This document shows, in pieces, positions 1-64,000 of a stretch of 64,000 nucleotides of DNA. The stretch lies in NCBI RefSeq assembly GCF_003019035.1, contig NZ_CP027447.1; one strand, 5' to 3'. The notes under the pieces were generated by a model. The model was given only the letters and a program-made list of their open reading frames with translations. It searched no databases and had not been told where the DNA came from. The translations under genes were made by a program, and so were the position numbers. Positions within the stretch are counted from its first letter, which is position 1, and the number at the start of each line of letters is the position of its first letter. The stretch comes from Escherichia coli. GTDB taxonomy: Bacteria > Pseudomonadota > Gammaproteobacteria > Enterobacterales > Enterobacteriaceae.

Positions 1-1009
1 ACCAGACGGAATCCCCTGCTGTTATCGCGGGAATGGAAGTCAGCGCTTTAAGCAGTAGTGGATGCCATTTCTCTGAAATGGGCAGAACTTTGCCAGGTGC
101 AACCCCGCACAGTTCATCGTCCGGTACGTCATCCAGCAGCGGGCGCAATAAAACATACGCCATCGCTTCCGGGATAGGCACCACATGTAACAATCCCTGA
201 CCCGATAACATATCAGAGAGCGCCGTCCAGCCTTGAAACGTGCGGAACACCGAACATTTTGTAGTGTTATCTACCGTGTACTCTTCGACATCGGTCCGGT
301 GTGCAGCATCCCAGGGATCGTAATCATCGAAATTACCATTAAACACATTGGCAAAAACGCGCTGATAAGCGGGTAATAACCACCGTTCCAGCGCACCAGA
401 ATCGGTATGCGCGCCCAGGCCTTTAGTTGTAGTACCTGGAGGGCGGCGGCGGATCCTGTCTGGATAAATCACACTGATATCAGGATTAAACCACTGTTTG
501 CCGTTGCTTTCAGACGTCCACAGTCGGTTTAGAAAAGATTGCACAGCAGCCATGTTTTCGCTCTGCCGCGCCTGCATCTGTGCTTGCGACCAGTAAATGG
601 GATAGATTTCGGGGCGAGAAGCCTCCAGCGAGCCGAAAAAACTGTCGCCAGGGCCTTTATAAACATCATCAAAATGATTGATATCAAGATAATCGAGCAT
701 GGCACGATCCCACGCCATCGCCTGCTCGCGAGGGAAATGGCCTTTTATGACTGCACAGCCGCGACGTTTAATTTCATTGCGAGTGGCATCGCTTACTGTA
801 CCTGCGGCAATATCACTATAAGAAACTTCCGGCCAAACCGGCAGCCCTTGCGCTTTTAGGGCATCGATTTCAGCAACACGCGTTTCGATTTTTGCAGAGA
901 GTGTATCGAAAACCTGTTGCACATCACTGAGCTGTTCCCGCAGCGCAGCTTTCATCTCTCGGATAGCCGCTTTCGCATCTGTGGGCAGCGTCTCACAGGA
1001 AAAAGTCAT
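1..1009 (-). CDS. ybiU: DUF1479-family protein YbiU, N-terminal part (gene runs off window start)
   Basis: Minus-strand ATG at 1009..1007 preceded by a GAGG RBS; reading frame stays open to position 1. Translation begins MTFSCETLPTDAKAAIREMKAALREQ and matches the recalled E. coli YbiU. Absent from the ORF track because no stop lies in the window. Confidence 0.65.
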   Translation of the reverse strand, partial: MTFSCETLPTDAKAAIREMKAALREQLSDVQQVFDTLSAKIETRVAEIDALKAQGLPVWPEVSYSDIAAGTVSDATRNEIKRRGCAVIKGHFPREQAMAWDRAMLDYLDINHFDDVYKGPGDSFFGSLEASRPEIYPIYWSQAQMQARQSENMAAVQSFLNRLWTSESNGKQWFNPDISVIYPDRIRRRPPGTTTKGLGAHTDSGALERWLLPAYQRVFANVFNGNFDDYDPWDAAHRTDVEEYTVDNTTKCSVFRTFQGWTALSDMLSGQGLLHVVPIPEAMAYVLLRPLLDDVPDDELCGVAPGKVLPISEKWHPLLLKALTSIPAITAGDSVW

Positions 1010-1022
1010 ATCAACCTCGATT

Positions 1023-1036
1023 CTTTCATTCGAAAG
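1023..1036. promoter_or_regulatory. Palindromic 14-bp motif CTTTC-N4-GAAAG (copy 1 of 3) just upstream of ybiU start
   Basis: Sequence ctttcattcgaaag read directly; it is the reverse complement of the copies at 2046..2059 and 5494..5507. Confidence 0.4.
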
Positions 1037-1160
1037 TAAAATGATTACGATTGATACATTAAGTTAAAAATAAGTTAACGCAAGATAAAAATCTTGAGTC
1101 AGTGCACAAAGCGAGCAAAAAGGAGAGAGGCCGAAGTGGTCACTTCGGCCAGGGGGAAGA

Positions 1161-1976
1161 TCAACTATTGAAAGGAGCGATATTATCCAGCACAGCCTGA
1201 ATCACGTTCAGCGCGCCTTCATGATTATTATCATCGGTAGCATAACGGGCGATTTGTTTAATGTTTTCCGCAGCATTGCCCATCGCAAAGGAATAACGCG
1301 CCATTTTCAGCATCTCCGCATCGTTACCGCTGTCGCCAATCGCTACCACATTTTGCGGTGACAGATCCCAGCGTTTCAGTAACCGCGAAATACCGTTTGC
1401 TTTATGTAGACCGGGAATAATCAGGTCGATAAAGCCAAAACCACTGGTGACGGGTTTCATAATGCCATCCAGCGCTATGTGCAGTTTGTCGATCACTAAC
1501 GGGATTTGTTCATCCGGCAGGTTGAGCGAAAACTTGAACAGTACGTCGTCAATCTCCTGATAATCTTTTACAGGTTTCAGGCGATGGTAGTGTTTTGCCA
1601 TCAGTGCGACGAATGCTTCGGGGGCATTTTCGCTGACATATGCACTTTGCAGACCGCAGGCGACAAAATTGAGTTGCTTATCTTTTAGCAACTCGCCAAT
1701 AACAATCCGCGATTCATGTCGGGTCAGTTCGCCGTGGAACAACTGCTTGCCATGTTCGTAAACCAGTGCGCCGTTTTCCGCGACAAAAGAGATCTCATCC
1801 TTTAGCTCAGGAAAGAACGAAATAAGCTGGTAATACTGATTACCGCTGGCGACAACGAACTCAATGCCGCGCTTTTTCAGTTCCTGATATTGCGCCATAA
1901 AACGTGGTTGGTTGTACGTTTTGGCGTCGTTAAGAAAAGTACCGTCCATGTCTGTGACGATAACTTTTACGCTCAT
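1161..1976 (-). CDS. ybiV: HAD-superfamily sugar phosphatase (Cof-like)
   Basis: 271-aa ORF; N-terminal DMDGT motif (VTDMDGTFL) and C-terminal GDSGNDAEM are HAD hallmarks; sequence matches recalled E. coli YbiV. Confidence 0.93.
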
Positions 1977-2045
1977 AGGTGTGCTCCTGGCTCGAAAATG
2001 AAACCGTAACAGTGTAATAACAATGTGACGCAGAGCACAAATTAT

Positions 2046-2059
2046 ATTTCGAATGAAAG
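2046..2059. promoter_or_regulatory. Palindromic motif aTTTCGAATGAAAG (copy 2 of 3) in ybiV promoter / ybiW downstream region
   Basis: Sequence atttcgaatgaaag read directly, 13/14 identical to copy 3. Confidence 0.4.
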
Positions 2060-2121
2060 CGAGGCTGAAATTGATGATGTGAATGATTTAGCCCGGCGAC
2101 GACGACGCCGGGCTGAGGAGA

Positions 2122-4554
2122 TTACAGCATATGTTCAGTACGGGCGATGATATCGTCCTGAGCGTCTGGAGAGAGCGCGGTGAAGAAGGCGGAATAGCCC
2201 GCGACACGCACTACCAGATCGCGGTACTGATCCGGATGTTTTTTCGCTTCCAGCAGCGTTTCGCGGGAAACGATGTTGTACTGAATATGCCAGCCTTTAT
2301 GCACTTCAAAGAAGGTGCGTAGCAGGATCATCAGTTTCTGCTTGTCAGATTCGTTCTCCAGCGTTGCCGGATTCAGTTTCTGGTTGAGCAACACGCCGCC
2401 GAGAATCGCGGCCGTAGGCAGTTTACCCACCGAGCCAATGACCGCAGTAGGGCCAAGATGATCAGTACCGGAGGCCGGACTAGCGCCTTCTGCCAGCGGG
2501 GTATGCGCTTTACGTCCGTCCGGCGTTGCCATCGTCTGCGCGCCAAAGGGTACGTTAGCGGAGATAGATGACGTACCCGCGTAATAATTGCCGCCAACCG
2601 GACCACGACCATAGCGCGGGTTATGGTACTGTTTTAGTTCGTCGATATAGGTCTGATAAGCGCGAGCCAGCAGCGTATCGACAGTATCATCGTCGTTGCC
2701 GTACTTAGGCGCACCGTTAATCAGCCGCTGACGCAGCTGCTCGTGAGTCAGGCCGTCGAAGTCATCCGCCAGTGCGGCAGCCAGCTGTTGCTGACCAATC
2801 GCGCCCTGTTCAAATACCAGTTTCTTCACTGCCGCCAGGCTGTTGCCGAGGTTAGCAATGCCGACCTGCAGGCCAGAAACCCAGTCATATTTCGCGCCGC
2901 CTTGCTTGATACTTTTCGCTCGCTCAATACAGTCATCCACCAGCGCCGAGCAGAGAATATCGTGTACGTTCTCTTCCAGCATGGTGTCGACGACATATTC
3001 GATTTCGATTGATTTACGCGTGTAGTAACGGATTTGCGTATCCCATGCGTCCATTACTTCATCGAAGTTGTTGAAGTTACCCGCTGACAACGCTTTTTCT
3101 TGTGGCAGGAACACTTTGCCGCTGGTGGCATCACGACCGCCTTCCAGCGCCGCCAGCATCACGCGGGCGAAGTTGATAAAGCTCATGCCGGTACAGCGAT
3201 AGCCCCATTTGCCACCGACGGCGGTTTCGATACAACCAATCGCTGCGTAGTCGTAAGCGTCCTGCGGTTCAATACCGAGTTTAATAAATTCCGGGATGAC
3301 GATTTCATCGTTGTTGAACGCCGGCATCCCGAAACCACAGCGGATCACCTGAACACAGGCATCGAGGAAATCGTTACTCATACCCGCGTGGTAGCGCACG
3401 CTGAGGTTAGGCTGAGTGGAACGCAGGCGACCGCAAGATTCGAGGATCGCATAAGAGAGTGGATTTACCGCGTCCATCGGTTGACCATCAACCAGATTTT
3501 GCCCGCCAATGGTGACGTTCTGATACAGCGGACTTCCCGCAGAGGCTTTTGAGTGTGAGCCGGAGCGGATTTTGTTCACTTCCAGCAATTTCAACCAGCA
3601 GCTATGCAGCATCTCGATGGCGTGTTCGCGATCCAGTGTCTGGTTCAGTTCAACGTCGCGGCGATAGTAAGGGTAGAGATACTGGTCCATACGACCAAAC
3701 GATACCGAGTGACCGTTAGATTCGATCTGCAAAATCAACTGGATGAAGTAACACAGTTGCAGCGCCTGCCAGAAAGTCTGCGGCGGCTGGTGGGCGATAA
3801 GATCGCAGTTTTCTGCTATCGCCAGCAGTTCATCGCGACGGCTTTCGCGGGTTTCAGTGGCTGCCATTTCACGCGCCAGGGCAGCGAAACGTTCAATGTG
3901 TTCACTGACTGCCACCAGCACGATATCAATCGCTTTCAGGAACTGCTCGCCGTGCAAATCTTCCAGCACCGTCAGGTTGATGCGCGAGCGACGTTCCGCT
4001 ACTTTCTCGCGCAGACCATCAAGACCTTTTTCCAGCAGTAGCGGGAAATTGACCGCCAGGTGCGCATCGCCGGAGGTCATATTGCCCTCCGCTTTAATGA
4101 TGCCGGTCGCCAGCAGACCTTTTTGCTCATCGGTAAACATGCCGTAGCAGCGATCCTGTACGGTCTGACCGCGCCACCACGGGCACACTTCATGCAGAAC
4201 GCGTTTGTTCTCTTCGCTCACCGCAAAACCAGCACCGGGACGATCTGCCAGATCATCAATCTCTTTTTCGATCCATGAGACGGTATATTCCGGGAAGATC
4301 GGCGCGGCGCGAACTTCGCTTGCCTGGTTGCCAATGATCAATTCATCGTGCTTGATCCAGATGGTGCGATTCGCCAGGTGATGCGCCAGTGCCAGCGCGC
4401 GACGTACCGGGATCGGCTTATCGAGATGTTGTTGATACATCCCGGTATAGTGCTGCGCGCGCTCGGTACAAACCGGCGGTTTCACAATATGCACCAGCGC
4501 ATTTTTGTGCGCTTTAATGCGGTCGCTGAGCGTGTCCAGTTTCAGTGTGGTCAT
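2122..4554 (-). CDS. ybiW: Glycyl-radical enzyme, pyruvate formate-lyase-like
   Basis: 810-aa ORF; PFL-family length and C-terminal glycyl-radical region (RVAGYSAFF); matches recalled E. coli YbiW. Confidence 0.92.
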   Translation of the reverse strand: MTTLKLDTLSDRIKAHKNALVHIVKPPVCTERAQHYTGMYQQHLDKPIPVRRALALAHHLANRTIWIKHDELIIGNQASEVRAAPIFPEYTVSWIEKEIDDLADRPGAGFAVSEENKRVLHEVCPWWRGQTVQDRCYGMFTDEQKGLLATGIIKAEGNMTSGDAHLAVNFPLLLEKGLDGLREKVAERRSRINLTVLEDLHGEQFLKAIDIVLVAVSEHIERFAALAREMAATETRESRRDELLAIAENCDLIAHQPPQTFWQALQLCYFIQLILQIESNGHSVSFGRMDQYLYPYYRRDVELNQTLDREHAIEMLHSCWLKLLEVNKIRSGSHSKASAGSPLYQNVTIGGQNLVDGQPMDAVNPLSYAILESCGRLRSTQPNLSVRYHAGMSNDFLDACVQVIRCGFGMPAFNNDEIVIPEFIKLGIEPQDAYDYAAIGCIETAVGGKWGYRCTGMSFINFARVMLAALEGGRDATSGKVFLPQEKALSAGNFNNFDEVMDAWDTQIRYYTRKSIEIEYVVDTMLEENVHDILCSALVDDCIERAKSIKQGGAKYDWVSGLQVGIANLGNSLAAVKKLVFEQGAIGQQQLAAALADDFDGLTHEQLRQRLINGAPKYGNDDDTVDTLLARAYQTYIDELKQYHNPRYGRGPVGGNYYAGTSSISANVPFGAQTMATPDGRKAHTPLAEGASPASGTDHLGPTAVIGSVGKLPTAAILGGVLLNQKLNPATLENESDKQKLMILLRTFFEVHKGWHIQYNIVSRETLLEAKKHPDQYRDLVVRVAGYSAFFTALSPDAQDDIIARTEHML

Positions 4555-4559
4555 GGTTG

Positions 4560-5459
4560 TTATCCTCGTAAGGTCGCGGTTAACCCTTTCTGGCAGGCAT
4601 ACTGCTGGGCAAAGTCGAGCAGTTCTGGCGCATCAAGCGGTTTTTCCGGGGCGTCATAGGGCAGATTAAGTAAGTGATATTTGTTGATGCCTAGCGTGTG
4701 GTAGGGCAGGAAATGGATTTCGCCAACGTGCAGCTCGTCGGCGGCAAAATCGGTAATGGCTTTTACAGCGGTTTCGTCGGCATTAAAGCCCTGAATCAGC
4801 GGTACGCGGATGATGATTTTTTTCCCCGCCGCAGCGAGTTTTTTCAGATTATCCAGCACCCTGGCGGCGTTACCGTCGGTCCACTGTTTAAACGGCGCGT
4901 CGGCGACGTGTTTTAAATCGGCAAGAAACAGATCGATATAGGGCAGAGAAGGGGAGATATATTTCCACGGCACATGCAGACAGGTTTCTACCGCAGTATG
5001 AATGCCGGCCTCGTGGCTGGCTTGCAGTAGCGCCGTCGCCATTTCCGGCTGCATAAACGGTTCACCGCCAGAAAGTGTTAAGCCGCCGCCGCTGCGATCG
5101 TAAAACGGTTTATCGCGCAAAACGGTTGCCATGATCTCCTCAACGCTTTTCACTTCACCACACACGGTTAACGCCTGTGTCGGGCAGCAGTCGGTTAGCG
5201 CCGTCAGATGCTCCGGGGTTAACTTTTCCCGATGAATAAGCAAGCCATTCAGCGCGCGCTCAATCACGTCCGGCGCGGCCTTAGCGCACAGCTCGCAGCC
5301 TTCCAGACACAGTCGTGCGTCATACAACAGATCCTGCGTGCGGGCGCGGCTTTCCGGGTTCTGACACCAGCGGCAGCCCAGCGAACAGCCTTTAAGAAAT
5401 ACGACCGTGCGGATACCGGGGCCATCATGGGTCGAGTAGCGCTGAATATTGAAAATCAT
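4560..5459 (-). CDS. ybiY: Glycyl-radical enzyme activating protein (radical SAM)
   Basis: 299-aa ORF with cysteine clusters ([19 protein letters not shown]) typical of PFL activases; sits immediately upstream of ybiW on the same strand. Confidence 0.9.
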
Positions 5460-5493
5460 AGTTGCCTCTCCGTTTCGTTCAAATATTAAAATA

Positions 5494-5507
5494 CTTTCGA
5501 ATGAAAG
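5494..5507. promoter_or_regulatory. Palindromic motif CTTTCGAATGAAAG (copy 3 of 3) in the divergent ybiY / fsaA promoter region
   Basis: Sequence ctttcgaatgaaag read directly; 35 bp upstream of the ybiY ATG and 83 bp upstream of the fsaA ATG. Confidence 0.4.
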
Positions 5508-5589
5508 TTAGATTGATGTGCGTCAACTGTTCAGAGAGTTTTCCCGTGATAGTCTACATTCAGACAAAAAGTACATTTTGAGGATGGTT

Positions 5590-6252
5590 ATGGAACTGTA
5601 TCTGGATACTTCAGACGTTGTTGCGGTGAAGGCGCTGTCACGTATTTTTCCGCTGGCGGGTGTGACCACTAACCCAAGCATTATCGCCGCGGGTAAAAAA
5701 CCGCTGGAGGTTGTGCTTCCGCAACTTCACGAGGCGATGGGCGGTCAGGGGCGTCTGTTTGCCCAGGTAATGGCTACCACTGCCGAAGGGATGGTGAATG
5801 ACGCGCTTAAGCTGCGTTCTATTATTGCGGATATCGTGGTGAAAGTTCCGGTGACCGCCGAGGGGCTGGCAGCGATTAAGATGTTAAAAGCGGAAGGGAT
5901 TCCGACGCTGGGAACCGCGGTATATGGCGCGGCACAAGGGTTGATGTCGGCGCTGGCAGGTGCAGAATATGTTGCGCCTTACGTTAATCGTATTGATGCT
6001 CAGGGCGGTAGCGGTATTCAGACTGTGACCGACTTACACCAGTTATTGAAAATGCATGCGCCGCAGGCGAAAGTGCTGGCAGCGAGTTTCAAAACCCCGC
6101 GTCAGGCGCTGGACTGCTTACTGGCAGGATGTGAATCAATTACTCTGCCACTGGATGTGGCACAACAGATGATTAGCTATCCGGCGGTTGATGCCGCTGT
6201 GGCGAAGTTTGAGCAGGACTGGCAGGGAGCGTTTGGCAGAACGTCGATTTAA
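5590..6252 (+). CDS. fsaA: Fructose-6-phosphate aldolase 1
   Basis: Start chosen at MELYLDTSD (ATG 5590) to give 220 aa; transaldolase-like fold; matches recalled FsaA. Confidence 0.92.
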
Positions 6253-6330
6253 CCGGACGTTCTGCATCCTCATAAATTGCTGATGACGTGGCGGAGTGTC
6301 GCGTCTTATCTGGCCTGGAGGTGGCAGTTA

Positions 6331-7077
6331 CTACCCGCACACCTCACACCCCGGATTACGCATCAGTTTCATTTCGCGAAACTGACAGGTCATCGCATCG
6401 TACATCACGATTTTTCCGCTGGCCGGTTTGCCATAACCTGCCAGCAGTTTGATCGCTTCCATTGCCTGCAACGAACCAATTACGCCGATCAACGGTGCCA
6501 TCACGCCTGCTTCTACGCAGGTTAACGCGTTCTCGCCAAACAAACGGCTAAGGCAGCGATAGCACGGTTCGCCGTCCTGATAAGTGAAGACCGTGATTTG
6601 CCCTTCCATACGAATTGCCGCGCCGGAAACCAGCGGCACCTTCGCGGCAAAACAGCCTGCGTTCAGTTGATTACGTACTGCAACGTTATCCGTACAGTCG
6701 AGCACCAGATCGTGTTTTGCAATCATCGCAGCAAGTTCAGCGTCATCAAGCAGCGCATTGACTGGCGTAATCGCGATATGTGGGTTGATCCGCGTCAGGG
6801 CGTCACGGGCGGATTCCACCTTCGGTTGCCCGACCGTGGCATCACTGTGCAGCGTCTGGCGTTGCAGATTGGAGAGCGAAACCGTGTCGAAGTCGAGCAG
6901 CGTCAGGTTGCCGACACCGGCGCTTGCCAGATACTGCGAAGCTGCGCAGCCGAGTCCACCAAGGCCGACGACCAGCACGCGGGAATCTTTCAATGCTTCC
7001 TGACCGTCAAAATCAAAACCGCGCAGAATGATTTGCCGGTTGTAGCGCAGCATCTCCTGATCGCTGAGTTCCGCCAT
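6331..7077 (-). CDS. moeB: Molybdopterin-synthase adenylyltransferase
   Basis: 248-aa ORF; ThiF/MoeB dinucleotide-binding motif VLVVGLGGLG and C-terminal CxxC pairs. Confidence 0.93.
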   Translation of the reverse strand: MAELSDQEMLRYNRQIILRGFDFDGQEALKDSRVLVVGLGGLGCAASQYLASAGVGNLTLLDFDTVSLSNLQRQTLHSDATVGQPKVESARDALTRINPHIAITPVNALLDDAELAAMIAKHDLVLDCTDNVAVRNQLNAGCFAAKVPLVSGAAIRMEGQITVFTYQDGEPCYRCLSRLFGENALTCVEAGVMAPLIGVIGSLQAMEAIKLLAGYGKPASGKIVMYDAMTCQFREMKLMRNPGCEVCG

Positions 7078-8312
7078 TACAGGCCTCCGAACAACGCGTT
7101 AAACGGTTCTACTTCCACCCATTCGCCCACTTCCACATTGCCGCGATCGCGTTCCAGCACGATAAAGCAGTTGCCGAGGCTAAAGGAGCTAAATATATGT
7201 GAACCCTGATGTCCGGTGGTCGTCACTTCCAGTTCGCCATCGGCGTTGCGTTGCAGCACGCCGCGCTGGAAATCAAGGCGTCCTGGCGATTTCTTCAGAG
7301 GCGATGCCGTGCGCACACGCTGGCGCGCGGGCAGGCCGCTGGCGGTATTGCCGCTTAGTTTTGCCAGCAAAGGCTGTACCAGTTGATAGAAGGTCAGCGT
7401 TGCTGAAACCGGGTTGCCCGGCAGGCCGCAGAACCAGCTATTGCTGAGTTTACCGAACGCGAACGGTTTACCTGGTTTAATCGCCAGCTTCCAGAAGGCG
7501 ATCTCCCCCAGCTCTTCAAGAATCGTTTTGGTGTAATCCGCTTCACCCACTGAAACACCGCCGGAACTGATCACCACATCCGCCTGGCTGTCGGCTTCAA
7601 TAAATGCGGCGCGCAGGGCATGGGGATCGTCGCGGATAATCCCTAAGTTAATTACCTCGCAACCCAGCTGTTCTAACATCAGGTGTACGGCGAGACGGTT
7701 GGTATCGTAGATTTGGCCATCGCCCAGCGGCTGACCGGGCAACTGGAGTTCATCACCGGTAGAAAAAAGCGCTACACGCACTTTACGGATCACCGGAACT
7801 TCGGCAATCCCTAGCGAAGCAATCACTGGCAGTTCAGCGGTAGTCAGGCGAGTCCCCGCCGGGAAAACAACCGCACCTGCAGAGATATCTTCACCGCGAC
7901 GGCGAATATTTTGTCCGCTACGCACTTCAGCAGTAAAACGCACGCCATTGTCCGTTTGTTCAGTCTGCTCCTGCATCACCACCGCTTCGCAGCCTTCCGG
8001 CACCGGCGCACCGGTCATAATACGAATGCAGGTACCCGCAGGCCATTCACCATGGTACGGCTGACCGGCAAAGGATTTACCGGCAACGGGCAGCGGTTGC
8101 CCGGAGGCAATATCGGCTAAACGCACCGCGTAGCCGTCCATAGCGGAGTTATCAAACCCCGGGACATCCAGTGGCGAAACGACATCGCTCGCCAGAATAC
8201 GACCAAAACACTGAACCAGTGGCAGCGTTTCCTGGGCGGTCAGTGGGGTAACGCGAGAAAGCATCTCATTAAGCGCGGTGTCGAGCGACATCAATCCGGT
8301 GGTAAATTCCAT
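7077..8312 (-). CDS. moeA: Molybdopterin molybdenumtransferase
   Basis: 411-aa ORF upstream of and overlapping moeB by 1 nt; matches recalled MoeA. Confidence 0.93.
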
Positions 8313-8515
8313 GAAAACACTCCTGCGGAGGCAAAATCGAATTTGCCTATTATGTCAGAAAAACGCCACAGACTGTATGCCACCTCGGGCGTAGCACTGG
8401 CTCCAGCCTTTACATGCCATATCCATCTTTCTATATTCAAAAATTGAATGAGTAATTCATAAAAATTCTGATATTTATAGCAAAAGTGGCGAGCCACCCT
8501 TAATGGACGAATACT

Positions 8516-9481
8516 ATGGGCAAAGCAGTCATTGCAATTCATGGTGGCGCAGGTGCAATTAGCCGCGCGCAGATGAGTCTGCAACAGGAATTACGCTACA
8601 TCGAGGCGTTGTCTGCCATTGTTGAAACCGGGCAGAAAATGCTGGTAGCGGGCGAAAGTGCGCTGGATGTGGTGACGGAAGCGGTGCGTCTGCTGGAAGA
8701 GTGTCCACTGTTTAACGCCGGAATTGGCGCTGTCTTTACGCGTGATGAAACCCATGAACTGGACGCCTGTGTGATGGATGGTAACACCCTGAAAGCCGGT
8801 GCGGTGGCGGGCGTTAGTCATCTGCGTAATCCGGTTCTTGCCGCCCGGCTGGTGATGGAGCAAAGCCCGCATGTGATGATGATTGGCGAAGGGGCAGAAA
8901 ATTTTGCATTTGCTCATGGCATGGAGCGCGTCTCGCCGGAGATTTTCTCCACGCCTTTGCGTTATGAACAACTACTGGCAGCGCGCGAGGAAGGGGCAAC
9001 AGTCCTCGACCATAGCGGTGCGCCACTGGATGAAAAACAGAAAATGGGCACCGTGGGGGCCGTGGCGTTGGATTTAGACGGCAATCTGGCGGCAGCCACG
9101 TCCACGGGCGGAATGACCAATAAATTACCCGGACGAGTTGGCGATAGTCCCTTAGTGGGTGCCGGATGCTACGCCAATAACGCCAGTGTGGCAGTTTCTT
9201 GTACCGGCACGGGCGAAGTCTTCATCCGCGCGCTGGCGGCATATGACATCGCCGCGTTAATGGATTACGGCGGATTAAGTCTCGCGGAAGCCTGCGAGCG
9301 GGTAGTAATGGAAAAACTCCCTGCGCTTGGCGGTAGCGGTGGCTTAATCGCTATCGACCATGAAGGGAATGTCGCGCTACCGTTTAACACCGAAGGAATG
9401 TATCGCGCCTGGGGCTACGCAGGCGATACGCCAACCACCGGTATCTACCGTGAAAAAGGGGACACCGTTGCCACACAGTGA
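8516..9481 (+). CDS. iaaA: Isoaspartyl peptidase / L-asparaginase (Ntn hydrolase)
   Basis: 321-aa ORF; asparaginase-2 family with the autoproteolytic GTVGAVALD threonine region. Confidence 0.92.
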
Positions 9482-11339
9482 TGAACTTGATGCCGGTGAT
9501 GTGCTGGCGGTTGAAAATCTGAATATTGCCTTTATGCAGGACCAGCAGAAAATAGCTGCGGTCCGCAATCTCTCTTTTAGCCTGCAACGCGGTGAGACGC
9601 TGGCAATTGTTGGCGAATCCGGCTCCGGTAAGTCAGTGACTGCGCTGGCATTGATGCGTCTGTTGGAACAGGCGGGCGGTTTAGTACAGTGCGATAAAAT
9701 GCTGTTGCGGCGGCGCAGTCGCGAAGTGATTGAACTTAGCGAGCAGAGCGCTGCACAAATGCGCCATGTGCGCGGTGCGGATATGGCGATGATATTTCAG
9801 GAACCGATGACATCGCTGAACCCGGTATTTACTGTGGGTGAACAGATTGCTGAATCTATTCGTCTGCATCAAAACGCCAGTCGTGAAGAAGCAATGGTCG
9901 AGGCGAAGCGGATGCTGGATCAGGTACGCATTCCGGAGGCACAAACCATTCTTTCACGTTATCCGCATCAACTCTCTGGCGGGATGCGCCAGCGAGTGAT
10001 GATTGCGATGGCGCTGTCATGCCGCCCGGCGGTGCTGATTGCCGATGAGCCAACCACCGCGCTGGATGTCACTATTCAGGCGCAGATCCTGCAATTAATC
10101 AAAGTATTGCAAAAAGAGATGTCGATGGGCGTTATCTTTATCACGCACGATATGGGCGTGGTGGCAGAGATTGCCGATCGGGTTCTGGTGATGTATCAGG
10201 GCGAGGCGGTGGAAACGGGTAGCGTCGAACAGATTTTTCATGCACCGCAACATCCTTATACCCGTGCGCTGTTAGCTGCTGTTCCGCAACTTGGTGCGAT
10301 GAAAGGGTTAGATTATCCCCGACGTTTCCCATTGATATCGCTTGAACATCCAGCGAAACAGGAACCACCCATCGAGCAGAAAACGGTGGTGGATGGCGAA
10401 CCTGTTTTACGGGTGCGTAATCTGGTCACCCGTTTCCCTTTGCGCAGCGGTTTGTTGAATCGCGTAACGCGGGAAGTGCATGCCGTTGAGAAAGTCAGTT
10501 TTGATCTCTGGCCTGGCGAAACGCTATCGCTGGTGGGCGAGTCTGGCAGCGGTAAATCCACTACCGGGCGGGCGTTGCTGCGCCTGGTCGAATCGCAGGG
10601 CGGCGAAATTATCTTTAACGGTCAGCGAATCGATACCTTGTCACCTGGTAAACTTCAGGCATTGCGCCGCGATATTCAGTTTATTTTTCAGGACCCTTAC
10701 GCTTCGCTGGACCCACGTCAGACCATCGGTGATTCGATTATCGAACCGCTGCGCGTACACGGTTTATTGCCAGGTAAAGAAGCGGCTGCACGCGTTGCGT
10801 GGTTGCTGGAGCGCGTGGGCCTGTTACCTGAACATGCCTGGCGTTACCCGCATGAGTTTTCCGGCGGTCAGCGCCAGCGCATCTGCATTGCTCGCGCGTT
10901 GGCATTGAATCCGAAAGTGATCATTGCCGACGAAGCCGTCTCGGCGCTGGATGTTTCTATTCGCGGGCAGATTATCAACTTGTTGCTCGATCTCCAGCGT
11001 GATTTCGGCATTGCGTATCTGTTTATCTCCCACGATATGGCCGTGGTAGAGCGGATTAGTCATCGTGTGGCGGTGATGTATCTCGGACAAATTGTTGAAA
11101 TTGGTCCACGGCGCGCGGTCTTCGAAAACCCGCAGCATCCTTATACGCGTAAATTACTGGCGGCAGTTCCGGTCGCTGAACCGTCCCGACAACGACCGCA
11201 GCGTGTACTGCTGTCGGACGATCTTCCCAGCAATATTCATCTGCGTGGCGAAGAGGTTGCAGCCGTCTCGTTGCAATGCGTCGGGCCGGGGCATTACGTC
11301 GCACAACCACAATCAGAATACGCATTCATGCGTAGATAA
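9468..11339 (+). CDS. gsiA: Glutathione ABC importer, double ATP-binding-cassette subunit
   Basis: Two Walker A motifs (GESGSGKS twice) and two LSGGxRQR signatures; start placed at the TTG at 9468 to give the 623-aa protein (MPHSDELD...), overlapping the iaaA stop. Confidence 0.9.
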
Positions 11340-11358
11340 CATTCAGGCGGAGAATAAA

Positions 11359-12897
11359 ATGGCAAGAGCTGTACACCGTAGTGGGTTAGTGGCGCTGGGC
11401 ATTGCGACAGCGTTGATGGCATCTTGTGCATTCGCTGCCAAAGATGTGGTGGTGGCGGTAGGATCGAACTTCACCACGCTCGATCCATATGACGCGAATG
11501 ACACGTTATCTCAGGCCGTAGCGAAATCGTTTTACCAGGGGCTGTTCGGTCTCGATAAAGAGATGAAACTGAAAAACGTGCTGGCGGAGAGCTATACCGT
11601 TTCCGATGACGGCCTTACTTACACCGTGAAACTGCGGGAAGGAATTAAATTCCAGGATGGCACCGATTTCAACGCAGCGGCGGTGAAAGCGAATCTGGAC
11701 CGGGCCAGCGATCCGGCGAATCATCTTAAACGCTATAACCTGTATAAGAATATTGCCAAAACGGAAGCGATCGATCCGACAACGGTAAAGATTACCCTCA
11801 AACAGCCGTTTTCAGCGTTTATTAATATTCTTGCCCATCCGGCGACCGCGATGATTTCACCGGCAGCGCTGGAAAAATATGGCAAGGATATTGGTTTTCA
11901 TCCGGTGGGAACCGGGCCGTATGAACTGGATACCTGGAATCAGACCGATTTTGTGAAAGTGAAAAAATTCGCGGGTTACTGGCAGCCAGGATTGCCCAAA
12001 CTGGACAGCATAACCTGGCGTCCGGTGGCGGATAACAACACCCGCGCGGCAATGCTACAAACCGGTGAAGCGCAGTTTGCTTTCCCCATTCCTTACGAGC
12101 AGGCCGCATTGCTGGAGAAAAACAAAAATATCGAGTTGATGGCCAGTCCGTCAATTATGCAGCGTTATATCAGTATGAACGTGACGCAAAAGCCGTTCGA
12201 TAACCCGAAGGTCCGTGAGGCGCTGAATTACGCCATTAACCGCCCGGCGCTGGTGAAAGTGGCCTTCGCGGGTTATGCAACGCCAGCTACTGGTGTGGTA
12301 CCGCCGAGTATCGCCTACGCGCAAAGTTATAAACCGTGGCCTTACGATCCGGCGAAAGCGCGCGAATTACTGAAAGAGGCGGGATATCCCAACGGTTTCA
12401 GTACCACGCTGTGGTCGTCACATAACCACAGCACTGCGCAGAAAGTGCTGCAATTTACCCAGCAGCAGTTAGCGCAGGTCGGGATTAAAGCCCAGGTGAC
12501 TGCGATGGATGCCGGACAGCGGGCGGCAGAAGTCGAAGGTAAAGGGCAAAAAGAGAGCGGCGTGCGGATGTTCTACACTGGCTGGTCGGCTTCAACCGGC
12601 GAAGCAGACTGGGCTCTATCGCCGCTGTTTGCCTCGCAGAACTGGCCACCGACGCTGTTTAATACCGCGTTTTACAGCAATAAACAGGTGGATGACTTCC
12701 TGGCTCAGGCATTGAAAACTAATGATCCGGCGGAAAAGACCCGTTTATATAAGGCGGCGCAGGATATCATCTGGCAAGAGTCGCCGTGGATCCCGCTGGT
12801 GGTAGAAAAACTGGTGTCGGCACACAGTAAAAACCTGACCGGTTTTTGGATCATGCCAGACACCGGCTTCAGCTTTGAAGACGCGGATTTGCAATAA
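11359..12897 (+). CDS. gsiB: Glutathione ABC transporter periplasmic binding protein
   Basis: Start at ATG 11359 ([26 protein letters not shown] signal peptide); family-5 solute-binding protein; 512 aa. Confidence 0.92.
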
Positions 12898-12914
12898 GCA
12901 ACGCAGGGAGTGGA

Positions 12915-13835
12915 ATGCTTAATTACGTTATCAAACGCTTGCTGGGGTTGATTCCGACGCTGTTTATCGTCTCGGTGCTGGTGTTTTTATTTGTCCATAT
13001 GCTGCCCGGCGATCCGGCGCGATTGATTGCCGGGCCCGAAGCTGATGCGCAGGTTATAGAACTGGTGCGTCAGCAGCTGGGGTTGGATCAGCCGCTGTAT
13101 CACCAGTTCTGGCACTATATCAGCAATGCTGTGCAGGGGGATTTTGGCCTGTCGATGGTGTCGCGTCGTCCGGTTGGCGATGAGATTGCCAGCCGCTTTA
13201 TGCCAACGCTGTGGCTGACCATAACCAGTATGGTCTGGGCGGTGATATTTGGTATGGCGGCGGGAATTATCGCCGCCGTCTGGCGTAATCGTTGGCCGGA
13301 TCGATTGAGTATGACCATTGCGGTGTCGGGGATCTCGTTTCCGGCATTTGCTCTGGGGATGCTTTTAATTCAGGTATTCTCCGTTGAACTGGGCTGGCTG
13401 CCTACCGTGGGAGCAGACAGTTGGCAGCACTACATTTTACCCTCCCTGACGCTCGGCGCGGCAGTGGCAGCCGTGATGGCGCGCTTTACCCGCGCATCGT
13501 TTGTCGACGTTTTAAGCGAAGATTATATGCGTACCGCGAGGGCGAAAGGGGTGAGCGAAACCTGGGTTGTCCTCAAGCACGGGCTACGCAACGCGATGAT
13601 CCCGGTAGTGACCATGATGGGCTTACAGTTTGGCTTTTTGCTCGGTGGTTCCATCGTGGTGGAGAAAGTTTTCAACTGGCCCGGACTTGGACGCTTACTC
13701 GTTGACTCCGTAGAAATGCGCGATTACCCGGTGATTCAGGCGGAAATTCTGCTTTTCTCGCTGGAATTTATTCTTATCAACTTAGTGGTGGATGTGCTTT
13801 ACGCCGCCATTAACCCGGCTATCAGGTACAAGTAA
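12915..13835 (+). CDS. gsiC: Glutathione ABC transporter permease
   Basis: 306-aa multi-TM ORF of the DppB/OppB type, in operon order after gsiB. Confidence 0.92.
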
Positions 13836-13837
13836 GG

Positions 13838-14749
13838 ATGCGACTATTTAACTGGCGACGTCAGGCGGTGTTAAACGCCATGCCACTGGTCAAACCTGAC
13901 CAGGTACGTACACCGTGGCATGAATTCTGGCGACGATTTCGCCGTCAGCATATGGCGATGACCGCCGCATTGTTCGTTATTTTATTGATTGTGGTGGCCA
14001 TTTTTGCACGCTGGATTGCTCCCTATGACGCCGAAAATTATTTTGATTATGACAATCTGAATAACGGACCTTCTTTGCAGCACTGGTTTGGCGTCGATTC
14101 ACTGGGGCGTGACATTTTCAGCCGTGTCCTGGTTGGTGCGCAAATCTCGCTGGCGGCGGGCGTGTTTGCCGTGTTTATCGGTGCGGCGATCGGGACGTTG
14201 CTGGGCTTGCTGGCTGGATATTATGAAGGCTGGTGGGATCGGCTGATCATGCGCATTTGCGATGTGCTGTTTGCCTTCCCGGGTATTTTACTGGCGATCG
14301 CTGTTGTTGCGGTGTTGGGAAGCGGCATTGCTAACGTGATTATCGCAGTCGCCATTTTTTCCATCCCCGCGTTTGCCCGACTGGTGCGCGGCAACACGCT
14401 GGTGTTGAAACAGCAAACCTTTATTGAGTCAGCACGCAGTATTGGTGCCAGCGATATGACCATTTTATTGCGTCATATCCTGCCTGGGACCGTCTCTTCT
14501 ATCGTGGTGTTTTTCACCATGCGCATTGGTACCTCGATTATCTCTGCCGCCAGCCTGTCATTTCTCGGCCTCGGTGCGCAGCCGCCGACACCAGAGTGGG
14601 GAGCAATGCTCAATGAGGCACGAGCGGATATGGTTATCGCGCCGCATGTCGCTGTTTTTCCGGCCCTGGCTATTTTTCTGACCGTACTGGCGTTCAATTT
14701 GTTGGGCGATGGTTTACGCGATGCGCTGGATCCGAAAATTAAAGGATAG
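13838..14749 (+). CDS. gsiD: Glutathione ABC transporter permease
   Basis: 303-aa multi-TM ORF of the DppC/OppC type. Confidence 0.92.
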
Positions 14750-14925
14750 TTACGTTTGAATATTGCTTGAAAGGGTAATCACCTCACAGGAAATTATTGC
14801 CCTAAGCAAGTGTTGTAACTTTCTGCTGATTTTGTAGAATCGGGTAATTTGGTTAAAAAGCCGCAGCAAGGGACTATTTTGCAGCGGCACAGCGTTCAGA
14901 CAGTTATTTTGTTAAATGTATTAAC

Positions 14926-17274
14926 ATGCTGAGTTTATACGAAAAGATAAAGATAAGGCTGATAATTTTATTTTTATTGGCAGCACTGTCATTTATTGGT
15001 CTTTTTTTCATCATTAACTATCAACTGGTATCGGAACGCGCGGTAAAACGTGCCGATAGCCGCTTTGAACTTATTCAGAAAAACGTTGGCTATTTCTTTA
15101 AAGATATTGAACGTTCGGCCCTGACATTAAAGGACTCACTGTATTTATTAAAAAATACAGAGGAGATTCAACGCGCCGTAATTCTGAAAATGGAAATGAT
15201 GCCATTTTTAGACTCGGTGGGACTGGTACTTGATGATAATAAATATTATCTCTTTTCGCGGAGGGCGAATGATAAAATCGTTGTTTATCATCAGGAACAA
15301 GTAAATGGACCGCTTGTCGACGAGTCAGGGCGGGTTATTTTTGCCGATTTTAACCCGTCGAAACGACCGTGGTCGGTGGCTTCAGATGACTCTAACAACA
15401 GCTGGAATCCGGCATACAATTGCTTTGATCGTCCGGGTAAAAAATGTATCTCTTTTACGCTACACATCAACGGCAAAGATCACGATTTGTTAGCGGTGGA
15501 TAAAATTCATGTCGATTTAAACTGGCGATATCTGAACGAGTATCTTGATCAAATCAGCGCTAATGATGAAGTTCTATTTTTAAAGCAAGGTCATGAGATC
15601 ATTGCTAAGAATCAACTCGCTCGTGAAAAATTGATTATTTATAATAGCGAAGGTAATTATAATATTATTGATTCTGTCGATACGGAATATATTGAAAAAA
15701 CATCAGCGGTGCCAAACAACGCATTATTCGAAATCTATTTTTATTATCCTGGTGGTAATTTATTGAACGCATCAGATAAACTTTTTTATCTGCCGTTTGC
15801 TTTCATTATTATCGTATTGCTGGTGGTTTATTTAATGACCACTCGTGTGTTCCGTCGGCAATTTTCTGAAATGACCGAGCTGGTTAATACGCTGGCGTTT
15901 TTGCCCGACTCAACGGATCAGATCGAGGCTCTGAAAATTCGCGAAGGCGATGCGAAAGAGATTATCAGCATCAAAAATTCGATCGCGGAAATGAAAGATG
16001 CCGAAATTGAACGGTCAAATAAATTGCTCTCACTGATCTCTTACGATCAGGAAAGCGGTTTTATTAAAAATATGGCGATTATTGAGTCCAACAATAATCA
16101 GTATCTGGCTGTGGGGATCATCAAACTGTGTGGTCTGGAAGCCGTGGAAGCGGTGTTTGGTGTTGATGAACGCAATAAAATCGTCAGGAAATTGTGTCAG
16201 CGAATTGCTGAGAAATATGCGCAATGCTGCGATATCGTGACATTTAATGCCGATCTTTATTTACTCCTGTGCCGGGAAAATGTACAGACGTTTACCCGTA
16301 AGATAGCGACGGTAAACGATTTTGACAGCAGTTTTGGCTACCGCAATCTGCGCATCCATAAGTCTGCTATTTGTGAACCTTTGCAGGGGGAAAACGCCTG
16401 GAGTTACGCAGAAAAGCTGAAACTGGCGATTTCCAGTATCCGCAACCATATGTTCTCAGAGTTTATTTTCTGTGATGATGCGAAACTCAACGAAATAGAA
16501 GAGAATATCTGGATTGCGCGTAATATTCGCCATGCAATGGAAATTGGCGAACTATTCCTGGTCTATCAACCGATTGTTGATATTAACACCCGCACCATTT
16601 TGGGCGCGGAGGCGTTGTGCCGTTGGGTGTCTGCGGAGCGGGGGATCATTTCACCGCTAAAGTTCATTACCATTGCTGAAGATATCGGGTTTATCAATGA
16701 GCTGGGTTATCAGATTATTAAAACGGCAATGGGTGAATTCAGACATTTTAGTCAGCGTGCGTCGCTGAAGGATGATTTCTTACTGCATATTAATGTTTCG
16801 CCCTGGCAGTTAAACGAACCACACTTTCATGAGCGTTTTACCACCATCATGGAAGAAAATGGCCTGAAGGCGAACAGCCTCTGTGTTGAGATCACTGAAA
16901 CCGTGATCGAGCGAATTAATGAACATTTTTATCTCAATATTGAACAACTGCGTAAACAAGGGGTACGGATATCGATTGATGACTTTGGCACCGGTTTGTC
17001 AAACCTGAAACGTTTTTATGAAATTAATCCAGATAGCATAAAAGTGGACTCGCAATTTACCGGCGATATTTTCGGTACTGCGGGAAAAATTGTGCGCATT
17101 ATTTTCGATCTGGCACGCTATAACCGGATCCCGGTGATTGCGGAAGGCGTAGAGAGCGAAGACGTTGCGCGTGAATTAATCAAATTAGGATGTGTTCAGG
17201 CTCAGGGGTATCTGTACCAGAAACCCATGCCGTTCTCCGCCTGGGATAAAAGTGGAAAATTAGTAAAAGAGTAG
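14926..17274 (+). CDS. pdeI: c-di-GMP phosphodiesterase (EAL domain with N-terminal membrane/periplasmic sensor region)
   Basis: 782-aa ORF; C-terminal EAL-domain motifs (EALCRW, DDFGTG); matches recalled YliE/PdeI. Confidence 0.9.
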
Positions 17275-17281
17275 TGTACGT

Positions 17282-18610
17282 ATGTCCAGAATCAATAAAT
17301 TCGTACTTACAGTCAGTCTGCTGATTTTTATCATGATTTCAGCAGTTGCCTGCGGGATCTACACTCAAATGGTAAAGGAACGGGTGTATGGCCTGAAACA
17401 GTCCGTTATTGATACTGCTTTTGCGGTGGCAAATATTGCTGAATATCGGCGTAGTGTGGCAATTGATCTGATCAACACGCTAAATCCTACGGAGGAACAG
17501 CTGTTGGTTGGCTTACGCACAGCTTACGCCGACTCGCTTTCACCCTCTTATTTGTACGATGTCGGTCCTTATCTGATTTCCAGTGACGAATGTATTCAGG
17601 TAAAGGAGTTCGAGAAAAATTATTGTGCAGATATTATGCAGGTTGTTAAGTATCGACATGTCAAAAATACAGGGTTTATCTCTTTTGATGGTAAAACCTT
17701 CGTCTATTACCTCTATCCGGTAACTCACAATCGTAGTCTGATATTTTTGCTTGGTCTGGAACGTTTTTCTTTACTGTCAAAATCGCTGGCGATGGATAGC
17801 GAGAACCTGATGTTCTCCCTGTTCAAGAACGGTAAATCGGTGACCGGTGATGAATATAACGCTAAAAACGCCATCTTCACCGTTTCGGAAGCGATGGAGC
17901 ACTTCGCCTATTTGCCGACCGGATTGTACGTATTTGCGTATAAAAAAGACGTTTATTTTCAGGTATGTATGTTGATTATTTTCTTTGCTGCATTGGTGGC
18001 AGTGATATCGGGTGCTAGCTGCCTTTATCTGGTACGCAGAGTGATTAATCGTGGCATTGTGGAGAAAGAAGCCATTATTAATAACCATTTTGAACGCGTC
18101 CTGGACGGTGGGCTTTTCTTTTCGGCTGCCGATGTCAAAAAACTCTACAGTCTGTATAACTCGGCGTTCCTGGATGACCTGACCAAAGCGATGGGCAGAA
18201 AATCCTTTGACGAAGATTTAAAAGCCCTGCCGGAAAAAGGCGGTTATTTGTGCCTGTTTGACGTCGATAAATTCAAAAACATTAACGACACCTTCGGTCA
18301 TTTGCTGGGCGATGAAGTGTTGATGAAAGTGGTGAAAATCCTTAAATCACAGATCCCCGTAGATAAAGGTAAAGTCTACCGCTTCGGTGGTGACGAATTT
18401 GCGGTGATTTATACGGGTGGAACGCTGGAAGAGTTGCTATCGATTCTAAAAGAAATCGTTCATTTCCAGGTGGGAAGCATTAATTTAAGTACCAGTATCG
18501 GTGTAGCGCATTCAAATGAATGTCCTACCGTCGAACGCTTGAAAATGCTGGCGGATGAGCGGCTGTATAAGAGTAAGAAAAACGGCAGGGCGCAGATTAG
18601 CTGGCAGTAG
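17282..18610 (+). CDS. dgcI: Diguanylate cyclase (GGDEF)
   Basis: 442-aa ORF; GGDEF active-site motif present (RFGGDEFAV); matches recalled YliF/DgcI. Confidence 0.9.
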
Positions 18611-18623
18611 AATTAGAATAGTG

Positions 18624-18651
18624 TTAGTACCCCTTAATCAAGGGGTACTAA
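18624..18651. terminator. Perfect inverted repeat between convergent dgcI and antitoxin gene (possible bidirectional terminator; no clear U-tract)
   Basis: ttagtacccctt-aatc-aaggggtactaa read directly. Confidence 0.4.
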
Positions 18652-18679
18652 TGAATGTGGTAAATCATTTGCAAACATT

Positions 18680-19009
18680 TTACTTTGCAAAAACTTCCGG
18701 CCCTTTTATTGCCAATGTATTCAAAATACGTAATGCCGGGCCGCTCGGTTTTATTTCATTACGTTCCCATTTCGAGACACTTTCTTTTGACATTCCCATT
18801 GTATGTGCCAGCACGGATTGTGACATGCCGTATCGGGTGCGGATGGCTTTGATCTCTTCACCCGTCATTGATTTGACTTTGGCTATACGGGCGCTGACTT
18901 CACGAGCTTTGACCATGACGGCAATGGCATCAACTTCACTATCAGACATCAGGCCCAGTGCATTCAGTTCCTTTGCATCTTCCAGCATCATTTGTAATTT
19001 ATCGCTCAT
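18680..19009 (-). CDS. HTH (XRE-family) antitoxin, HigA-like
   Basis: 109-aa ORF; C-terminal helix-turn-helix (GMSQSVLAHTMGMSKESVSKWE); overlaps the 3' end of the upstream toxin ORF by 11 nt. Confidence 0.75.
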   Translation of the reverse strand: MSDKLQMMLEDAKELNALGLMSDSEVDAIAVMVKAREVSARIAKVKSMTGEEIKAIRTRYGMSQSVLAHTMGMSKESVSKWERNEIKPSGPALRILNTLAIKGPEVFAK

Positions 19010-19385
19010 TTTTCACCTCAATCAAAAAGCCAGTTTCGATCAAATCCTCTATTTGCTTATTGCTAAAGGCCAGAAATGCATTTGCCATTTTTTTGTAGGC
19101 CGCCAGTTCATCATCTTCGATTTCTTTGGTTCCTTTACTGCTTAGACCACTCTTGGACCAACCATCATAAAAAAACACATGATTTGCTGATTTAAAAAAG
19201 ATAATTGTTCTGGCTCCACCACTCTTTCCTTGTTGGAGGGGTAAACGTTTTTTGATGACACCGCTACCTAAATCAGCCTCCCATATGCCCTGCATCACTT
19301 CTTCAGCGGCAGCCATGAGAACTTTATCGTGAATACCAAGTTTTTTCGTGCTTTGGCTGAATCGTCTTGCCTTATACACACCCAT
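18999..19385 (-). CDS. RelE/ParE-superfamily toxin, HigB-like (toxin-first gene order)
   Basis: 128-aa ORF; KSGGARTIIFF segment resembles HigB/RelE-type killer proteins; paired with the downstream XRE antitoxin. Confidence 0.7.
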   Translation of the reverse strand: MGVYKARRFSQSTKKLGIHDKVLMAAAEEVMQGIWEADLGSGVIKKRLPLQQGKSGGARTIIFFKSANHVFFYDGWSKSGLSSKGTKEIEDDELAAYKKMANAFLAFSNKQIEDLIETGFLIEVKNER

Positions 19386-19399
19386 ACATCCATCCTTGT

Positions 19400-19427
19400 G
19401 GTAATGTTTACTATAGTAACCATTACG
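19400..19427. promoter_or_regulatory. Near-perfect ~28-bp palindrome upstream of the toxin gene (putative autoregulatory operator)
   Basis: ggtaatgtttactatagtaaccattacg; contains the perfect 12-bp palindrome TTACTATAGTAA; 15 bp upstream of the toxin start. Confidence 0.5.
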
Positions 19428-19610
19428 CTTATTTCAAGTAATTGCGATCAAAACTTTAATTTGGTGTGAAAAAGTGAGAGTTGCCTCGAGTACGATACAT
19501 TTTTCTCGATTTATGCGTCAGGGGATTTTGTGCGTAAGGGTAGGACATCGGGAAGGGTAGCAGAGGCAGATCGAAGAACAATATCCTTGTTAGATCTGCC
19601 TTTAAATTAA

Positions 19611-20936
19611 TTAAACCCGGCTACCCCACAAATCGTACTCATCGGCGTGCTCGACTTTCACACGCAGGATATCACCCGGCTTAACGTTGGTTTCACCATT
19701 GAGATAAACCGCGCCGTCGATTTCCGGTGCATCTGCCATGCTGCGACCAATCGCGCCTTCTTCGTCCACTTCGTCGATAATCACCAGAATTTCACGGCCC
19801 ACTTTCTCTTGCAGGCGCTCGGCGGAAATTTGCTGCTGCAACTGCATGAAACGGTTCCAGCGTTCTTCTTTCACTTCTTCCGGAACCTGGTCAGGCAGGG
19901 CATTGGCGTCTGCACCTTCAACCGGGCTGTATTTAAAGCAGCCAACGCGATCCAGACGTGCTTCTTTCAGGAAGTCGAGTAGCATCTGGAAATCTTCTTC
20001 CGTCTCGCCAGGGAAGCCAACAATAAAGGTTGAGCGTAGGGTCAGTTCCGGGCAGATTTCGCGCCACTGTTTAATGCGCGCCAGTTGGCGATCTACAGAA
20101 CCCGGACGTTTCATCAGTTTGAGAATGCGCGGGCTGGCGTGCTGCAGCGGAATGTCCAGATAGGGCAGGATTTTGCCTTCTGCCATCAGTGGGATGACGT
20201 CGTCCACATGCGGATAAGGGTAAACGTAGTGCAGACGTGTCCAGATCCCCAGTTTCGATAACTGTTCGCACAGGCTGACCATGCTGGTTTTTACCGGCTC
20301 GCCGTTGTGGAAGCCAGTACGATGTTTAACATCAACGCCATAGGCGGAAGTATCCTGCGAGATCACCAGAATCTCTTTAACGCCCGCATCAACCAGACGT
20401 TTCGCTTCACTTAACACTTCGCCAATCGGACGGCTCACCAGGTCGCCGCGCATAGACGGAATAATGCAGAAGGTGCAGCGGTGATTACAGCCTTCAGAAA
20501 TTTTCAGATAGGCATAATGACGCGGCGTCAGTTTCACGCCTTGTTCTGGCACCAGGCTCAGGAATGGGTTGTGTTTCGGTTTTGGCACGTAGTGATGAAC
20601 GTGCTCCAGAACCTGCTCATAGCTATGAGGCCCGGTGATTTCCAGCACTTTCGGGTGGACTTCGCGGATCTGATCTTCTTTTGCCCCCAGACAACCGGTC
20701 ACAATTACCTTGCCGTTTTCATTCAACGCTTCACCAATGGCTTCCAGTGATTCTTGTACCGCGCTGTCAATAAAGCCGCAGGTGTTGACGATCACCATGT
20801 CCGCATCGTCATAGCTCGGTACCACGTCATAACCTTCAGTGCGTAGTTCGGTGAGAATACGCTCTGAATCGACAAGGTTTTTCGGACAGCCAAGGGAAAC
20901 AAAGCCGATTTTCGGCTGGGGAGTTACTTTGCTCAT
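19611..20936 (-). CDS. rimO: Ribosomal protein S12 methylthiotransferase (radical SAM)
   Basis: 441-aa ORF; radical-SAM CxxxCxxC (CNHRCTFC) and MiaB-like layout. Confidence 0.93.
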
Positions 20937-21148
20937 AGATTAAAAAATATTCAGTTACAGGAAAGGTCAGGGCAGGGATTCTACAGAGTTCTGGATAAAA
21001 TTTGTATCGCAATCTCATACGCTGGCGGAGGCGAAGGAAATGTAAATTTTGTTAATTCGGCGTGAAGAATTGATCCTGGACAGCATTTTGCTCAAAAAAT
21101 AGCCATACTATTTAATTGCAACAAGGCTGGAAAGAGGAGGATCGAAGT

Positions 21149-21532
21149 ATGTTCGTTGACAGACAGCGAATCGATCTGCTGAACCGGTTGATCGACGCAC
21201 GCGTTGACCTCGCCGCATACGTGCAACTGAGGAAGGCAAAAGGATACATGTCCGTCAGCGAAAGCAATCATCTACGAGATAACTTTTTTAAACTGAATCG
21301 CGAACTGCACGATAAATCGCTGCGGTTGAATCTTCATCTGGATCAGGAAGAGTGGAGTGCTCTTCATCATGCTGAAGAAGCATTAGCGACAGCCGCAGTA
21401 TGTTTGATGAGTGGGCACCATGATTGCCCGACTGTTATTACCGTCAACGCCGATAAGCTTGAAAATTGTCTGATGAGCTTAACGCTGAGTATCCAGAGCC
21501 TGCAGAAGCACGCCATGCTTGAGAAGGCCTGA
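21149..21532 (+). CDS. bssR: Biofilm regulator BssR
   Basis: Start at MFVDRQRIDLL gives 127 aa, matching recalled BssR. Confidence 0.88.
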   Translation: MFVDRQRIDLLNRLIDARVDLAAYVQLRKAKGYMSVSESNHLRDNFFKLNRELHDKSLRLNLHLDQEEWSALHHAEEALATAAVCLMSGHHDCPTVITVNADKLENCLMSLTLSIQSLQKHAMLEKA

Positions 21533-21537
21533 AAACT

Positions 21538-21575
21538 AAGGGGGAGAAAGCGTCTCCCCCTTCATGTTTAAGTTT
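21538..21575 (+). terminator. Rho-independent terminator after bssR
   Basis: GC stem aagggggaga-aagc-gtctccccctt followed by a T-rich tract (catgtttaagtttttg). Confidence 0.65.
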
Positions 21576-21642
21576 TTGTAAAAATGAATTTGTTATCTCC
21601 TCCACTGACTACGCTTTAAGCCAGAGTCAATCCGGAGGCGTT

Positions 21643-22758
21643 ATGCATCGACAATCCTTTTTCCTTGTGCCCCTTATTTGTCTTTCTTCCGCTCTCTGGG
21701 CGGCTCCTGCAACGGTAAATGTCGAAGTACTGCAAGACAAACTCGACCATCCCTGGGCGCTGGCCTTTTTACCCGACAATCACGGTATGTTAATCACTCT
21801 GCGCGGCGGCGAGTTGCGTCACTGGCAAGCAGGAAAAGGATTATCTGCGCCGCTTTCCGGAGTGCCGGAAGTTTGGGCGCACGGGCAGGGTGGCCTGCTG
21901 GATGTGGTTTTAGCGCCTGATTTTGCTCAGTCTCGCCGCATCTGGTTAAGTTATTCCGAAGTTGGCGATGATGGCAAAGCCGGAACTGCTGTGGGTTATG
22001 GCCGCTTAAGTGATGATCTCTCAAAGGTGACCGACTTCCGCACCGTCTTTCGCCAGATGCCAAAACTGTCTACCGGCAACCATTTTGGCGGGCGGCTGGT
22101 ATTCGACGGTAAAGGTTATCTTTTTATTGCTCTGGGCGAAAACAATCAGCGCCCGACGGCGCAGGATCTGGATAAATTACAGGGCAAACTGGTGCGTCTG
22201 ACCGACCAGGGCGAAATCCCGGATGATAATCCTTTTATAAAGGAATCCGGTGCACGCGCCGAGATCTGGTCTTATGGCATTCGTAATCCGCAAGGAATGG
22301 CGATGAATCCGTGGAGTAATGCACTATGGCTGAATGAACATGGCCCGCGCGGTGGCGATGAAATTAATATCCCGCAAAAAGGCAAAAACTACGGCTGGCC
22401 GCTGGCAACCTGGGGAATCAACTATTCGGGCTTTAAAATACCGGAAGCGAAAGGGGAGATCGTCGCCGGGACCGAGCAACCTGTTTTTTACTGGAAAGAT
22501 TCGCCCGCCGTGAGCGGCATGGCCTTCTATAACAGCGATAAATTCCCCCAGTGGCAGCAAAAATTATTTATTGGCGCGCTGAAAGATAAAGATGTCATTG
22601 TGATGAGCGTCAACGGCGACAAAGTGACAGAAGATGGCCGTATTTTAACGGACAGAGGGCAGCGAATTCGTGATGTTCGCACTGGACCCGACGGTTATTT
22701 ATACGTTCTCACCGACGAGTCCAGTGGGGAATTACTTAAAGTTAGCCCACGCAATTAG
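21643..22758 (+). CDS. yliI: Soluble aldose sugar dehydrogenase (PQQ-dependent beta-propeller)
   Basis: 371-aa ORF with signal peptide; matches recalled YliI. Confidence 0.9.
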
Positions 22759-23381
22759 CTAACGGGAATCATCACCACTTTGCGCACTGCGGGGCGTTCA
22801 GTGAGTTGCTGATACCAGCGTTGCAGATTTGGACGCGGTGTCCAGGTCAGGCCAACGTTAAACAAATTGTAGATGAACGGTGCGATAGCGATATCGCCCA
22901 CACCAAACTCGTTGCCGGAGAACCATTTTACTTTTGCCAGTTCCGCATCGAGCAGGGCAAACAGGGCGTCGCACTCTTTACAACTGGCATCAATGGCGGC
23001 CTGATCGCGCTCTTCCGGTGGTGTTCTGACTAATCCCATCAGGATCCCGCGATGAGCATTACTGAGCGTCTGGTTTGCCCAGTCCATCCATTTTTCTGCT
23101 TCCGCACGACGTGCCGGTGAGTCGATCCACAGGCGTTTTTGCCCGTACTGTGCCGCCAGATAGCGGACAATGGTGTTTGATTCCCAAAGAATGAGATCAC
23201 TTTCGTCGTCACGCAACAACGGCACCAGCCCGTTAGGGTTCATCGCCAGAAAATCAGCATCGTGATTTATCCCAAACTCACGGCCCGCGAGAATTTGCTC
23301 ATAAGGTAGTTCCAGTTCTTCGAGCGTCAGCAATACTTTTTTTACGTTGGTTGAATTATTCCGACCCCACAGCGTAATCAT
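22755..23381 (-). CDS. gstB: Glutathione S-transferase
   Basis: Start at [12 protein letters not shown] gives 208 aa; GST N- and C-domains. Confidence 0.9.
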
Positions 23382-23627
23382 ACTCACCCCTTTTCCGACA
23401 GGCAGCCACAGGCTGAACAGGACTCCGATGGTGAAGTAAAGTTAACTTTTAAGCAACAGCTGGCAAAAAAATGACACCAGAAGCAGCGAAGCGGCAGGAT
23501 ATTGCATAAACTTTAAAAACTTTACCAACTTACGGTTTCTTTAAGTTTGTGTGTGCGTTATTAATCACCGAACTTATCATACGGCGATATAACGTATTTT
23601 TTTTGAATGGATACTCGGGTGGCATTT

Positions 23628-24830
23628 ATGACGCAATACTCCTCTCTCCTTCGTGGTCTTGCAGCGGGTTCTGCATTTTTATTCCTTTTTGCCCCAACGG
23701 CATTCGCGGCGGAACAAACCGTTGAAGCGCCGAGCGTGGATGCGCGTGCATGGATTTTAATGGATTACGCCAGCGGTAAAGTGCTGGCAGAAGGCAACGC
23801 GGATGAGAAACTGGATCCCGCGAGCCTGACTAAAATCATGACCAGCTATGTGGTTGGGCAGGCGCTTAAGGCCGATAAGATTAAACTCACCGATATGGTG
23901 ACGGTCGGTAAAGATGCCTGGGCGACGGGAAATCCGGCACTGCGTGGTTCATCGGTAATGTTCCTCAAACCGGGCGATCAGGTTTCGGTGGCAGACTTGA
24001 ACAAAGGTGTGATTATCCAGTCCGGTAATGACGCCTGTATTGCGCTGGCTGATTACGTTGCCGGGAGCCAGGAGTCATTTATTGGTTTGATGAATGGTTA
24101 TGCCAAAAAACTGGGTCTGACCAACACTACCTTCCAGACGGTGCACGGTCTGGATGCGCCGGGGCAGTTCAGTACCGCGCGCGATATGGCATTGCTGGGT
24201 AAAGCATTAATCCACGATGTGCCGGAAGAGTACGCCATTCATAAAGAGAAAGAGTTCACCTTCAACAAAATTCGTCAGCCTAACCGTAACCGTCTGCTGT
24301 GGAGCAGCAATCTGAATGTTGATGGCATGAAGACAGGAACCACTGCAGGCGCGGGATATAATCTGGTTGCTTCGGCTACCCAGGGTGATATGCGTTTAAT
24401 CTCCGTAGTGCTGGGGGCGAAAACTGACCGTATCCGTTTTAATGAGTCTGAGAAATTATTGACCTGGGGTTTCCGCTTCTTTGAAACCGTGACGCCAATT
24501 AAACCTGATGCCACCTTTGTGACTCAGCGCGTCTGGTTTGGTGATAAGAGCGAAGTGAATCTCGGGGCAGGTGAAGCGGGCTCAGTGACCATACCGCGTG
24601 GGCAGCTGAAAAACCTGAAAGCGAGTTATACGTTAACGGAACCGCAGCTTACCGCACCGCTGAAAAAAGGTCAGGTTGTCGGGACCATTGATTTCCAGCT
24701 TAACGGTAAATCCATTGAGCAGCGTCCGCTGATCGTGATGGAAAATGTGGAAGAGGGCGGATTCTTTGGTCGGATGTGGGATTTCGTGATGATGAAATTC
24801 CATCAGTGGTTCGGCAGCTGGTTCTCTTAA
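23628..24830 (+). CDS. dacC: D-alanyl-D-alanine carboxypeptidase (PBP6)
   Basis: Start at [11 protein letters not shown] gives 400 aa; signal peptide and SxxK active site (ASLTK). Confidence 0.92.
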
Positions 24831-24836
24831 TCTTCT

Positions 24837-24870
24837 GATAACCGGATGGCGCGAAACGTCATCCGGTTAT
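24837..24870. terminator. Hairpin between convergent dacC and deoR (putative bidirectional terminator)
   Basis: gataaccggatg ... catccggttat inverted repeat read directly. Confidence 0.45.
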
Positions 24871-24876
24871 ACTTCA

Positions 24877-25635
24877 TTAATACATCAACTTAATACGCTG
24901 CGTCTGCGCGTACTTCACATACTCATCTTCCGGGCAACAATCGCTCACCATAATATCAAAGCGTTTCAGGTCACCCATGCGCGCCGGACGCACCTTGCCA
25001 AATTTACTGTGGTCGACAACCAGCACATGCTTTTGCGCCATCGACATGGCCCAGTGTTTTACCGGCAACTCTTCAAGATTAAAACAGGTAGCGCCTTTAC
25101 TGACATGCACGCCCGCCGCAGAATAAAAAGCGATATCCGGGCAAAAATTATTCAGCGTTTGCTGAAAATCGATGGGTTTGAAAATGGCGTTGCTGGCGTG
25201 AAATTCACCACCACACAGAAACGCGCGGCAATGAGGTTTCTCTTTCAGCGCCAGAAAGGTATTTAGCGAATAACAAACGGCGGTAAAAGGGATTTCATTA
25301 TCAATCGCTTCAATAATCCACGGTGTAGTGGTGCCACAGTCAAAAAAGAGGGTCTGATCGGGTTCTACCATCGTCGCAGCCAGTTTTGCCGCCCGGCGTT
25401 TTTCTTCCACCAGGCGGGATTTTTGATCGCTTAACAGGTAATGGCTGGCACTGCGCGGTTCCAGAACAATATAGCCGCCGAGCAAAACGACGGGCGCACT
25501 GTGGTTGTTCAGATCGCGACGAATCGTCATCTCCGAAACCCCAAGCAGGGCGGCGGCGTCTTTAAGATGTAACTTATCGCTGCGTTTTAATTCTTGCAGC
25601 AGCTGCCCGATACGCTCTTCGCGACGTGTTTCCAT
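24877..25635 (-). CDS. deoR: DeoR-family transcriptional repressor of the deo operon
   Basis: 252-aa ORF; N-terminal HTH and DeoR C-terminal sugar-binding domain. Confidence 0.92.
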   Translation of the reverse strand: METRREERIGQLLQELKRSDKLHLKDAAALLGVSEMTIRRDLNNHSAPVVLLGGYIVLEPRSASHYLLSDQKSRLVEEKRRAAKLAATMVEPDQTLFFDCGTTTPWIIEAIDNEIPFTAVCYSLNTFLALKEKPHCRAFLCGGEFHASNAIFKPIDFQQTLNNFCPDIAFYSAAGVHVSKGATCFNLEELPVKHWAMSMAQKHVLVVDHSKFGKVRPARMGDLKRFDIMVSDCCPEDEYVKYAQTQRIKLMY

Positions 25636-25692
25636 AATCCCTCTGAATAGTTATTGAAGCGAGCCGCTCAATACTACACTTTTTAGCAGAGA

Positions 25693-26289
25693 TCAGTCAC
25701 GCACCCAGCCTTTGCGGATCGGTAATGCAAAACAGAAACGATACCACGATTGCAGACGTTGATAGAGTTTATGCCCCATCGCTTGCCAGATAATCTGGGC
25801 GCTAAGGCAGCCAATCATACCTGCCAGCAATCCACCGAGCATATCCAGCGGCCAGTGGACGCCAAGATAAACGCGCGACCAGGCAATGACGACGGCCAGC
25901 ACCATTAAAAGTGAGCCGGACCACAGGCGATGCCAGCATAAAAATGCCAGTGCAAAGGTGAAAATCACCGTACCGTGATCGCTCGGGAATGAGTCATCCG
26001 CCGCATGATGCAGGAAGTTATAGCCGATATTTTCGACAAAGGGTCGGTCGTGCGGAAAAAGATGCCCCATCGTCCAGGACACAAACAGGCTGACCGCCAG
26101 CGCGATAGCGATTTTTATCACCAGTTGCCGTTGTGCTGTAAGCCCCCACAACCAAAGTACTGCGGCCAGCAGCGGCACCACGGTAATCAAATCTTTAGCA
26201 ATAAAAATCGCCAACGAGATCATCCACGGCGCAGAGTCTGGCGTCGCGTTAATAAGAGAGAATAGAGAGAGATTCAAATTTTCCAGCAT
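25693..26289 (-). CDS. ybjG: Undecaprenyl-pyrophosphate phosphatase (PAP2 family)
   Basis: Start at MLENLNLSLF gives 198 aa; PAP2 motifs (PSDH ... SRVYLGVH). Confidence 0.9.
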   Translation of the reverse strand: MLENLNLSLFSLINATPDSAPWMISLAIFIAKDLITVVPLLAAVLWLWGLTAQRQLVIKIAIALAVSLFVSWTMGHLFPHDRPFVENIGYNFLHHAADDSFPSDHGTVIFTFALAFLCWHRLWSGSLLMVLAVVIAWSRVYLGVHWPLDMLGGLLAGMIGCLSAQIIWQAMGHKLYQRLQSWYRFCFALPIRKGWVRD

Positions 26290-26573
26290 AACTTCCCGAC
26301 GCAAAGTGATTAAAAGGGAGCCAATACAGGCAAGTCGTTGAGAATAAAGTGCAGGTTAAACTGGGTAAAGCGGCATCGTCTTATTTCCCTCAAGCGGCCT
26401 GTTTACGGTGGGTGATTGTAACGGGCATAGGTTAAATAAAACTTAAAGAAAGCGTAGCTATACTCGCAATAATGTAAGAATGTGCTTAACCGTGGTTTCA
26501 GCTACAAAATTTGCTTTCTCGTTAGCTGCGCTTTTATTAAACTTTGCGCGATTATTATTGGCGAAGAAATTGC

Positions 26574-27806
26574 ATGCAAAATAAATTAGCTTCCGGTGCC
26601 AGGCTTGGACGTCAGGCGTTACTTTTCCCTCTCTGTCTGGTGCTTTACGAATTTTCAACCTATATCGGCAACGATATGATTCAACCCGGTATGTTGGCCG
26701 TGGTGGAACAATATCAGGCGGGCATTGATTGGGTTCCTACTTCGATGACCGCGTATCTGGCGGGCGGGATGTTTTTACAATGGCTCCTGGGGCCGCTGTC
26801 GGATCGTATTGGTCGCCGTCCGGTGATGCTGGCGGGAGTGGTGTGGTTTATCGTCACCTGTCTGGCAATATTACTGGCGCAAAACATTGAACAATTCACC
26901 CTGTTGCGCTTCTTGCAGGGCATAAGCCTCTGTTTCATTGGCGCTGTGGGATACGCCGCAATTCAGGAATCCTTCGAAGAGGCGGTTTGTATCAAGATCA
27001 CCGCGCTGATGGCGAACGTGGCGCTGATTGCTCCGCTACTTGGTCCGCTGGTGGGCGCGGCGTGGATCCATGTGCTGCCCTGGGAGGGGATGTTTGTCTT
27101 GTTTGCCGCATTGGCAGCGATCTCCTTTTTCGGTCTACAACGAGCCATGCCTGAAACCGCCACGCGTATAGGCGAGAAACTGTCGCTGAAAGAACTCGGT
27201 CGTGACTATAAGCTGGTGCTGAAGAACGGTCGCTTTGTGGCGGGGGCGCTGGCGCTGGGATTCGTTAGCCTGCCATTGCTGGCGTGGATCGCCCAGTCGC
27301 CGATTATCATCATTACCGGCGAGCAGTTGAGCAGCTATGAATATGGTTTGCTGCAAGTGCCTATTTTCGGGGCGTTAATTGCGGGTAACTTGCTGTTAGC
27401 GCGTCTGACCTCGCGCCGCACCGTACGTTCGCTGATTATTATGGGCGGCTGGCCGATTATGATTGGTCTGTTGGTCGCTGCTGCGGCAACGGTTATCTCA
27501 TCGCATGCGTATTTATGGATGACCGCCGGGTTAAGTCTTTATGCTTTCGGTATTGGTCTGGCGAATGCGGGACTGGTGCGATTAACCCTGTTTGCCAGCG
27601 ATATGAGTAAAGGTACGGTTTCTGCGGCGATGGGGATGCTGCAAATGCTGATCTTTACCGTCGGTATTGAAATCAGCAAACATGCCTGGCTGAACGGGGG
27701 CAACGGACTGTTTAATCTCTTCAACCTTGTCAACGGCATTTTGTGGCTGTTGCTGATGGTTATCTTTTTAAAAGATAAACAGATGGGAAATTCGCACGAA
27801 GGGTAA
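26574..27806 (+). CDS. mdfA: MFS multidrug efflux transporter
   Basis: Start at [14 protein letters not shown] gives 410 aa; 12-TM MFS protein. Confidence 0.92.
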
Positions 27807-27809
27807 AAA

Positions 27810-27840
27810 AATGCCTGATTGCTTTGTGCGATCAGGCATT
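27810..27840 (-). terminator. Rho-independent terminator after ybjH
   Basis: aatgcctgat ... atcaggcatt stem; on the minus strand it is followed by TTTTTTACCC. Confidence 0.55.
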
Positions 27841-27846
27841 CTCAAA

Positions 27847-28131
27847 TTAATGGTGATGGTCGTCAATCTGGTGTTCGATAACCATCCCTTCACCTACGCT
27901 GGCAAGATGGCGAACATAAGGATGCGGGCGGTAAGCCGGAGCTGGCGCAGGAGCCACATAGACGGTTTGCGGCACAGTCGCGACGCTGACCGCTTGTGGA
28001 ACGCTGACTGAATCAGGAACCACAACCACTTTGTATCCACTCGGCACATCGACGGTGACACTTTGCGCCATCGCCACACCAGTAAAGCCCATTAAAAGCG
28101 CGCCCAACAGTAGACAATTTTTCATAATCAT
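27847..28131 (-). CDS. ybjH: Small secreted protein YbjH
   Basis: Start at MIMKNCLLLGALLMGFTGVAMA (signal peptide); 94 aa. Confidence 0.85.
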   Translation of the reverse strand: MIMKNCLLLGALLMGFTGVAMAQSVTVDVPSGYKVVVVPDSVSVPQAVSVATVPQTVYVAPAPAPAYRPHPYVRHLASVGEGMVIEHQIDDHHH

Positions 28132-28215
28132 TTCGCCTGAAATAATGCAGCGGGTTAATTTCCGCGAATTATGCAATCTTCATTCAGGCATTGTGTTGCC
28201 GGGCGTGCTGCCGTT

Positions 28216-29031
28216 TTATTGGTTAAATGGCGCTTCGTGTTTAAGCACTTTATCGATCACATCCAGTACGCCTTCACGGTTATTGGAGCCTGCCCGGTAT
28301 TTTGCCGCTGCGACGACCGCGTTGCCGGCATTTTCCATTGCAAAACTAAAGCCTGCCTGACGCAGCATCTCAATATCGTTACCGCCATCGCCAAAGACCA
28401 CCACTTCGCTGTCGTCTATTCCCCATAATTTCTGCAGTTGGCGAAGGCCATTGGCTTTATGTATGCCGGGGATAATCAGATCGATGCTGCCGTTGCCGGT
28501 GTGGACCGGCACCATAATATCGCCGATGGCCTCATGTAATGCTTTTTGTACTTGTGGAATCAGTTCATCGGAAAGATTCAGACCAAACTTAAAGAAGATA
28601 TCTTCTAAGTTGTCAAAGTTATCGACGTATTCCAGACGGTGATAATACATTTCCGCCACCGTTTTCATGGCATCGTCATATTTTTTGAGGGTATAGGCGC
28701 TATTTTTTCCGCAGGCAATAATTTCCACTTCCGGGCGCGTCAGCAAATGTTCCACGACAGTAGCAAACGCATCCTTCGACAGCTCGCCATTAAAAACATC
28801 TTTGCCTTCGCTCACTACCCAGCCGCCGTTTTCAGCCACAAAGGCTATTTCATTAGCAATTTCCGGAAAGAAAGAGATCAACTGATAATATTGATTCCCG
28901 CTGGCGACCACAAAGCGAATGCCTTGTGCTTTCATTTGCTGATACTGAGCCATAAACCGCTCACGGTTATAGGTTTTTTGATCGCTTAAGAAAGTACCAT
29001 CCATGTCTACCGCAATTAATTTAATGCTCAT
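28216..29031 (-). CDS. ybjI: HAD-superfamily phosphatase (Cof-like; paralog of ybiV)
   Basis: 271-aa ORF; DMDGT and GDGGND HAD motifs; clearly paralogous to the ybiV product in this window. Confidence 0.9.
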   Translation of the reverse strand: MSIKLIAVDMDGTFLSDQKTYNRERFMAQYQQMKAQGIRFVVASGNQYYQLISFFPEIANEIAFVAENGGWVVSEGKDVFNGELSKDAFATVVEHLLTRPEVEIIACGKNSAYTLKKYDDAMKTVAEMYYHRLEYVDNFDNLEDIFFKFGLNLSDELIPQVQKALHEAIGDIMVPVHTGNGSIDLIIPGIHKANGLRQLQKLWGIDDSEVVVFGDGGNDIEMLRQAGFSFAMENAGNAVVAAAKYRAGSNNREGVLDVIDKVLKHEAPFNQ

Positions 29032-30239
29032 CAACTATTCTCCATCGCCGTCTGCGTTTTGGTATCGGGTTTGGCGACGGCTTTCGCGACAATAGCCGCG
29101 AGAATAACCAGCGCCAGTACAACCAGCATTGCACTACGTAATCCATAATGTTCGCCGAGATAGCCCAGTAGCGGCGGCCCGACGAGGAAAGCCAGATAAC
29201 CGGTCGTTGCTACCACACTGACGCGGGTTGGTGCATCGGGGCCGGTATCGCTGGCGGCAGAAATGGTCAGCGGGAAGCCCAGCGAGGCACCTAGTCCCCA
29301 AAGTACAACAGACACTCCTGCGACCCAGGCGCTATCGACAAAAATAATCAGCCCAATACCCAACGCCCCCATTAGTGCACTGGCCCGAACCACGGCAACG
29401 CGACTGTAACGGTCGATGAACCAACCGCCGGTGAAGCGTCCAACGGTCATCCCCAGGGTAAAACCGGCATAAATCAGCGAGCCGGAAGTAGGACTAAAAC
29501 CGTGACCGTCAACCATTAATAAGGGTAACCAGTCGTTGGCAGAACCTTCGGCAAAGGCCATCGCCAGCACCACAACACCAATCAACAGCAACTGGATATC
29601 GCGATAAAAAGGTACGCCTTTTTCGCCATGCTGGGTGCCATCGGCAGCATTTTTGCCCGTACCGTCAGGGATTGCCTGAATGGCGATATAAATAGGTGCG
29701 ATGCCTACCAGCGCCGCCAATAAAATATGCACCGTTGCCGGAACGCCAAAGGCCGTCAGTGCCATCCCGACACCAGCGCCTGCCAGCGTGCCCAGGCTAT
29801 AAAAACCGTGCATCATCGGCAAAACCGTTTTATTCATTTCTCGCTCAACGGCGGCACCTTCAACGTTTATCGCCACTTCCGCAGAACCAAAACTTGCCCC
29901 AAAGACGCCGAGACCAACCGCGAAGAGCAGGGGCGATGTCAGCCAGAGTGCCAGACTTAGTATCATCATCCCGATCAATGCGCAGGACATCGTGACCAGG
30001 ATGACATTACGCGTCCCAAAGCGTTTCACTAACCACGCCGAGCAGAGAATACCGCTCATTGAACCGATCGACAGACCAAAGAGGACTCCACCCATTTCAG
30101 CGATCGAGACAGAAAGAATATCGCGGATAGCAGGCGTACGGGTTGCCCAGGACGCCATTAACAGGCCCGGCAAAAAGAAGAACATAAACAGCGCCCAGGT
30201 TCGGCGTTTCAATGCATTACGTGAAGAATTTACGGTCAT
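29031..30239 (-). CDS. ybjJ: MFS-family inner-membrane transporter
   Basis: 402-aa hydrophobic multi-TM ORF. Confidence 0.88.
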
Positions 30240-30322
30240 AGATCACGTCAAAATAAGAAGAGGGAAGACAACATTAGCAAGGTTGTGTACATTTGTACAC
30301 AATTGCAGAGAGAGGAAATGAC

Positions 30323-30859
30323 ATGCGTCGCGCTAACGATCCGCAACGGCGAGAAAAAATTATCCAGGCCACGCTGGAGGCGGTGAAACTTTATGGAATA
30401 CATGCTGTTACGCACCGCAAAATCGCTACCCTTGCCGGGGTACCGTTGGGGTCGATGACCTACTATTTTTCAGGAATTGATGAGTTGTTGCTGGAGGCGT
30501 TCAGCAGTTTTACTGAGATCATGTCCCGGCAATATCAGGCATTTTTTAGCGATGTTAGTGATGCTCAAGGCGCATGCCAGGCTATCACCGATATGATCTA
30601 CAGCTCACAGGTGGCAACGCCGGATAATATGGAGCTGATGTACCAGCTCTACGCGCTGGCTAGCCGAAAACCGCTATTAAAAACGGTAATGCAAAACTGG
30701 ATGCAGCGCAGTCAGCAAACGCTCGAACAATGGTTTGAACCCGGAACCGCCCGCGCGCTTGATGCGTTTATTGAGGGGATGACGCTGCATTTTGTCACCG
30801 ACCGTAAGCCGCTATCGCGCGAGGAGATTTTGAGGATGGTTGAGAGGGTTGCAGGGTAG
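30323..30859 (+). CDS. rcdA: TetR-family transcriptional regulator RcdA
   Basis: Start at [10 protein letters not shown] gives 178 aa; N-terminal TetR HTH. Confidence 0.9.
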
Positions 30860-30963
30860 TAGATAAATTTCAGGCAACAAAAAACCCACTTATCTAAATG
30901 GGTTAATAAAAACAATAAGTTAGATAAAAAACAATAACTTAATGTGGTGGTCAGTGGTGGTTA

Positions 30964-32016
30964 TTATGGGGTAATGCCAACCGCTGCCGCCACTTTGTCG
31001 CCATTTGGTAACGTTGCCAGTGGATTGAAACGGAGCGCCGTTTCCAAATGATCCAGTGCCAGATGTGCATAACGCATAGTCATTTTTATATCGTGGTGTC
31101 CGAGAATTTTTTGTAAGGCCAAGATGTTTCCACCCGACATCATGAAGTGCGCCGCAAACGTATGGCGCAGAACGTGTGTCAGTTGACCGCGAGGGAGAAC
31201 GATAGACGTTTTTTCCATCACGGATAAAAATTGAAAATAGCAGTCTGTGAAGAAATTGAACCCATCGAGCGCCATGATCTCTTCATAAAGCTCTTTACTG
31301 ATAGGGATGCTTCTGTTTTTCTTCCCCTTCGTTCTCACAAAGGTGATTCGGTACTTGGTGACCTGTGAGCGGGTAAGATTGATTGCTTCTCGCCAACGTG
31401 CGCCTGTACTTAGACATATTTTTACCACCAGTGCCAGAATTGGGTTCTGACGTTTGCAGTCAGACAGTAATTCGATGATCTGCTCATGTGTAAGCCATGC
31501 CATTTCCTTTTCTGCGATAGTGAATTTGCGCATCTTCTCTAATGGGTTTGGAAGTGTCCATTCACCCAGGCGGGAAAGTTCTCTGAAAACGCTGCTTAGA
31601 TGGCTTTGCTCCAGGTTAACAGTAACTGGGCTTGCTCCTTTCTTCCATTTTTCACTGAAGTAGATTTCACCAGTAAGGCGTTTATCGCGATAGTGAGCAA
31701 ACATTTTTGAGGTGAGATCGGTTGCAAGGGGATTTCCCAAGGCGTCAACCATCAACAGCAGCTTGTTGTAGACATGCTGTCCGGCAGTAAGAGATTTGCC
31801 ATGTAATTTGAACCATAGCTCAACCATATCTTTCAGTGTCCGACGATCCACTGATTCGCCCAGCCAGGGCTTTGCTTCTATTTCCCCCATGGTGTATCGC
31901 TCGAAGGCCAGTGCTTCGCCTTTGGTGGCGAATTGTTTACGCACACGACGCCCATTACGTCCGGCGGGGTAACATTCGCAAAGCCATTTCCCTGTGGTGA
32001 GTTTTCGTACTGCCAT
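30964..32016 (-). CDS. int: Phage tyrosine integrase (P2 Int-like)
   Basis: Start chosen at MAVRKLTTGKW; C-terminal catalytic region (HVLRHTFAAHFMMSGGNILALQKILGHHDIKMTMRYAHL) carries the tyrosine-recombinase R-H-R-Y signature. Confidence 0.88.
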   Translation of the reverse strand: MAVRKLTTGKWLCECYPAGRNGRRVRKQFATKGEALAFERYTMGEIEAKPWLGESVDRRTLKDMVELWFKLHGKSLTAGQHVYNKLLLMVDALGNPLATDLTSKMFAHYRDKRLTGEIYFSEKWKKGASPVTVNLEQSHLSSVFRELSRLGEWTLPNPLEKMRKFTIAEKEMAWLTHEQIIELLSDCKRQNPILALVVKICLSTGARWREAINLTRSQVTKYRITFVRTKGKKNRSIPISKELYEEIMALDGFNFFTDCYFQFLSVMEKTSIVLPRGQLTHVLRHTFAAHFMMSGGNILALQKILGHHDIKMTMRYAHLALDHLETALRFNPLATLPNGDKVAAAVGITP

Positions 32017-32204
32017 AAAAAATGCCCTCCAGTAGAGAGCATTTTCACTGTATGTATAACCAGTGTCAATGTATGAAATCCTACGACCATACATCTCACT
32101 GAAGCCATAATTAAGTTGGCTATTCTTTTTGCTATGTGAGCATGTAACTTTTGCGGTTAACCTGCGGCTCATTTTTATTTTAGGCGCAGATATAAAAGCA
32201 AAAG

Positions 32205-32396
32205 TTATCGTGAGTTTTTAGTACAGATTTTTTTGGATTTACTAATAGTTCCATCATTGCAAACGAATTTGCCATCTGAGGTACAGTGAGAAACACCTCC
32301 CTTTTTCCCTGAACAGGGATAATTTCTAGCATAGGTAGTTAGTGGGTTTAATAACAAAGAACATGAAAAAACCACAAAAAATACCTTACCAAGCAT
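32205..32396 (-). CDS. Small Cys-rich secreted protein of unknown function, between cI and int
   Basis: 63-aa ORF with strong RBS (GGGAGG); N-terminal signal peptide and four cysteines in the mature part; starts 16 bp after the cI stop on the same strand. Confidence 0.5.
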
Positions 32397-32411
32397 AGTT
32401 TCCTCCCGGTA

Positions 32412-32987
32412 CTATTTAACATACTTGACTGTTAAACTTATAATTTTACCAATTATTTCAATGTCTTCTATCTTGCATTCGAACGCTCTGTTTCCACCCT
32501 CGACGAAGATTCTTCCACCGGGTAAACGAGTAATGTCACGGATCGTTATTTCACCATCAATACTTATTACCCATTTACCATCACGTATATCATCAAATTC
32601 CTTATCACAAATAAATTCAGAATTATTATCTGTGATTACAAAAAGACTCTTGAATGCCGACGGTAGAAATCCCCTATCGAAAATATAAAAACCGTCTTCA
32701 CACAAGGCACCATCAGATAATACATATTTAGCAACTTCCATAGTATTTGTATTACCTGAAGTTTGCTTTGAACCATGTCCGGTTGTGAGCCAATTAAGCG
32801 AGGTGCCCGTTTCAAGGGCGCATTGGATTACCCATTCTGCTGGGAATGAGTCACGCATGTAGCGTGTGGCGAGTGTACTTTTAGAGATTCCTAAATGATC
32901 GCACAACGCCTGTCGAGTTTTGAATCCATAAGCTTCTACCATGCGCTCTATAGCGCCTCGTCCGCCTTTCTCCAAATTCATGGTCAC
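32412..32987 (-). CDS. cI: Prophage repressor CI (186 CI-like)
   Basis: 191-aa ORF; N-terminal HTH (LCDHLGISKSTLATRYMRD); divergent from apl/cII as in phage 186. Confidence 0.85.
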   Translation of the reverse strand: MTMNLEKGGRGAIERMVEAYGFKTRQALCDHLGISKSTLATRYMRDSFPAEWVIQCALETGTSLNWLTTGHGSKQTSGNTNTMEVAKYVLSDGALCEDGFYIFDRGFLPSAFKSLFVITDNNSEFICDKEFDDIRDGKWVISIDGEITIRDITRLPGGRIFVEGGNRAFECKIEDIEIIGKIISLTVKYVK

Positions 32988-33106
32988 TCCAAGTGAACTT
33001 TTATCTTGACGATTTCACTGTGCGATCGTATGTTTATGATGTTCACAAAATACAAACGATCCGTATTCGTCCTGATTAATCATCATTAAACGAGGAATGT
33101 TGCATC

Positions 33107-33328
33107 ATGAGACCTAACATTTCAATCACTCTTACCACGCCTCATGTGACTATTGAACGCTATAGCGAGCTGACAGGGCTGTCCATCGATACCATCAATG
33201 ACATGTTGGCTGACGGACGCCTTATCCGTCACCGTCTGCGCAAAGATAAAAAACGCGAAAAAGTGATGATCAACATAGCAGCCATGACCGTTGATGCGCT
33301 TTCAGAATGCAATCTAAACCTTAATTAG
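33107..33328 (+). CDS. apl: Apl/Cox-like excisionase and early regulator
   Basis: 73-aa ORF divergent from cI, first gene of the rightward early operon. Confidence 0.65.
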
Positions 33329-33360
33329 TTCGATTCTGAAATACATCAGAGGCATTGACC

Positions 33361-33870
33361 ATGTTTGATTACCAAGTTTCCAAACATCCACATTTTGATG
33401 AAGCCTGTCGTGCATTCGCACTGCGCCACAACCTGGTGCAACTGGCAGAACGTGCGGGCATGAATGTGCAGATTCTGCGGAACAAGCTGAACCCTGCTCA
33501 ACCTCATTTATTAACCGCACCAGAAATCTGGCTGCTTACCGATCTGACTGAAGATTCAACGTTGGTAGATGGTTTTCTGGCACAGATTCATTGTCTGCCA
33601 TGTGTACCGATTAATGAGGTGGCAAAAGAGAAACTGCCGCATTACGTCATGAGCGCAACTGCAGAGATCGGGCGTGTTGCAGCAGGTGCGGTATCTGGTG
33701 ATGTAAAAACCAGTGCCGGTCGTCGTGATGCTATCAGCAGCATTAACTCTGTAACACGACTGATGGCGCTGGCTGCTGTTTCATTGCAGGCCCGTTTACA
33801 GGCTAATCCTGCGATGGCGAGTGCAGTTGATACCGTGACTGGCCTCGGTGCTTCATTCGGTTTGCTGTGA
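33361..33870 (+). CDS. cII: CII-like lysogeny establishment activator (186 CII family)
   Basis: Start at [20 protein letters not shown] gives 169 aa; strongly resembles recalled 186 CII. Confidence 0.85.
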
Positions 33871-33877
33871 GGTGCTT

Positions 33878-34174
33878 ATGCTGACGAAAGAACCATCATT
33901 TGCATCGCTGCTGGTAAAACAAAGTCCGGCAATGCACTACGGTCACGGCTGGATCATGGGTGAGGATGGTAAACGCTGGCATCCGTGCCGTTCACAAGAT
34001 GAATTGCTGTCTGAATTGACCACGAGGAAACGGAGAAAGTCCAAATGTATGCGGCAGAAAATGAAGTGGTTTATCACTTTCGTTACAGAGGGGAGAATTA
34101 TTCAGTACCTGAAGATGATTTGCTCTGTTGCTATCCGTCGTTGTCGGGCGATGGTAGCTACTTTTTCACGCTAA
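33878..34174 (+). CDS. Fil-like early protein (possible host cell-division inhibitor); 3' extent uncertain
   Basis: ORF beginning MLTKEPSFASLLVKQSP at the position of 186 fil; its 3' part overlaps the next ORF in another frame. Confidence 0.4.
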   Translation: MLTKEPSFASLLVKQSPAMHYGHGWIMGEDGKRWHPCRSQDELLSELTTRKRRKSKCMRQKMKWFITFVTEGRIIQYLKMICSVAIRRCRAMVATFSR

Positions 34175-34269
34175 AGGATGGAACCTTTATACGTGGTGAA
34201 AAAGTACAAGAAGTGATGCGTATAAAGACATCACCTCTTGAACGTTATCGGCGAAATATTTATCGGTAA
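34045..34269 (+). CDS. Hypothetical early-region protein
   Basis: 74-aa ORF (MYAAENEVVYHFRYRGENYSVPEDDLL...); no motif recognised. Confidence 0.4.
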   Translation: MYAAENEVVYHFRYRGENYSVPEDDLLCCYPSLSGDGSYFFTLKDGTFIRGEKVQEVMRIKTSPLERYRRNIYR

Positions 34270-34508
34270 CGATCTATCAGTGTCTGTATCAGATGAGTGA
34301 ATTCTTGTTGTTTAACCGAACCTAAAGGAAGTTTGTTTAATTCTTCGCGGAGGAGCTCAAAAAATGCTGATTGATTTGCTGAGTCAGTTCGAAATAAGGA
34401 GTGGATCAGACCTGAAACAAGAATTCGTTGAACAGCAACCTCATCGCGAAGACTGGAGATCTCGTTTTCAAGTTGCTCTATACGCTCTCTTTCAACCGGG
34501 TTCAACAT
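34260..34508 (-). CDS. Hypothetical small protein, oriented against the early operon
   Basis: 82-aa ORF with an AGGA RBS 7 nt upstream of its ATG; charged, helical-looking sequence. Confidence 0.35.
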   Translation of the reverse strand: MLNPVERERIEQLENEISSLRDEVAVQRILVSGLIHSLFRTDSANQSAFFELLREELNKLPLGSVKQQEFTHLIQTLIDRYR

Positions 34509-34590
34509 TGATGATTCCTTCTAGCTATCAATATGTTGGTAATGGATCATATCAAAAATTTTTTAGTAGATGTGTTGTGGGGATGCATAA

Positions 34591-34932
34591 ATGGCTATTG
34601 AAAGCGCTGCGGCGACTGTTCCATTAAGCCCCGGCGAACGCCTGAATGGACTTAATCACATAGCGGAATTAAGGGCGAAAGTTTTTGGCCTGAATATTGA
34701 GTCAGAGCTTGAGCGGTTTATTAAAGATATGCGTGATCCACGGGATATCAATAATGAACAAAATAAACGGGCACTGGCTGCTATATTCTTTATGGCAAAA
34801 ATTCCAGCTGAACGTCATAGCATCAGCATTAATGAGCTGACCACTGACGAAAAGCGGGAGCTGATTAAAGCAATGAATCATTTTCGTGCAGTGGTGAGCT
34901 TATTTCCCAGACGGCTAACCATGCCGAATTAA
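34591..34932 (+). CDS. Hypothetical phage early protein
   Basis: 113-aa ORF in the early operon; no motif recognised. Confidence 0.5.
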   Translation: MAIESAAATVPLSPGERLNGLNHIAELRAKVFGLNIESELERFIKDMRDPRDINNEQNKRALAAIFFMAKIPAERHSISINELTTDEKRELIKAMNHFRAVVSLFPRRLTMPN

Positions 34933-34993
34933 CCAACTAATGAAATTAATGGCGTAAACCCGCCGGGCATCCCTTTATCTAAATTCAGGAGAA

Positions 34994-35233
34994 TTGATTA
35001 TGCGTAATATTGAAACCCTCTCGACCAAAACCGGACCGGATGACGCAGGGCTTAATATTTTACTGACAGAAGCTCGTCTGGAAGAACGCCGGGCAAGGGC
35101 TGAAGCAATGGCAGCTCGCCTTGATAGCCTGGCGTGTCATATCACATCCCGCCAGCTAACCCACGTCGAAGCGGCAGAACTGCTTCGTGTGACTGCTGAA
35201 GCAATCCAGAACGAAGCGCAGGAGATCCACTAA
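34994..35233 (+). CDS. Hypothetical phage early protein
   Basis: 79-aa ORF; Ala/Arg/Glu-rich. Confidence 0.5.
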   Translation: MIMRNIETLSTKTGPDDAGLNILLTEARLEERRARAEAMAARLDSLACHITSRQLTHVEAAELLRVTAEAIQNEAQEIH

Positions 35234-35460
35234 TGGCTGATGCAATGGATCTCGTACAGCAGCGCGTTGAAGAAGAACGCCAACGCCATATCCGTGCTGC
35301 CCGTGCCAAAACGCCGGGCGTGTCCCGCGTGCTTTGCATTGAGTGTGAAGCGCCAATTCCGCCAGCACGCCGCCGTGCCATTCCGGGTGTGCAGCTTTGC
35401 ATTACCTGTCAGGAAATCGCAGAGCTGAAAGGCAAACATTACAACGGAGGTGCTGTATGA
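35233..35460 (+). CDS. TraR/DksA-family C4 zinc-finger protein
   Basis: 75-aa ORF with CxxC-N17-CxxC (CIECEAPIPPARRRAIPGVQLCITCQ). Confidence 0.7.
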   Translation: MADAMDLVQQRVEEERQRHIRAARAKTPGVSRVLCIECEAPIPPARRRAIPGVQLCITCQEIAELKGKHYNGGAV

Positions 35461-36314
35461 GCACCATCCTGAAATGGGCGGGAAATAAAACTGCCATAAT
35501 GTCCGAACTGAAAAAACATCTTCCTGCTGGCCCGCGACTGGTTGAACCTTTCGCGGGTTCCTGTGCTGTGATGATGGAGACGGATTATCCCAGCTATCTG
35601 GTTGCGGATATTAATCCTGATTTAATCAACCTCTATAAAAAGGTTGTCGCTGATTGTGAATCGTTTATATCTCGCGCCAGAGTTTTATTTGAGAACGCAA
35701 ACAGGGAGATGGATTATTACAACATAAGGCAGGAGTTTAATTACTCAACTGAAATTACTGATTTCATGAAAGCGGTATATTTCCTGTATCTCAATCGTCA
35801 CGGTTACCGTGGTTTATGTCGCTATAACAAGAGCGGGCATTTCAACATTCCCTACGGTAATTATAAAAATCCGTATTTCCCTGAAAAAGAAATTCGCGCA
35901 TTTGCAGAGAAAGCCCAGCGGGCAACGTTTATCTGCGCCAGCTTTGATGAAACGCTGGCGATGCTGCAGGTGGGGGATGTGGTGTATTGCGATCCGCCTT
36001 ATGACGGCACGTTTTCCGGTTATCACACTGACGGCTTCACTGAAGATGACCAGTATCATCTGGCATCCGTTCTTGAGCATCGGTCATCAGAAGGACATCC
36101 GGTCATTGTTTCTAACAGTGACACATCCCTGATCCGTTCGCTGTATCGCAATTTTACTCACCACTACATCAAGGCAAAACGCAGCATCGGCGTAGCAGCT
36201 GGTGAGAGTAAATCTGCAACAGAAATCATCGCTGTTTCTGGGGCACGCTGCTGGGTGGGATTTGATCCTTCGCGTGGCGTGGATAGTTCTGCTGTGTACG
36301 AGGTGCGTGTATGA
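35457..36314 (+). CDS. DNA adenine (N6) methyltransferase, Dam-like, phage-encoded orphan
   Basis: Start at [14 protein letters not shown]-binding EPFAGSCAV and catalytic DPPY motif ([10 protein letters not shown]). Confidence 0.8.
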
Positions 36315-38725
36315 GTCATGACGATATGAGCAACTCTAGCGGCTTTAACGAGGCCGCTGCATCATTTTCATGGAACGGCCCGAAAAAGGCCATTAACCCT
36401 TATCTGGACCCGGCGGAAGTTGCGCCGGAGTCTGCACTTTCAAACCTGATCACTCTGTATGCTGCCGATAACGAGCAGGAACAACTGCGCCGCGAGGCAC
36501 TGAGTGAGCAGGTCTGGGAGCGTTATTTCTTTAATGAATCCCGTGATCCTGTCCAGCGCGAAATGGAGCAGGATAAGCTCATTAGCCGGGCAAAGCTGGC
36601 GCATGAGCAGCAGCGTTTTAATCCAGACATGGTCATTCTGGCTGACGTCAACGCCCAGCCTTCCCATATCAGCAAGCCGCTGATGCAACGTATTGAATAC
36701 TTCAGCAGCCTGGGCAGGCCAAAGGCTTATTCCCGCTATTTGCGTGAGACGATTAAGCCATGTCTGGAACGACTGGAGCATGTACGCGACAGTCAGCTAT
36801 CCACTTCTTTTCGCTTTATGGCAAGCCATGAAGGGCTGGACGGCCTGCTGATCCTGCCTGAAATGAGTCAGGATCAGGTGAAACGCCTGTCTACCCTTGT
36901 CGCTGCGCATATGAGCATGTGTCTTGATGCCGCTTGTGGTGATTTGTACGCCACCGATGATGTTAAGCCAGAAGAAATCCGCAAGACATGGGAAAAGGTG
37001 GCAGCGGAAACCCTACGTTTGGATGTCATCCCGCCTGCGTTTGAGCAACTCCGTCGGAAAAGAAACCGCCGTAAACCAGTGCCCTATGAACTCATTCCGG
37101 GCTCGCTGGCGCGTATGCTGTGCGCCGACTGGTGGTATCGGAAATTGTGGAAGATGCGTTGCGAATGGCGGGAAGAGCAGTTGCGTGCTGTCTGCCTGGT
37201 CAGCAAAAAAGCATCTCCCTATGTCAGCTATGAAGCTGTGATGCATAAACGTGAGCAGCGCCGTAAGTCGCTGGAGTTTTTCCGTTCTCATGAACTGGTG
37301 AACGAAGACGGAGACGCGCTGGATATGGAAGATGTGGTAAACGCCAGCTGCAGCAACCCGGCGCATCGCCGCAATGAGATGATGGCCTGTGTTAAAGGTC
37401 TGGAGCTTATCGCGGAAATGCGCGGTGACTGCGCCGTTTTCTACACCATTACCTGTCCGTCACGTTTCCATTCCACGCTCAATAACGGCAGACCCAACCC
37501 GACCTGGAAAAACGCGACGGTAAGACAAAGCAGCGATTATCTGGTCGGTATGTTTGCTGCATTTCGTAAGGCGATGCACAAAGCCGGGTTGCGCTGGTAT
37601 GGCGTGCGGGTGGCTGAGCCGCATCACGACGGCACAGTTCACTGGCACCTGTTGTGTTTCATGCGCAAAAAAGACCGCCGCGCCATTACTGCATTGTTGC
37701 GTAAGTTTGCTATCCGTGAAGACCGCGAGGAGCTGGGCAATAACACGGGGCCGCGCTTTAAGTCTGAGTTGATTAACCCGCGCAAAGGTACGCCAACAAG
37801 CTACATCGCGAAATACATCAGTAAGAACATTGACGGGCGTGGTCTGGCTGGCGAGATCAGCAAGGAAACGGGGAAATCCCTGCGTGATAATGCTGAATAC
37901 GTTAATGCCTGGGCGTCTCTGCATCGTGTTCAGCAATTCCGCTTCTTTGGCATTCCGGGGCGTCAGGCTTACCGCGAACTGCGATTGCTGGCTGGTCAGG
38001 CGGCAAGGCAACAGGGGGACAAAAAAGCAGGTGCGCCGGTACTGGATAACCCGCGCCTTGATGCAATCCTGGCTGCTGCTGATGCTGGTTGTTTTGCCAC
38101 CTACATCATGAAGCAGGGCGGCGTACTGGTTCCCCGCAAATATCACCTGATCAGAACCGCTTATGAAATCAACGAAGAGCCGACCGCCTATGGCGATCAC
38201 GGCATTCGTATTTATGGCATCTGGTCACCCATTGCAGAGGGCAAGATCTGCACTCATGCAGTGAAGTGGAAAATGGTTCGTAAGGCCGTTGACGTTCAGG
38301 AGGCGGCAGCCGACCAGGGCGCTTGCGCCCCTTGGACTCGTGGCAATAACTGTCCCCTTGCTGAAAATTTGAACCAACAAGGGAAAGACAAATCAGCTGA
38401 TGGGGACTCCAGAACGGATATTACCCGTATGAATGACAAGGAGTTGCACGATTACCTGCACAGTATGAGCAAAAAAGAGCGCCGGGAACTGGCTGCAAGG
38501 TTACGCCAGGTGAAACCGAAACGGCGTAAAGACTACAAACAGCGAATTACAGACCATCAGCGACAGCAGCTCGTCTATGAACTGAAGTCCAGGGGATTTG
38601 ATGGCAGCGAGAAAGAAGTCGATTTGCTCCTTCGCGGCGGCAGTATTCCGTCAGGAGCAGGCCTGCGTATCTTCTATCGGAACCAACGTCTGAAGGAAGA
38701 TGATAAGTGGCGGAACCTGTATTAA
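36311..38725 (+). CDS. Replication initiation endonuclease (P2 gpA-like, HUH rolling-circle family)
   Basis: 804-aa ORF; HUH motif (HWHLLCF) and catalytic tyrosine pair (SYIAKYISK). Confidence 0.88.
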
Positions 38726-38794
38726 TTACGCGGGTTAACAATTCGTGCTCTTAATAATACCAGGCATATCAGGCCGATGAACGTAAAAAAACGT

Positions 38795-38837
38795 TTTACA
38801 TCAGTAAGATTATTATATACTGTAAATATAAACAGTG
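38795..38837 (+). promoter_or_regulatory. SOS promoter: -35 TTTACA, 17-bp spacer, -10 TACTGT overlapping a LexA box (taCTGTaaatataaACAGtg, 38818..38837)
   Basis: CTGT-N8-ACAG with an AT-rich spacer read directly; 40 bp upstream of the ATG at 38878. Confidence 0.7.
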
Positions 38838-38877
38838 GTTATGTATACAGTATTGTTTTGGTGTCATAGGAGGAAAG

Positions 38878-39066
38878 ATGCAGGACTATTTTTTGGAGTC
38901 TTTGAAGCTCCAGCGCATTGATTTTTTTCTTAAGCTTGTAGCGGCTAGTGAGTGTAGTGATGAAGAGAAGGGGCTGGCTCTGCAGTGGGTTTCTGAATTG
39001 ACTGATGAACTCATGGCAAAAATCAGAAGCCACGAATACAACCGCTCAATGGATGTCATCAGCTGA
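38878..39066 (+). CDS. SOS-regulated small protein (possible antirepressor, Tum-like by position)
   Basis: 62-aa ORF with strong RBS (AGGAGG); first gene downstream of the LexA box. Confidence 0.5.
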   Translation: MQDYFLESLKLQRIDFFLKLVAASECSDEEKGLALQWVSELTDELMAKIRSHEYNRSMDVIS

Positions 39067-39076
39067 GGTGACTTTT

Positions 39077-39310
39077 ATGCGCATTGAAATAATGATCGAT
39101 AAAGAGCAGAAGATTAGCCAGTCTACCCTGGACGCCCTTGAATCCGAGCTTTACCGCAATCTGCGCCCCCTGTATCCCAAAACGGTAATTCGCATTCGCA
39201 AAGGTAGCTCTAACGGTGTGGAACTAACCGGACTGCAACTGGATGAAGAAAGAAAACAAGTGATGAATATTATGCAGAAGGTGTGGGAGGACGACAGCTG
39301 GCTGCATTAA
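39077..39310 (+). CDS. DinI-family protein
   Basis: Start at MRIEIMIDKEQK (RBS GAGGTGA); 77 aa; resembles recalled DinI including the acidic C-terminus (WEDDSWLH). Confidence 0.75.
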   Translation: MRIEIMIDKEQKISQSTLDALESELYRNLRPLYPKTVIRIRKGSSNGVELTGLQLDEERKQVMNIMQKVWEDDSWLH

Positions 39311-39502
39311 GAAACGTTGCCCCCAGGAGGATTCATTCTGATGGGGGCTAGTTTGGGCAATGAGTGAAATAAGGCGTAAGGTGGGCGGTTATTTTGATAA
39401 GTGATCGTCCGCTTTGTGTCAGAAGCAGAAGTGGGAGTGTCTGAGACTCTCTAAAAGTTGATGATTCACTTACAAAACCATTTTCCTGATGGATGCTTAC
39501 AC

Positions 39503-39838
39503 TTACGAATGATCATTCTGTTTAGTCTTCATGAGAAAATCCCGAATCTTTGCCAAGTTTGAATTTTCGGGGATTGAATCCATGTACGGATCACGCTCAA
39601 ACACTAATTGCTCAGATTCAACGAAAGCCTGCCACTCTACTGGGTCTAGCTCAAATCCCATTGCTGTCATATCACTTTCATCTTCCCCCTCGATCCAGTG
39701 GACTAAATAAAACAATTCATCATCAGGAGAATCATCCTCACCATCAACAATATCAACATCGGTTACAGTGATACGTAGGGTGGGATCGATTTTTGAGACA
39801 TAAATTCCTAACTGTGGTATAGGGGGAATATTGTTCAT
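39503..39838 (-). CDS. Highly acidic small protein of unknown function
   Basis: 111-aa ORF with GGAG RBS; very Asp/Glu-rich (e.g. DVDIVDGEDDSPDDELFY, EGEDESD). Confidence 0.55.
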   Translation of the reverse strand: MNNIPPIPQLGIYVSKIDPTLRITVTDVDIVDGEDDSPDDELFYLVHWIEGEDESDMTAMGFELDPVEWQAFVESEQLVFERDPYMDSIPENSNLAKIRDFLMKTKQNDHS

Positions 39839-40303
39839 GGAAACTCCTTTTATTGGTGTTTGCTATTTGAATAAAAATACGCCAAACAGAGTGTTAACTG
39901 TGAATATGGAAAGAATCGTTGTAAGTACCCCGCTTAGGTGTCCCATTCTATTTTAGAGGTTCTCGTGCATATGGATTATGTTATCTGAAAGTTAACTTCC
40001 GCTTCCCGTTCACAGCGAACATTCATCTTTGTAAACCCGTATGATCCGTTTTTCAAGTGGCCATTCAGATACGGATTTTCACTTCCTTGACAGTGCATGA
40101 CTATGCTGCATGAAATCGCATGATCGATTGAGGATCGTCTTTGCTCAGATCCGCCAGAACTGGCGGGCTTTTGCTCATGTCATGCATGTGCATGAAAACC
40201 ACTGCATAAAGCGGGCAGGCGTGGCGGGGATACGAGCGCGCGCTTATTACTTTGATAGTACTCGGGTTATAATATGGATGACTATCTATCTCGGAGAATG
40301 TGC

Positions 40304-41956
40304 ATGTCATTGGACTATATTAAAGAACAGTTGTCAGACTTTATTTCATCTGCAGAACCTGAGGTAATGGCTATTCAGGGTGAATGGGGGATTGGGAAAA
40401 CCTATACTTGGAATACTTTCTTAAAGGAAAATAAAAATAAGATTGCATTTAATAGATATAGTTACGTCTCTCTTTTTGGTGTTAATTCATTGGACGCATT
40501 AAAATATTCCATCTTTGAAAATACAATTACAAAAGATTTTATTGGAAATAAACCTAATTTAAAAACAGCAACACAAAATACAAAGGGACTTCTTGAATCC
40601 TGCACTAGAAAGACCGCTCGTTTGTTAAAAGAAACACCTGTTGTGAAAAATTTCGCTACGACACTTGAGTCAATGTCATTTATGTCAATTACTAATGTTA
40701 TTGTAGTCATAGATGACTTAGAAAGACGTGGTAAAAATTTAGAAGTGAAAGATGTCTTAGGGTTGGTTTCTTTATTGAAAGAACAAAAAAATTGTAAGGT
40801 GGTTCTTTTACTTAATAATGGGACAAGTGGTATGGATGATTACTCCACTTATAAAGAAAAGGTTATTGATAGAGAGATTACCTATAACCCTACGCCAGAA
40901 GAATGTGCAGCTATAGCATATAAAAATAATTCTGATGTTCATAAATTATTAAGCAAATACTCCATTTCTCTGGGTATTAAAAATATTCGGATACTGAAAA
41001 AAATAGAGCGGTTTTTGCTAGCCTTGTTACCTGCTATTAACGTTAATTTTGATAAAATTGCAAATGAAGTCGCACGCTCCTTAACTTTGTATTGTTGGAG
41101 TCATTACGCATTTACTCCAGATGGAGATGTACCATCATTGGAATATATTAGAAATATGAGAAATATCTATATGCGTGATGAAAAAGAGGATGGAAAAGGA
41201 AAAAAATGGCTTAATACTTTGCTTATATATGGTTATAAAAAAACAAACGAACTTGATGAAGTCCTTATAGACATGGTTAAGCATGGATATATTGATATGA
41301 ACAATTTTCAAAGGCAAGTAAGTCTAAGAAATGATGAACTTATCCGTGATAGTAAGCGAGGTTCACTGTTTGAAGCATGGAAGCTTTTCTATAATTCATT
41401 TGAAGATAACCGAAATCAGGTTGTTGATAATCTATATCAAGCGGTGGTTGGTGGGATAGAGTATGTAACTCCAAGTGACTTGGATAGTGTTGTCGGACTG
41501 TATAGAGATTTAGATGAAAATATTAAAGCAAGTGAATTAATAAGTAAATTTATTAATTACGGCAATGATGCTCTTAAGGAATATGTCCAATCTATTTACA
41601 TGAATGTTCATCCTATAAAAGATGCTGAGTTAAAGTCAAAAATCCAAGATTATTCTATTACTTTAAATCTGGATGGTTCTATAAAGGATGTTCTAATAAA
41701 ATTATCAAGTCAGAATGGTTGGTCTGATAGGCACGAGGAAATATTGGATGCTGCCTCAGAGGATGACTACTATGATTTATTTAAAAAAGTCATTCTTGAA
41801 GGTGGTGATTCAATAATAGCCACTGCTCTTAAGTTTGGTGGGTATAGCAATGGTTCAGATAGAATGAAACGCATCGGAGAAAAAGCGAGAAATGCTTTGA
41901 TAAGAATTGGAAATGAGTCGAAGATTAATAAAATACGTGTTAGACGGTATTTGTAA
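40304..41956 (+). CDS. KAP-family P-loop NTPase (alternative start at 40274)
   Basis: Walker A of KAP type (GEWGIGKTY) and Walker B (VIVVIDDLERRG); AT-rich codon usage unlike the flanking phage genes; lies at the P2 old/tin position between A and Q. Confidence 0.75.
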   Translation: MSLDYIKEQLSDFISSAEPEVMAIQGEWGIGKTYTWNTFLKENKNKIAFNRYSYVSLFGVNSLDALKYSIFENTITKDFIGNKPNLKTATQNTKGLLESCTRKTARLLKETPVVKNFATTLESMSFMSITNVIVVIDDLERRGKNLEVKDVLGLVSLLKEQKNCKVVLLLNNGTSGMDDYSTYKEKVIDREITYNPTPEECAAIAYKNNSDVHKLLSKYSISLGIKNIRILKKIERFLLALLPAINVNFDKIANEVARSLTLYCWSHYAFTPDGDVPSLEYIRNMRNIYMRDEKEDGKGKKWLNTLLIYGYKKTNELDEVLIDMVKHGYIDMNNFQRQVSLRNDELIRDSKRGSLFEAWKLFYNSFEDNRNQVVDNLYQAVVGGIEYVTPSDLDSVVGLYRDLDENIKASELISKFINYGNDALKEYVQSIYMNVHPIKDAELKSKIQDYSITLNLDGSIKDVLIKLSSQNGWSDRHEEILDAASEDDYYDLFKKVILEGGDSIIATALKFGGYSNGSDRMKRIGEKARNALIRIGNESKINKIRVRRYL

Positions 41957-41959
41957 TTT

Positions 41960-41983
41960 GGGAGGGGGATTTTCATCCCCCCC
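41960..41983. terminator. GC-rich hairpin between convergent KAP gene and portal gene Q
   Basis: gggagggggat-tttc-atccccccc read directly. Confidence 0.5.
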
Positions 41984-41994
41984 ACACATTTTAT

Positions 41995-43026
41995 CTAATT
42001 CAATGAATAATCTTTGAAGGCTATTATTTTTTTCTTTAGCCAAATATTAACTTCTACAAGTCTTTTTTGTAAAGGAATTAACTCATTTCGCACAAAAACG
42101 CAACCGGCTTTCTCTATATCCCCAAATCCCCCAACATTATTAGGCATTATCCCCATCATTTGTGGCGGTACACGGTGCGCAGCCATCATGTCATCGCGGC
42201 TGACATTTTTGATATTCAGAAACTCATCCTTCGCCGCGACTTCTGACAGAGGAATGATCTGAAGGCCGTCCTTTTTGCCGTTAGGCGAGTACATAAACAG
42301 GTTGCGGAAGTTGCCTGGACCTTTGGCGCTTTTCATCGCGTTGCGGAGATTGTTCACATCCTCCTGATTCTGCGCGGCGTCGGTCATGTACATGATGAAG
42401 CCTGCATGGCTGCCGTTGATGTAATACTTACGGCGGAACAGCGTGGCAGACTCGTTGAGCAGGGCGGATGGAATGGCAGAAAGATAGCCTGGCAGGCCGT
42501 AGATCTCCTGGTTGATGTCCGGTTCCATCAGATGAAAAATGCTGCCTTTCGTGAACTGATACGGCTGGGTTGTCATACCGTATTGCACAAACCAGTAGGT
42601 ATCCAGGTCTAACCCACGTCGGGTGTATTTTGCCAGCGCAGGCTCAAGGGCGATAACTTCACCGAATCGGTTCGTGCGTTTCTCCAGGTAGGCGTTACCA
42701 AATACCAGATAGTCCTGCACAAAACGCGAAAAAGCCTGTTGGCTGAGCAGCGGATGAGGGATATAGGTACTGGTCAGAATGTTGCACTTTACTGCAATCG
42801 GGGAACTGTGATGCACGGCAGCGCGGAAGGTGCGTGCCAGTCCGTCAAAACTTACGGGTGGCTCATACCAGCGATCCGTCTGTACGCATTCCACATAGTC
42901 CAGCAGTTCGCGGCGGTCCAGTACAGGAATGGGATCACCAAAGCTGAAAGCTTCGGCTGAAATTTGATTTTTATGCTGACTCTGTTTCGTCGTCGCAGCG
43001 CGGTTTTTCTTACTCTTTCCCATCAA
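41995..43026 (-). CDS. Portal protein (P2 gpQ-like)
   Basis: 343-aa ORF adjacent to and co-oriented with the large terminase gene, as in P2. Confidence 0.85.
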   Translation of the reverse strand: MMGKSKKNRAATTKQSQHKNQISAEAFSFGDPIPVLDRRELLDYVECVQTDRWYEPPVSFDGLARTFRAAVHHSSPIAVKCNILTSTYIPHPLLSQQAFSRFVQDYLVFGNAYLEKRTNRFGEVIALEPALAKYTRRGLDLDTYWFVQYGMTTQPYQFTKGSIFHLMEPDINQEIYGLPGYLSAIPSALLNESATLFRRKYYINGSHAGFIMYMTDAAQNQEDVNNLRNAMKSAKGPGNFRNLFMYSPNGKKDGLQIIPLSEVAAKDEFLNIKNVSRDDMMAAHRVPPQMMGIMPNNVGGFGDIEKAGCVFVRNELIPLQKRLVEVNIWLKKKIIAFKDYSLN

Positions 43027-52606: not shown

Positions 52607-53185
52607 ATGAACGCACAATTAACCGAAATCATGCGCCTTATCACCAATCTGATCCGCACTGGGGTAGTCACCGAAGTGGACCGGGAGAATTGGCTTTGCC
52701 GGGTGAAAACGGGCGACCTTGAAACTAACTGGATCAGTTGGCTGACGCTGCGTGCCGGGAATGCCCGCACATGGTGGCGACCATCGGAAGGTGAGCAGGT
52801 GGTGCTGCTGAGTCTTGGCGGCAATCTGGAGACTGCCTTTGCGCTGCCCGCTGTCTATTCGAATCAGTTCGCACCACCGTCGACGTCGGCGGACGCCTGC
52901 GTGACAGAACATCCTGACGGTGGCTGGTTTGAATACGAACCCGCCACCGGGCGCTGGTATGTCAAGGGCATCAAATCAATGGTCATTGAGGCCGCTGACA
53001 ACATCACCATGAAAACCAGTGAGTTTGTACTGGAGGCTGACCGCACGCGCATTAACAGCGAAGTGGTGATCAATGGTGGCGTTACCCAGGGCGGCGGAGC
53101 GATGAGTTCTAACGGGATCGTGGTTGATGTGCATCAGCATACTGGCGTCCTGAAAGGCGGCGATACAACCGGAGGCCCGGTATGA
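52607..53185 (+). CDS. Baseplate spike protein (P2 gpV-like)
   Basis: Start at MNAQLTEIMRLITNLIRTG, resembling the recalled P2 gpV N-terminus. Confidence 0.8.
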   Translation: MNAQLTEIMRLITNLIRTGVVTEVDRENWLCRVKTGDLETNWISWLTLRAGNARTWWRPSEGEQVVLLSLGGNLETAFALPAVYSNQFAPPSTSADACVTEHPDGGWFEYEPATGRWYVKGIKSMVIEAADNITMKTSEFVLEADRTRINSEVVINGGVTQGGGAMSSNGIVVDVHQHTGVLKGGDTTGGPV

Positions 53186-53541
53186 CGCTTTATAGCGGGA
53201 TGAACAATACCAGCGGCAAAGTCATTACTGATATTGACCATCTGCGCCAGTCGGTGCGGGACATTCTGCTGACACCGCAGGGTAGCCGTATTGCCCGTCG
53301 GGAATATGGTTCTCTGCTGTCGGCACTGATAGACCAGCCACAAAATCCGGCGTTACGCCTGCAGATTATGTCGGCAGTGTATGTGGCGCTGAGTCGCTGG
53401 GAGCCTCGGATGACGCTGGAATCCATCACAATCAACAGCAATTTTGACGGTTCTATGGTGGTGGAGCTGACCGGGCGGCGGAATAACGGTGTGCCTGTGT
53501 CCCTTTCCGTATCAACAGGAGCAGAGAATGGCAGTGATTGA
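53182..53541 (+). CDS. Baseplate protein (P2 gpW-like)
   Basis: 119-aa ORF between V and J. Confidence 0.8.
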   Translation: MTLYSGMNNTSGKVITDIDHLRQSVRDILLTPQGSRIARREYGSLLSALIDQPQNPALRLQIMSAVYVALSRWEPRMTLESITINSNFDGSMVVELTGRRNNGVPVSLSVSTGAENGSD

Positions 53542-54436
53542 CCTTTCGCAGTTGCCAGCACCGCAGATTGTGGATGTGCCGGACTTTGAGACGCTGCTTG
53601 CCGAACGCAAGGCAGAATTTGTGGCGCTTCATCCGAAAGATGAGCAGGAAGCAGTGATCCGCACGCTGGAACTGGAATCTGAACCCGTCACCAAATTGTT
53701 GCAGGAGAACGCTTACCGTGAGTTGCTTCTGCGCCAGCGTATTAACGAAGCCGCGCAGGCGGTGATGGTGGCTTACGCAATGGGCGGAGATCTTGACCAG
53801 CTCGCCGCTAATTACAATGTGAAACGCCTGACGGTGACACCTGCTGATTATGACGCTGTGCCGCCCGTTGCGGCTGTGATGGAAAGCGATGAAGCGTTAC
53901 GCCTGCGTGTGCCTGCGGCTTTTGAAGGGCTTTCGGTTGCGGGGCCAACTGCAGCTTATGAATTTCATGCCCGAAGCGCCGACGGTCGGGTGGCGGATGC
54001 CAGTGCAACCAGTCCGGCACCTGCAGAGGTGGTGCTGACTGTCCTGAGCCGCGAAGGCGATGGAACAGCAGAAAAAGACCTGCTGGACGTGGTGGAAAAA
54101 GCTCTGAACAGTGAGAACGTCCGCCCGGTGGCTGACCGTCTGACGGTTCGCAGCGCAGAAATCATCCCGTACCGCGTGGAAGCTACCATTTTTCTCTATC
54201 CGGGGCCGGAAGCAGAGCCGGTAATGGCAGCGGCAAAAGCCAGTCTGCAGAAGTACATCGCCAGTCAGACGCGGCTTGGTCGGGATATTCGCCGTAGCGC
54301 CATCTTTGCCGCCCTGCATGTTGAGGGAGTGCAGCGTGTGGAGCTGGCTTCACCACTGGCGGATGTGGTCTTGAACAAAACACAGGCCGCATCATGTACG
54401 CAGTGGAGCGTAACCAACGGAGGAACGGATGAATAG
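53528..54436 (+). CDS. Baseplate protein (P2 gpJ-like)
   Basis: Start at MAVIDLSQLPAPQIVDVPDFETL; 302 aa. Confidence 0.8.
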   Translation: MAVIDLSQLPAPQIVDVPDFETLLAERKAEFVALHPKDEQEAVIRTLELESEPVTKLLQENAYRELLLRQRINEAAQAVMVAYAMGGDLDQLAANYNVKRLTVTPADYDAVPPVAAVMESDEALRLRVPAAFEGLSVAGPTAAYEFHARSADGRVADASATSPAPAEVVLTVLSREGDGTAEKDLLDVVEKALNSENVRPVADRLTVRSAEIIPYRVEATIFLYPGPEAEPVMAAAKASLQKYIASQTRLGRDIRRSAIFAALHVEGVQRVELASPLADVVLNKTQAASCTQWSVTNGGTDE

Positions 54437-55034
54437 TCTGCTGCCACCGGGTTCAACTTCACTGGAGCGCCGACTGGCGCAGACCTGTAGCGGGATTTCT
54501 GATCTGCAGGTGCCGCTGCGTGACTTGTGGAATCCGGCAACCTGTCCGGTCAGTTTCCTGCCTTATCTCGCCTGGGCGTTCTCTGTGGATCGCTGGGACG
54601 AGGTCTGGACAGAAAGCGTCAAGCGCCAGGTGGTGAAGGATGCTTTTTATATTCATCAGCATAAAGGGACCACCAGTGCCGTGCGGCGGGTGGTGGAGCC
54701 GTTCGGCTTTCTGATTCGCATTATTGAGTGGTGGCAGACCGGAGAGACACCGGGCACGTTTCGTCTGGATATCGGCGTGCAGGACCAGGGCATCACTGAA
54801 GATACCTATCTGGAACTTGAGCGACTGATAAGCGATGCCAAACCATGTAGCCGTCACATGATCGGCATGTCCATCAACCTGCAGACCAGCGGCCCGCATT
54901 GGGTGGGAGTCGCCAGCTATCTTGGCGAAGAAATCACGATTTATCCGTATATCAACGAAACGATTATTTCCGGCGGCACCGCGCATGAAGGCGGGGCGGT
55001 CCATGTTATTGACACAATGAGAGTGAATCCATGA
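54429..55034 (+). CDS. Baseplate protein (P2 gpI-like)
   Basis: 201-aa ORF between J and H. Confidence 0.8.
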   Translation: MNSLLPPGSTSLERRLAQTCSGISDLQVPLRDLWNPATCPVSFLPYLAWAFSVDRWDEVWTESVKRQVVKDAFYIHQHKGTTSAVRRVVEPFGFLIRIIEWWQTGETPGTFRLDIGVQDQGITEDTYLELERLISDAKPCSRHMIGMSINLQTSGPHWVGVASYLGEEITIYPYINETIISGGTAHEGGAVHVIDTMRVNP

Positions 55035-56407
55035 GCACAAAATTTTATACCCTGCTGACGGATATTGGCGCGGCGAAACTTGCCAGCGCCGCCGCGCTCG
55101 GTGTGCCGCTAAAAATTACCCATATGGCGGTGGGCGATGGCGGTGGAGCATTGCCGACGCCGGACGCAAAGCAGACTGCACTGGTAAATGAGAAACGCCG
55201 GGCTGCGCTGAATATGCTCTATATCGACCCGCAGAACAGTAGCCAGATTATTGCTGAACAGGTGATCCCTGAAAACGAGGGCGGTTGGTGGATACGTGAA
55301 GTGGGCCTGTTTGATGAGTCAGGGGCATTGATTGCCGTGGGAAACTGCCCGGAAAGCTATAAGCCGCAACTGGCTGAAGGCAGCGGGCGCACCCAGACTG
55401 TGCGCATGGTGCTGATTACCAGCAGCACGGACAATATCACCCTGAAAATCGACCCTGCCGTCGTGCTGGCAACCCGCAAGTATGTGGATGATAAGGTACT
55501 GGAGCTGAAGGTGTACGTGGATGATCAGATGGCAAAACATCTTGCCGCACCGGACCCACATTCACAGTACGCACCCAAAGAAAGCCCGATATTTACCGGA
55601 ACACCCAAAGCGCCAACGCCAGCGGCTGGGAATAATACCACGCAGCTTGCGACCACCGCGTTTGTTCAGGCGGCACTGACGACACTGATTAATGGTGCGC
55701 CAGCCACGCTGGACACGCTGAAAGAAATAGCCACAGCCATTAACAATGATCCGAAATTCAGTACCACTATCAACAATGCGCTGGCACTGAAAGCGCCGTT
55801 GTCGAGTCCGGCACTCACCGGAACGCCAACAGCACCTACTGCGGCACAGTCGGTCAACAATACACAGATTGCCACCACGGCTTTTGTGAAATCGGCGATT
55901 GCGGCAATGGTGGGTTCTGCCCCTGCGGCACTGGATACACTGAACGAACTGGCGGCGGCACTGGGGAATGACCCGAATTTTGCCACGACAATGCTTAATG
56001 CGCTGTCAGGTAAACAACCGCTGGACAATACGCTGACTAATTTGAGTGGAAAGGATGTTGCTGGTCTTCTCGCATTCCTGGGTTTGAAAACCGCCGCACA
56101 ACGCGACGTTGGGACTGGCACAAATCAAATTCCTGACATGAACGCTTTTAGCTCTGGCTCTGGCTGGCAGAAATTACCTGGAGGCAGGATTCTGCAGTGG
56201 CGGGGAATAGCCAATGGCCCTGGGGATATTACAAGCCCGCTACCCATTCCATTTCCAAATCGCGCAATAGGATGGGCAATTACGTCCGATTATGTACCAG
56301 GGTCAGGCGGAGTTGGCACAATAGCGGGGACGTGTACTGCAACGAATATCATTTCACGAAATACAAATGTGAGCACTGGTGGTAGCGCTATCGTAGTGGG
56401 GGAATAG
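55031..56407 (+). CDS. Tail fibre protein (P2 gpH-like)
   Basis: 458-aa ORF with repeated collar-like segments (QLATTAFVQAAL ... QIATTAFVKSAI). Confidence 0.8.
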   Translation: MSTKFYTLLTDIGAAKLASAAALGVPLKITHMAVGDGGGALPTPDAKQTALVNEKRRAALNMLYIDPQNSSQIIAEQVIPENEGGWWIREVGLFDESGALIAVGNCPESYKPQLAEGSGRTQTVRMVLITSSTDNITLKIDPAVVLATRKYVDDKVLELKVYVDDQMAKHLAAPDPHSQYAPKESPIFTGTPKAPTPAAGNNTTQLATTAFVQAALTTLINGAPATLDTLKEIATAINNDPKFSTTINNALALKAPLSSPALTGTPTAPTAAQSVNNTQIATTAFVKSAIAAMVGSAPAALDTLNELAAALGNDPNFATTMLNALSGKQPLDNTLTNLSGKDVAGLLAFLGLKTAAQRDVGTGTNQIPDMNAFSSGSGWQKLPGGRILQWRGIANGPGDITSPLPIPFPNRAIGWAITSDYVPGSGGVGTIAGTCTATNIISRNTNVSTGGSAIVVGE

Positions 56408-56409
56408 GT

Positions 56410-56832
56410 ATGAGAACGTATCGCTATGACGCAATAACAAACGCATTTTATCCGTATGAGCTACAGAATGAGTATGAACAAGCAGGGATGTGGCCGGAGT
56501 CGGGCCATGATGTGAATGAAGATATTTTTCAGCAATTCATCAACCCTCCCGCAGGTAAGGTGCGTGTTGCCGGGAATGACGGAATGCCAGCATGGGGGGA
56601 TATTCCGCCACCGGCTCATGATGAACTCGTTGCGGTAGCAGATGTGAAAAAAGCAGCACTATTGGCAGAAGCGTCAGTCGTTATCGCCCCGCTGGCTGAT
56701 GCACAGGCGGGCGGTTATATCGATGACGCTGACGTGCCGCGACTGGCAGCATGGCAGAAATATCGCTATGCACTGACGAAAGTGGATACATCAACTGCGC
56801 CGGATATCACCTGGCCGCTGCAACCAGTGTAG
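56410..56832 (+). CDS. Tail fibre assembly chaperone (P2 gpG-like)
   Basis: 140-aa ORF directly after the fibre gene. Confidence 0.75.
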   Translation: MRTYRYDAITNAFYPYELQNEYEQAGMWPESGHDVNEDIFQQFINPPAGKVRVAGNDGMPAWGDIPPPAHDELVAVADVKKAALLAEASVVIAPLADAQAGGYIDDADVPRLAAWQKYRYALTKVDTSTAPDITWPLQPV

Positions 56833-57016
56833 AAATCTTTAGTGTAAATCGTCAAAGATGCTGGCGACTTGATGATTGATGACGGTATCAGTGATGATAA
56901 TTTACAGGTTGTACGGGAATAATACATAACAATTTGAATGGGGTATAATAGATAAATAATACATCATCATACCCCATTTTAGCCATTATCTATTGGCAAA
57001 AATATTCTTAATACCT

Positions 57017-58054
57017 TTATATTTGCCTACCTCCTAATAAAATGTGTGAGGTGTATTTGTTGGTTTTCAATAACCTTGCTACAATTATACAGGTGGTTAC
57101 AATAAGGAAAACAAATGAAGGGGTTATGATGAGGTTATATATGAGTGGATTTTCGCATAGGTTATTAATGTTCACGTATGCCTCTATTCTGTGAAAAATA
57201 AACGACGAGATTATATAGATGGGAAAGGTGTAAGTACCGACAAAGGATGTGGCTCGTATAAATAAATTATTTTTCGTTGATAAAAATGTATAAGCATATA
57301 TAAGCGATATGCTTCCGGCGAAGCCAATGAAGTAGCGAAATATAATAATGAATGATTGATGCCAGAAATCAACATTCTCATATGTCATTTTAGATATGTA
57401 AATATAATACTCTCTATTCCATAGGAGAAGCATACCAATCCATGTTAATACGGCTAACACACCAATTTTGTGCCTATTTCTAGAGGCAAAATCTAAAATG
57501 CGATGGGCGGATATACCAGCGATAAAATAAGGGGCCATAAATTTAATTTTGTCCATATTCCAATCATCTCCATATGCAAGGGATATACTAAATATCAGTA
57601 AATAAAGCACCACAGAATATTGTTTGCTTATTGAGTGACAAATAGTATAAACAATAGATACTGCAAAGAGTGCAGAAAGGAACCAGAAGGCGTAGATGGC
57701 TCCATATCTAATATTTATTAAATTTATATCTCTTCCCACAAAAATGGATTCAGCAATGAACCATGCAATGGATGGGATTATTAACTGCATGAATTTTCTT
57801 TTGATAATTGATGATGGTTTTCTCTTGAGAGAAAAATAGAAAAGATAGCCGCTAAGCAGCATAAAAAATGGCATGTGGAAGCTGTAAATGGTAATAAATA
57901 ATGGGTTGTCAAAAAAATTGAAACTATCTTTTTTTACAAACTGAATTGAATGGCCCCACACGACAAAAATTATAGCTAATCCTTTCATTGAGTCTATAAT
58001 GGAATTTCGAGTGCTGGGTGTCTCTGTTATAATAAGATGTGGTTCGTTTTTCAT
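57017..58054 (-). CDS. Membrane acyltransferase (acyltransferase-3 family; candidate LPS O-acetyltransferase)
   Basis: 345-aa polytopic ORF; N-terminal RNSIIDSMKGLAIIFVVWGHS typical of OafA/Oac-type acyltransferases; AT-rich; at the P2 Z/fun position. Confidence 0.75.
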   Translation of the reverse strand: MKNEPHLIITETPSTRNSIIDSMKGLAIIFVVWGHSIQFVKKDSFNFFDNPLFITIYSFHMPFFMLLSGYLFYFSLKRKPSSIIKRKFMQLIIPSIAWFIAESIFVGRDINLINIRYGAIYAFWFLSALFAVSIVYTICHSISKQYSVVLYLLIFSISLAYGDDWNMDKIKFMAPYFIAGISAHRILDFASRNRHKIGVLAVLTWIGMLLLWNREYYIYISKMTYENVDFWHQSFIIIFRYFIGFAGSISLIYAYTFLSTKNNLFIRATSFVGTYTFPIYIISSFIFHRIEAYVNINNLCENPLIYNLIITPSFVFLIVTTCIIVARLLKTNKYTSHILLGGRQI

Positions 58055-58385
58055 TTAATTTGTCAACTTTAGATTGAGTGGTATAAGAATTGCAACTAAA
58101 CACTCGTGAGCTAATATTTACATATATTATCAATGATCATTAATTCAATCAATTAGGAATTGCTTTATTGTATGTAACAGATTCTCATTTTGGGGTAGAT
58201 GCTACTATTGCTGTCATCACACCATAAATTAAGTCCATTCATATTAGATATCTTGGGTCGTTCCGGGAAGTACACGGCCACTATCAGTAAATGTGTGGTA
58301 AGAGCTTCACCAGTCGAACGTTTTTGAAAATACAGAGATAATGGCTAACAGGCATCATCCCCGGTTTTTATTTAGGGGGATGCTC

Positions 58386-58706
58386 ATGCTTATTGGCTAT
58401 GTACGTGTATCAACAAATGACCAGAACACTGATTTGTAATGCAATGCGCTGAACTGCGCGGGATGTGCGCGGATTTTTGAGGATAAAATCAGTGGCACTA
58501 AGTCCGACAGGCCGGGACTGGCTGCAGCTCGCGCCAAAGGCAGAGTAGGTGGACGCCGTCCTAAGTTGACCACCGAACAGTGGGCACAGATTGGACGTTT
58601 ACTCGAGGCCGGAGAATCAAGACAGCGTATTGCACTGATTTTTGATGTAGGCGTTTCTACCATTTATCGAAAATTTCCGGCAAATAAGAGCAATGAATCT
58701 CCCTGA
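58386..58706 (+). pseudogene. Decayed serine DNA invertase (Gin/Pin/Hin family)
   Basis: N-terminal MLIGYVRVSTNDQNTDL stops at 58437..58439; a downstream frame encodes DKISGTKSDRPGLAAARAKGRVGGRRPKLTTEQWAQIGRLLEAGESRQRIALIFDVGVSTIYRKF (HTH C-terminus); the central catalytic region is missing. Confidence 0.7.
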
Positions 58707-58848
58707 ATCAGCTTTATTTTGATTATCCCTGAAAGCAGACAAATACCGTCATTTTGTGTGAATAACGGTACAACTGCGCTTAGCTGTTTGTCAGGCACAA
58801 TAACTTCAACATAGGGCGAAGCCTAATCCAATCAGGAGGTTCGCCACT

Positions 58849-60021
58849 ATGGCTCAGGATTACCACCACGGGGTGCGCGTAGTTGAAGTCAACGAAGGCA
58901 CCCGATCCATTACCACGGTGAGCACCGCCATCGTGGGTATGGTCTGCACGGGCGATGATGCCGATGCAAAAATGTTTCCTCTTAATAAACCCGTGCTGAT
59001 CACTGATGTGCTGACTGCCAGCGGTAAAGCGGGTGAGTCCGGTACGCTGGCCCGTTCGCTGGATGCCATCGCTGACCAGGCAAAACCCGTGACCGTTGTT
59101 GTGCGTGTGCCGCAGGGTGAAACGGAAGAAGAAACCACGACCAATATCATCGGAGCAGTGACCGCTGAAGGTAAAAAAACAGGCATGAAAGCCCTGTTAT
59201 CTGCCCAGTCACAGCTCGGCGTTAAACCGCGCATTCTCGGCGTGCCAGGTCACGACACGAAGGCGGTAGCTACTGAGTTGCTGAGCGTGGCGCAAAGCCT
59301 GCGTGGGTTTGCTTACCTGTCAGCGTATGGTTGCAAGACGGTGCAGGAAGCAATCACTTACCGTGAAAACTTCAGTCAGCGTGAAGGAATGCTGATCTGG
59401 CCCGACTTTACTGGCTGGGACACGGTGCTGAATGCCGAAGCAACGGCTTATGCCACCGCCCGTGCGCTTGGTCTGCGCGCTAAAATTGACGAGCAGACCG
59501 GATGGCACAAAAGCCTGTCCAACGTGGGCGTGAACGGTGTCACCGGAATTTCTGCTGATGTGTTCTGGGATCTGCAGGACCCGGCAACCGATGCAGGTCT
59601 GCTGAACCAGAACGACGTCACCACGCTTGTGCGTAAAGACGGTTTCCGCTTCTGGGGTTCCCGCAGCCTGAGTGATGACCCGCTCTTTGCCTTCGAAAAC
59701 TACACCCGCACGGCGCAGGTGTTGATGGACACGATGGCAGAAGCACACATGTGGGCGGTGGATAAACCGCTTAACCCGTCGCTGGCCCGCGACATTATCG
59801 AAGGTATCCGCGCCAAAATGCGCAGCCTGGTCAGTCAGGGCTATCTCATTGGTGGTGATTGCTGGCTGGATGAGTCGGTGAACGACAAAGACACGCTGAA
59901 AACCGGAAAACTCACCATCGACTATGACTACACGCCAGTGCCGCCACTTGAAAATCTGATGCTGCGCCAGCGCATCACCGATCAGTACCTGGTGAATTTC
60001 GCCAGCCAGGTCAGCGCGTAA
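58849..60021 (+). CDS. Tail sheath protein (P2 gpFI-like)
   Basis: 390-aa ORF followed by the tube gene. Confidence 0.85.
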
Positions 60022-60030
60022 GGGGACAAC

Positions 60031-60546
60031 ATGGCTTTACCACGCAAATTAAAACATCTGAACTTGTTTAACGACGGGAACAACTGGCAGGGGATCGTTG
60101 AGTCGCTGACGCTGCCGAAATTCACCCGCAAATATGAGAAGTATCGCGGCGGCGGTATGCCGGGGGCGGTGGATGTGGATCTGGGACTGGATGACAGTGC
60201 ACTGGATACAGAATTTTCCATTGGTGGTACTGAACTGCTGCTGTTTAAGCAGATGGGCAAATCCACGGTGGATGGCATCCAGCTGCGCTTTACCGGCTCT
60301 ATCCAGCGTGACGATACCGGGGAAGTGCAGGCCGTGGAGCTTGTCGTGCGTGGACGTCACAAAGAAGTGGATTCCGGCGAGTGGAAGACGGGCGAAAGCA
60401 ACACCACCAAAGTGACCAATACCAACAGCTACGCGAAGCTGACCATCAATGGTGAGGTGCTCTATGAAGTGGACCTTATCAACATGGTGGAAATTGTGGA
60501 CGGTGTGGACCTGATGGAAGCGCACCGCAACGCCCTCGGCCTCTGA
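60031..60546 (+). CDS. Tail tube protein (P2 gpFII-like)
   Basis: 171-aa ORF after the sheath gene. Confidence 0.85.
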   Translation: MALPRKLKHLNLFNDGNNWQGIVESLTLPKFTRKYEKYRGGGMPGAVDVDLGLDDSALDTEFSIGGTELLLFKQMGKSTVDGIQLRFTGSIQRDDTGEVQAVELVVRGRHKEVDSGEWKTGESNTTKVTNTNSYAKLTINGEVLYEVDLINMVEIVDGVDLMEAHRNALGL

Positions 60547-60600
60547 TGTATCTGAACGGCGCGGAATACCGCGCCAGAACCCAATTGACAGGACAGCAAA

Positions 60601-60903
60601 ATGAGCGATAAGCAGACTGAAAAGACCATTCAACTGGATACCCCCATCAAGCGCGGTAAAACAGAAATCACCGAAATTGTGCTGCGTAAACCGCAGTCCG
60701 GTGCGCTGCGCGGTACACGCCTGCAGGCCATTATGGATATGGATGTAAACGCGATGATGACCGTGATCCCCCGCATCTCCAGTCCGGCACTGACTGCACA
60801 GGAAATTGCAGAGATGGACCCGGCAGATCTCACTGCCATGTCGGTTGAGGTTGTCACTTTTTTGTTGAAGAAGTCGGTGCTTGCCGTTTTACCGACAGCC
60901 TGA
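60601..60903 (+). CDS. Tail assembly chaperone (P2 gpE-like)
   Basis: 100-aa ORF upstream of the tape measure gene; contains the slippery heptamer T_TTT_TTG at 60858..60864. Confidence 0.8.
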   Translation: MSDKQTEKTIQLDTPIKRGKTEITEIVLRKPQSGALRGTRLQAIMDMDVNAMMTVIPRISSPALTAQEIAEMDPADLTAMSVEVVTFLLKKSVLAVLPTA

Positions 60904-61037
60904 CGGTTGACGATCTGGTGGCAGATATCGCCACCATTTTTCACTGGCCGCCATCCGTTACTGACGTTATGCCGCTGACCGAAGTGCTGGAATGGCGGTA
61001 TAAAGCGATTCAGAGAAGCGGGGCCAACGATGAGTGA
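60601..61037 (+). other. Predicted -1 frameshift product E+E' (tail assembly chaperone extension)
   Basis: After slipping -1 at TTTTTTG the frame stays open to a TGA at 61035..61037 (…LTVDDLVADIATIFHWPPSVTDVMPLTEVLEWRYKAIQRSGANDE). Confidence 0.6.
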
Positions 61038-64000
61038 TAACAACCTGCGTCTGCAGGTCATTCTTAATGCGGTTGACAAGCTCACCCGCCCATTTCGATC
61101 TGCGCAGGCCAGTTCAAGAGAACTGGCTGCTGCTGTCAAAAAATCCCGCGATGCAATAAAGCAGCTTGATCAGGCCGGGAGCAGTCTGGACAGCTTCCGA
61201 AAGCTGCAGGCAGAAAATCAGAAATTAGGCGACAGGCTGAACTATGCCCGCCAGCGTGCAAATTTGCTCAGTCAGGAACTGGGAGCGATGGGGCCGCCTT
61301 CGCAACGTCAGGTTGTTGCTCTGGGCCGTCAACGGCTGGCTGTTCAGCGCCTGGAAGAACGCCAGAAAAAGCTGCAGCAGCAGACGGCGCTTGTGCGTGC
61401 TGAACTGTACCGGGCGGGAATTTCTGCGAAAGACGATGCGGGAGCAACTGCCCGTTTAGCCCGTGAAACATCACGTTATAACCAGGAACTTTCGAAACAG
61501 GAGGCGCGGCTGAAGCGACTGGGGGAAGCTCAGCGCAGGATGAATGCAGCGCGTGCCAGTTATGCCCGTTCGCTGGAGGTGCGTGATCGTATTGCAGGTG
61601 CCGGAGCCACCACCACGGCTGCAGGGCTGGCAATGGGTGCGCCAGTGATGGCGGCAGTAAAAAGCTATACCAGCATGGAAGATGCCATGAAAGGTGTGGC
61701 AAAGCAGGTCAATGGTCTGCGTGACGATAATGGCAACCGCACTGCACGTTTTTATGAAATGCAGGATGCCATCAAGGCTGCCAGCGAACAGTTGCCGATG
61801 GAAAACGGTGCGGTGGACTTCGCTGCACTGGTTGAAGGTGGTGCGCGCATGAACGTCGCAAACCCTGACGACAGCTGGGAAGATCAGAAACGTGACCTGC
61901 TGGCCTTCGCCAGTACGGCAGCAAAGGCGGCAACAGCCTTTGAGCTGCCAGCGGATGAACTGTCAGAAAGTCTGGGGAAAATCGCCCAGCTCTACAAAAT
62001 CCCCACCCGCAATATTGAACAGCTCGGTGATGCGCTGAACTATCTGGATGATAACGCCATGTCGAAAGGGGCAGACATCATTGATGTGATGCAACGTCTG
62101 GGCGGTGTGGCTGACCGTCTGGATTATCGTAAAGCGGCGGCGCTGGGTTCCACCTTCCTGACACTGGGCGCTGCGCCAGAGGTTGCAGCCAGTGCAGCAA
62201 ACGCGATGGTGCGTGAATTGTCCATTGCCACCATGCAAAGCAAGAGTTTCTTTGAAGGGATGAATCTGCTGAAACTCAATCCTGAAGTGATTGAAAAGCA
62301 GATGACGAAGGATGCGATGGGAACCATCCAGCGCGTGCTGGAGAAGGTAAACGCGCTGCCGCAGGACAAGCGCCTGTCTGCCATGACTATGTTGTTTGGT
62401 AAAGAGTTTGGCGATGACGCGGCGAAACTGGCAAACAACCTGCCGGAACTGCAGCGTCAGTTAAAACTGACAGCGGGCAATGATGCGCTTGGCTCCATGC
62501 AGAAAGAATCCGACATTAACAAGGATTCACTTTCTGCGCAGTGGTTGCTGGTCAAAACCGGAGCGCAGAACACCTTCAGCAGCCTGGGCGAAACGCTGCG
62601 CCAGCCGCTGATGGATATTCTGTACACGGTGAAAAGCGTCACGGGGGCGTTGCGTCGCTGGGTGGAAGCTAACCCGGAACTGACAGGCACACTGATGAAA
62701 GCATCGGCTGTTGTGGCTGCGGTTACCGTCGGCCTCGGCACCTTAGCGGTGGCGCTGGCTGCAGTGCTGGGGCCGCTGGCAGTGATCCGTCTGGGATTCT
62801 CTGTGTTGGGTATCAAAACGTTATCTTCCGTTACGGCAGCAGTAACCCGAACCAGCAGCGCGTTGTCCTGGCTGGCTGGCGCACCACTGGCACTGCTGCG
62901 ACGCGGGCTTGCTTCATCGGGCAACGCCGCAGGTTTACTTACTGCGCCGTTGTCGTCTTTGCGCCGCACGGCATCACTGACGGGAAATGTCCTGAAAACT
63001 GTAGCAGGTGCGCCGGTTGCATTTTTGCGGTCTGGATTATCCGGTTTACGTGCTGTTGCTGTGATGTTTATGAATCCTCTGGCGGTACTGCGCGGTGGAC
63101 TGGCCGCCGCAGGCACGGTGCTGCGAGTACTGGCATCTGGTCCACTGGCGATGCTGCGCGTTGCCCTGTATGTCATATCTGGTCTGTTAGGTGCTCTGCT
63201 CAGTCCGATAGGTCTTGTGGTTACTGCACTGGCGGGCGTGGCGCTGGTTGTCTGGAAATACTGGCAACCCATCACCGCATTTCTCGGTGGCGTGGTGGAA
63301 GGATTCAAAGCGGCGGCAGGTCCCATCAGTGCAGCGTTCGAACCGCTTAAGCCCGTGTTCCAGTGGATTGGCGACAAAGTGCAGGCGCTGTGGGGCTGGT
63401 TTACTGATCTGCTGACGCCCGTTAAGTCGACCTCTGCCGAACTGCAGAGCGCAGCGGCAATGGGGCGGCGATTCGGGGAGGCACTGGCGGAAGGGCTGAA
63501 TATGGTCATGCATCCGCTGGACTCCCTGAAATCCGGCGTTTCCTGGTTGCTGGAGAAGCTCGGCATTGTCAGTAAAGAGGCCGCAAAGGCAAAACTGCCG
63601 GAAAGCGTGACGCGTCAGCAACCTGCGACGGTGAATGCAGACGGTAAAGTGATGATGCCATCGGGTGGTTTTCCATCATGGGGATATGGCTTTGCGGGGA
63701 TGTATGACAGCGGCGGGTATATCCCGCGCGGGCAGTTTGGCATCGTCGGTGAAAACGGGCCGGAAATTGTTAACGGCCCGGCAAATGTGACCAGCCGGAG
63801 AAATACAGCTGCACTGGCTGCCGTTGTTGCCGGAATGATGGGCGTTGCTGCCGCGCCAGCAGAGCTTCCACCGTTGCACCCCTTGGCACTTCCCGCGAAA
63901 GGTGGAGAAGCAATTGTGAGTCGCGCAGCCACTGTGCCGCTCGTTCAACGGATTGAGGCACCGACGCAGATCATCATTCAGACGCAGCCAGGACAAAGTG
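61030..64000 (+). CDS. Tail tape measure protein (P2 gpT-like), 3' end beyond window
   Basis: ATG at 61030 (MSDNNLRLQVILNAV); frame open to the window end (>980 codons); Ala/Leu-rich repetitive middle; absent from the ORF track because no stop lies in the window. Confidence 0.8.
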   Translation, partial: MSDNNLRLQVILNAVDKLTRPFRSAQASSRELAAAVKKSRDAIKQLDQAGSSLDSFRKLQAENQKLGDRLNYARQRANLLSQELGAMGPPSQRQVVALGRQRLAVQRLEERQKKLQQQTALVRAELYRAGISAKDDAGATARLARETSRYNQELSKQEARLKRLGEAQRRMNAARASYARSLEVRDRIAGAGATTTAAGLAMGAPVMAAVKSYTSMEDAMKGVAKQVNGLRDDNGNRTARFYEMQDAIKAASEQLPMENGAVDFAALVEGGARMNVANPDDSWEDQKRDLLAFASTAAKAATAFELPADELSESLGKIAQLYKIPTRNIEQLGDALNYLDDNAMSKGADIIDVMQRLGGVADRLDYRKAAALGSTFLTLGAAPEVAASAANAMVRELSIATMQSKSFFEGMNLLKLNPEVIEKQMTKDAMGTIQRVLEKVNALPQDKRLSAMTMLFGKEFGDDAAKLANNLPELQRQLKLTAGNDALGSMQKESDINKDSLSAQWLLVKTGAQNTFSSLGETLRQPLMDILYTVKSVTGALRRWVEANPELTGTLMKASAVVAAVTVGLGTLAVALAAVLGPLAVIRLGFSVLGIKTLSSVTAAVTRTSSALSWLAGAPLALLRRGLASSGNAAGLLTAPLSSLRRTASLTGNVLKTVAGAPVAFLRSGLSGLRAVAVMFMNPLAVLRGGLAAAGTVLRVLASGPLAMLRVALYVISGLLGALLSPIGLVVTALAGVALVVWKYWQPITAFLGGVVEGFKAAAGPISAAFEPLKPVFQWIGDKVQALWGWFTDLLTPVKSTSAELQSAAAMGRRFGEALAEGLNMVMHPLDSLKSGVSWLLEKLGIVSKEAAKAKLPESVTRQQPATVNADGKVMMPSGGFPSWGYGFAGMYDSGGYIPRGQFGIVGENGPEIVNGPANVTSRRNTAALAAVVAGMMGVAAAPAELPPLHPLALPAKGGEAIVSRAATVPLVQRIEAPTQIIIQTQPGQS

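Follow-up and report, generated by a model that had tools for sequence, protein, structure and literature searches.

A small, acidic DUF8087 gene of a P2/186-like Escherichia coli prophage has no dedicated relation to the adjacent KAP NTPase gene and may encode a lysogen-expressed electrostatic decoy

The highly acidic 111-residue open reading frame at 39503..39838 on the minus strand of the window (the whole 64,000-nt stretch of Escherichia coli contig NZ_CP027447.1, assembly GCF_003019035.1, to which all coordinates refer) is confirmed as a genuine gene under purifying selection rather than a chance ORF. It is a member of the DUF8087 (PF26332)/phrog_17127 family, and it lies beside a KAP NTPase gene by chance, with no dedicated relation between the two. 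The best explanation overall, which we favor tentatively and at somewhat less than an even chance, is that the gene stands on its own and that its product, probably expressed in the lysogen, serves as an electrostatic decoy for a basic protein. We infer the decoy role and mechanism, as well as expression in the lysogen and its timing, from four observations taken together: a constrained, free-standing gene; its independence of the neighboring cargo; the operon position that it occupies in relatives; and the conservation of its charge.

The reading frame is intact from an ATG at 39838-39836 to a TAA at 39505-39503, and a Shine–Dalgarno sequence, AAAAGGAG (39844..39851, minus strand), lies 5 nt before the start codon; the call in an earlier note on this DNA of a minus-strand, 111-aa ORF with a good ribosome-binding site is borne out. 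Across an alignment of six homologous cassettes from E. coli, Serratia, and Xenorhabdus, AAAAGGAG is nearly invariant and AATAAAAGGA is invariant. The protein matches the phrog_17127 profile over its full length (E = 2e-70, residues 1-111 of a 111-position profile), and homologues were recovered as 61 cluster representatives at 50-98% identity. Comparison with five homologues for which dS is not saturated gives dN/dS values of 0.13-0.21. The ORF is judged genuine because of this full-length profile match, the 61 homologue clusters, and the low dN/dS taken together. The two acidic runs singled out in the earlier note, DVDIVDGEDDSPDDELFY and EGEDESD, are both present in the translation, and its description of an extreme Asp/Glu content is upheld by the pI, which we computed as 4.05. 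The protein contains 26 Asp/Glu as against 7 Lys/Arg residues and has a net charge near −19 at pH 7; of the 109 window ORFs that reach 80 aa or more, none is as acidic (23.4% D/E, with the next at 18.6%).

Family membership is supported by several records. The protein is identical to RefSeq WP_001059831.1, for which the recent PGAP name is 'DUF8087 domain-containing protein', and every one of the 61 homologue clusters, one of them at 98% identity, carries PF26332. Scanning the protein against Pfam-A produced no match even at E ≤ 10, the scanned copy of Pfam returning no match for any family, and the same scan of 29 distant relatives was likewise empty, DUF1292 included. Two matches in the AlphaFold database (AFDB) bear the UniProt label DUF1292. 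Searches of the acidic protein against NCBIfam yielded no match, and 0 families of the PADLOC-DB v2 defence models matched it at E ≤ 0.1. The terms DUF8087, PF26332, phrog_17127, and WP_001059831 are absent from the main text of the papers searched; Table S5A of Rousset et al. (2022; PMC9122126) lists WP_001059831 under the label 'hypothetical', together with RVT_1 and AAA_15/21 cargo. What is already known is an uncharacterised family; its link to integrase genes, the relics in the cassette, and the division of the region into two slots are new.

The distribution of the family is narrow. A profile search of 1.84 billion representatives recovered 34 proteins at E ≤ 0.001. A tblastn search found the gene in none of 50,697 phage genome records and on 1 of 72,556 plasmids. 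Within complete E. coli genomes it occurs in 213 of 5,426, and the ORF is intact in all 213; carriers include REL606, BL21(DE3), C41, and E2348/69. Copies at 99% identity or above are carried by 131 E. coli genomes, and every inspected copy of this group resides in the same P2-like slot as the window gene; a further 80 genomes carry copies at 90-95% identity, of which the single inspected copy (ST648) resides in a genomic island. Examined copies lie mostly in prophages and integrative islands, with some distant relatives in contexts that are not obviously mobile. DUF8087 is a small and rare family that is, for the most part, confined to mobile elements.

The P2/186-like prophage that contains the gene includes an integrase (30964-32172, minus strand), a 186-type repressor (32412-32987, minus), gpB (33355-33870, plus), a Dam methylase (35397-36314, plus), gpA (36311-38725, plus), a 62-aa ORF (38878-39066, plus), and a DinI/Tum-like gene (39077-39310, plus; phrog_189, E = 1.4e-30; RefSeq 'DinI-like family protein' WP_001217575.1), followed on the far side of the variable region by the portal gene Q (41995-43026, minus) and the terminase gene P (43023-44789, minus). 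The gpA-gpQ interval is a defence hotspot of P2-like prophages (Rousset et al., 2022; PMC9122126), in agreement with the cargo hotspot that the earlier note had placed here.

Within this interval there are two variable slots. The first (~39321..40091), here occupied by the DUF8087 cassette, extends from the DinI/Tum-like gene, which is the last backbone gene before it and is convergent with the acidic ORF, to a conserved 150-bp spacer (40092..40243). Slot 1 consists of only 68 bp in phage vB_EcoM-813R9 and holds other genes in Fels-2, USMARC-50748, and strain 504237. The spacer stays conserved (88-100%) among P2-like phages and prophages regardless of the flanking genes, includes a terminator-like hairpin on the plus strand (40150-40167), and divides slot 1 from slot 2 (40244 to ~41960), which holds the defence cargo; the cargo is on the plus strand in 26 of 26 IMG/VR loci. 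The occupant of slot 2 in the window is a KAP/P-loop NTPase gene (40274-41956, plus; RefSeq start at 40304) that matches phrog_4740 and the PADLOC candidate PDC-S49. The spacer is present in approximately 1,300 E. coli genomes, whereas DUF8087 occupies slot 1 in only about 130. No Rfam match was found across 38700-42100, a range that includes the spacer, and a search of the window with a P2 cos sequence likewise gave no match.

The earlier note had described the acidic ORF as divergent from the KAP NTPase gene, which is correct, and had raised the possibility that it acts as a regulator of the neighboring system or as its immunity partner. Under such an explanation DUF8087 would be a dedicated KAP partner, whether immunity factor, antitoxin, or regulator, and the two genes would constitute one system. 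The arrangement is superficially suggestive, as the genes are divergent, lie 435 bp apart within a defence hotspot, and recur as the same pair in E. coli PSJ-29. However, PSJ-29 is the only one of 5,426 E. coli genomes in which the DUF8087-KAP junction is covered, and the two genes differ greatly in frequency, with KAP in 12 of these genomes as against 213 for DUF8087. The 26 DUF8087-bearing P2-like loci in IMG/VR contain 18 different cargo arrangements, and KAP is found in none of them; sequence reading of their cargo indicates PRTase+DprA, retron effector+RT, AIPR, DUF262/GmrSD-like, TIR, SieB-like, ABC/AAA ATPase, RT fusion, and ParA+SIR2-like genes. Conversely, KAP occurs with other left-hand neighbors: in two other KAP-bearing prophages, DUF8087 is replaced by a 141-aa phrog_7437 gene or by a 203-aa gene. 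Proteins identical to that of the window adjoin retron Ec86 in REL606, a DprA/ShosA-like gene in E2348/69, and a PDC-S59-like gene in CH468.

The conserved co-occurrence and synteny that characterize a two-gene system are therefore not observed for DUF8087 and KAP, and pairwise alignments account for this: the genes assort independently because they occupy separate variable slots, with the conserved 150-bp backbone spacer between them. Neither the regulatory nor the immunity proposal survives these comparisons, and a dedicated partnership with KAP is considered scarcely credible. In this case adjacency within a hotspot is no evidence of partnership, as two independent slots have simply been filled side by side.

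Among relatives at 40-70% identity, the usual order is a repressor (HTH), a Flk_N-domain protein, DUF8087, and an integrase, as observed at loci L004-8, L010, L020, L052, and L053; the Flk_N-domain proteins are 209-215 aa in length with a C-terminal membrane anchor, and the stop codon of DUF8087 overlaps the start codon of the integrase. In another lineage (L055 and L056) the genes stand at the end of the prophage in the order C, int, DUF8087, overlapping by 8 bp, and a short contig (L022) contains the C-terminus of a tyrosine recombinase followed by DUF8087 and then an AlpA-like gene. Co-oriented genes with overlapping or closely spaced frames within a repressor-integrase operon are thus present in relatives, and in the window this arrangement persists only as a relic. 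The ancestral position of DUF8087 is shown by these loci to be the repressor-integrase operon. This position points to expression in the lysogen and not to classical early anti-restriction.

Traces of both former neighbors flank the gene in the window. On the minus strand, a remnant of a P2-type integrase gene (39466..39516), 16 codons from its 5' end that read MIIRKCKHPSGKWFCK before a stop, overlaps the acidic-ORF stop codon; it resembles the intact N-termini beginning MTIRKHPSGKWL and VTVRKLPSGKWL that overlap the DUF8087 stop in relatives, and a longer, 71-aa integrase fragment is retained at loci L046-48. On the other side, a 27-codon hydrophobic mini-ORF, MGHLSGVLTTILSIFTVNTLFGVFLFK, ending in a stop (39863..39946, minus strand), is probably a relic of the 3' end of the Flk_N gene. 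In a DNA alignment, the last ~55 nt before the acidic-ORF ATG form a stretch conserved in the cassettes of Serratia and Xenorhabdus; the tail-anchor relics of these read LLVGILLGAIFF before the stop, and intact Flk_N tails read FLIGGLLGAVLF. Judged on sequence resemblance of this kind, the identification of the mini-ORF as a tail-anchor remnant of the upstream Flk_N-domain gene is moderately supported. A Flk_N homologue was sought in the window and is absent. From the relics of both neighbors, the slot-1 cassette can be recognized as a fragment of a lysogeny module in which DUF8087 alone remains intact, which argues that DUF8087 works alone and is selected.

The same decayed fragments could be taken to mean that the gene is itself a functionless relic hitch-hiking with a piece of lysogeny module, an explanation with which the lack of a clear upstream promoter would also agree; a promoter scan found no convincing sigma-70 consensus upstream of the acidic gene in the window. 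The only candidate for a LexA box in this upstream region was an ACAG-N8-CTGT palindrome, which has the wrong orientation and was rejected. However, the ORF has stayed intact in every one of the 213 E. coli genomes that carry it while both neighbors decayed, and dN/dS between the slot-1 and island copies is 0.15-0.2; the ribosome-binding site is invariant. We regard a functionless relic as very improbable.

The recurrence of integrase genes beside DUF8087 raises the alternative that the protein assists the integrase or the lysogeny module. As an acidic chromo/Tudor-like barrel, it would modulate the tyrosine integrase at its basic arm-binding domain, or else some other component of recombination or repression. 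The most recurrent feature of context is a tyrosine integrase gene directly alongside; stop/start overlap is found in either gene order, in lineages at only 40-70% identity; and even the window retains an integrase relic. However, the solo cassettes of the window and of the ST648-type island have kept DUF8087 intact away from any intact integrase gene, and most P2-like phages lack DUF8087 altogether, as the approximately 1,300 spacer-bearing genomes against the roughly 130 with a slot-1 copy indicate. Positions adjacent to int are, moreover, generic cargo sites in prophages. An integrase accessory role is accordingly rated as rather improbable.

The acidity of the protein is a property of the whole family. 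All 57 family sequences examined are acidic, with pI values of 4.05-4.53 and net charges of −8 to −22, though the acidic loop (residues 32-42) is variable in length and missing in several members and single acidic positions are not always retained; since acidity is kept despite the variable loop, charge itself appears to be under selection. The common core of the family comprises residues 5-81, within which P8, G11, and W69 are invariant, and the C-terminal helix is restricted to the 111-aa subfamily. An AlphaFold2 model built on a 29-sequence alignment is of medium confidence (pLDDT 76.6, pTM 0.61) and places strands at 11-15, 22-31, 43-50, and 61-64, a helix at 66-76, a strand at 78-82, and a helix at 94-108. 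On the basis of this model the protein is predicted to be a small beta-barrel, for which small SH3-like, chromo, and Tudor barrels (DUF1653, 3be3; FeoA, 6e55; the CarD N-terminal domain) are possible structural comparisons. The fold searches gave no indication of function: Foldseek with the model recovered only family-like small proteins in AFDB50 and no match in BFVD.

The earlier note had also proposed that the protein might be a DNA mimic and suggested comparison with Ocr, ArdA, and other DNA-mimic families. The likenesses are real: DUF8087 is small, very acidic (pI about 4), with the high net negative charge of these proteins, and encoded on mobile elements, and action as a competitive decoy is plausible for it. 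They do not extend to sequence or fold. Ocr is a helical dimer and ArdA a three-domain arc, each presenting a rigid, DNA-like array of carboxylates, whereas DUF8087 is predicted to form a beta-barrel whose acidic loops are flexible; confidence in the acidic loop is low (pLDDT ~58), so the model contains no rigid, Ocr-like array of charge. No sequence or profile similarity to Ocr or ArdA was detected: searches of all PDB chains with phmmer and the family profile returned nothing meaningful, solved DNA mimics included, the Pfam scans yielded no mimic family, and the model had no fold match to any solved DNA mimic. The proposed affiliation with these families thus failed at the level of both sequence and structure. 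DUF8087 further differs from Ocr (T7 gp0.3) and ArdA in its occurrence, which is in prophages and islands rather than in lytic phages or plasmid leading regions, and in its ancestral position within a lysogeny operon.

A classical anti-restriction mimic of the Ocr/ArdA type would be made on entry of the DNA and would block type I restriction-modification or other DNA-binding defences. The small size of the protein, its conservedly extreme acidity, and its mobile setting would suit such a role, and DUF8087 neighborhoods are rich in conflict genes. The lysogenic promoter of P2/186-type phages is active immediately after infection as well, so that a gene of the cI-int operon would be made early. 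However, the absence of any Pfam match and of any sequence relation to a PDB chain, the lack of an Ocr- or ArdA-like fold, and the lysogeny-operon position all argue against this explanation; so does a distribution of 0 in 50,697 phage records and 1 in 72,556 plasmids, which is unlike that of widespread anti-restriction genes. Constant inhibition of host restriction in a lysogen would, in addition, be costly to the host. On balance we consider a classical anti-restriction function unlikely.

A more unusual variant, which we consider distinctly unlikely and somewhat speculative, would make DUF8087 a new-fold electrostatic inhibitor coupled to tyrosine integrases, in which an acidic chromo/Tudor-like barrel expressed from the lysogeny operon would mimic nucleic acid and control the arm-binding domain such that lysogeny is stabilised or integration by a competing phage or satellite is blocked; alternatively, it would counter defences broadly and differ in fold from every known DNA mimic. 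If DUF8087 turned out to be inhibitory, the set of protein mimics would gain a new fold, and the finding could matter for work with E. coli B strains or with retron Ec86. In more general terms, a mimic or inhibitor role for a small acidic protein of a mobile element is a viable and plausible idea on sequence grounds, and one that the family-wide negative charge strengthens. Acidity alone is also compatible with other roles, such as that of an antitoxin-like or chaperone-like protein.

The remaining alternative, which we regard as possible but on the unlikely side, is a prophage exclusion or defence factor: DUF8087 would protect the lysogen by binding up a basic protein from a superinfecting phage or a P4-like satellite, much as P2 Tin acts on T4 gp32. 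Like tin and old of P2 and the cargo of the gpA-gpQ interval, DUF8087 lies in the same region and outside the backbone, and tin and old run opposite to the early operon, the same orientation as DUF8087 in the window. It differs from the gpA-gpQ cargo in having a small slot of its own, which lies upstream of the main one, and from tin and old in being far smaller and in lacking a PADLOC match, the latter a point against a defence function generally. To our knowledge, no single-gene defence has the size and composition of the DUF8087 protein, which likewise weighs against exclusion. In its favor, DUF8087 is found in both of the P2-like sites that hold lysogen-expressed exclusion or defence genes, gpA-gpQ and cI-int (PMC9122126), and its relatives would share a transcript with the genes for the repressor and for a membrane protein with a tail anchor.

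A 90%-identical copy within a defence island is a further point in favor of exclusion. The ST648-type island, beside ychF, combines the cassette with a gene for a 127-aa membrane protein, as do loci L046-48, and also holds a TmtA/MkoA-like helicase, PDC-S06, and HNH-type effectors. When a conserved downstream partner was sought, this 127-aa membrane protein was the sole neighbor shared among distant relatives. A Serratia copy of DUF8087 lies near an MC2/CTD6 conflict system.

Returning to the favored explanation, DUF8087 is an accessory gene, or 'moron', that stands by itself in temperate P2-like phages and in integrative islands. A fragment in which only DUF8087 was intact landed in the small slot after the dinI/tum-like gene, with relics of its neighbors still flanking it. 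The protein would act stoichiometrically as an electrostatic decoy, binding and blocking a positively charged, probably nucleic-acid-binding, surface of its target, and would most likely be produced in the lysogen or while lysogeny is being established. Possible targets are a defence enzyme of the host, a competing phage's protein, a nucleoid protein, and the integrase. The family is noteworthy for its compactness and rarity, for its extreme and conserved acidity, and for a recurrent, codon-overlapping link to integrases. Because the laboratory strains BL21 and REL606 carry an identical gene, adjacent to retron Ec86, DUF8087 is an easy candidate for experiment.

The acidic ORF is flanked by the remains of one former neighbour and the probable remains of another. 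Its stop codon lies within a relic of the 5' end of a P2-type integrase gene (39466-39516, minus strand; 16 codons, MIIRKCKHPSGKWFCK, and a stop). This overlap shows that the DUF8087 cassette was excised from a junction between a DUF8087 gene and an integrase gene; a longer integrase fragment, of 71 aa, is retained in three of the compared loci (L046-48). Immediately upstream of the acidic ORF lies a hydrophobic mini-ORF of 27 codons (MGHLSGVLTTILSIFTVNTLFGVFLFK and a stop; 39863-39946, minus strand), which probably represents the tail anchor, now decayed, of the Flk_N-domain gene.

In Klebsiella aerogenes and metagenomic P2-like prophages (L004-L008, L010, L020, and L053), the gene for a tail-anchored protein of 209-215 aa (Pfam Flk_N, phrog_5825) separates DUF8087 from the repressor gene. 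A stretch of this uncharacterised lysogeny-operon protein (residues 35-116) is similar to part of the Ant antirepressors, and the protein may serve as an exclusion factor. In the window, the interval between repressor and integrase (32172-32412) is empty. The prophage integrase gene, the first of the element, occupies 30964-32172 (minus strand), and host genes at 26544-30859 (two MFS-type transporters, a HAD-like phosphatase, and a TetR-like regulator) extend to about 30860; the left prophage end and its attachment site therefore lie near 30860-30960.

The 27-codon mini-ORF is also kept in the copy carried by a genomic island of E. coli ST648 (NZ_CP008697.1, 2068000-2116000). This integrase-bounded island of about 35 kb adjoins ychF and holds a DUF8087 copy with 90% identity, together with genes for a membrane protein of 127 aa, a TmtA/MkoA-like helicase of 1,589 aa, PDC-S06, an Avs-like giant protein, and HNH-type effectors. 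The DUF8087 variant at 90-95% identity is found in approximately 80 E. coli genomes, the island context having been examined in ST648 alone. Distant relatives on metagenomic contigs (L057-L059) bear a basic N-terminal extension (MGDAKRRG..ERVRQ) and are followed by a 103-aa protein, which itself starts with a motif (MGHAKQRGTQDQRIAAALEK) similar to the basic extension of the relative preceding it; the same kind of extension (MGQAKxRG..RIAQA) appears on other distant relatives.

Slot 1 is the variable site that holds the cassette. At its left edge, directly past the DinI/Tum-like stop codon, is a GC-rich stem of 9 perfectly paired bp (GCCCCCAGG ... CTGATGGGGGC region, 39319-39350), which might serve as a terminator or mark a recombination boundary. 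A 150-bp spacer at 40092-40243, with a terminator-like hairpin inside it (40150-40167, plus strand), is 88-100% conserved among P2-like phages of E. coli, Salmonella (Fels-2), and Klebsiella, independent of the genes on its two sides. Rfam returned no match for the spacer, which could terminate the early or tum operon or serve as a promoter for the cargo. The KAP/P-loop NTPase gene at 40274-41956 (plus strand) is very poor in GC (32.5%, vs 49.8% for the window), and its only matches are phrog_4740 and PDC-S49, a PADLOC candidate. Few E. coli genomes carry it (12 of 5,426), and three different slot-1 states were seen alongside it.

An identical acidic protein is encoded in a P2-like prophage of E. 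coli B REL606 (NC_012967.1, 889084-889419), where the gene adjoins retron Ec86 (a St85-family effector and RT). A genome search also matched the acidic gene in BL21(DE3) and C41(DE3); the gene context given here is that of the REL606 copy. The copies in these three strains offer a ready system for probing the function of the acidic protein.

Follow-up and report, generated by a model that had tools for sequence, protein, structure and literature searches.

An AT-rich gene for a P-loop NTPase lies between the replication gene A and the portal gene Q of a P2/186-like prophage, and the question is what it does there. We studied it in a stretch of 64,000 nucleotides from Escherichia coli (contig NZ_CP027447.1), hereafter the window. 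A sequence-only reading had put the gene forward as a novel single-gene anti-phage candidate. The context fits an anti-phage gene. The novelty did not hold, because Table S5A of Rousset et al. 2022 (PMC9122126) names the exact protein (WP_053877087, WP_001726290) among the contents of the P2 hotspot, under the label "KAP_NTPase", and defences of the KAP type are known: KAP-type NTPases with uncharacterised C-terminal regions defend E. faecalis against phages (PMC12632615). The gpA-gpQ hotspot of P2-like phages is published as well, with several systems experimentally validated (PMC9122126; Vassallo et al. preprint 10.1101/2022.05.12.491691), and the gene represents no new kind of system. Tables S2A and S2B (PMC9122126), which cover the tested systems, did not contain the motifs of the protein, and our literature search found no phenotype for this protein family.

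Gene, start site and selection

The longest open reading frame in the ORF list runs on the plus strand from an in-frame ATG at 40274 to 41956 and encodes 560 aa. The sequence-only reading had paired this frame with a length of 550 aa, which is right for the ATG at 40304 and wrong for the one at 40274. We place the CDS at 40304-41956 (+; 550 aa, about 63 kDa), with the start used by RefSeq in homologous loci and a Shine-Dalgarno motif GGAG at 40293-40296. A perfect TATAAT (40268-40273) directly abuts the upstream ATG at 40274, which for that reason is probably excluded from the mRNA, judging by the sequence. This predicted -10 element, a weak -35 and the GGAG motif make up the cargo-specific 5' region (40244..40303, +; about 60 nt), which may function as a promoter and which moves with the gene in the loci L001 and L002. 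The output of a consensus promoter scan did not include a promoter at 40268-40273. An upstream leader of its own had also been claimed for the gene, and most of that leader turned out to be the cos region of the phage (40092-40243), the 60 nt being the sole cargo-specific part.

The gene is AT-rich, as proposed, with a GC of 0.32 compared with ~0.54 for the phage backbone; its GC3 is 0.25, vs a GC of 0.53-0.56 and a GC3 of 0.56-0.70 in A, Q, P and N. It is under purifying selection, strong over its whole length. The dN/dS was 0.14-0.25 overall, 0.06-0.08 in the NTPase core and 0.34-0.41 in an insert at residues 76-127. Values near 1 were found only in a 96% identical pair, with very few substitutions, and dN/dS gave no clear positive selection in the C-terminal solenoid, the putative sensor region. 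Rfam gave no match for RNA elements in 38700-42200, and no tRNA genes were found in the whole window.

Borders of the cassette

The placement between A (36311-38725) and Q (41995-43026, -) was confirmed. The left boundary of the cassette is marked by the phage cos region (40092..40243, +), which belongs to the backbone and has 80-95% identity to 88 P2-like phage records. It can be aligned to the right end of P2 through cosR, including the 19-nt cohesive end, whose homolog is found at 40218-40236 (GGCGTGGCGGGGATACGAG vs GGCGAGGCGGGGAAAGCAC in P2) and is followed by CGCGCGC. A conserved hairpin lies inside it at 40150-40167. This region resembles P4-type cos sequences in Table S2A of Rousset et al., and it is kept in three loci with different upstream genes. 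The CDS begins 68 nt from the cohesive end. In the P2 annotation, old and tin are found between A and cosR, on the right arm, and the left arm has only cosL, the terminator tQ and Q. The gene occupies the cosL-Q interval, on the other side of cos, and the claim that it lies exactly where P2 carries old and tin was thus mistaken.

On the right, a G/C hairpin (41959..41984) is found between the convergent stop codons of the gene (41954-41956) and of Q (41995-41997). It stands at the position of P2 tQ and therefore probably serves both convergent genes, as a bidirectional terminator. Its folding energy was -15.9 kcal/mol on the plus strand and -18.3 kcal/mol on the minus strand, with z scores of -1.25 and -2.34. 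The GC hairpin read as a terminator in the earlier analysis thus exists, but it is weak as an intrinsic terminator of the plus strand, where z was -1.25 and the hairpin failed the T-tail scan. Other cargos at the same site bear different hairpins. The last 20-25 codons of Q (41995..42065, -) are AT-rich and travel with the cassette. Homology of Q to other P2-like phages begins only at ~42057-42074, where we place the right recombination boundary, and the GC is 0.26 at 42000-42099 and 0.52 from 42100 on. These borders refine the anatomy of the P2 hotspot: cargo can occupy either side of cos, and a cos-Q cassette comes with a terminator of its own and the final codons of Q. The same prophage also bears a PARIS-like system.

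Domain architecture

The N-terminal domain, an AAA+/KAP-type NTPase, covers residues 1-205 (40304..40918, +). The Walker A (GEWGIGKTY) and Walker B (VIVVIDDLERRG) motifs noticed beforehand are both present in the sequence, the former at G26-T33 (nt 40379-40402) and the latter at V132-R141 (nt 40697-40726). Among 140 sequences G26-x-W-G-x-G-K32-T33 and D137-D138-L-E-R141 were invariant or nearly so. The invariant residues include G26, G29, G31, K32, D137, D138, R141, K186, N227, R229 and R545, and N171 may be the sensor-1 residue. With Walker A starting at residue 26, there is no space for an effector domain ahead of it. A variable, basic helical insert (residues 76-127; 40529..40684, +; pI 9.9) lies between the two Walker motifs and has the highest column entropy (about 3.0), the lowest pLDDT (58-87) and the highest dN/dS of the protein. 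Membrane-anchored relatives have transmembrane helices at the matching position. The insert is not hydrophobic, and Kyte-Doolittle windows of 19 residues gave no transmembrane segments in it or elsewhere (maximal mean 1.41), so the protein is soluble.

The NTPase is followed by a helical lid (residues 206-270; 40919..41113, +), with three helices in the AF2 model and the invariant N227 and R229 (nt 40982-40990), of which R229 may be the sensor-2 arginine. The remaining 280 residues (271-550; 41114..41953, +) form an all-alpha solenoid that is restricted to this family and has the invariant R545 in its C-terminal tail. The AF2 model was confident (pLDDT 92.6, pTM 0.82). Its N-terminal part had structural likeness to oligomerising AAA+ and STAND proteins, and its C-terminal part to protein-binding helical repeats. 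Structure comparison matched the C-terminal part with no enzyme fold, and no PADLOC model matched the solenoid, in agreement with the remark that the last ~300 residues hold no recognisable motif. The model has no beta strands beyond residue 193, and hence no winged-helix domain.

Family assignment

The best Pfam match was KAP_NTPase (PF07693), rather than NB-ARC or NACHT. The match was modest (i-Evalue 2.3e-8, score 34.1, residues 18-208 of the 560-aa frame), and 53 of the 140 homologs matched the same model at E<=1e-3 and 123 at E<=0.1. Together with the intact Walker A and the DD of Walker B, this supports the KAP assignment made before. The protein has a Walker A of the form GxxGxGK[ST] and an acidic Walker B (hhhhDD, then xxR); DDxxR is typical of KAP proteins. 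It lacks the two or four transmembrane helices that accompany the NTPase domain in typical KAP members, which are not strictly required, because PifA, an accepted member, is also without them. The protein had been said not to belong to the OLD family, and indeed no TOPRIM or OLD signature was seen: Pfam gave no matches to AAA_15/AAA_21 or TOPRIM. We rejected an OLD-family nuclease, as there is no ABC ATPase and the fold is AAA+/ORC-like plus alpha-solenoid.

PADLOC, which had been suggested as a check, matched the protein to no named defence system. It gave only the candidates PDC-S49 and PDC-S20, both on the NTPase module. In NCBIfam no named system was matched either, the weak match to orc1/cdc6 (E 0.007) being far below the cutoff. 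In PHROGs the protein matched phrog_4740, a family of unknown function. A sequence search of solved structures returned P-loop noise only, with DnaI at E 0.1. Among published candidates, the GAPS systems were set aside as relatives, since they are not KAP proteins. We found no paper that treats Tiamat together with KAP, the Millman et al. preprint mentions neither, and two recent defence-discovery preprints contain no mention of KAP.

Distribution and cassette behaviour

In 5,426 E. coli genomes, the gene was found at 13 places, compared with 1,270 places with a P2-type terminase, i.e., about 1%. The exact protein was encoded on 87 E. coli contigs. Truncated copies occur within its 90% cluster, and in one E. 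coli genome (H12) the annotation is split. About 45 of 80 IMG/VR loci had the order cos, gene, convergent Q. In these the cargo alleles were 37-100% identical, on backbones whose Q was 60-97% identical, and in one locus (L047) A and P were 97.5 and 99.7% identical, the cargo protein just 44%. Alleles fill the same slot across many Peduoviridae. The proposed comparison with related P2-like prophages also revealed other contents of the cos-Q slot, namely a TIR-domain gene in phage 500465-1 and a 565-aa protein in Fels-2. The latter was considered as a homolog and rejected, being unrelated to the KAP protein. The gene is thus part of a variable cassette between gpA and gpQ, adjoining cos.

The family comprises >1,000 representative clusters (50% identity, E<=1e-30), and nearly all of 150 among the matches listed span the full query. 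Its members come from Gammaproteobacteria, Alphaproteobacteria, Bacteroidota, other phyla and many phages. All-against-all BLASTP of the neighbours from seven contexts (prophage, islet and singleton) gave no conserved partner gene, and an acidic 111-aa neighbour was absent in 80 of 80 viral loci. One homolog is retained in a degraded Pantoea prophage remnant, between AIPR and Shedu (SduA_C) genes, and another is found in an islet with PIN7 and DUF4365 genes. Many homologs stand alone among housekeeping genes, and no defence genes adjoin them. Distant homologs (about 27% identity) are carried on ~110-kb plasmids of E. coli and Klebsiella, between a gene for a ParA-like ATPase and DnaB/primase genes. 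The absence of a conserved neighbour, the AT-richness and the exchange of alleles within the A-Q hotspot bear out the view that the gene is independently acquired single-gene cargo.

Function of the cassette

With a rough probability of 0.55, we read the gene as a self-contained, horizontally exchanged lysogenic-conversion cassette that would shield the lysogen and its prophage from other phages. Its place in a validated defence hotspot agrees with this reading, as do the exchange of alleles in one slot, the absence of a conserved partner, the purifying selection and the kinship with KAP-type defences. Against it stand the many solitary homologs amid housekeeping genes, the lack of clear positive selection in the putative sensor region and a PDC-S49 match that covers the NTPase module alone. 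Residence there is not proof of defence, because five of the eight additional P2-hotspot systems cloned by Rousset et al. gave no protection and about a quarter of the P2 hotspots have partition genes (PMC9122126).

In this proposal the protein would be a soluble switch driven by ATP or another NTP, composed of the AAA+/KAP-type NTPase, the lid and the C-terminal alpha-solenoid. The solenoid, possibly with the basic insert, may bind a protein or structure of the infecting phage. The NTPase would respond by binding or hydrolysing nucleotide and by assembling with further copies of itself, in the manner of STAND/NLR-like and PifA-type sensors. As the protein contains no enzymatic effector domain, the NTPase would take on that role itself once assembled or activated. 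The phage target could be sequestered or taken apart by it; alternatively, the NTPase could bring about an abortive collapse of the energy or envelope function of the cell by runaway NTP turnover, similar to PifA and Tmn. The way in which infection is stopped is conjecture, because no effector domain can be recognised.

A bolder version, which we regard as rather unlikely, sees a widespread "effector-less" immune NTPase, in which the solenoid captures a phage protein and the motor alone halts infection, by ATP-driven sequestration or disassembly or by triggered NTP burning, with no need for a nuclease, pore or NADase. If so, a gene that in many Peduoviridae is consistently the first to follow cos would be an old, allele-swapping exclusion locus of this phage family. 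Should the gene be active, a large and taxonomically broad family would join the single-gene anti-phage repertoire. It would also make it possible to ask in E. coli, in a tractable setting and with a confident structure prediction at hand, how effector-less KAP NTPases stop phages, a question that PifA raises as well.

The gene could also be an accessory for replication or maintenance, an AAA+ protein of the ORC/Cdc6, TnsC or MuB kind that assembles on DNA, for instance near cos or an origin, and aids replication, partition or packaging. This would agree with the abutting cos, the basic insert between Walker A and B, the orc1/cdc6 match, the distant plasmid homologs beside genes for a ParA-like ATPase, a DnaB-like helicase and a primase, and the partition genes of other P2 hotspots. 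We nevertheless find it unlikely. Just ~1% of the P2-type prophages of E. coli carry the gene, which is therefore dispensable for the prophage life cycle. The model contains no winged-helix or other DNA-binding domain, and it resembles ORC/Cdc6 (9-17% identity) only in the base and lid common to AAA+ proteins. Moreover, the gene persists as a chromosomal singleton and in a remnant that has lost most of its phage genes. Survival amid such decay also argues against a passenger that is selfish or neutral and benefits neither phage nor host, for instance an addiction-type or decaying gene. Rarity, AT-richness, the truncated copies and the split annotation in H12 would be expected of a passenger, but the strong purifying selection over the entire length, the invariance of every catalytic motif and the mostly full-length matches listed from a family of >1,000 clusters make it highly improbable.

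A role in conflicts between mobile elements, as a weapon against P4-like satellites, which exploit the capsids and cos of P2, or as counter-defence that guards the P2-like phage from host or satellite immunity, overlaps with the protective cassette rather than replacing it. The gene lies close to the cohesive end, beside the portal and terminase genes exploited by P4, and systems of this hotspot have roles in the competition among P2 relatives and in P2-P4 dynamics (PMC9122126). The PARIS-like system in the same prophage would likewise suggest a cargo geared to inter-element conflicts. Yet homologs are common beyond Peduoviridae and beyond phages altogether, in settings where one would not expect a P4-type satellite, and the libraries searched contained no known anti-defence protein with such an architecture. 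We think this role quite unlikely.

Comparison with known systems

The favoured reading as an anti-phage cassette can be set against several known systems. STAND/NLR-like sensors (Avs, TIR-NLR) have an N-terminal effector and a winged-helix domain, both missing from the prophage protein. We rejected its assignment to STAND, as the model lacks the winged helix, no separate effector is present and the NB-ARC matches were weak. Tmn is also a single-gene P-loop NTPase defence without a classical effector; it senses the phage protein RIIB and acts via ATP turnover. It has two transmembrane helices inside its P-loop domain and forms a membrane decamer, whereas the prophage protein is soluble. Membership in the Tmn/YobI family was dismissed, since PADLOC matched no Tmn model, either with the whole protein (E<=0.01) or with its separate halves (E<=1), and there is no transmembrane segment.

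PDC-S49 (PADLOC; Payne et al. 2024 preprint, guilt by embedding) is likewise a single-gene candidate, one of 145, and was seen inside BREX, DISARM or type I RM systems; the literature searched contained no mention of it. The full protein matched it at 3.7e-25 and the NTPase module at 5e-26, with residues 6-199 aligned to profile positions 9-201. The PDC-S49 profiles have 619-629 positions, and the C-terminal 345 residues of the prophage protein match none of them, nor any other PADLOC model. When the halves were scanned separately, only the N-terminal 205 residues matched, and we do not count the protein as a PDC-S49 member.

EF_KAP and three metagenomic proteins (RADS preprint, PMC12632615) likewise combine in one polypeptide a KAP-type NTPase and, after it, a region of 300-350 residues without a known domain. 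Defence by EF_KAP is Walker B-dependent and lost in a Walker B mutant (PMC12632615). EF_KAP has two N-terminal transmembrane helices, the prophage protein none. A 612-aa protein from an E. faecalis plasmid, whose gene lies close to that of a serine recombinase, aligned to the family over its NTPase module with an hhalign probability of 99.1%. The C-terminal domains are unrelated, homology to the 612-aa protein ending at about residue 200.

PifA of the F plasmid, which excludes T7, is another KAP protein encoded by a single gene of a mobile element, with no transmembrane helices and no recognisable effector domain, and it shares the Walker A signature GxWGxGKT with the prophage protein. PifA has 741 aa. 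The hhalign comparison of the family profile with PifA covered only 27 columns around the P-loop (probability 71%), and the PADLOC PifA model matched the P-loop only (E 0.0027, residues 15-41). With homology confined to the P-loop, the protein is not a PifA ortholog, and neither the triggers of PifA (T7 gp1.2 and gp10) nor its membrane phenotype can be carried over to it.

With respect to location, the gene compares with the other cargo of the P2 hotspot, i.e., old, tin and the systems of Rousset et al. and Vassallo et al. The P2 genes old and tin are on the A-cosR side, and the prophage gene is on the cosL-Q side and unrelated to OLD. All share the cos-adjoining A-Q hotspot and the form of a small, AT-rich, interchangeable cassette with its own expression signals.

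The NTPase gene and its protein

In a six-frame listing, the longest ORF at the NTPase locus was 40274–41956 (+), encoding 560 aa. It included GEWGIGKTY and VIVVIDDLERRG and lay between a replication gene A of P2 type (36311–38725, +) and the portal gene Q (41995–43026, −), the terminase gene P (43023–44789, −) following on the same side as Q. Both Walker motifs and both flanks named in the sequence-only reading were thus confirmed. The 550 aa which that reading gave for the ORF apply from the ATG at 40304, equivalent to the RefSeq start of the homologous protein. A GGAG at 40293–40296 is consistent with this start. A perfect TATAAT (40268–40273) directly abuts the upstream ATG (40274), so that this codon is unlikely to be transcribed and the gene probably starts at 40304. 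Residue numbers throughout refer to the 550-aa protein. The gene had a G + C content of 0.32 (GC3 0.25), compared with 0.49–0.56 (GC3 0.56–0.70) in A, Q, P and N, bearing out the AT-richness described from sequence alone. Homologous E. coli loci were annotated as complete P2/186-like prophages, with the gene order CI, CII, Fil, Dam, replication endonuclease, DinI, NTPase gene, portal and terminase.

Pfam KAP_NTPase matched the first ~200 residues (2.3e-8), in agreement with the KAP type first proposed; AAA_16, AAA_22 and NB-ARC matched more weakly. KAP_NTPase was also recognized at E ≤ 1e-3 in 53 of 140 diverse homologs. The protein matched phrog_4740 (function unknown, 8e-144) in PHROGs and no NCBIfam model, and had no transmembrane segment. 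In an exhaustive HMMER search, 3,874 cluster representatives reached E ≤ 1e-3, and of these 1,047 also passed E ≤ 1e-30. Among the 150 matches listed, nearly all were 550–580 aa long and alignable end to end. Invariant were G26, G29, G31 and K32 of Walker A, D137, D138 and R141 of Walker B (DDLER), and G59, G153, K186, N227, R229 and R545; N171 was nearly so. The overall dN/dS was 0.14–0.25.

AlphaFold2, run on the family alignment, gave a model with pLDDT 92.6 and pTM 0.82. An alpha/beta NTPase core (residues 1–205) is followed in the model by a lid of helices (206–270), which contains N227 and R229, and an all-helical remainder (271–550). Within the core, a helical insert (76–127) had the lowest model confidence (pLDDT 58–87); it was also the most variable (entropy ~3.0) and least constrained (dN/dS 0.34–0.41) part, and basic (pI 9.9). 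The C-terminus, in which the sequence-only reading recognized no motif, indeed had no match in PADLOC or NCBIfam over the last 345 residues of the protein, and is now predicted to be a family-specific alpha-solenoid without an enzyme fold. Its conserved residues were mostly hydrophobic or structural, except D318, D440 and R545. All 50 matches listed from an AFDB50 fold search were annotated as KAP NTPase or uncharacterised, mostly with 550–590 aa, and none had another named domain.

Boundaries of the cassette

Three loci with the NTPase gene behind three different upstream genes aligned only from ~40091 onward. The stretch 40092–40246 matched 88 records of P2-like phages, Fels-2, SopEPhi and phages of Klebsiella and Yersinia among them, and aligned to the right end of phage P2 as far as the annotated cosR. 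It holds a homolog of the cohesive end, GGCGTGGCGGGGATACGAG at 40218–40236 followed by CGCGCGC, the P2/P4 counterpart being GGCGAGGCGGGGAAAGCAC followed by TGCGCGC or CGCGCGC. The NTPase start codon lies 68 nt from this homolog. Because the sequence upstream of ~40244 is conserved phage cos sequence, the cargo begins there, 7 nt past the cohesive-end homolog. What had been taken for the gene's own upstream leader is therefore mostly the phage cos region. Inside it we noticed a terminator-like hairpin at 40150–40167 (+), CCGCCAGAACTGGCGG with a T-rich tail, ~50 nt ahead of the cohesive end and conserved across all three of the aligned E. coli loci. This hairpin could keep rightward early transcription from running into cos, or belong to the site that terminase recognizes.

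In P2, the interval from A to cosR contains tin and old, and the left arm holds only cosL (1–19), the terminator tQ (160–181) and Q. The NTPase gene thus maps within the A–Q hotspot of Rousset et al., but across cos from old/tin, so that its placement exactly at the old/tin site held for the hotspot and not for the side.

On the right, homology to Q of other P2-like phages started only at ~42057–42074, where the G + C content rose from 0.26 to 0.52. The Q tail at 41995–42074 (−) was AT-rich (0.26) and did not align to Q of these phages. The last 20–25 codons of Q, the C-terminal tail of the portal, therefore appear to be exchanged together with the cos–Q cargo. A hairpin at ~41959–41984 occupies the position of P2 tQ, and different hairpins were found at this site with other cargos of the slot. 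In a terminator scan it failed the T-tail criterion on the plus strand, and its minus-strand fold was the stronger one (z −2.34). The GC-hairpin reported earlier is thus real, but weak as a plus-strand terminator; we read it as a putative terminator common to the convergent NTPase gene and Q.

Distribution and genomic contexts

Of 5,426 complete E. coli genomes, 12 carried the NTPase gene, at 13 places that were all chromosomal. The P2-type terminase gene of the same backbone had 1,270 places in 1,228 genomes, hence ~1% of these prophages carry the NTPase gene. In IMG/VR, 154 viral contigs encoded a relative, and ~45 of the best 80 loci were arranged as cos, gene and convergent Q, with cargo alleles 37–100% and backbone Q 60–97% identical. 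Between the window and one comparison locus (L047), A was 97.5% and P 99.7% identical and the cargo protein only 44%, indicating allele replacement inside one slot. A Salmonella allele, 44% identical, occupied the same slot. Other cargo was found there as well: a TIR-domain gene with a small ORF in phage 500465-1 (4224–5526 of its locus), and in Fels-2 (4218–5915) the uncharacterised 565-aa STM2723.1, unrelated to the NTPase and a further candidate for hotspot cargo.

In Pantoea (L013–L016, 5661–11919), the gene was intact within a degraded P2-like remnant with a truncated gpA, portal, terminase fragment and Ogr; AIPR and Shedu (SduA_C) genes border the remnant. Other copies shared small islets with PIN7 and DUF4365 genes, lay beside integrase fragments, or stood single among housekeeping genes; comparison across these contexts gave no conserved neighbour. 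A full-length homolog with 27% identity was present on a ~110-kb E. coli plasmid (NZ_OW849379.1; 7001–8695 of locus L021), with a gene for a ParA-like ATPase on one side and those for a DnaB-like helicase and primase on the other; a phage tail gene is present in the same record. Comparable copies are carried by plasmids (74 Klebsiella records, 21 from E. coli) and by the 109-kb Escherichia phage CMS-2020a. These records look like phage-plasmids, of which the homolog may be a conserved component.

Other cargo in the same prophage

The late region carried a two-gene PARIS-like system at 50394–52494 (−), with a 418-aa ABC-type ATPase matching AriA (PADLOC 2e-38) and a 285-aa protein matching AriB (2e-21). 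Its site may be that of the fun locus, the second P2 hotspot (Vassallo et al., 10.1101/2022.05.12.491691), in which case the prophage would hold cargo at two hotspots. Also in the late region, a 345-aa NolL-like acyltransferase (57017–58054, −; 7e-19) may be an O-antigen acetylase and, if so, lysogenic-conversion cargo. On the old/tin side of cos we found a 111-aa ORF (39503–39838, −; phrog_17127, function unknown; G + C 0.405) with a pI of 4.05 and 26 D + E against 7 K + R, a charge that recalls DNA-mimic anti-restriction proteins. It was present in none of the 80 viral loci carrying the NTPase gene, and is thus separate cargo.

Possible function

Apart from the leader and the side of cos, the observation made from sequence alone was real, and its anti-phage interpretation is plausible. 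With a probability of roughly 0.55–0.6, we regard the NTPase gene as a defence or exclusion gene, a self-contained lysogenic-conversion cassette keeping other phages out. The main rival is an AAA+ protein for maintenance or replication, as the ORC/Cdc6-like fold would suggest, together with the homologs of 27% identity that lie between par genes and replication genes on ~110-kb plasmids; it is weakened by the rarity of the gene among P2-like prophages, its persistence outside functional phages and the lack of a DNA-binding domain in the protein. For a defence gene, a tentative mechanism, as a whole somewhat unlikely, would have the solenoid or the insert (76–127) sense a phage component, followed by nucleotide-dependent assembly of the NTPase, which itself would act as effector through sequestration or energy/envelope collapse.

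Comparison with known systems

Rousset et al. 2022 (PMC9122126) defined the gpA–gpQ hotspot and cloned eight additional systems, three of them active; four systems of Vassallo et al. (10.1101/2022.05.12.491691) are at the same position. Two RefSeq proteins of the NTPase gene, WP_053877087 and WP_001726290, are entered in Table S5A of PMC9122126 as "KAP_NTPase" with varying neighbours, and the protein's motifs were absent from the tables of tested systems there. Our literature search found no experimental test of this NTPase family.

The PADLOC match to PDC-S49 (3.7e-25), one of 145 candidates drawn from genes embedded in BREX, DISARM and type I RM loci (Payne et al. 2024 preprint), covered the NTPase module only. 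A 612-aa protein of an E. faecalis plasmid, whose gene lies near one for a serine recombinase, shared the same module (hhalign probability 99.1%, residues 8–196) and diverged completely after it. These alignments point to one conserved KAP-like NTPase module with different C-terminal domains by lineage. The same module-fusion layout is described in the RADS preprint (PMC12632615), where several fusions protected E. faecalis experimentally in a Walker B-dependent manner.

Since the hotspot is published, the gene catalogued there and the protein class has experimental precedent, novelty is limited: the gene makes a good and inexpensive candidate for experiments, backed by a confident structure model, and not a new kind of system. 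PifA, a KAP family protein without transmembrane helices that excludes T7 with membrane depolarisation and nucleotide leakage, has only the P-loop in common with it. Tmn, of the YobI family, in which RIIB triggers ATP turnover and Mg2+ export, had no model among the PADLOC matches of the NTPase protein. Both are mechanistic precedents, as P-loop defences without a classical effector.

Follow-up and report, generated by a model that had tools for sequence, protein, structure and literature searches.

[quoted passage not shown] 2013, PMC3573123), located in the slot between the tail fibre assembly gene G and the sheath gene FI that was named "moron position 2" in the same paper. neaT was reported to be a bacteraemia fitness factor that alters aggregation and curli/cellulose, with no substrate defined (PMC3573123). 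In P2 itself, the annotation places fun(Z), a non-essential lysogenic-conversion gene, in the same slot: it follows G and a terminator, lies on the minus strand, and is followed by the late F promoter and FI. Its 528-aa product blocks phage T5. AT3-only proteins carried by temperate phages also include the serotype-converting O-acetyltransferase Oac/OacA of Shigella phage Sf6 (~333 aa) and its relatives OacB-D and phiV10 Oac. The oac gene of Sf6 is convergent with the receptor-binding gene and directly follows it, with a terminator in between. A different type of element, the Gin/Cin/Pin/Hin-type DNA inversion switch, is represented by the G segment of Mu, the C segment of P1, the P segment of e14, P2-family E. 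coli prophages, and Salmonella phage RE-2010. Neither acyltransferases nor invertases come up in two sources on P2 hotspots, PMC9122126 and a bioRxiv survey of 2026.

The 64-kb stretch of E. coli DNA that we analyzed, called the window in the following, contains a P2-like prophage at the same chromosomal site as phi-b0847, between rcdA and ybjL. The two prophages are collinear and 89-98% identical except for three cargo loci. phi-b0847 differs from the window in having no invertase remnant, another variable fibre tip, and another G gene, and the homology of H with phi-b0847 ends at 56086. The features of the window locus are listed in Table 1. The slot between G and FI is that of Z/fun in P2, as the original prediction had stated, and its minus-strand gene is set apart from fun(Z) by the length of the product. 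From ~56830 to 58260 the GC content is 31-35%, compared with 52-59% on either flank, and that of the acyltransferase gene alone is 33% compared with ~55% in the phage; judging by its base composition, the acyltransferase block is of foreign origin.

Table 1. Coordinates of features at the G-FI locus of the window. L003, L004, and L068 are three other public assemblies.
Feature	Position	Strand	Sequence or product	Details and basis
Tail fibre gene H	55031..56407	+	458 aa	Intact, one fixed orientation; ORF
Left crossover site (cixL-like) inside H	56067..56092		TTCTCGCATTCC TG GGTTTGAAAACC	Core dinucleotide TG
Tail fibre assembly gene G	56410..56832	+	140 aa	ORF; phrog_188 (tail fiber assembly), E=3e-44
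Hairpin between convergent G and AT3 genes	56936..56979			Candidate two-way terminator; RNA fold
Left arm of perfect 13-nt inverted repeat bracketing the acyltransferase gene	56979..56991		TTAGCCATTATCT	
AT3-only membrane acyltransferase gene	57017..58054	-	345 aa	33% GC; ORF, Pfam, AlphaFold model
Upstream region of acyltransferase gene	58055..58304			Last ~45 nt of normal GC content
Right crossover-site remnant	58305..58330		CTTCACCAGTCG AA CGTTTTTGAAAA	Outer half kept, inner half degenerate; alignment to intact relatives
Right arm of 13-nt inverted repeat	58336..58348		AGATAATGGCTAA	In conserved leader of invertase gene
Gin/Pin/Hin-type serine invertase pseudogene	58386..58706	+		CAA>TAA at codon 18 and in-frame 246-bp deletion
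Spacer, invertase stop to FI	58707..58848			Same sequence in L003 and L004; conserved in relatives with intact invertase
Tail sheath gene FI, right border of cargo slot	58849..60021	+	390 aa	ORF; annotation of relatives

The phage genes bordering the slot were readily assigned. H matched PHROG tail-fibre families with E-values down to 1e-168, and Pfam domains are recorded for the L003 gene identical to G (Caudo_TAP) and for the L003 copy of FI (Phage_sheath). The hairpin downstream of G has a folding energy of -14.8 kcal/mol on the plus strand, where it is followed by UUUU (z-score -2.7), and of -21.7 kcal/mol on the minus strand (z-score -3.6); the terminator annotated after G in P2 is at the same place. 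The spacer upstream of FI should hold the promoter of the late F operon, as in P2, where a pF activator site and a transcription start are annotated upstream of this gene.

The original prediction had described the AT-rich minus-strand reading frame as a polytopic acyltransferase of the AT3 family. The Pfam search for Acyl_transf_3 (PF01757) that it had asked for gave a full-length match (E=2.1e-26; residues 19-325, model positions 3-324 of 326), and an AlphaFold model with helices only (pLDDT 90.3, pTM 0.88) is in agreement with this assignment. An open frame of 345 codons would arise by chance with a probability of ~1e-12, as calculated from the ~7.5% stops among random codons at the local base composition. 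The best match of the model among solved structures in Foldseek was human HGSNAT, a transmembrane acetyltransferase, with a probability of 0.98-0.99 but TM-scores of only 0.41-0.46 and E~0.1. HGSNAT and AT3 proteins are grouped as one transmembrane acyltransferase superfamily in PMC12423673. A sequence search of solved structures returned no relative at E<=1 and no AT3 protein.

Alignment with homologues showed that His35 is invariant in the clade (19 aligned sequences) and that R16, D21, an FHMP motif, and an SG motif are nearly invariant (18 homologues aligned). In the R-X10-H motif of the first transmembrane helix, represented by Arg14/His25 in OafB (PMC9833829), the Arg is described as "absolutely conserved"; the window protein has Lys24 at the corresponding position, 11 residues before His35. 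Most of the clade has Lys at this position; a few members, like Sf6 Oac, have Arg. No strict RXXR motif was present where helix 3 ends on the cytoplasmic side; the protein has two basic clusters, K77-R78-K79 and K85-R86-K87. R86 aligned with R73 of Oac and Met89 with the second Arg position, but the register of this comparison is uncertain owing to the weakness of the Oac alignment (13% identity). The only NCBIfam model matched was that of NolL, a Nod-factor fucose acetyltransferase representing COG3594-type AT3 proteins. The match extended from end to end (residues 15-341 versus model positions 4-340 of 347; E=7e-19), but it scored 68 bits, well short of the 425-bit cut-off, and thus indicates family-level resemblance only.

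In size, in being AT3-only temperate-phage cargo, in its position convergent with and directly after the receptor-binding module with a terminator (in the window a candidate one) in between, and in its presumed chemistry, the acyltransferase resembles Oac, whose host phage is a P22-like podovirus whereas the window prophage is a P2-like myovirus. Orthology to Oac/OacA was rejected, as there was no detectable pairwise similarity (BLASTP E=3.6). Oac matched phrog_3333 at 6e-68, whereas the window protein had no PHROG match at E<=0.001. Assignment to a known defence system was likewise dismissed, there being no PADLOC match.

The resemblance to neaT is closer in layout. Both genes code for AT3 proteins (PF01757) of ~345 codons, have ~30% GC, and are the sole gene between G and FI, oriented against them. 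Orthology was nevertheless rejected: the best BLASTP match to NeaT had E=0.005, with 26-29% identity over 42-57 residues, and there was no match to CFT073 DNA. Given this low similarity, the window gene codes for a second, non-orthologous AT3 protein in the one cargo slot of E. coli P2-like prophages from which such a gene linked to bloodstream virulence, neaT, is already on record. The cargo type as such is already described, with neaT of phi-b0847 as the direct precedent, and current concepts are unchanged by the finding. The same slot (between H and FI) of a Fels-2-like prophage of the P2 family holds yet another AT3 gene, the third, which belongs to the clade of the window gene. Together, the three suggest that the G-FI slot takes up surface-modifying enzymes repeatedly.

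Homologues with 39-56% identity and readable surroundings were without exception phage-borne, and most of them converge on a tail-fibre or tailspike gene. In Citrobacter, in Kosakonia, and in a metagenome prophage the convergent neighbour was a tail-fibre assembly or tail-fibre gene. One homologue was found between the integrase and tailspike genes of a widespread E. coli prophage, in the same layout as oac in Sf6, another beside a P2 gpI-like fragment, and another beside phage lysis genes. The Cronobacter homologue adjoins genes for a polyprenyl-phosphate glycosyltransferase, an ArnE/F-like flippase, and an integrase. In IMG/VR, a tail-fibre assembly gene was convergent and just downstream of the acyltransferase gene in seven of the eight loci with a recognisable gene of this kind. 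No close copy of the acyltransferase was present in IMG/VR (best identity 53%) or among sequenced phages (best, partial matches with 26-35% identity), and the homologous loci compared had neither common flanking repeats nor crossover-like sites as shared cassette ends. The clade is missing from PHROGs and defence databases yet stands beside receptor-binding genes in several phage types, and is a reasonable candidate for work on phage-driven surface modification.

We consider it probable that the G-FI region of this phi-b0847-like prophage is a lysogenic-conversion cargo locus (a "moron") comprising a dead switch and an AT3 protein that acylates an envelope polysaccharide, with an O-antigen or other LPS sugar as the most likely target. 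Acylation of a surface glycan would be the most likely function overall; that the O-antigen is favoured as the target, and acetylation as its modification, is inferred from the gene neighbourhoods. In the proposed mechanism, a membrane domain of about ten helices would take up an acyl group, probably acetyl from cytoplasmic acetyl-CoA as in other AT3 proteins, and guide it through a central pore whose walls carry the conserved His35 together with basic residues. On the periplasmic side the group would be passed to a sugar of the envelope polysaccharide, most likely of the O-antigen or another part of the LPS. The modification would alter the surface of the lysogen, changing its serotype and blocking phages that use this glycan. 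Fibres of the P2 type are thought to bind the LPS core rather than the O-antigen, so that self-exclusion through the O-antigen is not an obvious pay-off.

A possible but rather unlikely alternative is a role like that of NeaT, in which the acyl acceptor would be a glycan other than the O-antigen (enterobacterial common antigen, LPS core, exopolysaccharide, or peptidoglycan) and the benefit would fall to the bacterium in its animal host, through aggregation or evasion of phagocytes, rather than consist in phage exclusion or serotype change. Such a role is favoured by neaT, which fills this slot in the collinear phi-b0847 at a shared chromosomal site and is reported to affect bacteraemia fitness, aggregation, and curli/cellulose, and also by the activity of AT3-only enzymes on several non-LPS glycans, for example of WecH on enterobacterial common antigen and of IcaC on PNAG (PMC9558356). 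However, the similarity to NeaT is so marginal that a function cannot be transferred from neaT, and the recurrent location of the clade beside receptor-binding genes, and in one case beside a bactoprenol-type glycosylation module, is the pattern of O-antigen-modifying cargo such as oac.

That the acyltransferase is an inert passenger, unexpressed or inactive and merely filling a slot tolerant of extra DNA, appears improbable. The upstream region had no clear ribosome-binding site, and a scan for consensus promoters gave no more sites than in shuffled sequence and none on the minus strand in 58055..58304; as no promoter stands out, expression in the lysogen is an assumption. The Lys in place of the motif Arg and the missing RXXR motif also speak for a passenger, and so does the rarity of the gene: megablast and blastn searches found the insert in none of the 5,426 complete E. 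coli genomes (acyltransferase gene, 0/5,426; neaT, 9/5,426). Among the three haplotypes (window, L003/L004, and L068), five of six base changes alter an amino acid; with four of five base differences from the L003 lineage being nonsynonymous, the recent history of the gene bears no positive sign of purifying selection. On the other hand, the 345-codon frame has stayed open in DNA of 33% GC in all four assemblies (window, L003, L004, and L068), while decay of the adjacent invertase gene is about seven times as fast. The haplotypes differ at five amino acids, all of them in variable and none in conserved columns, Lys24 is the majority state of the clade, and the structure model is confident. Phase variation of the Dam/OxyR type, as in gtr operons, was rejected for the acyltransferase gene, which has a single GATC site upstream.

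In related prophages, the same place is occupied by the series H - G - inverted G' - inverted H' - intact invertase - FI. The original prediction of an ancestral invertible fibre switch that was fixed and partly replaced is in agreement with this: the relatives keep G'/H' and an intact invertase where the window has the AT-rich acyltransferase block. The comparison shows that the ancestor had the usual Gin/Pin-type switch, in which the constant part of H was followed by cixL, Hv, and G, then by G' and Hv' in inverted orientation, and finally by cixR and the invertase gene. The inverted half of this switch segment was replaced by ~1.4 kb of low-GC foreign DNA with one AT3-only gene oriented against the late tail operon. 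With the Gin/Cin/Pin/Hin switches the window shares a location immediately ahead of FI, a 26-bp crossover site where the constant part of H meets the variable one, and an invertase remnant with the catalytic-serine N-terminus GYVRVST and an HTH_7 C-terminus. Unlike functional switches of this type, it lacks 82 catalytic codons and an alternative fibre cassette and has a stop at codon 18, a degenerate inner half of the right site, and mismatched cores.

The original prediction had proposed a search of the H/G flanks for gix-like inverted repeats; a left site and the remnant of a right site were found, but half-sites and cores that match were not. The equivalent of the left site in a relative with an intact switch, located within the 75-nt inverted repeat of that locus, reads TTCTCACATACC TT GGTTTGGGAGAG, and the right site of intact relatives reads TTCTCCCAAACC AA CGTTTATGAAAA. 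The right-site core of the window, TT on the other strand, differs from the left-site core, TG. In the inner half of the right site, ~5-6 of 12 positions match the relatives and 4 of 12 the left site of the window itself. Homology to switch-bearing relatives extended well into the right site as far as its outer half, whereas only a weak resemblance was left inside the centre. With the crossover sites drifted apart and the invertase a pseudogene, the tail fibre is locked in one orientation. A remnant of the alternative fibre tip to the left of the right site was looked for and rejected, as 58140-58335 had no match in E. coli genomes by blastn and the constant part of H, if joined to this side, would run into a stop after about ten codons; the last ~45 nt of 58055..58304 likewise had no match in E. 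coli genomes.

The 13-nt inverted repeat that brackets the acyltransferase gene occurs in only two copies in the 64 kb, compared with 0.04 expected by chance. When gaps are allowed, the similarity extends over ~57 nt, with a score of 42 versus 19.9 +/- 3.9 for shuffled sequences (equalled in 1 of 2000 shuffles); a sequence resembling a half-site, beside the 3' end of the acyltransferase gene, is part of it. A reading based on this repeat and on the homology up to the outer half of the right site, namely that the acyltransferase block entered via the invertase crossover site or was once a phase-variable module flipped by the invertase, is in our view doubtful. If it is true, cargo genes would enter phage tail-fibre switches at their serine invertase sites, and the locus would document how a phage gave up host-range switching in exchange for modifying the surface of its host.

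In the invertase remnant, the ATG at 58386 is followed by a frame that reads MLIGYVRVSTNDQNTDL and ends after 17 codons with TAA (58437-58439), exactly as the original prediction had it. Its further statement that the C-terminal helix-turn-helix lies in a separate frame was mistaken: 58386-58706 is one frame throughout, interrupted by the single stop and continuing into the helix-turn-helix tail up to the normal stop. Compared with the intact 188-aa invertases of related E. coli prophages, the remnant of 106 codons has lost 82 catalytic-domain codons (~residues 46-127), with the junction PGL|AAAR near 58515-58523. The Ser9 motif GYVRVST was kept, the KLDRLGRS segment is gone, and the helix-turn-helix tail is near-identical to that of the intact relatives. 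The deletion is common to L003, L004, and L068 and the stop to L068 only, which shows decay and not the sequencing error that had been named as a possible refutation, and the invertase is truly dead. The distribution of the two lesions shows that the gene is a pseudogene in which the deletion came first and the nonsense codon later, in the lineage of the window. The decaying gene offers a rare before-and-after view of slot turnover, in which the switch was lost first and the recombinase rots after.

It is very improbable that the shortened invertase lives on, as a 106-aa N-terminal stub plus helix-turn-helix acting as a DNA-binding regulator of, for example, the acyltransferase gene or the late F promoter: the frame is open in L003 and L004, with Pfam matches to Resolvase and HTH_7, the deletion leaves the reading frame exactly intact, and its binding half-site lies between remnant and acyltransferase gene, but the frame is cut at codon 18 in the window and L068, 8 of 106 residues differ between the two lineages, as expected for relaxed constraint, and the deletion takes out what we presume, from serine recombinase structure, to be most of the dimerising E-helix. 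At the base level, the divergence of the remnant between the lineages amounts to 3.4%, compared with ~0.5% in the neighbouring genes, over which it has an about seven-fold excess of substitutions, and with 0.36% (8/2200) in what remains of the 2.5 kb compared (Fisher p=3.6e-6).

The acyltransferase gene between G and FI is of foreign origin. The block that contains it (~56830-58260) has a GC content of 31-35%, compared with 52-59% in the flanking phage DNA. At the composition of this block, ~7.5% of random codons are stops and the chance of a 345-codon open frame is, by our own arithmetic, roughly 1e-12, so that the frame is not a chance product. In agreement with the original prediction that the gene sits where P2 carries Z/fun, phage P2 has fun(Z) in the equivalent slot. 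The hairpin between G and the acyltransferase could serve as a terminator of both convergent transcripts, and a consensus scan of the upstream region revealed no nameable acyltransferase promoter.

Features of the tail region and positions at which the window prophage departs from the CFT073 prophage phi-b0847
Feature	Position	Strand	Basis
Break relative to phi-b0847, moron position 1	39320-42061		prophage comparison
Break relative to phi-b0847	50288-52606		prophage comparison
P2-type tail genes H (458 aa), G (140 aa), FI (390 aa)	55031-60021	+	ORF calling and PHROG
Left crossover site, retained as coding sequence, core TG	56067-56092		sequence comparison
Break relative to phi-b0847, from inside left crossover site to FI start codon	56086-58848		prophage comparison
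Hairpin between convergent G and acyltransferase	56936-56979		RNA fold
Perfect 13-nt inverted repeat bracketing acyltransferase	56979-56991, 58336-58348		repeat search
Acyltransferase ORF, 345 codons, between G and FI	57017-58054	-	ORF calling
Right crossover site, outer half and AA core kept, inner half degenerate	58305-58330		alignment with relatives
Short ORFs reading as two ends of a Gin/Pin-type invertase	58341-58439, 58566-58706	+	ORF calling, right of acyltransferase

The product has the family assignment and fold of an acyltransferase-3 (AT3) protein. Pfam Acyl_transf_3 covers it end to end (E=2.1e-26), which bears out the predicted polytopic acyltransferase-3. NolL was the sole NCBIfam match, with a score far under the NolL cut-off, and searches of PHROG and PADLOC gave no match. 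A confident AlphaFold model built with 19 homologues (pLDDT 90.3) consists of helices throughout. No sequence relative was found among solved structures; the best structural match of the model is the human transmembrane acetyltransferase HGSNAT (probability 0.98-0.99, TM-scores 0.41-0.46), which PMC12423673 places in one superfamily with AT3 proteins. His35 does not vary across an alignment with 18 homologues and is the counterpart of OafB His25, the catalytic histidine of that enzyme (PMC9833829). The partner position of R-X10-H is occupied by Lys24, with lysine also in most of the clade, and the strict RXXR motif was not found in this alignment. The protein shares the AT3-only architecture of Oac, Lag-1, and WecH (review PMC9558356); pairwise similarity to Sf6 Oac is absent (E=3.6).

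For analysis of the invertase remnant, window positions 58250-58860 were aligned with two E. coli prophages carrying an intact 188-aa recombinase. The remnant has the same start codon (58386), carries TAA in place of CAA at codon 18 (58437-58439), and shows a clean 246-bp gap, after which near identity resumes up to the normal stop at 58706, confirming a Gin/Pin-type invertase remnant with an early stop. The original prediction had also placed the C-terminal helix-turn-helix in a separate frame, which is wrong: the single-frame translation of 58386-58706 reads MLIGYVRVSTNDQNTDL*CNALNCAGCARIFEDKISGTKSDRPGLAAARAKGRVGGRRPKL... and continues to the normal stop, so that the helix-turn-helix tail is in frame with the N-terminus. 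The stop codon is what splits the two short ORFs, and the lost part comprises 82 catalytic-domain codons. Gly-Leu is encoded on both flanks of the deletion junction, and an origin of the deletion between these short repeats would fit.

Other assemblies of the locus show that the invertase is broken by decay and not by a sequencing error. L003 (ENA) and L004 (Logan) retain the order G, acyltransferase, remnant, FI with ~99% identity to the window and contain the 246-bp deletion, whereas the codon-18 stop is absent. The metagenome contig L068 departs from window 52478-64000 at a single base out of 11,523 and carries both lesions; it may derive from a sample related to that of the window. As the deletion is common to all and the stop is lacking in L003 and L004, the deletion preceded the nonsense codon. 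The two lineages differ at 11 of 321 bases of the remnant (3.4%, eight amino-acid changes) and at 5 of 1038 in the acyltransferase gene; G differs from the window at 0 of 423 bases in L003 and 1 of 423 in L004. Fisher's test on the excess in the remnant over the rest of the compared stretch gives p=3.6e-6. Three haplotypes can be distinguished, with acyltransferase residues 45, 80, 288, and 344 differing from L003/L004 and residue 232 from L068; each of the five falls in a column that varies in the alignment.

The tail-fibre switch has been lost. Related E. coli prophages show the order H, G, inverted G', inverted H' tip, invertase, FI, with a 75-nt inverted repeat delimiting the switch; in one of them the crossover sites are TTCTCACATACC TT GGTTTGGGAGAG within H and TTCTCCCAAACC AA CGTTTATGAAAA immediately ahead of the invertase. 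This invertase family requires identical crossover cores. Since those of the window are mismatched, supplying an invertase in trans would not restore inversion. The mismatch, together with the G', H', and invertase held here by the relatives, supports the proposed ancestral invertible switch that was fixed and partly replaced. The invertase-FI junction region is matched by ~1,340 of 5,426 complete E. coli genomes, and the 246 bp missing in the window are spanned by all 25 of the 25 top-listed matches.

The 13-nt inverted repeat could be a trace of block capture. The 13-mer is present in the window in these two copies only (0.04 expected), its right arm falls in the conserved invertase leader, and 12 of 13 positions are kept in L003 and L004. 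With gaps allowed, the arms resemble each other over ~57 nt, a half-site-like stretch included; as the 13-mer itself supplies most of the alignment score, this extension is only suggestive.

The window prophage occupies the same chromosomal site, after rcdA, as CFT073 phi-b0847, whose neaT gene is the direct precedent for the window gene and contributes to bacteraemia fitness (Wiles et al. 2013, PMC3573123); the near-identical L003 copy terminates before ybjL. The two prophages are collinear with 89-98% identity except for the three breaks. NeaT is hardly similar to the window protein (best E=0.005). neaT is present in 9 of 5,426 complete E. coli genomes and the acyltransferase insert of the window in 0 of 5,426. 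Homology in H (window 56086, CFT073 locus 28036) stops inside the 26-bp crossover site, and the CFT073 prophage is without any invertase. The crossover site is a module boundary for tail-fibre tip exchange, even where a phage has no functioning switch.

Phage DNA surrounds every homologue of 39-56% identity with readable surroundings, and the homologous genes have 32-43% GC irrespective of host. The 56% homologue adjoins a P2 gpI-like fragment. One 53% homologue lies in the H-FI slot of a Fels-2/RE-2010-like prophage without invertase and G, where a ~23-nt direct repeat, ATATCCGCCAGTACCGGCTCACC, flanks it (IMG/VR UViG_2773857903_000001, ~5840-5870 and 7170-7200); a second adjoins phage lysis genes. 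Homologues of 48-50% converge on tail-fibre assembly and tail-fibre genes. Those of Citrobacter and a metagenome are located at the end of prophages of a non-P2 myovirus type, and that of Kosakonia belongs to a degraded prophage. A 49% homologue from Cronobacter adjoins a polyprenyl-phosphate glycosyltransferase, an ArnE/F-like flippase, a large membrane protein, and an integrase. The 39% homologue of a widespread E. coli prophage lies with a second AT3 gene between integrase and tailspike genes, the same layout as that of oac in Sf6. In three chromosomes with this prophage type (LR778153.1, CP169397.1, JAQMUW010000001.1; 4916-7870), which has 844 indexed blocks in the assembly collection, the three-gene block between repressor/integrase and tailspike gene encodes a 354-aa AT3, a protein of 334-358 aa that HL_N-beta matches weakly, and the 289-aa AT3 with 39% identity. 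Among 47 more distant IMG/VR loci, a tail-fibre assembly gene was recognisable in eight, convergent and just downstream in seven of these.

The window protein very probably acylates an extracytoplasmic glycan. In line with the chemistry proposed for AT3-only enzymes (PMC9558356, PMC9833829), it would move an acyl group via the membrane domain to an envelope polysaccharide sugar; the group is probably acetyl, donated by acetyl-CoA, and the outcome in the lysogen would be lysogenic conversion. The O-antigen is the likeliest single target, at about even chances, and is favoured because the gene accompanies receptor-binding and bactoprenol-type glycosylation genes. Benefits beyond phage exclusion are plausible in view of the neaT work. 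Features of this type are already known from neaT, Oac, fun(Z), and Gin-type switches; the window gene is a new, rare, non-orthologous member with its predecessor's recombinase still decaying. The initial observation was real, and its interpretation essentially right.

The prophage carries further cargo. Just upstream of baseplate gene V, two genes of ~30% GC (50394-52494, minus strand) encode proteins of 418 and 285 aa, for which the PARIS anti-phage components AriA (E=2e-38) and AriB (E=2e-21), respectively, are the matches; their block (50288-52606) is missing from the CFT073 prophage, which is otherwise collinear here. Moron position 1, which precedes the genes for portal and terminase, also differs from CFT073 and contains an ORF (40274-41956, plus strand) whose 560-aa product was matched by no NCBIfam model but by PDC-S49, a candidate defence family of PADLOC (E=4e-25). 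With the G-FI slot, the window prophage thus holds three separate foreign blocks.

What the first reader, a model, noticed from the sequence alone, without database searches (positions are those of the whole stretch)
60858..61037. Programmed -1 frameshift site for tail chaperone E/E' upstream of the tape measure gene
The heptamer T_TTT_TTG lies near the 3' end of the gpE-like ORF, and the -1 frame remains open for 57 more codons, ending 8 nt into the tape measure gene. This is the conserved G/GT-type frameshift of long-tailed phages and P2 E/E'. It supports correct annotation of the tail module and argues that the tail assembly genes are intact.
Basis: partly seen in the sequence, partly recalled or inferred. 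Interest (0 to 1): 0.3.

Follow-up and report, generated by a model that had tools for sequence, protein, structure and literature searches.

The report
P2-type E/E' tail chaperone frameshift
This is the well-known programmed -1 ribosomal frameshift that lets a P2-family prophage make two versions (E and E+E') of its tail assembly chaperone from one gene start; it is real, intact and entirely ordinary.

Summary
A 100-codon gpE-like gene (60601-60903, +) carries T_TTT_TTG at 60858-60864 in the right phase. The -1 frame is open for 57 further codons, to TGA at 61035-61037, 8 nt inside the tape measure gene (ATG 61030).

The heptamer alone means nothing: there are 32 copies in the window against 22 expected. 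The context is decisive:
- The upstream ORF is Pfam Phage_TAC_7 (1e-18).
- The -1 extension matches Pfam Phage_P2_GpE over its full length (2.6e-18).
- The -1 frame opens only 9 nt before the heptamer, which is the only in-phase slippery site in the 55-nt overlap.
- In 19 of 19 related Peduoviridae loci the E' segment lies in the -1 frame with an in-phase X_XXY_YYZ heptamer (TTTTTTG in 15).
- Substitutions in E' fall mostly on third codon positions.

In P2 the same heptamer gives E (91 aa) and E+E' (142 aa); here the sizes are 100 and 145 aa. The module occurs in 1113 of 5426 complete E. coli genomes, where automatic annotation splits E' off as a separate 39-aa gene.

Verdict: already known, low interest. 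The one loose end is a modest 7-bp hairpin 8 nt downstream, seen only in the closest clades.

The parts
60601..60903 (+). Gene E: tail assembly chaperone, zero-frame product of 100 aa
   Evidence: ORF. Pfam PF10109 Phage_TAC_7, E = 1.1e-18, profile positions 1-78 of 79. PHROG 103 'tail protein', 9.6e-44. AGGA lies 9-12 nt upstream of the ATG.
60858..60864 (+). Slippery heptamer T_TTT_TTG, the -1 frameshift site
   Evidence: Phase read directly from the sequence. It is the only in-phase X_XXY_YYZ in the 55-nt two-frame overlap. The identical heptamer is present in 15 of 19 related loci and is the heptamer reported for P2 (PMC3091744).
60849..60903 (+). Overlap in which both the zero frame and the -1 frame are open; the shift must occur here
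   Evidence: The -1 frame stop is TGA at 60846-60848 and the E stop is TGA at 60901-60903.
60864..61037 (+). E' segment: the -1 frame extension, 57 codons plus TGA. The predicted fusion E+E' is 145 aa, read as 60601-60864 joined to 60864-61037.
   Evidence: Translation. Pfam PF06528 Phage_P2_GpE, E = 2.6e-18, profile positions 1-37 of 37. PHROG 1756 (5e-23) matches residues 84-145, which spans the junction. Substitutions fall mostly on third codon positions: 11 of 18 against SEN8 and 13 of 19 against Klebsiella phage ST437-OXA245phi4.1.
60873..60896 (+). Candidate 7-bp hairpin (60873-60879 pairing with 60890-60896), 8 nt 3' of the heptamer. A possible weak frameshift stimulator; unproven.
   Evidence: It appears in the minimum-energy fold, but the fold's z-score is -0.04. 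Across 11 enterobacterial relatives 71% of cells pair against 62% in shuffles (0 of 500 shuffles reach this), and 4 pairs change on both sides. In the given register only 3 of the 7 pairs form in the P2-like phage L-413C (alignment).
61030..64000 (+). Gene T: tape measure protein, cut by the window end (at least 990 aa)
   Evidence: Open frame. Pfam PF10145 PhageMin_Tail, 2e-18. Homologues are annotated as tape measure. Its start overlaps the E' stop by 8 nt.
60031..60546 (+). Gene FII: tail tube protein, immediately upstream
   Evidence: Pfam PF04985 Phage_tube, 3e-59.
58849..60021 (+). Gene FI: tail sheath protein
   Evidence: Pfam PF04984, PF17482 and PF22671.

Best explanation
This is the E/E+E' tail assembly chaperone pair of a P2-family (Peduoviridae, Fels-2/SopEPhi-like) prophage, expressed by programmed -1 ribosomal frameshifting.

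Most ribosomes translate gene E to its stop at 60901-60903 and release the 100-aa chaperone. On U_UUU_UUG (60858-60864) a minority slip back one base: the P-site tRNA-Phe re-pairs from UUU to UUU and the A-site tRNA-Leu from UUG to UUU. Those ribosomes then read GUU GAA GAA... to UGA at 61035-61037 and make a 145-aa E+E' protein with the same N-terminus.

By analogy with lambda G/GT, the shared E part would coat the tape measure protein T, and the E' part would recruit the tube protein FII. The tube would then polymerise to the length set by T, and neither chaperone would stay in the virion. The E' stop overlaps the T start by 8 nt, which suggests translational coupling.

Status of each step:
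- Shown here: the anatomy, the homology of both parts, the frame relation and its conservation.
- Shown elsewhere, for P2: that the shift happens and that E' is essential.
- Inferred: the efficiency in this prophage, the binding partners and the coupling.
For: - Anatomy and phase.
- Synteny sheath-tube-E-E'-tape measure.
- E is Phage_TAC_7 (1e-18), and the -1 product is Phage_P2_GpE over the full profile (2.6e-18).
- PHROG 1756 matches across the junction, residues 84-145.
- 424 phage records match the fusion, and 269 hold most of it; almost every row shown is a two-piece match.
- In 19 of 19 related loci (E. coli, Salmonella, Klebsiella, Yersinia, Erwinia, Burkholderia, Ralstonia, Pseudomonas, Stenotrophomonas, Vibrio, Mannheimia) E' is in the -1 frame with an in-phase heptamer. 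It is TTTTTTG in 15, and TTTTTTT, TTTTTTC, CCCTTTC and GGGAAAG in one each.
- L-413C, KS14, Smp131, Milagro and EtG carry curated -1 frameshift joins.
- The fusion proteins align through the junction column, with 15 invariant residues, 8 of them in E'.
- Third-position bias of substitutions in the E' frame.
- Literature: the P2 shift at TTTTTTG gives E 91 aa and E+E' 142 aa and is conserved in P2-like phages (PMC3091744). The lambda G/GT mechanism is described, with the note that P2-type efficiency is 2-3 fold higher, in PMC5009743.
Against: - No frameshift product has been observed for this prophage.
- The bare heptamer is frequent in the window.
- There is no thermodynamically significant downstream stimulator (z = -0.04; z from -1.1 to +1.2 in 13 relatives). 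This matches what is reported for P2.
- The functional roles of E and E' are extrapolated from lambda G/GT, not demonstrated for P2-type myovirus tails in anything I could read.
Confidence: 0.93

Rival explanations
1. E' is an independent small gene. It would be translated from its own start (GTG 60918) as a 39-aa 'GpE family phage tail protein', as automatic annotation has it, with no frameshift.
For: RefSeq and GenBank annotations of near-identical DNA list a separate 120-nt CDS. The homologous codon is ATG or GTG in 16 of the 19 sequences aligned.
Against: - No Shine-Dalgarno-like sequence precedes GTG 60918; the upstream bases are ACGGTTGACGATCTG.
- The homologous codon is not a start codon in RSA1 (GCC), Mannheimia phage 587AP1 (ATT) or Vibrio phage MAR (TGG).
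- The -1 frame is conserved as protein upstream of that codon, back to the heptamer: motifs [AVS]E[VLA]G and ...VDDL, and the PHROG 1756 match starts at residue 84.
- The -1 frame relation and an in-phase heptamer are kept in 19 of 19 relatives, which independent initiation would not require.
- For P2, translation as a fusion was shown experimentally (Christie 2002, as cited in PMC3091744).
Confidence: 0.03
2. The -1 frame is reached by transcriptional slippage. RNA polymerase would add one extra U on the T6 run, so a fraction of the mRNAs encode E+E' directly.
For: The site is a homopolymeric run of six T. Transcriptional slippage is a known route to frame change in bacteria (reviewed in PMC5009743).
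Against: - Six residues is short for efficient slippage; from my own knowledge, runs of about 8-9 or more are usually needed.
- Two relatives keep the frame relation with CCCTTTC and GGGAAAG. These are classical tandem-slippage heptamers with no long homopolymer and cannot support transcriptional slippage.
- The heptamer phase is conserved in 19 of 19 relatives. Phase matters for tRNA re-pairing but not for polymerase slippage.
Confidence: 0.03
3. Chance: an off-frame open stretch and a common heptamer with no function.
For: The heptamer occurs 32 times in the window. 5.4% of codon positions have a -1 frame open for at least 57 codons.
Against: Full-length Pfam match of the -1 product at 2.6e-18. 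Conservation in hundreds of phages. Codon-position bias of substitutions.
Confidence: 0.005

Closest known systems
Bacteriophage P2 genes E and E+E' (-1 frameshift at TTTTTTG; Christie et al. 2002, as cited in PMC3091744)
   Same: - The same heptamer, in the same phase near the 3' end of E.
- The same gene order FI-FII-E/E'-T.
- A 57-codon extension, as in P2-like L-413C.
- The same 8-nt overlap of the E' stop with the T start.
- The same Pfam families for both parts.
- No strong downstream RNA structure.
   Different: - The fusion protein is only 49% identical to that of P2-like L-413C.
- E is 100 aa rather than 91, because 12 rather than 6 zero-frame codons follow the heptamer. The fusion is 145 aa rather than 142.
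- The host phage belongs to the Fels-2/SopEPhi-like branch: 85% nucleotide identity to Felsduovirus SEN8 and SopEPhi.
- A 7-bp hairpin 8 nt downstream is present here but is not kept in the P2-like sequence.
Bacteriophage lambda G/GT tail assembly chaperones (Levin 1993; Xu, Hendrix & Duda 2004, 2013, 2014; summarised in PMC5009743)
   Same: - Position between the major tail (tube) gene and the tape measure gene.
- Two products share an N-terminus through a -1 shift near the end of the upstream ORF.
- The presumed roles match: the shared part binds the tape measure and the extension binds the tube subunit.
   Different: - No sequence similarity, and a different heptamer (lambda uses G_GGA_AAG).
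- This is a contractile-tailed phage.
- Frameshift efficiency in P2-type phages is reported as 2-3 fold higher than in lambda (PMC5009743).
- Binding partners have not been demonstrated for the P2 type in anything read here.
Annotated homologues in Salmonella phage SEN8 / SopEPhi and Klebsiella and E. coli Peduoviridae prophages
   Same: - 85-99.5% nucleotide identity over 60540-61100.
- Identical heptamer and identical E and E+E' lengths in SEN8 and in the E. coli plasmid-prophage p13P477T-2.
- The module is present in 1113 of 5426 complete E. coli genomes.
   Different: Essentially nothing. Those records annotate E' as a separate 39-aa CDS rather than as a frameshift join.

Membership tests
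P2-type E/E+E' programmed -1 frameshift (Peduoviridae tail assembly chaperone pair) | Located between the tail tube gene (FII) and the tape measure gene (T) | tested here: met
   FII is 60031-60546 (PF04985, 3e-59). T starts at 61030 (PF10145, 2e-18).
P2-type E/E+E' programmed -1 frameshift (Peduoviridae tail assembly chaperone pair) | The upstream ORF belongs to the gpE chaperone family | tested here: met
   PF10109 Phage_TAC_7, 67.5 bits against a cut-off of 25. PHROG 103, 9.6e-44.
P2-type E/E+E' programmed -1 frameshift (Peduoviridae tail assembly chaperone pair) | The -1 frame extension encodes the conserved E' (Phage_P2_GpE) domain | tested here: met
   PF06528, 65.6 bits against a cut-off of 23, profile positions 1-37 of 37. 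PHROG 6416 and 1756.
P2-type E/E+E' programmed -1 frameshift (Peduoviridae tail assembly chaperone pair) | An X_XXY_YYZ slippery heptamer, in zero-frame phase, inside the overlap of the two frames (TTTTTTG in P2) | tested here: met
   T_TTT_TTG at 60858-60864 is the only candidate in the 55-nt overlap.
P2-type E/E+E' programmed -1 frameshift (Peduoviridae tail assembly chaperone pair) | The frame relation and the slippery site are conserved in relatives | tested here: met
   19 of 19 related loci have the -1 relation and an in-phase heptamer. In 269 phage records one place covers at least 80% of the fusion, and almost all rows shown are two-piece matches.
P2-type E/E+E' programmed -1 frameshift (Peduoviridae tail assembly chaperone pair) | E' has no translation initiation site of its own | tested here: inconclusive
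   A GTG exists at 60918, but no Shine-Dalgarno motif precedes it. The homologous codon is not a start in 3 of the 19 sequences aligned. Protein conservation extends upstream to the heptamer. Sequence alone cannot exclude weak internal initiation.
P2-type E/E+E' programmed -1 frameshift (Peduoviridae tail assembly chaperone pair) | A fusion protein is actually produced (about 10% in P2, from my memory of Christie 2002) and E' is essential | not testable with these tools
   This needs proteomics, reporter assays or genetics. The primary paper (PMC135442) is not held in the library.
Lambda G/GT-like tail assembly chaperones (functional class) | Tail assembly chaperone fold of the shared N-terminal part | tested here: inconclusive
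Lambda G/GT-like tail assembly chaperones (functional class) | The short form binds the tape measure, the extension binds the tube subunit, and both are absent from virions | not testable with these tools
   Inferred from lambda (PMC5009743).

The most novel reading that the evidence does not exclude
The Fels-2/SopEPhi-like branch, to which this prophage belongs, may have acquired a dedicated frameshift stimulator that P2 lacks. This would be the 7-bp hairpin at 60873-60879 / 60890-60896, placed 8 nt after the heptamer, and it would set a different E:E+E' ratio. Pairing is maintained by compensatory changes between the E. coli/Salmonella and Klebsiella clades (U-A to C-G, and G-U to A-U). However, the fold is no more stable than shuffled sequence, and the region is constrained by coding in two frames.
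Probability: 0.15. Interest if true: 0.2.

Novelty: already known. Interest (0 to 1): 0.07.

Why it matters
The value is practical rather than scientific.

- It confirms that this part of the window is a P2-family prophage tail module with an intact chaperone pair.
- It shows that the usual automatic annotation of this DNA is wrong in form. In about a fifth of complete E. coli genomes E' is listed as a separate 39-aa 'GpE family phage tail protein'. It should be a -1 frameshift join: 60601..60864 joined to 60864..61037, giving 145 aa.

It opens no new question about frameshifting or tail assembly.

Tried and rejected
- **Downstream stimulatory RNA structure.** I folded the 61 nt after the heptamer in the window and in 13 relatives. 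All z-scores lay between -1.1 and +1.2, so there is no excess stability. One local 7-bp hairpin shows some covariation in 11 close relatives. The sample is small and related, and the structure was derived from the window itself, so I keep it only as a low-probability lead.
- **Terminator-like hairpin inside E'.** The hairpin with a T5 tail at 60916-60936 came from the scan. The T run is broken in the nearest relatives (ATCTTTC). Neither the local helix nor an alternative long-range helix exceeds shuffles. I rejected it as a by-product of coding for the conserved ...ADIATIFHW motif.
- **NCBIfam.** No model matched either product.
- **Primary P2 paper.** The paper (Christie 2002; DOI and PMC135442) is not in the held library. 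Its content is cited through PMC3091744 and from my own memory, and is marked as such.
- **Script artefact.** An apparent second 'frameshift' (AAAAAAG at 36915-37241 with 504 open -1 codons) is an off-frame ORF inside the 804-aa replication gene at 36311-38725.

Full report
**1. The observation**

Reading 60300-61400 and listing ORFs shows a 100-codon ORF at 60601-60903 on the + strand. Its zero frame reads ...GTC ACT TTT TTG TTG AAG AAG..., so the six-T run plus G at 60858-60864 is phased T_TTT_TTG.

Translation of the -1 frame shows a stop at 60846-60848. The frame is then open from 60849 to TGA at 61035-61037. Counting from the codon after the slip (GTT at 60864), that is 57 sense codons.

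The next gene starts at ATG 61030 and is open to the window end, at least 990 codons. The E' stop therefore lies 8 nt inside it.

**2. Is it more than chance?**

The pattern alone is not. TTTTTTG occurs 32 times in the window, against 22.4 +/- 4.7 in shuffles. A -1 frame open for at least 57 codons is found at 5.4% of codon positions inside the window's long ORFs.

What lifts it far above chance is what the two frames encode:
- The zero-frame product is Pfam Phage_TAC_7, 'tail assembly chaperone proteins E, or 41 or 14' (1.1e-18).
- The -1 frame product matches Pfam Phage_P2_GpE over the whole profile, positions 1-37 of 37 (2.6e-18).
- PHROG families 103 (E), 6416 (E') and 1756 also match. PHROG 1756 covers fusion residues 84-145, across the junction.

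The flanking genes are sheath (58849-60021), tube (60031-60546) and tape measure (61030 onward). This is the P2 order FI-FII-E-E'-T.

**3.

The 561 bases around the site are 97-99.5% identical to E. coli and Klebsiella Peduoviridae prophages. They are 85% identical to Salmonella phages SEN8 and SopEPhi (Felsduovirus), and about 70% identical, over part of the query only, to P2 and L-413C.

tblastn with the predicted fusion finds 424 phage records. In 269 of them one place covers at least 80% of the query, and almost every row shown is joined from two pieces, as expected when the two parts lie in different frames.

I fetched 19 loci spanning hosts from Escherichia to Burkholderia, Ralstonia, Pseudomonas, Stenotrophomonas, Vibrio and Mannheimia. 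I then located both parts by tblastn. In all 19, E' lies in the -1 frame relative to E, and an in-phase X_XXY_YYZ heptamer lies in the overlap:
- TTTTTTG in 15 loci;
- TTTTTTT in Smp131;
- TTTTTTC in Vibrio phage MAR;
- CCCTTTC in Klebsiella phage ST16-OXA48phi5.4;
- GGGAAAG in the Mannheimia phage, whose authors also flagged it.

Five of these records carry curated -1 frameshift joins: L-413C, KS14, Smp131, Milagro and EtG.

The fusion proteins align through the junction column, and 8 of the 15 invariant residues lie in E'. Between the window and SEN8 or Klebsiella phage ST437-OXA245phi4.1, substitutions in the E'-only part fall mainly on the third codon position of the E' frame: 11 of 18 and 13 of 19. 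This is the signature of a translated frame.

**4. Mechanism**

The best explanation is tandem -1 slippage of tRNA-Phe (P site) and tRNA-Leu (A site) on U_UUU_UUG. This gives E (100 aa) and, from a minority of ribosomes, E+E' (145 aa: 88 residues from the zero frame plus 57 from the -1 frame).

For P2 the same heptamer yields E (91 aa) and E+E' (142 aa) (PMC3091744, citing Christie 2002 and Xu 2004). My reconstruction of the P2-like L-413C locus gives exactly those lengths. From my memory of the abstract of Christie 2002, the P2 shift runs at about 10% and E' is essential; that paper is not in the held library. PMC5009743 states that efficiency in P2-type phages is 2-3 fold above that of lambda.

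The roles of the two proteins are inferred from lambda G/GT (PMC5009743). The shared part would bind the tape measure. The extension would recruit the tube subunit. Both would be absent from the virion.

**5. Rivals**

*Independent initiation of E'.* Automatic annotation starts a 39-aa E' at GTG 60918. This is disfavoured for four reasons:
- No Shine-Dalgarno motif precedes the GTG.
- The homologous codon is not a start codon in 3 of the 19 sequences aligned.
- Protein conservation runs upstream of it, back to the heptamer.
- The -1 relation and the phased heptamer are universal, which independent initiation would not require.

*Transcriptional slippage on T6.* This is disfavoured because two relatives use CCCTTTC and GGGAAAG, and because the heptamer phase is conserved.

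*Pure chance.* This is excluded.

**6. RNA structure**

The 61 nt after the heptamer fold no better than shuffled sequence, in the window (z = -0.04) and in 13 relatives (z from -1.1 to +1.2). This agrees with the reported absence of a stimulator in P2 and in the Burkholderia P2-like phages (PMC3091744).

One local 7-bp hairpin (60873-60879 pairing with 60890-60896) starts 8 nt after the heptamer. In an ungapped alignment of 11 enterobacterial relatives it is paired in 71% of cells, against 62% in shuffles (0 of 500 shuffles reach this). Four pairs change on both sides, and all slid registers score lower.

Three caveats apply. The structure was taken from the window itself. The sequences are related. 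The stretch codes in two frames. In the given register only 3 of the 7 pairs form in the P2-like sequence. I keep the hairpin as a low-probability lead only.

A terminator-like hairpin inside E' (60916-60936) is not conserved as such and is a by-product of coding.

**7. Comparison and novelty**

By every sequence-level defining feature I could test, this is a member of the P2 E/E+E' family. It works like lambda G/GT. Near-identical DNA is in public phage records, and the tail module is present in 1113 of 5426 complete E. coli genomes.

Nothing here is new except the reminder that pipelines annotate E' as a separate small gene instead of a frameshift join. It cannot be extended to the tape measure, which runs off the window: 990 of about 1025 codons are seen.

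**8. Verdict**

The feature is already known and of low interest (0.07).

Noticed in passing
window 50394-52494 (- strand): Two minus-strand genes sit inside the prophage's late (tail and lysis) region. One is a 418-aa AAA_15/AAA_21 ATPase matching PADLOC AriA (2e-38). The other is a 285-aa DUF4435 protein matching AriB (2e-21). Together they form a PARIS-type anti-phage defence pair carried as prophage cargo.
   Followed up: partly
window 40274-41956 (+ strand): A 560-aa KAP-family P-loop NTPase (Pfam 2.7e-9) matches the PADLOC candidate defence family PDC-S49 (3.7e-25). It lies between the 804-aa replication-type gene (36311-38725) and a 343-aa ORF on the minus strand (41995-43026) that is the size of the P2 portal gene Q but was not scanned. 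From memory, this is the position of the P2 tin/old cargo hotspot.
   Followed up: partly
window 56700-58300; gene 57017-58054 (- strand): A 33% GC island lies in 52-57% GC phage DNA. It carries a 345-aa Acyl_transf_3 membrane acyltransferase (5e-27) between the tail-fibre assembly gene (56410-56832) and the sheath gene. It is probably a lysogenic-conversion gene that modifies surface polysaccharide. From memory, it sits where P2 has Z/fun and SopEPhi has sopE.
   Followed up: partly
window 58566-58706 (+ strand): A 46-aa ORF consists only of the C-terminal HTH_7 domain of a Hin/Gin-type DNA invertase (3.7e-13). It is a remnant next to the low-GC island, suggesting a decayed tail-fibre inversion switch.
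   Followed up: no
window 30964-32172 (- strand) and 29031-30239 (- strand): A 402-aa tyrosine integrase (Int_N plus Phage_integrase domains) lies next to an MFS transporter gene. This probably marks the left end of the prophage, which would then extend beyond the right end of the window.
   Followed up: no
window 60873-60896 (+ strand): A 7-bp hairpin lies 8 nt downstream of the slippery heptamer. Compensatory changes maintain it among the closest clades, but it has no excess thermodynamic stability and is not kept in P2-like phages.
   Followed up: partly
window 60916-60945 (+ strand): An intrinsic-terminator-like hairpin with a T5 run lies inside the E' coding extension. The T run is broken in the nearest relatives and there is no covariation, so it is most likely a by-product of the conserved ADIATIFHW codons.
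   Followed up: yes
window 60918-61037; RefSeq E. coli genomes: Automatic annotation consistently lists E' as a stand-alone 39-aa 'GpE family phage tail protein' starting at a GTG, rather than as a -1 frameshift join with the upstream 'phage tail assembly protein'. This was seen in the ten best-matching RefSeq E. coli genomes (the module occurs in 1113 of 5426) and in several phage records.
   Followed up: yes
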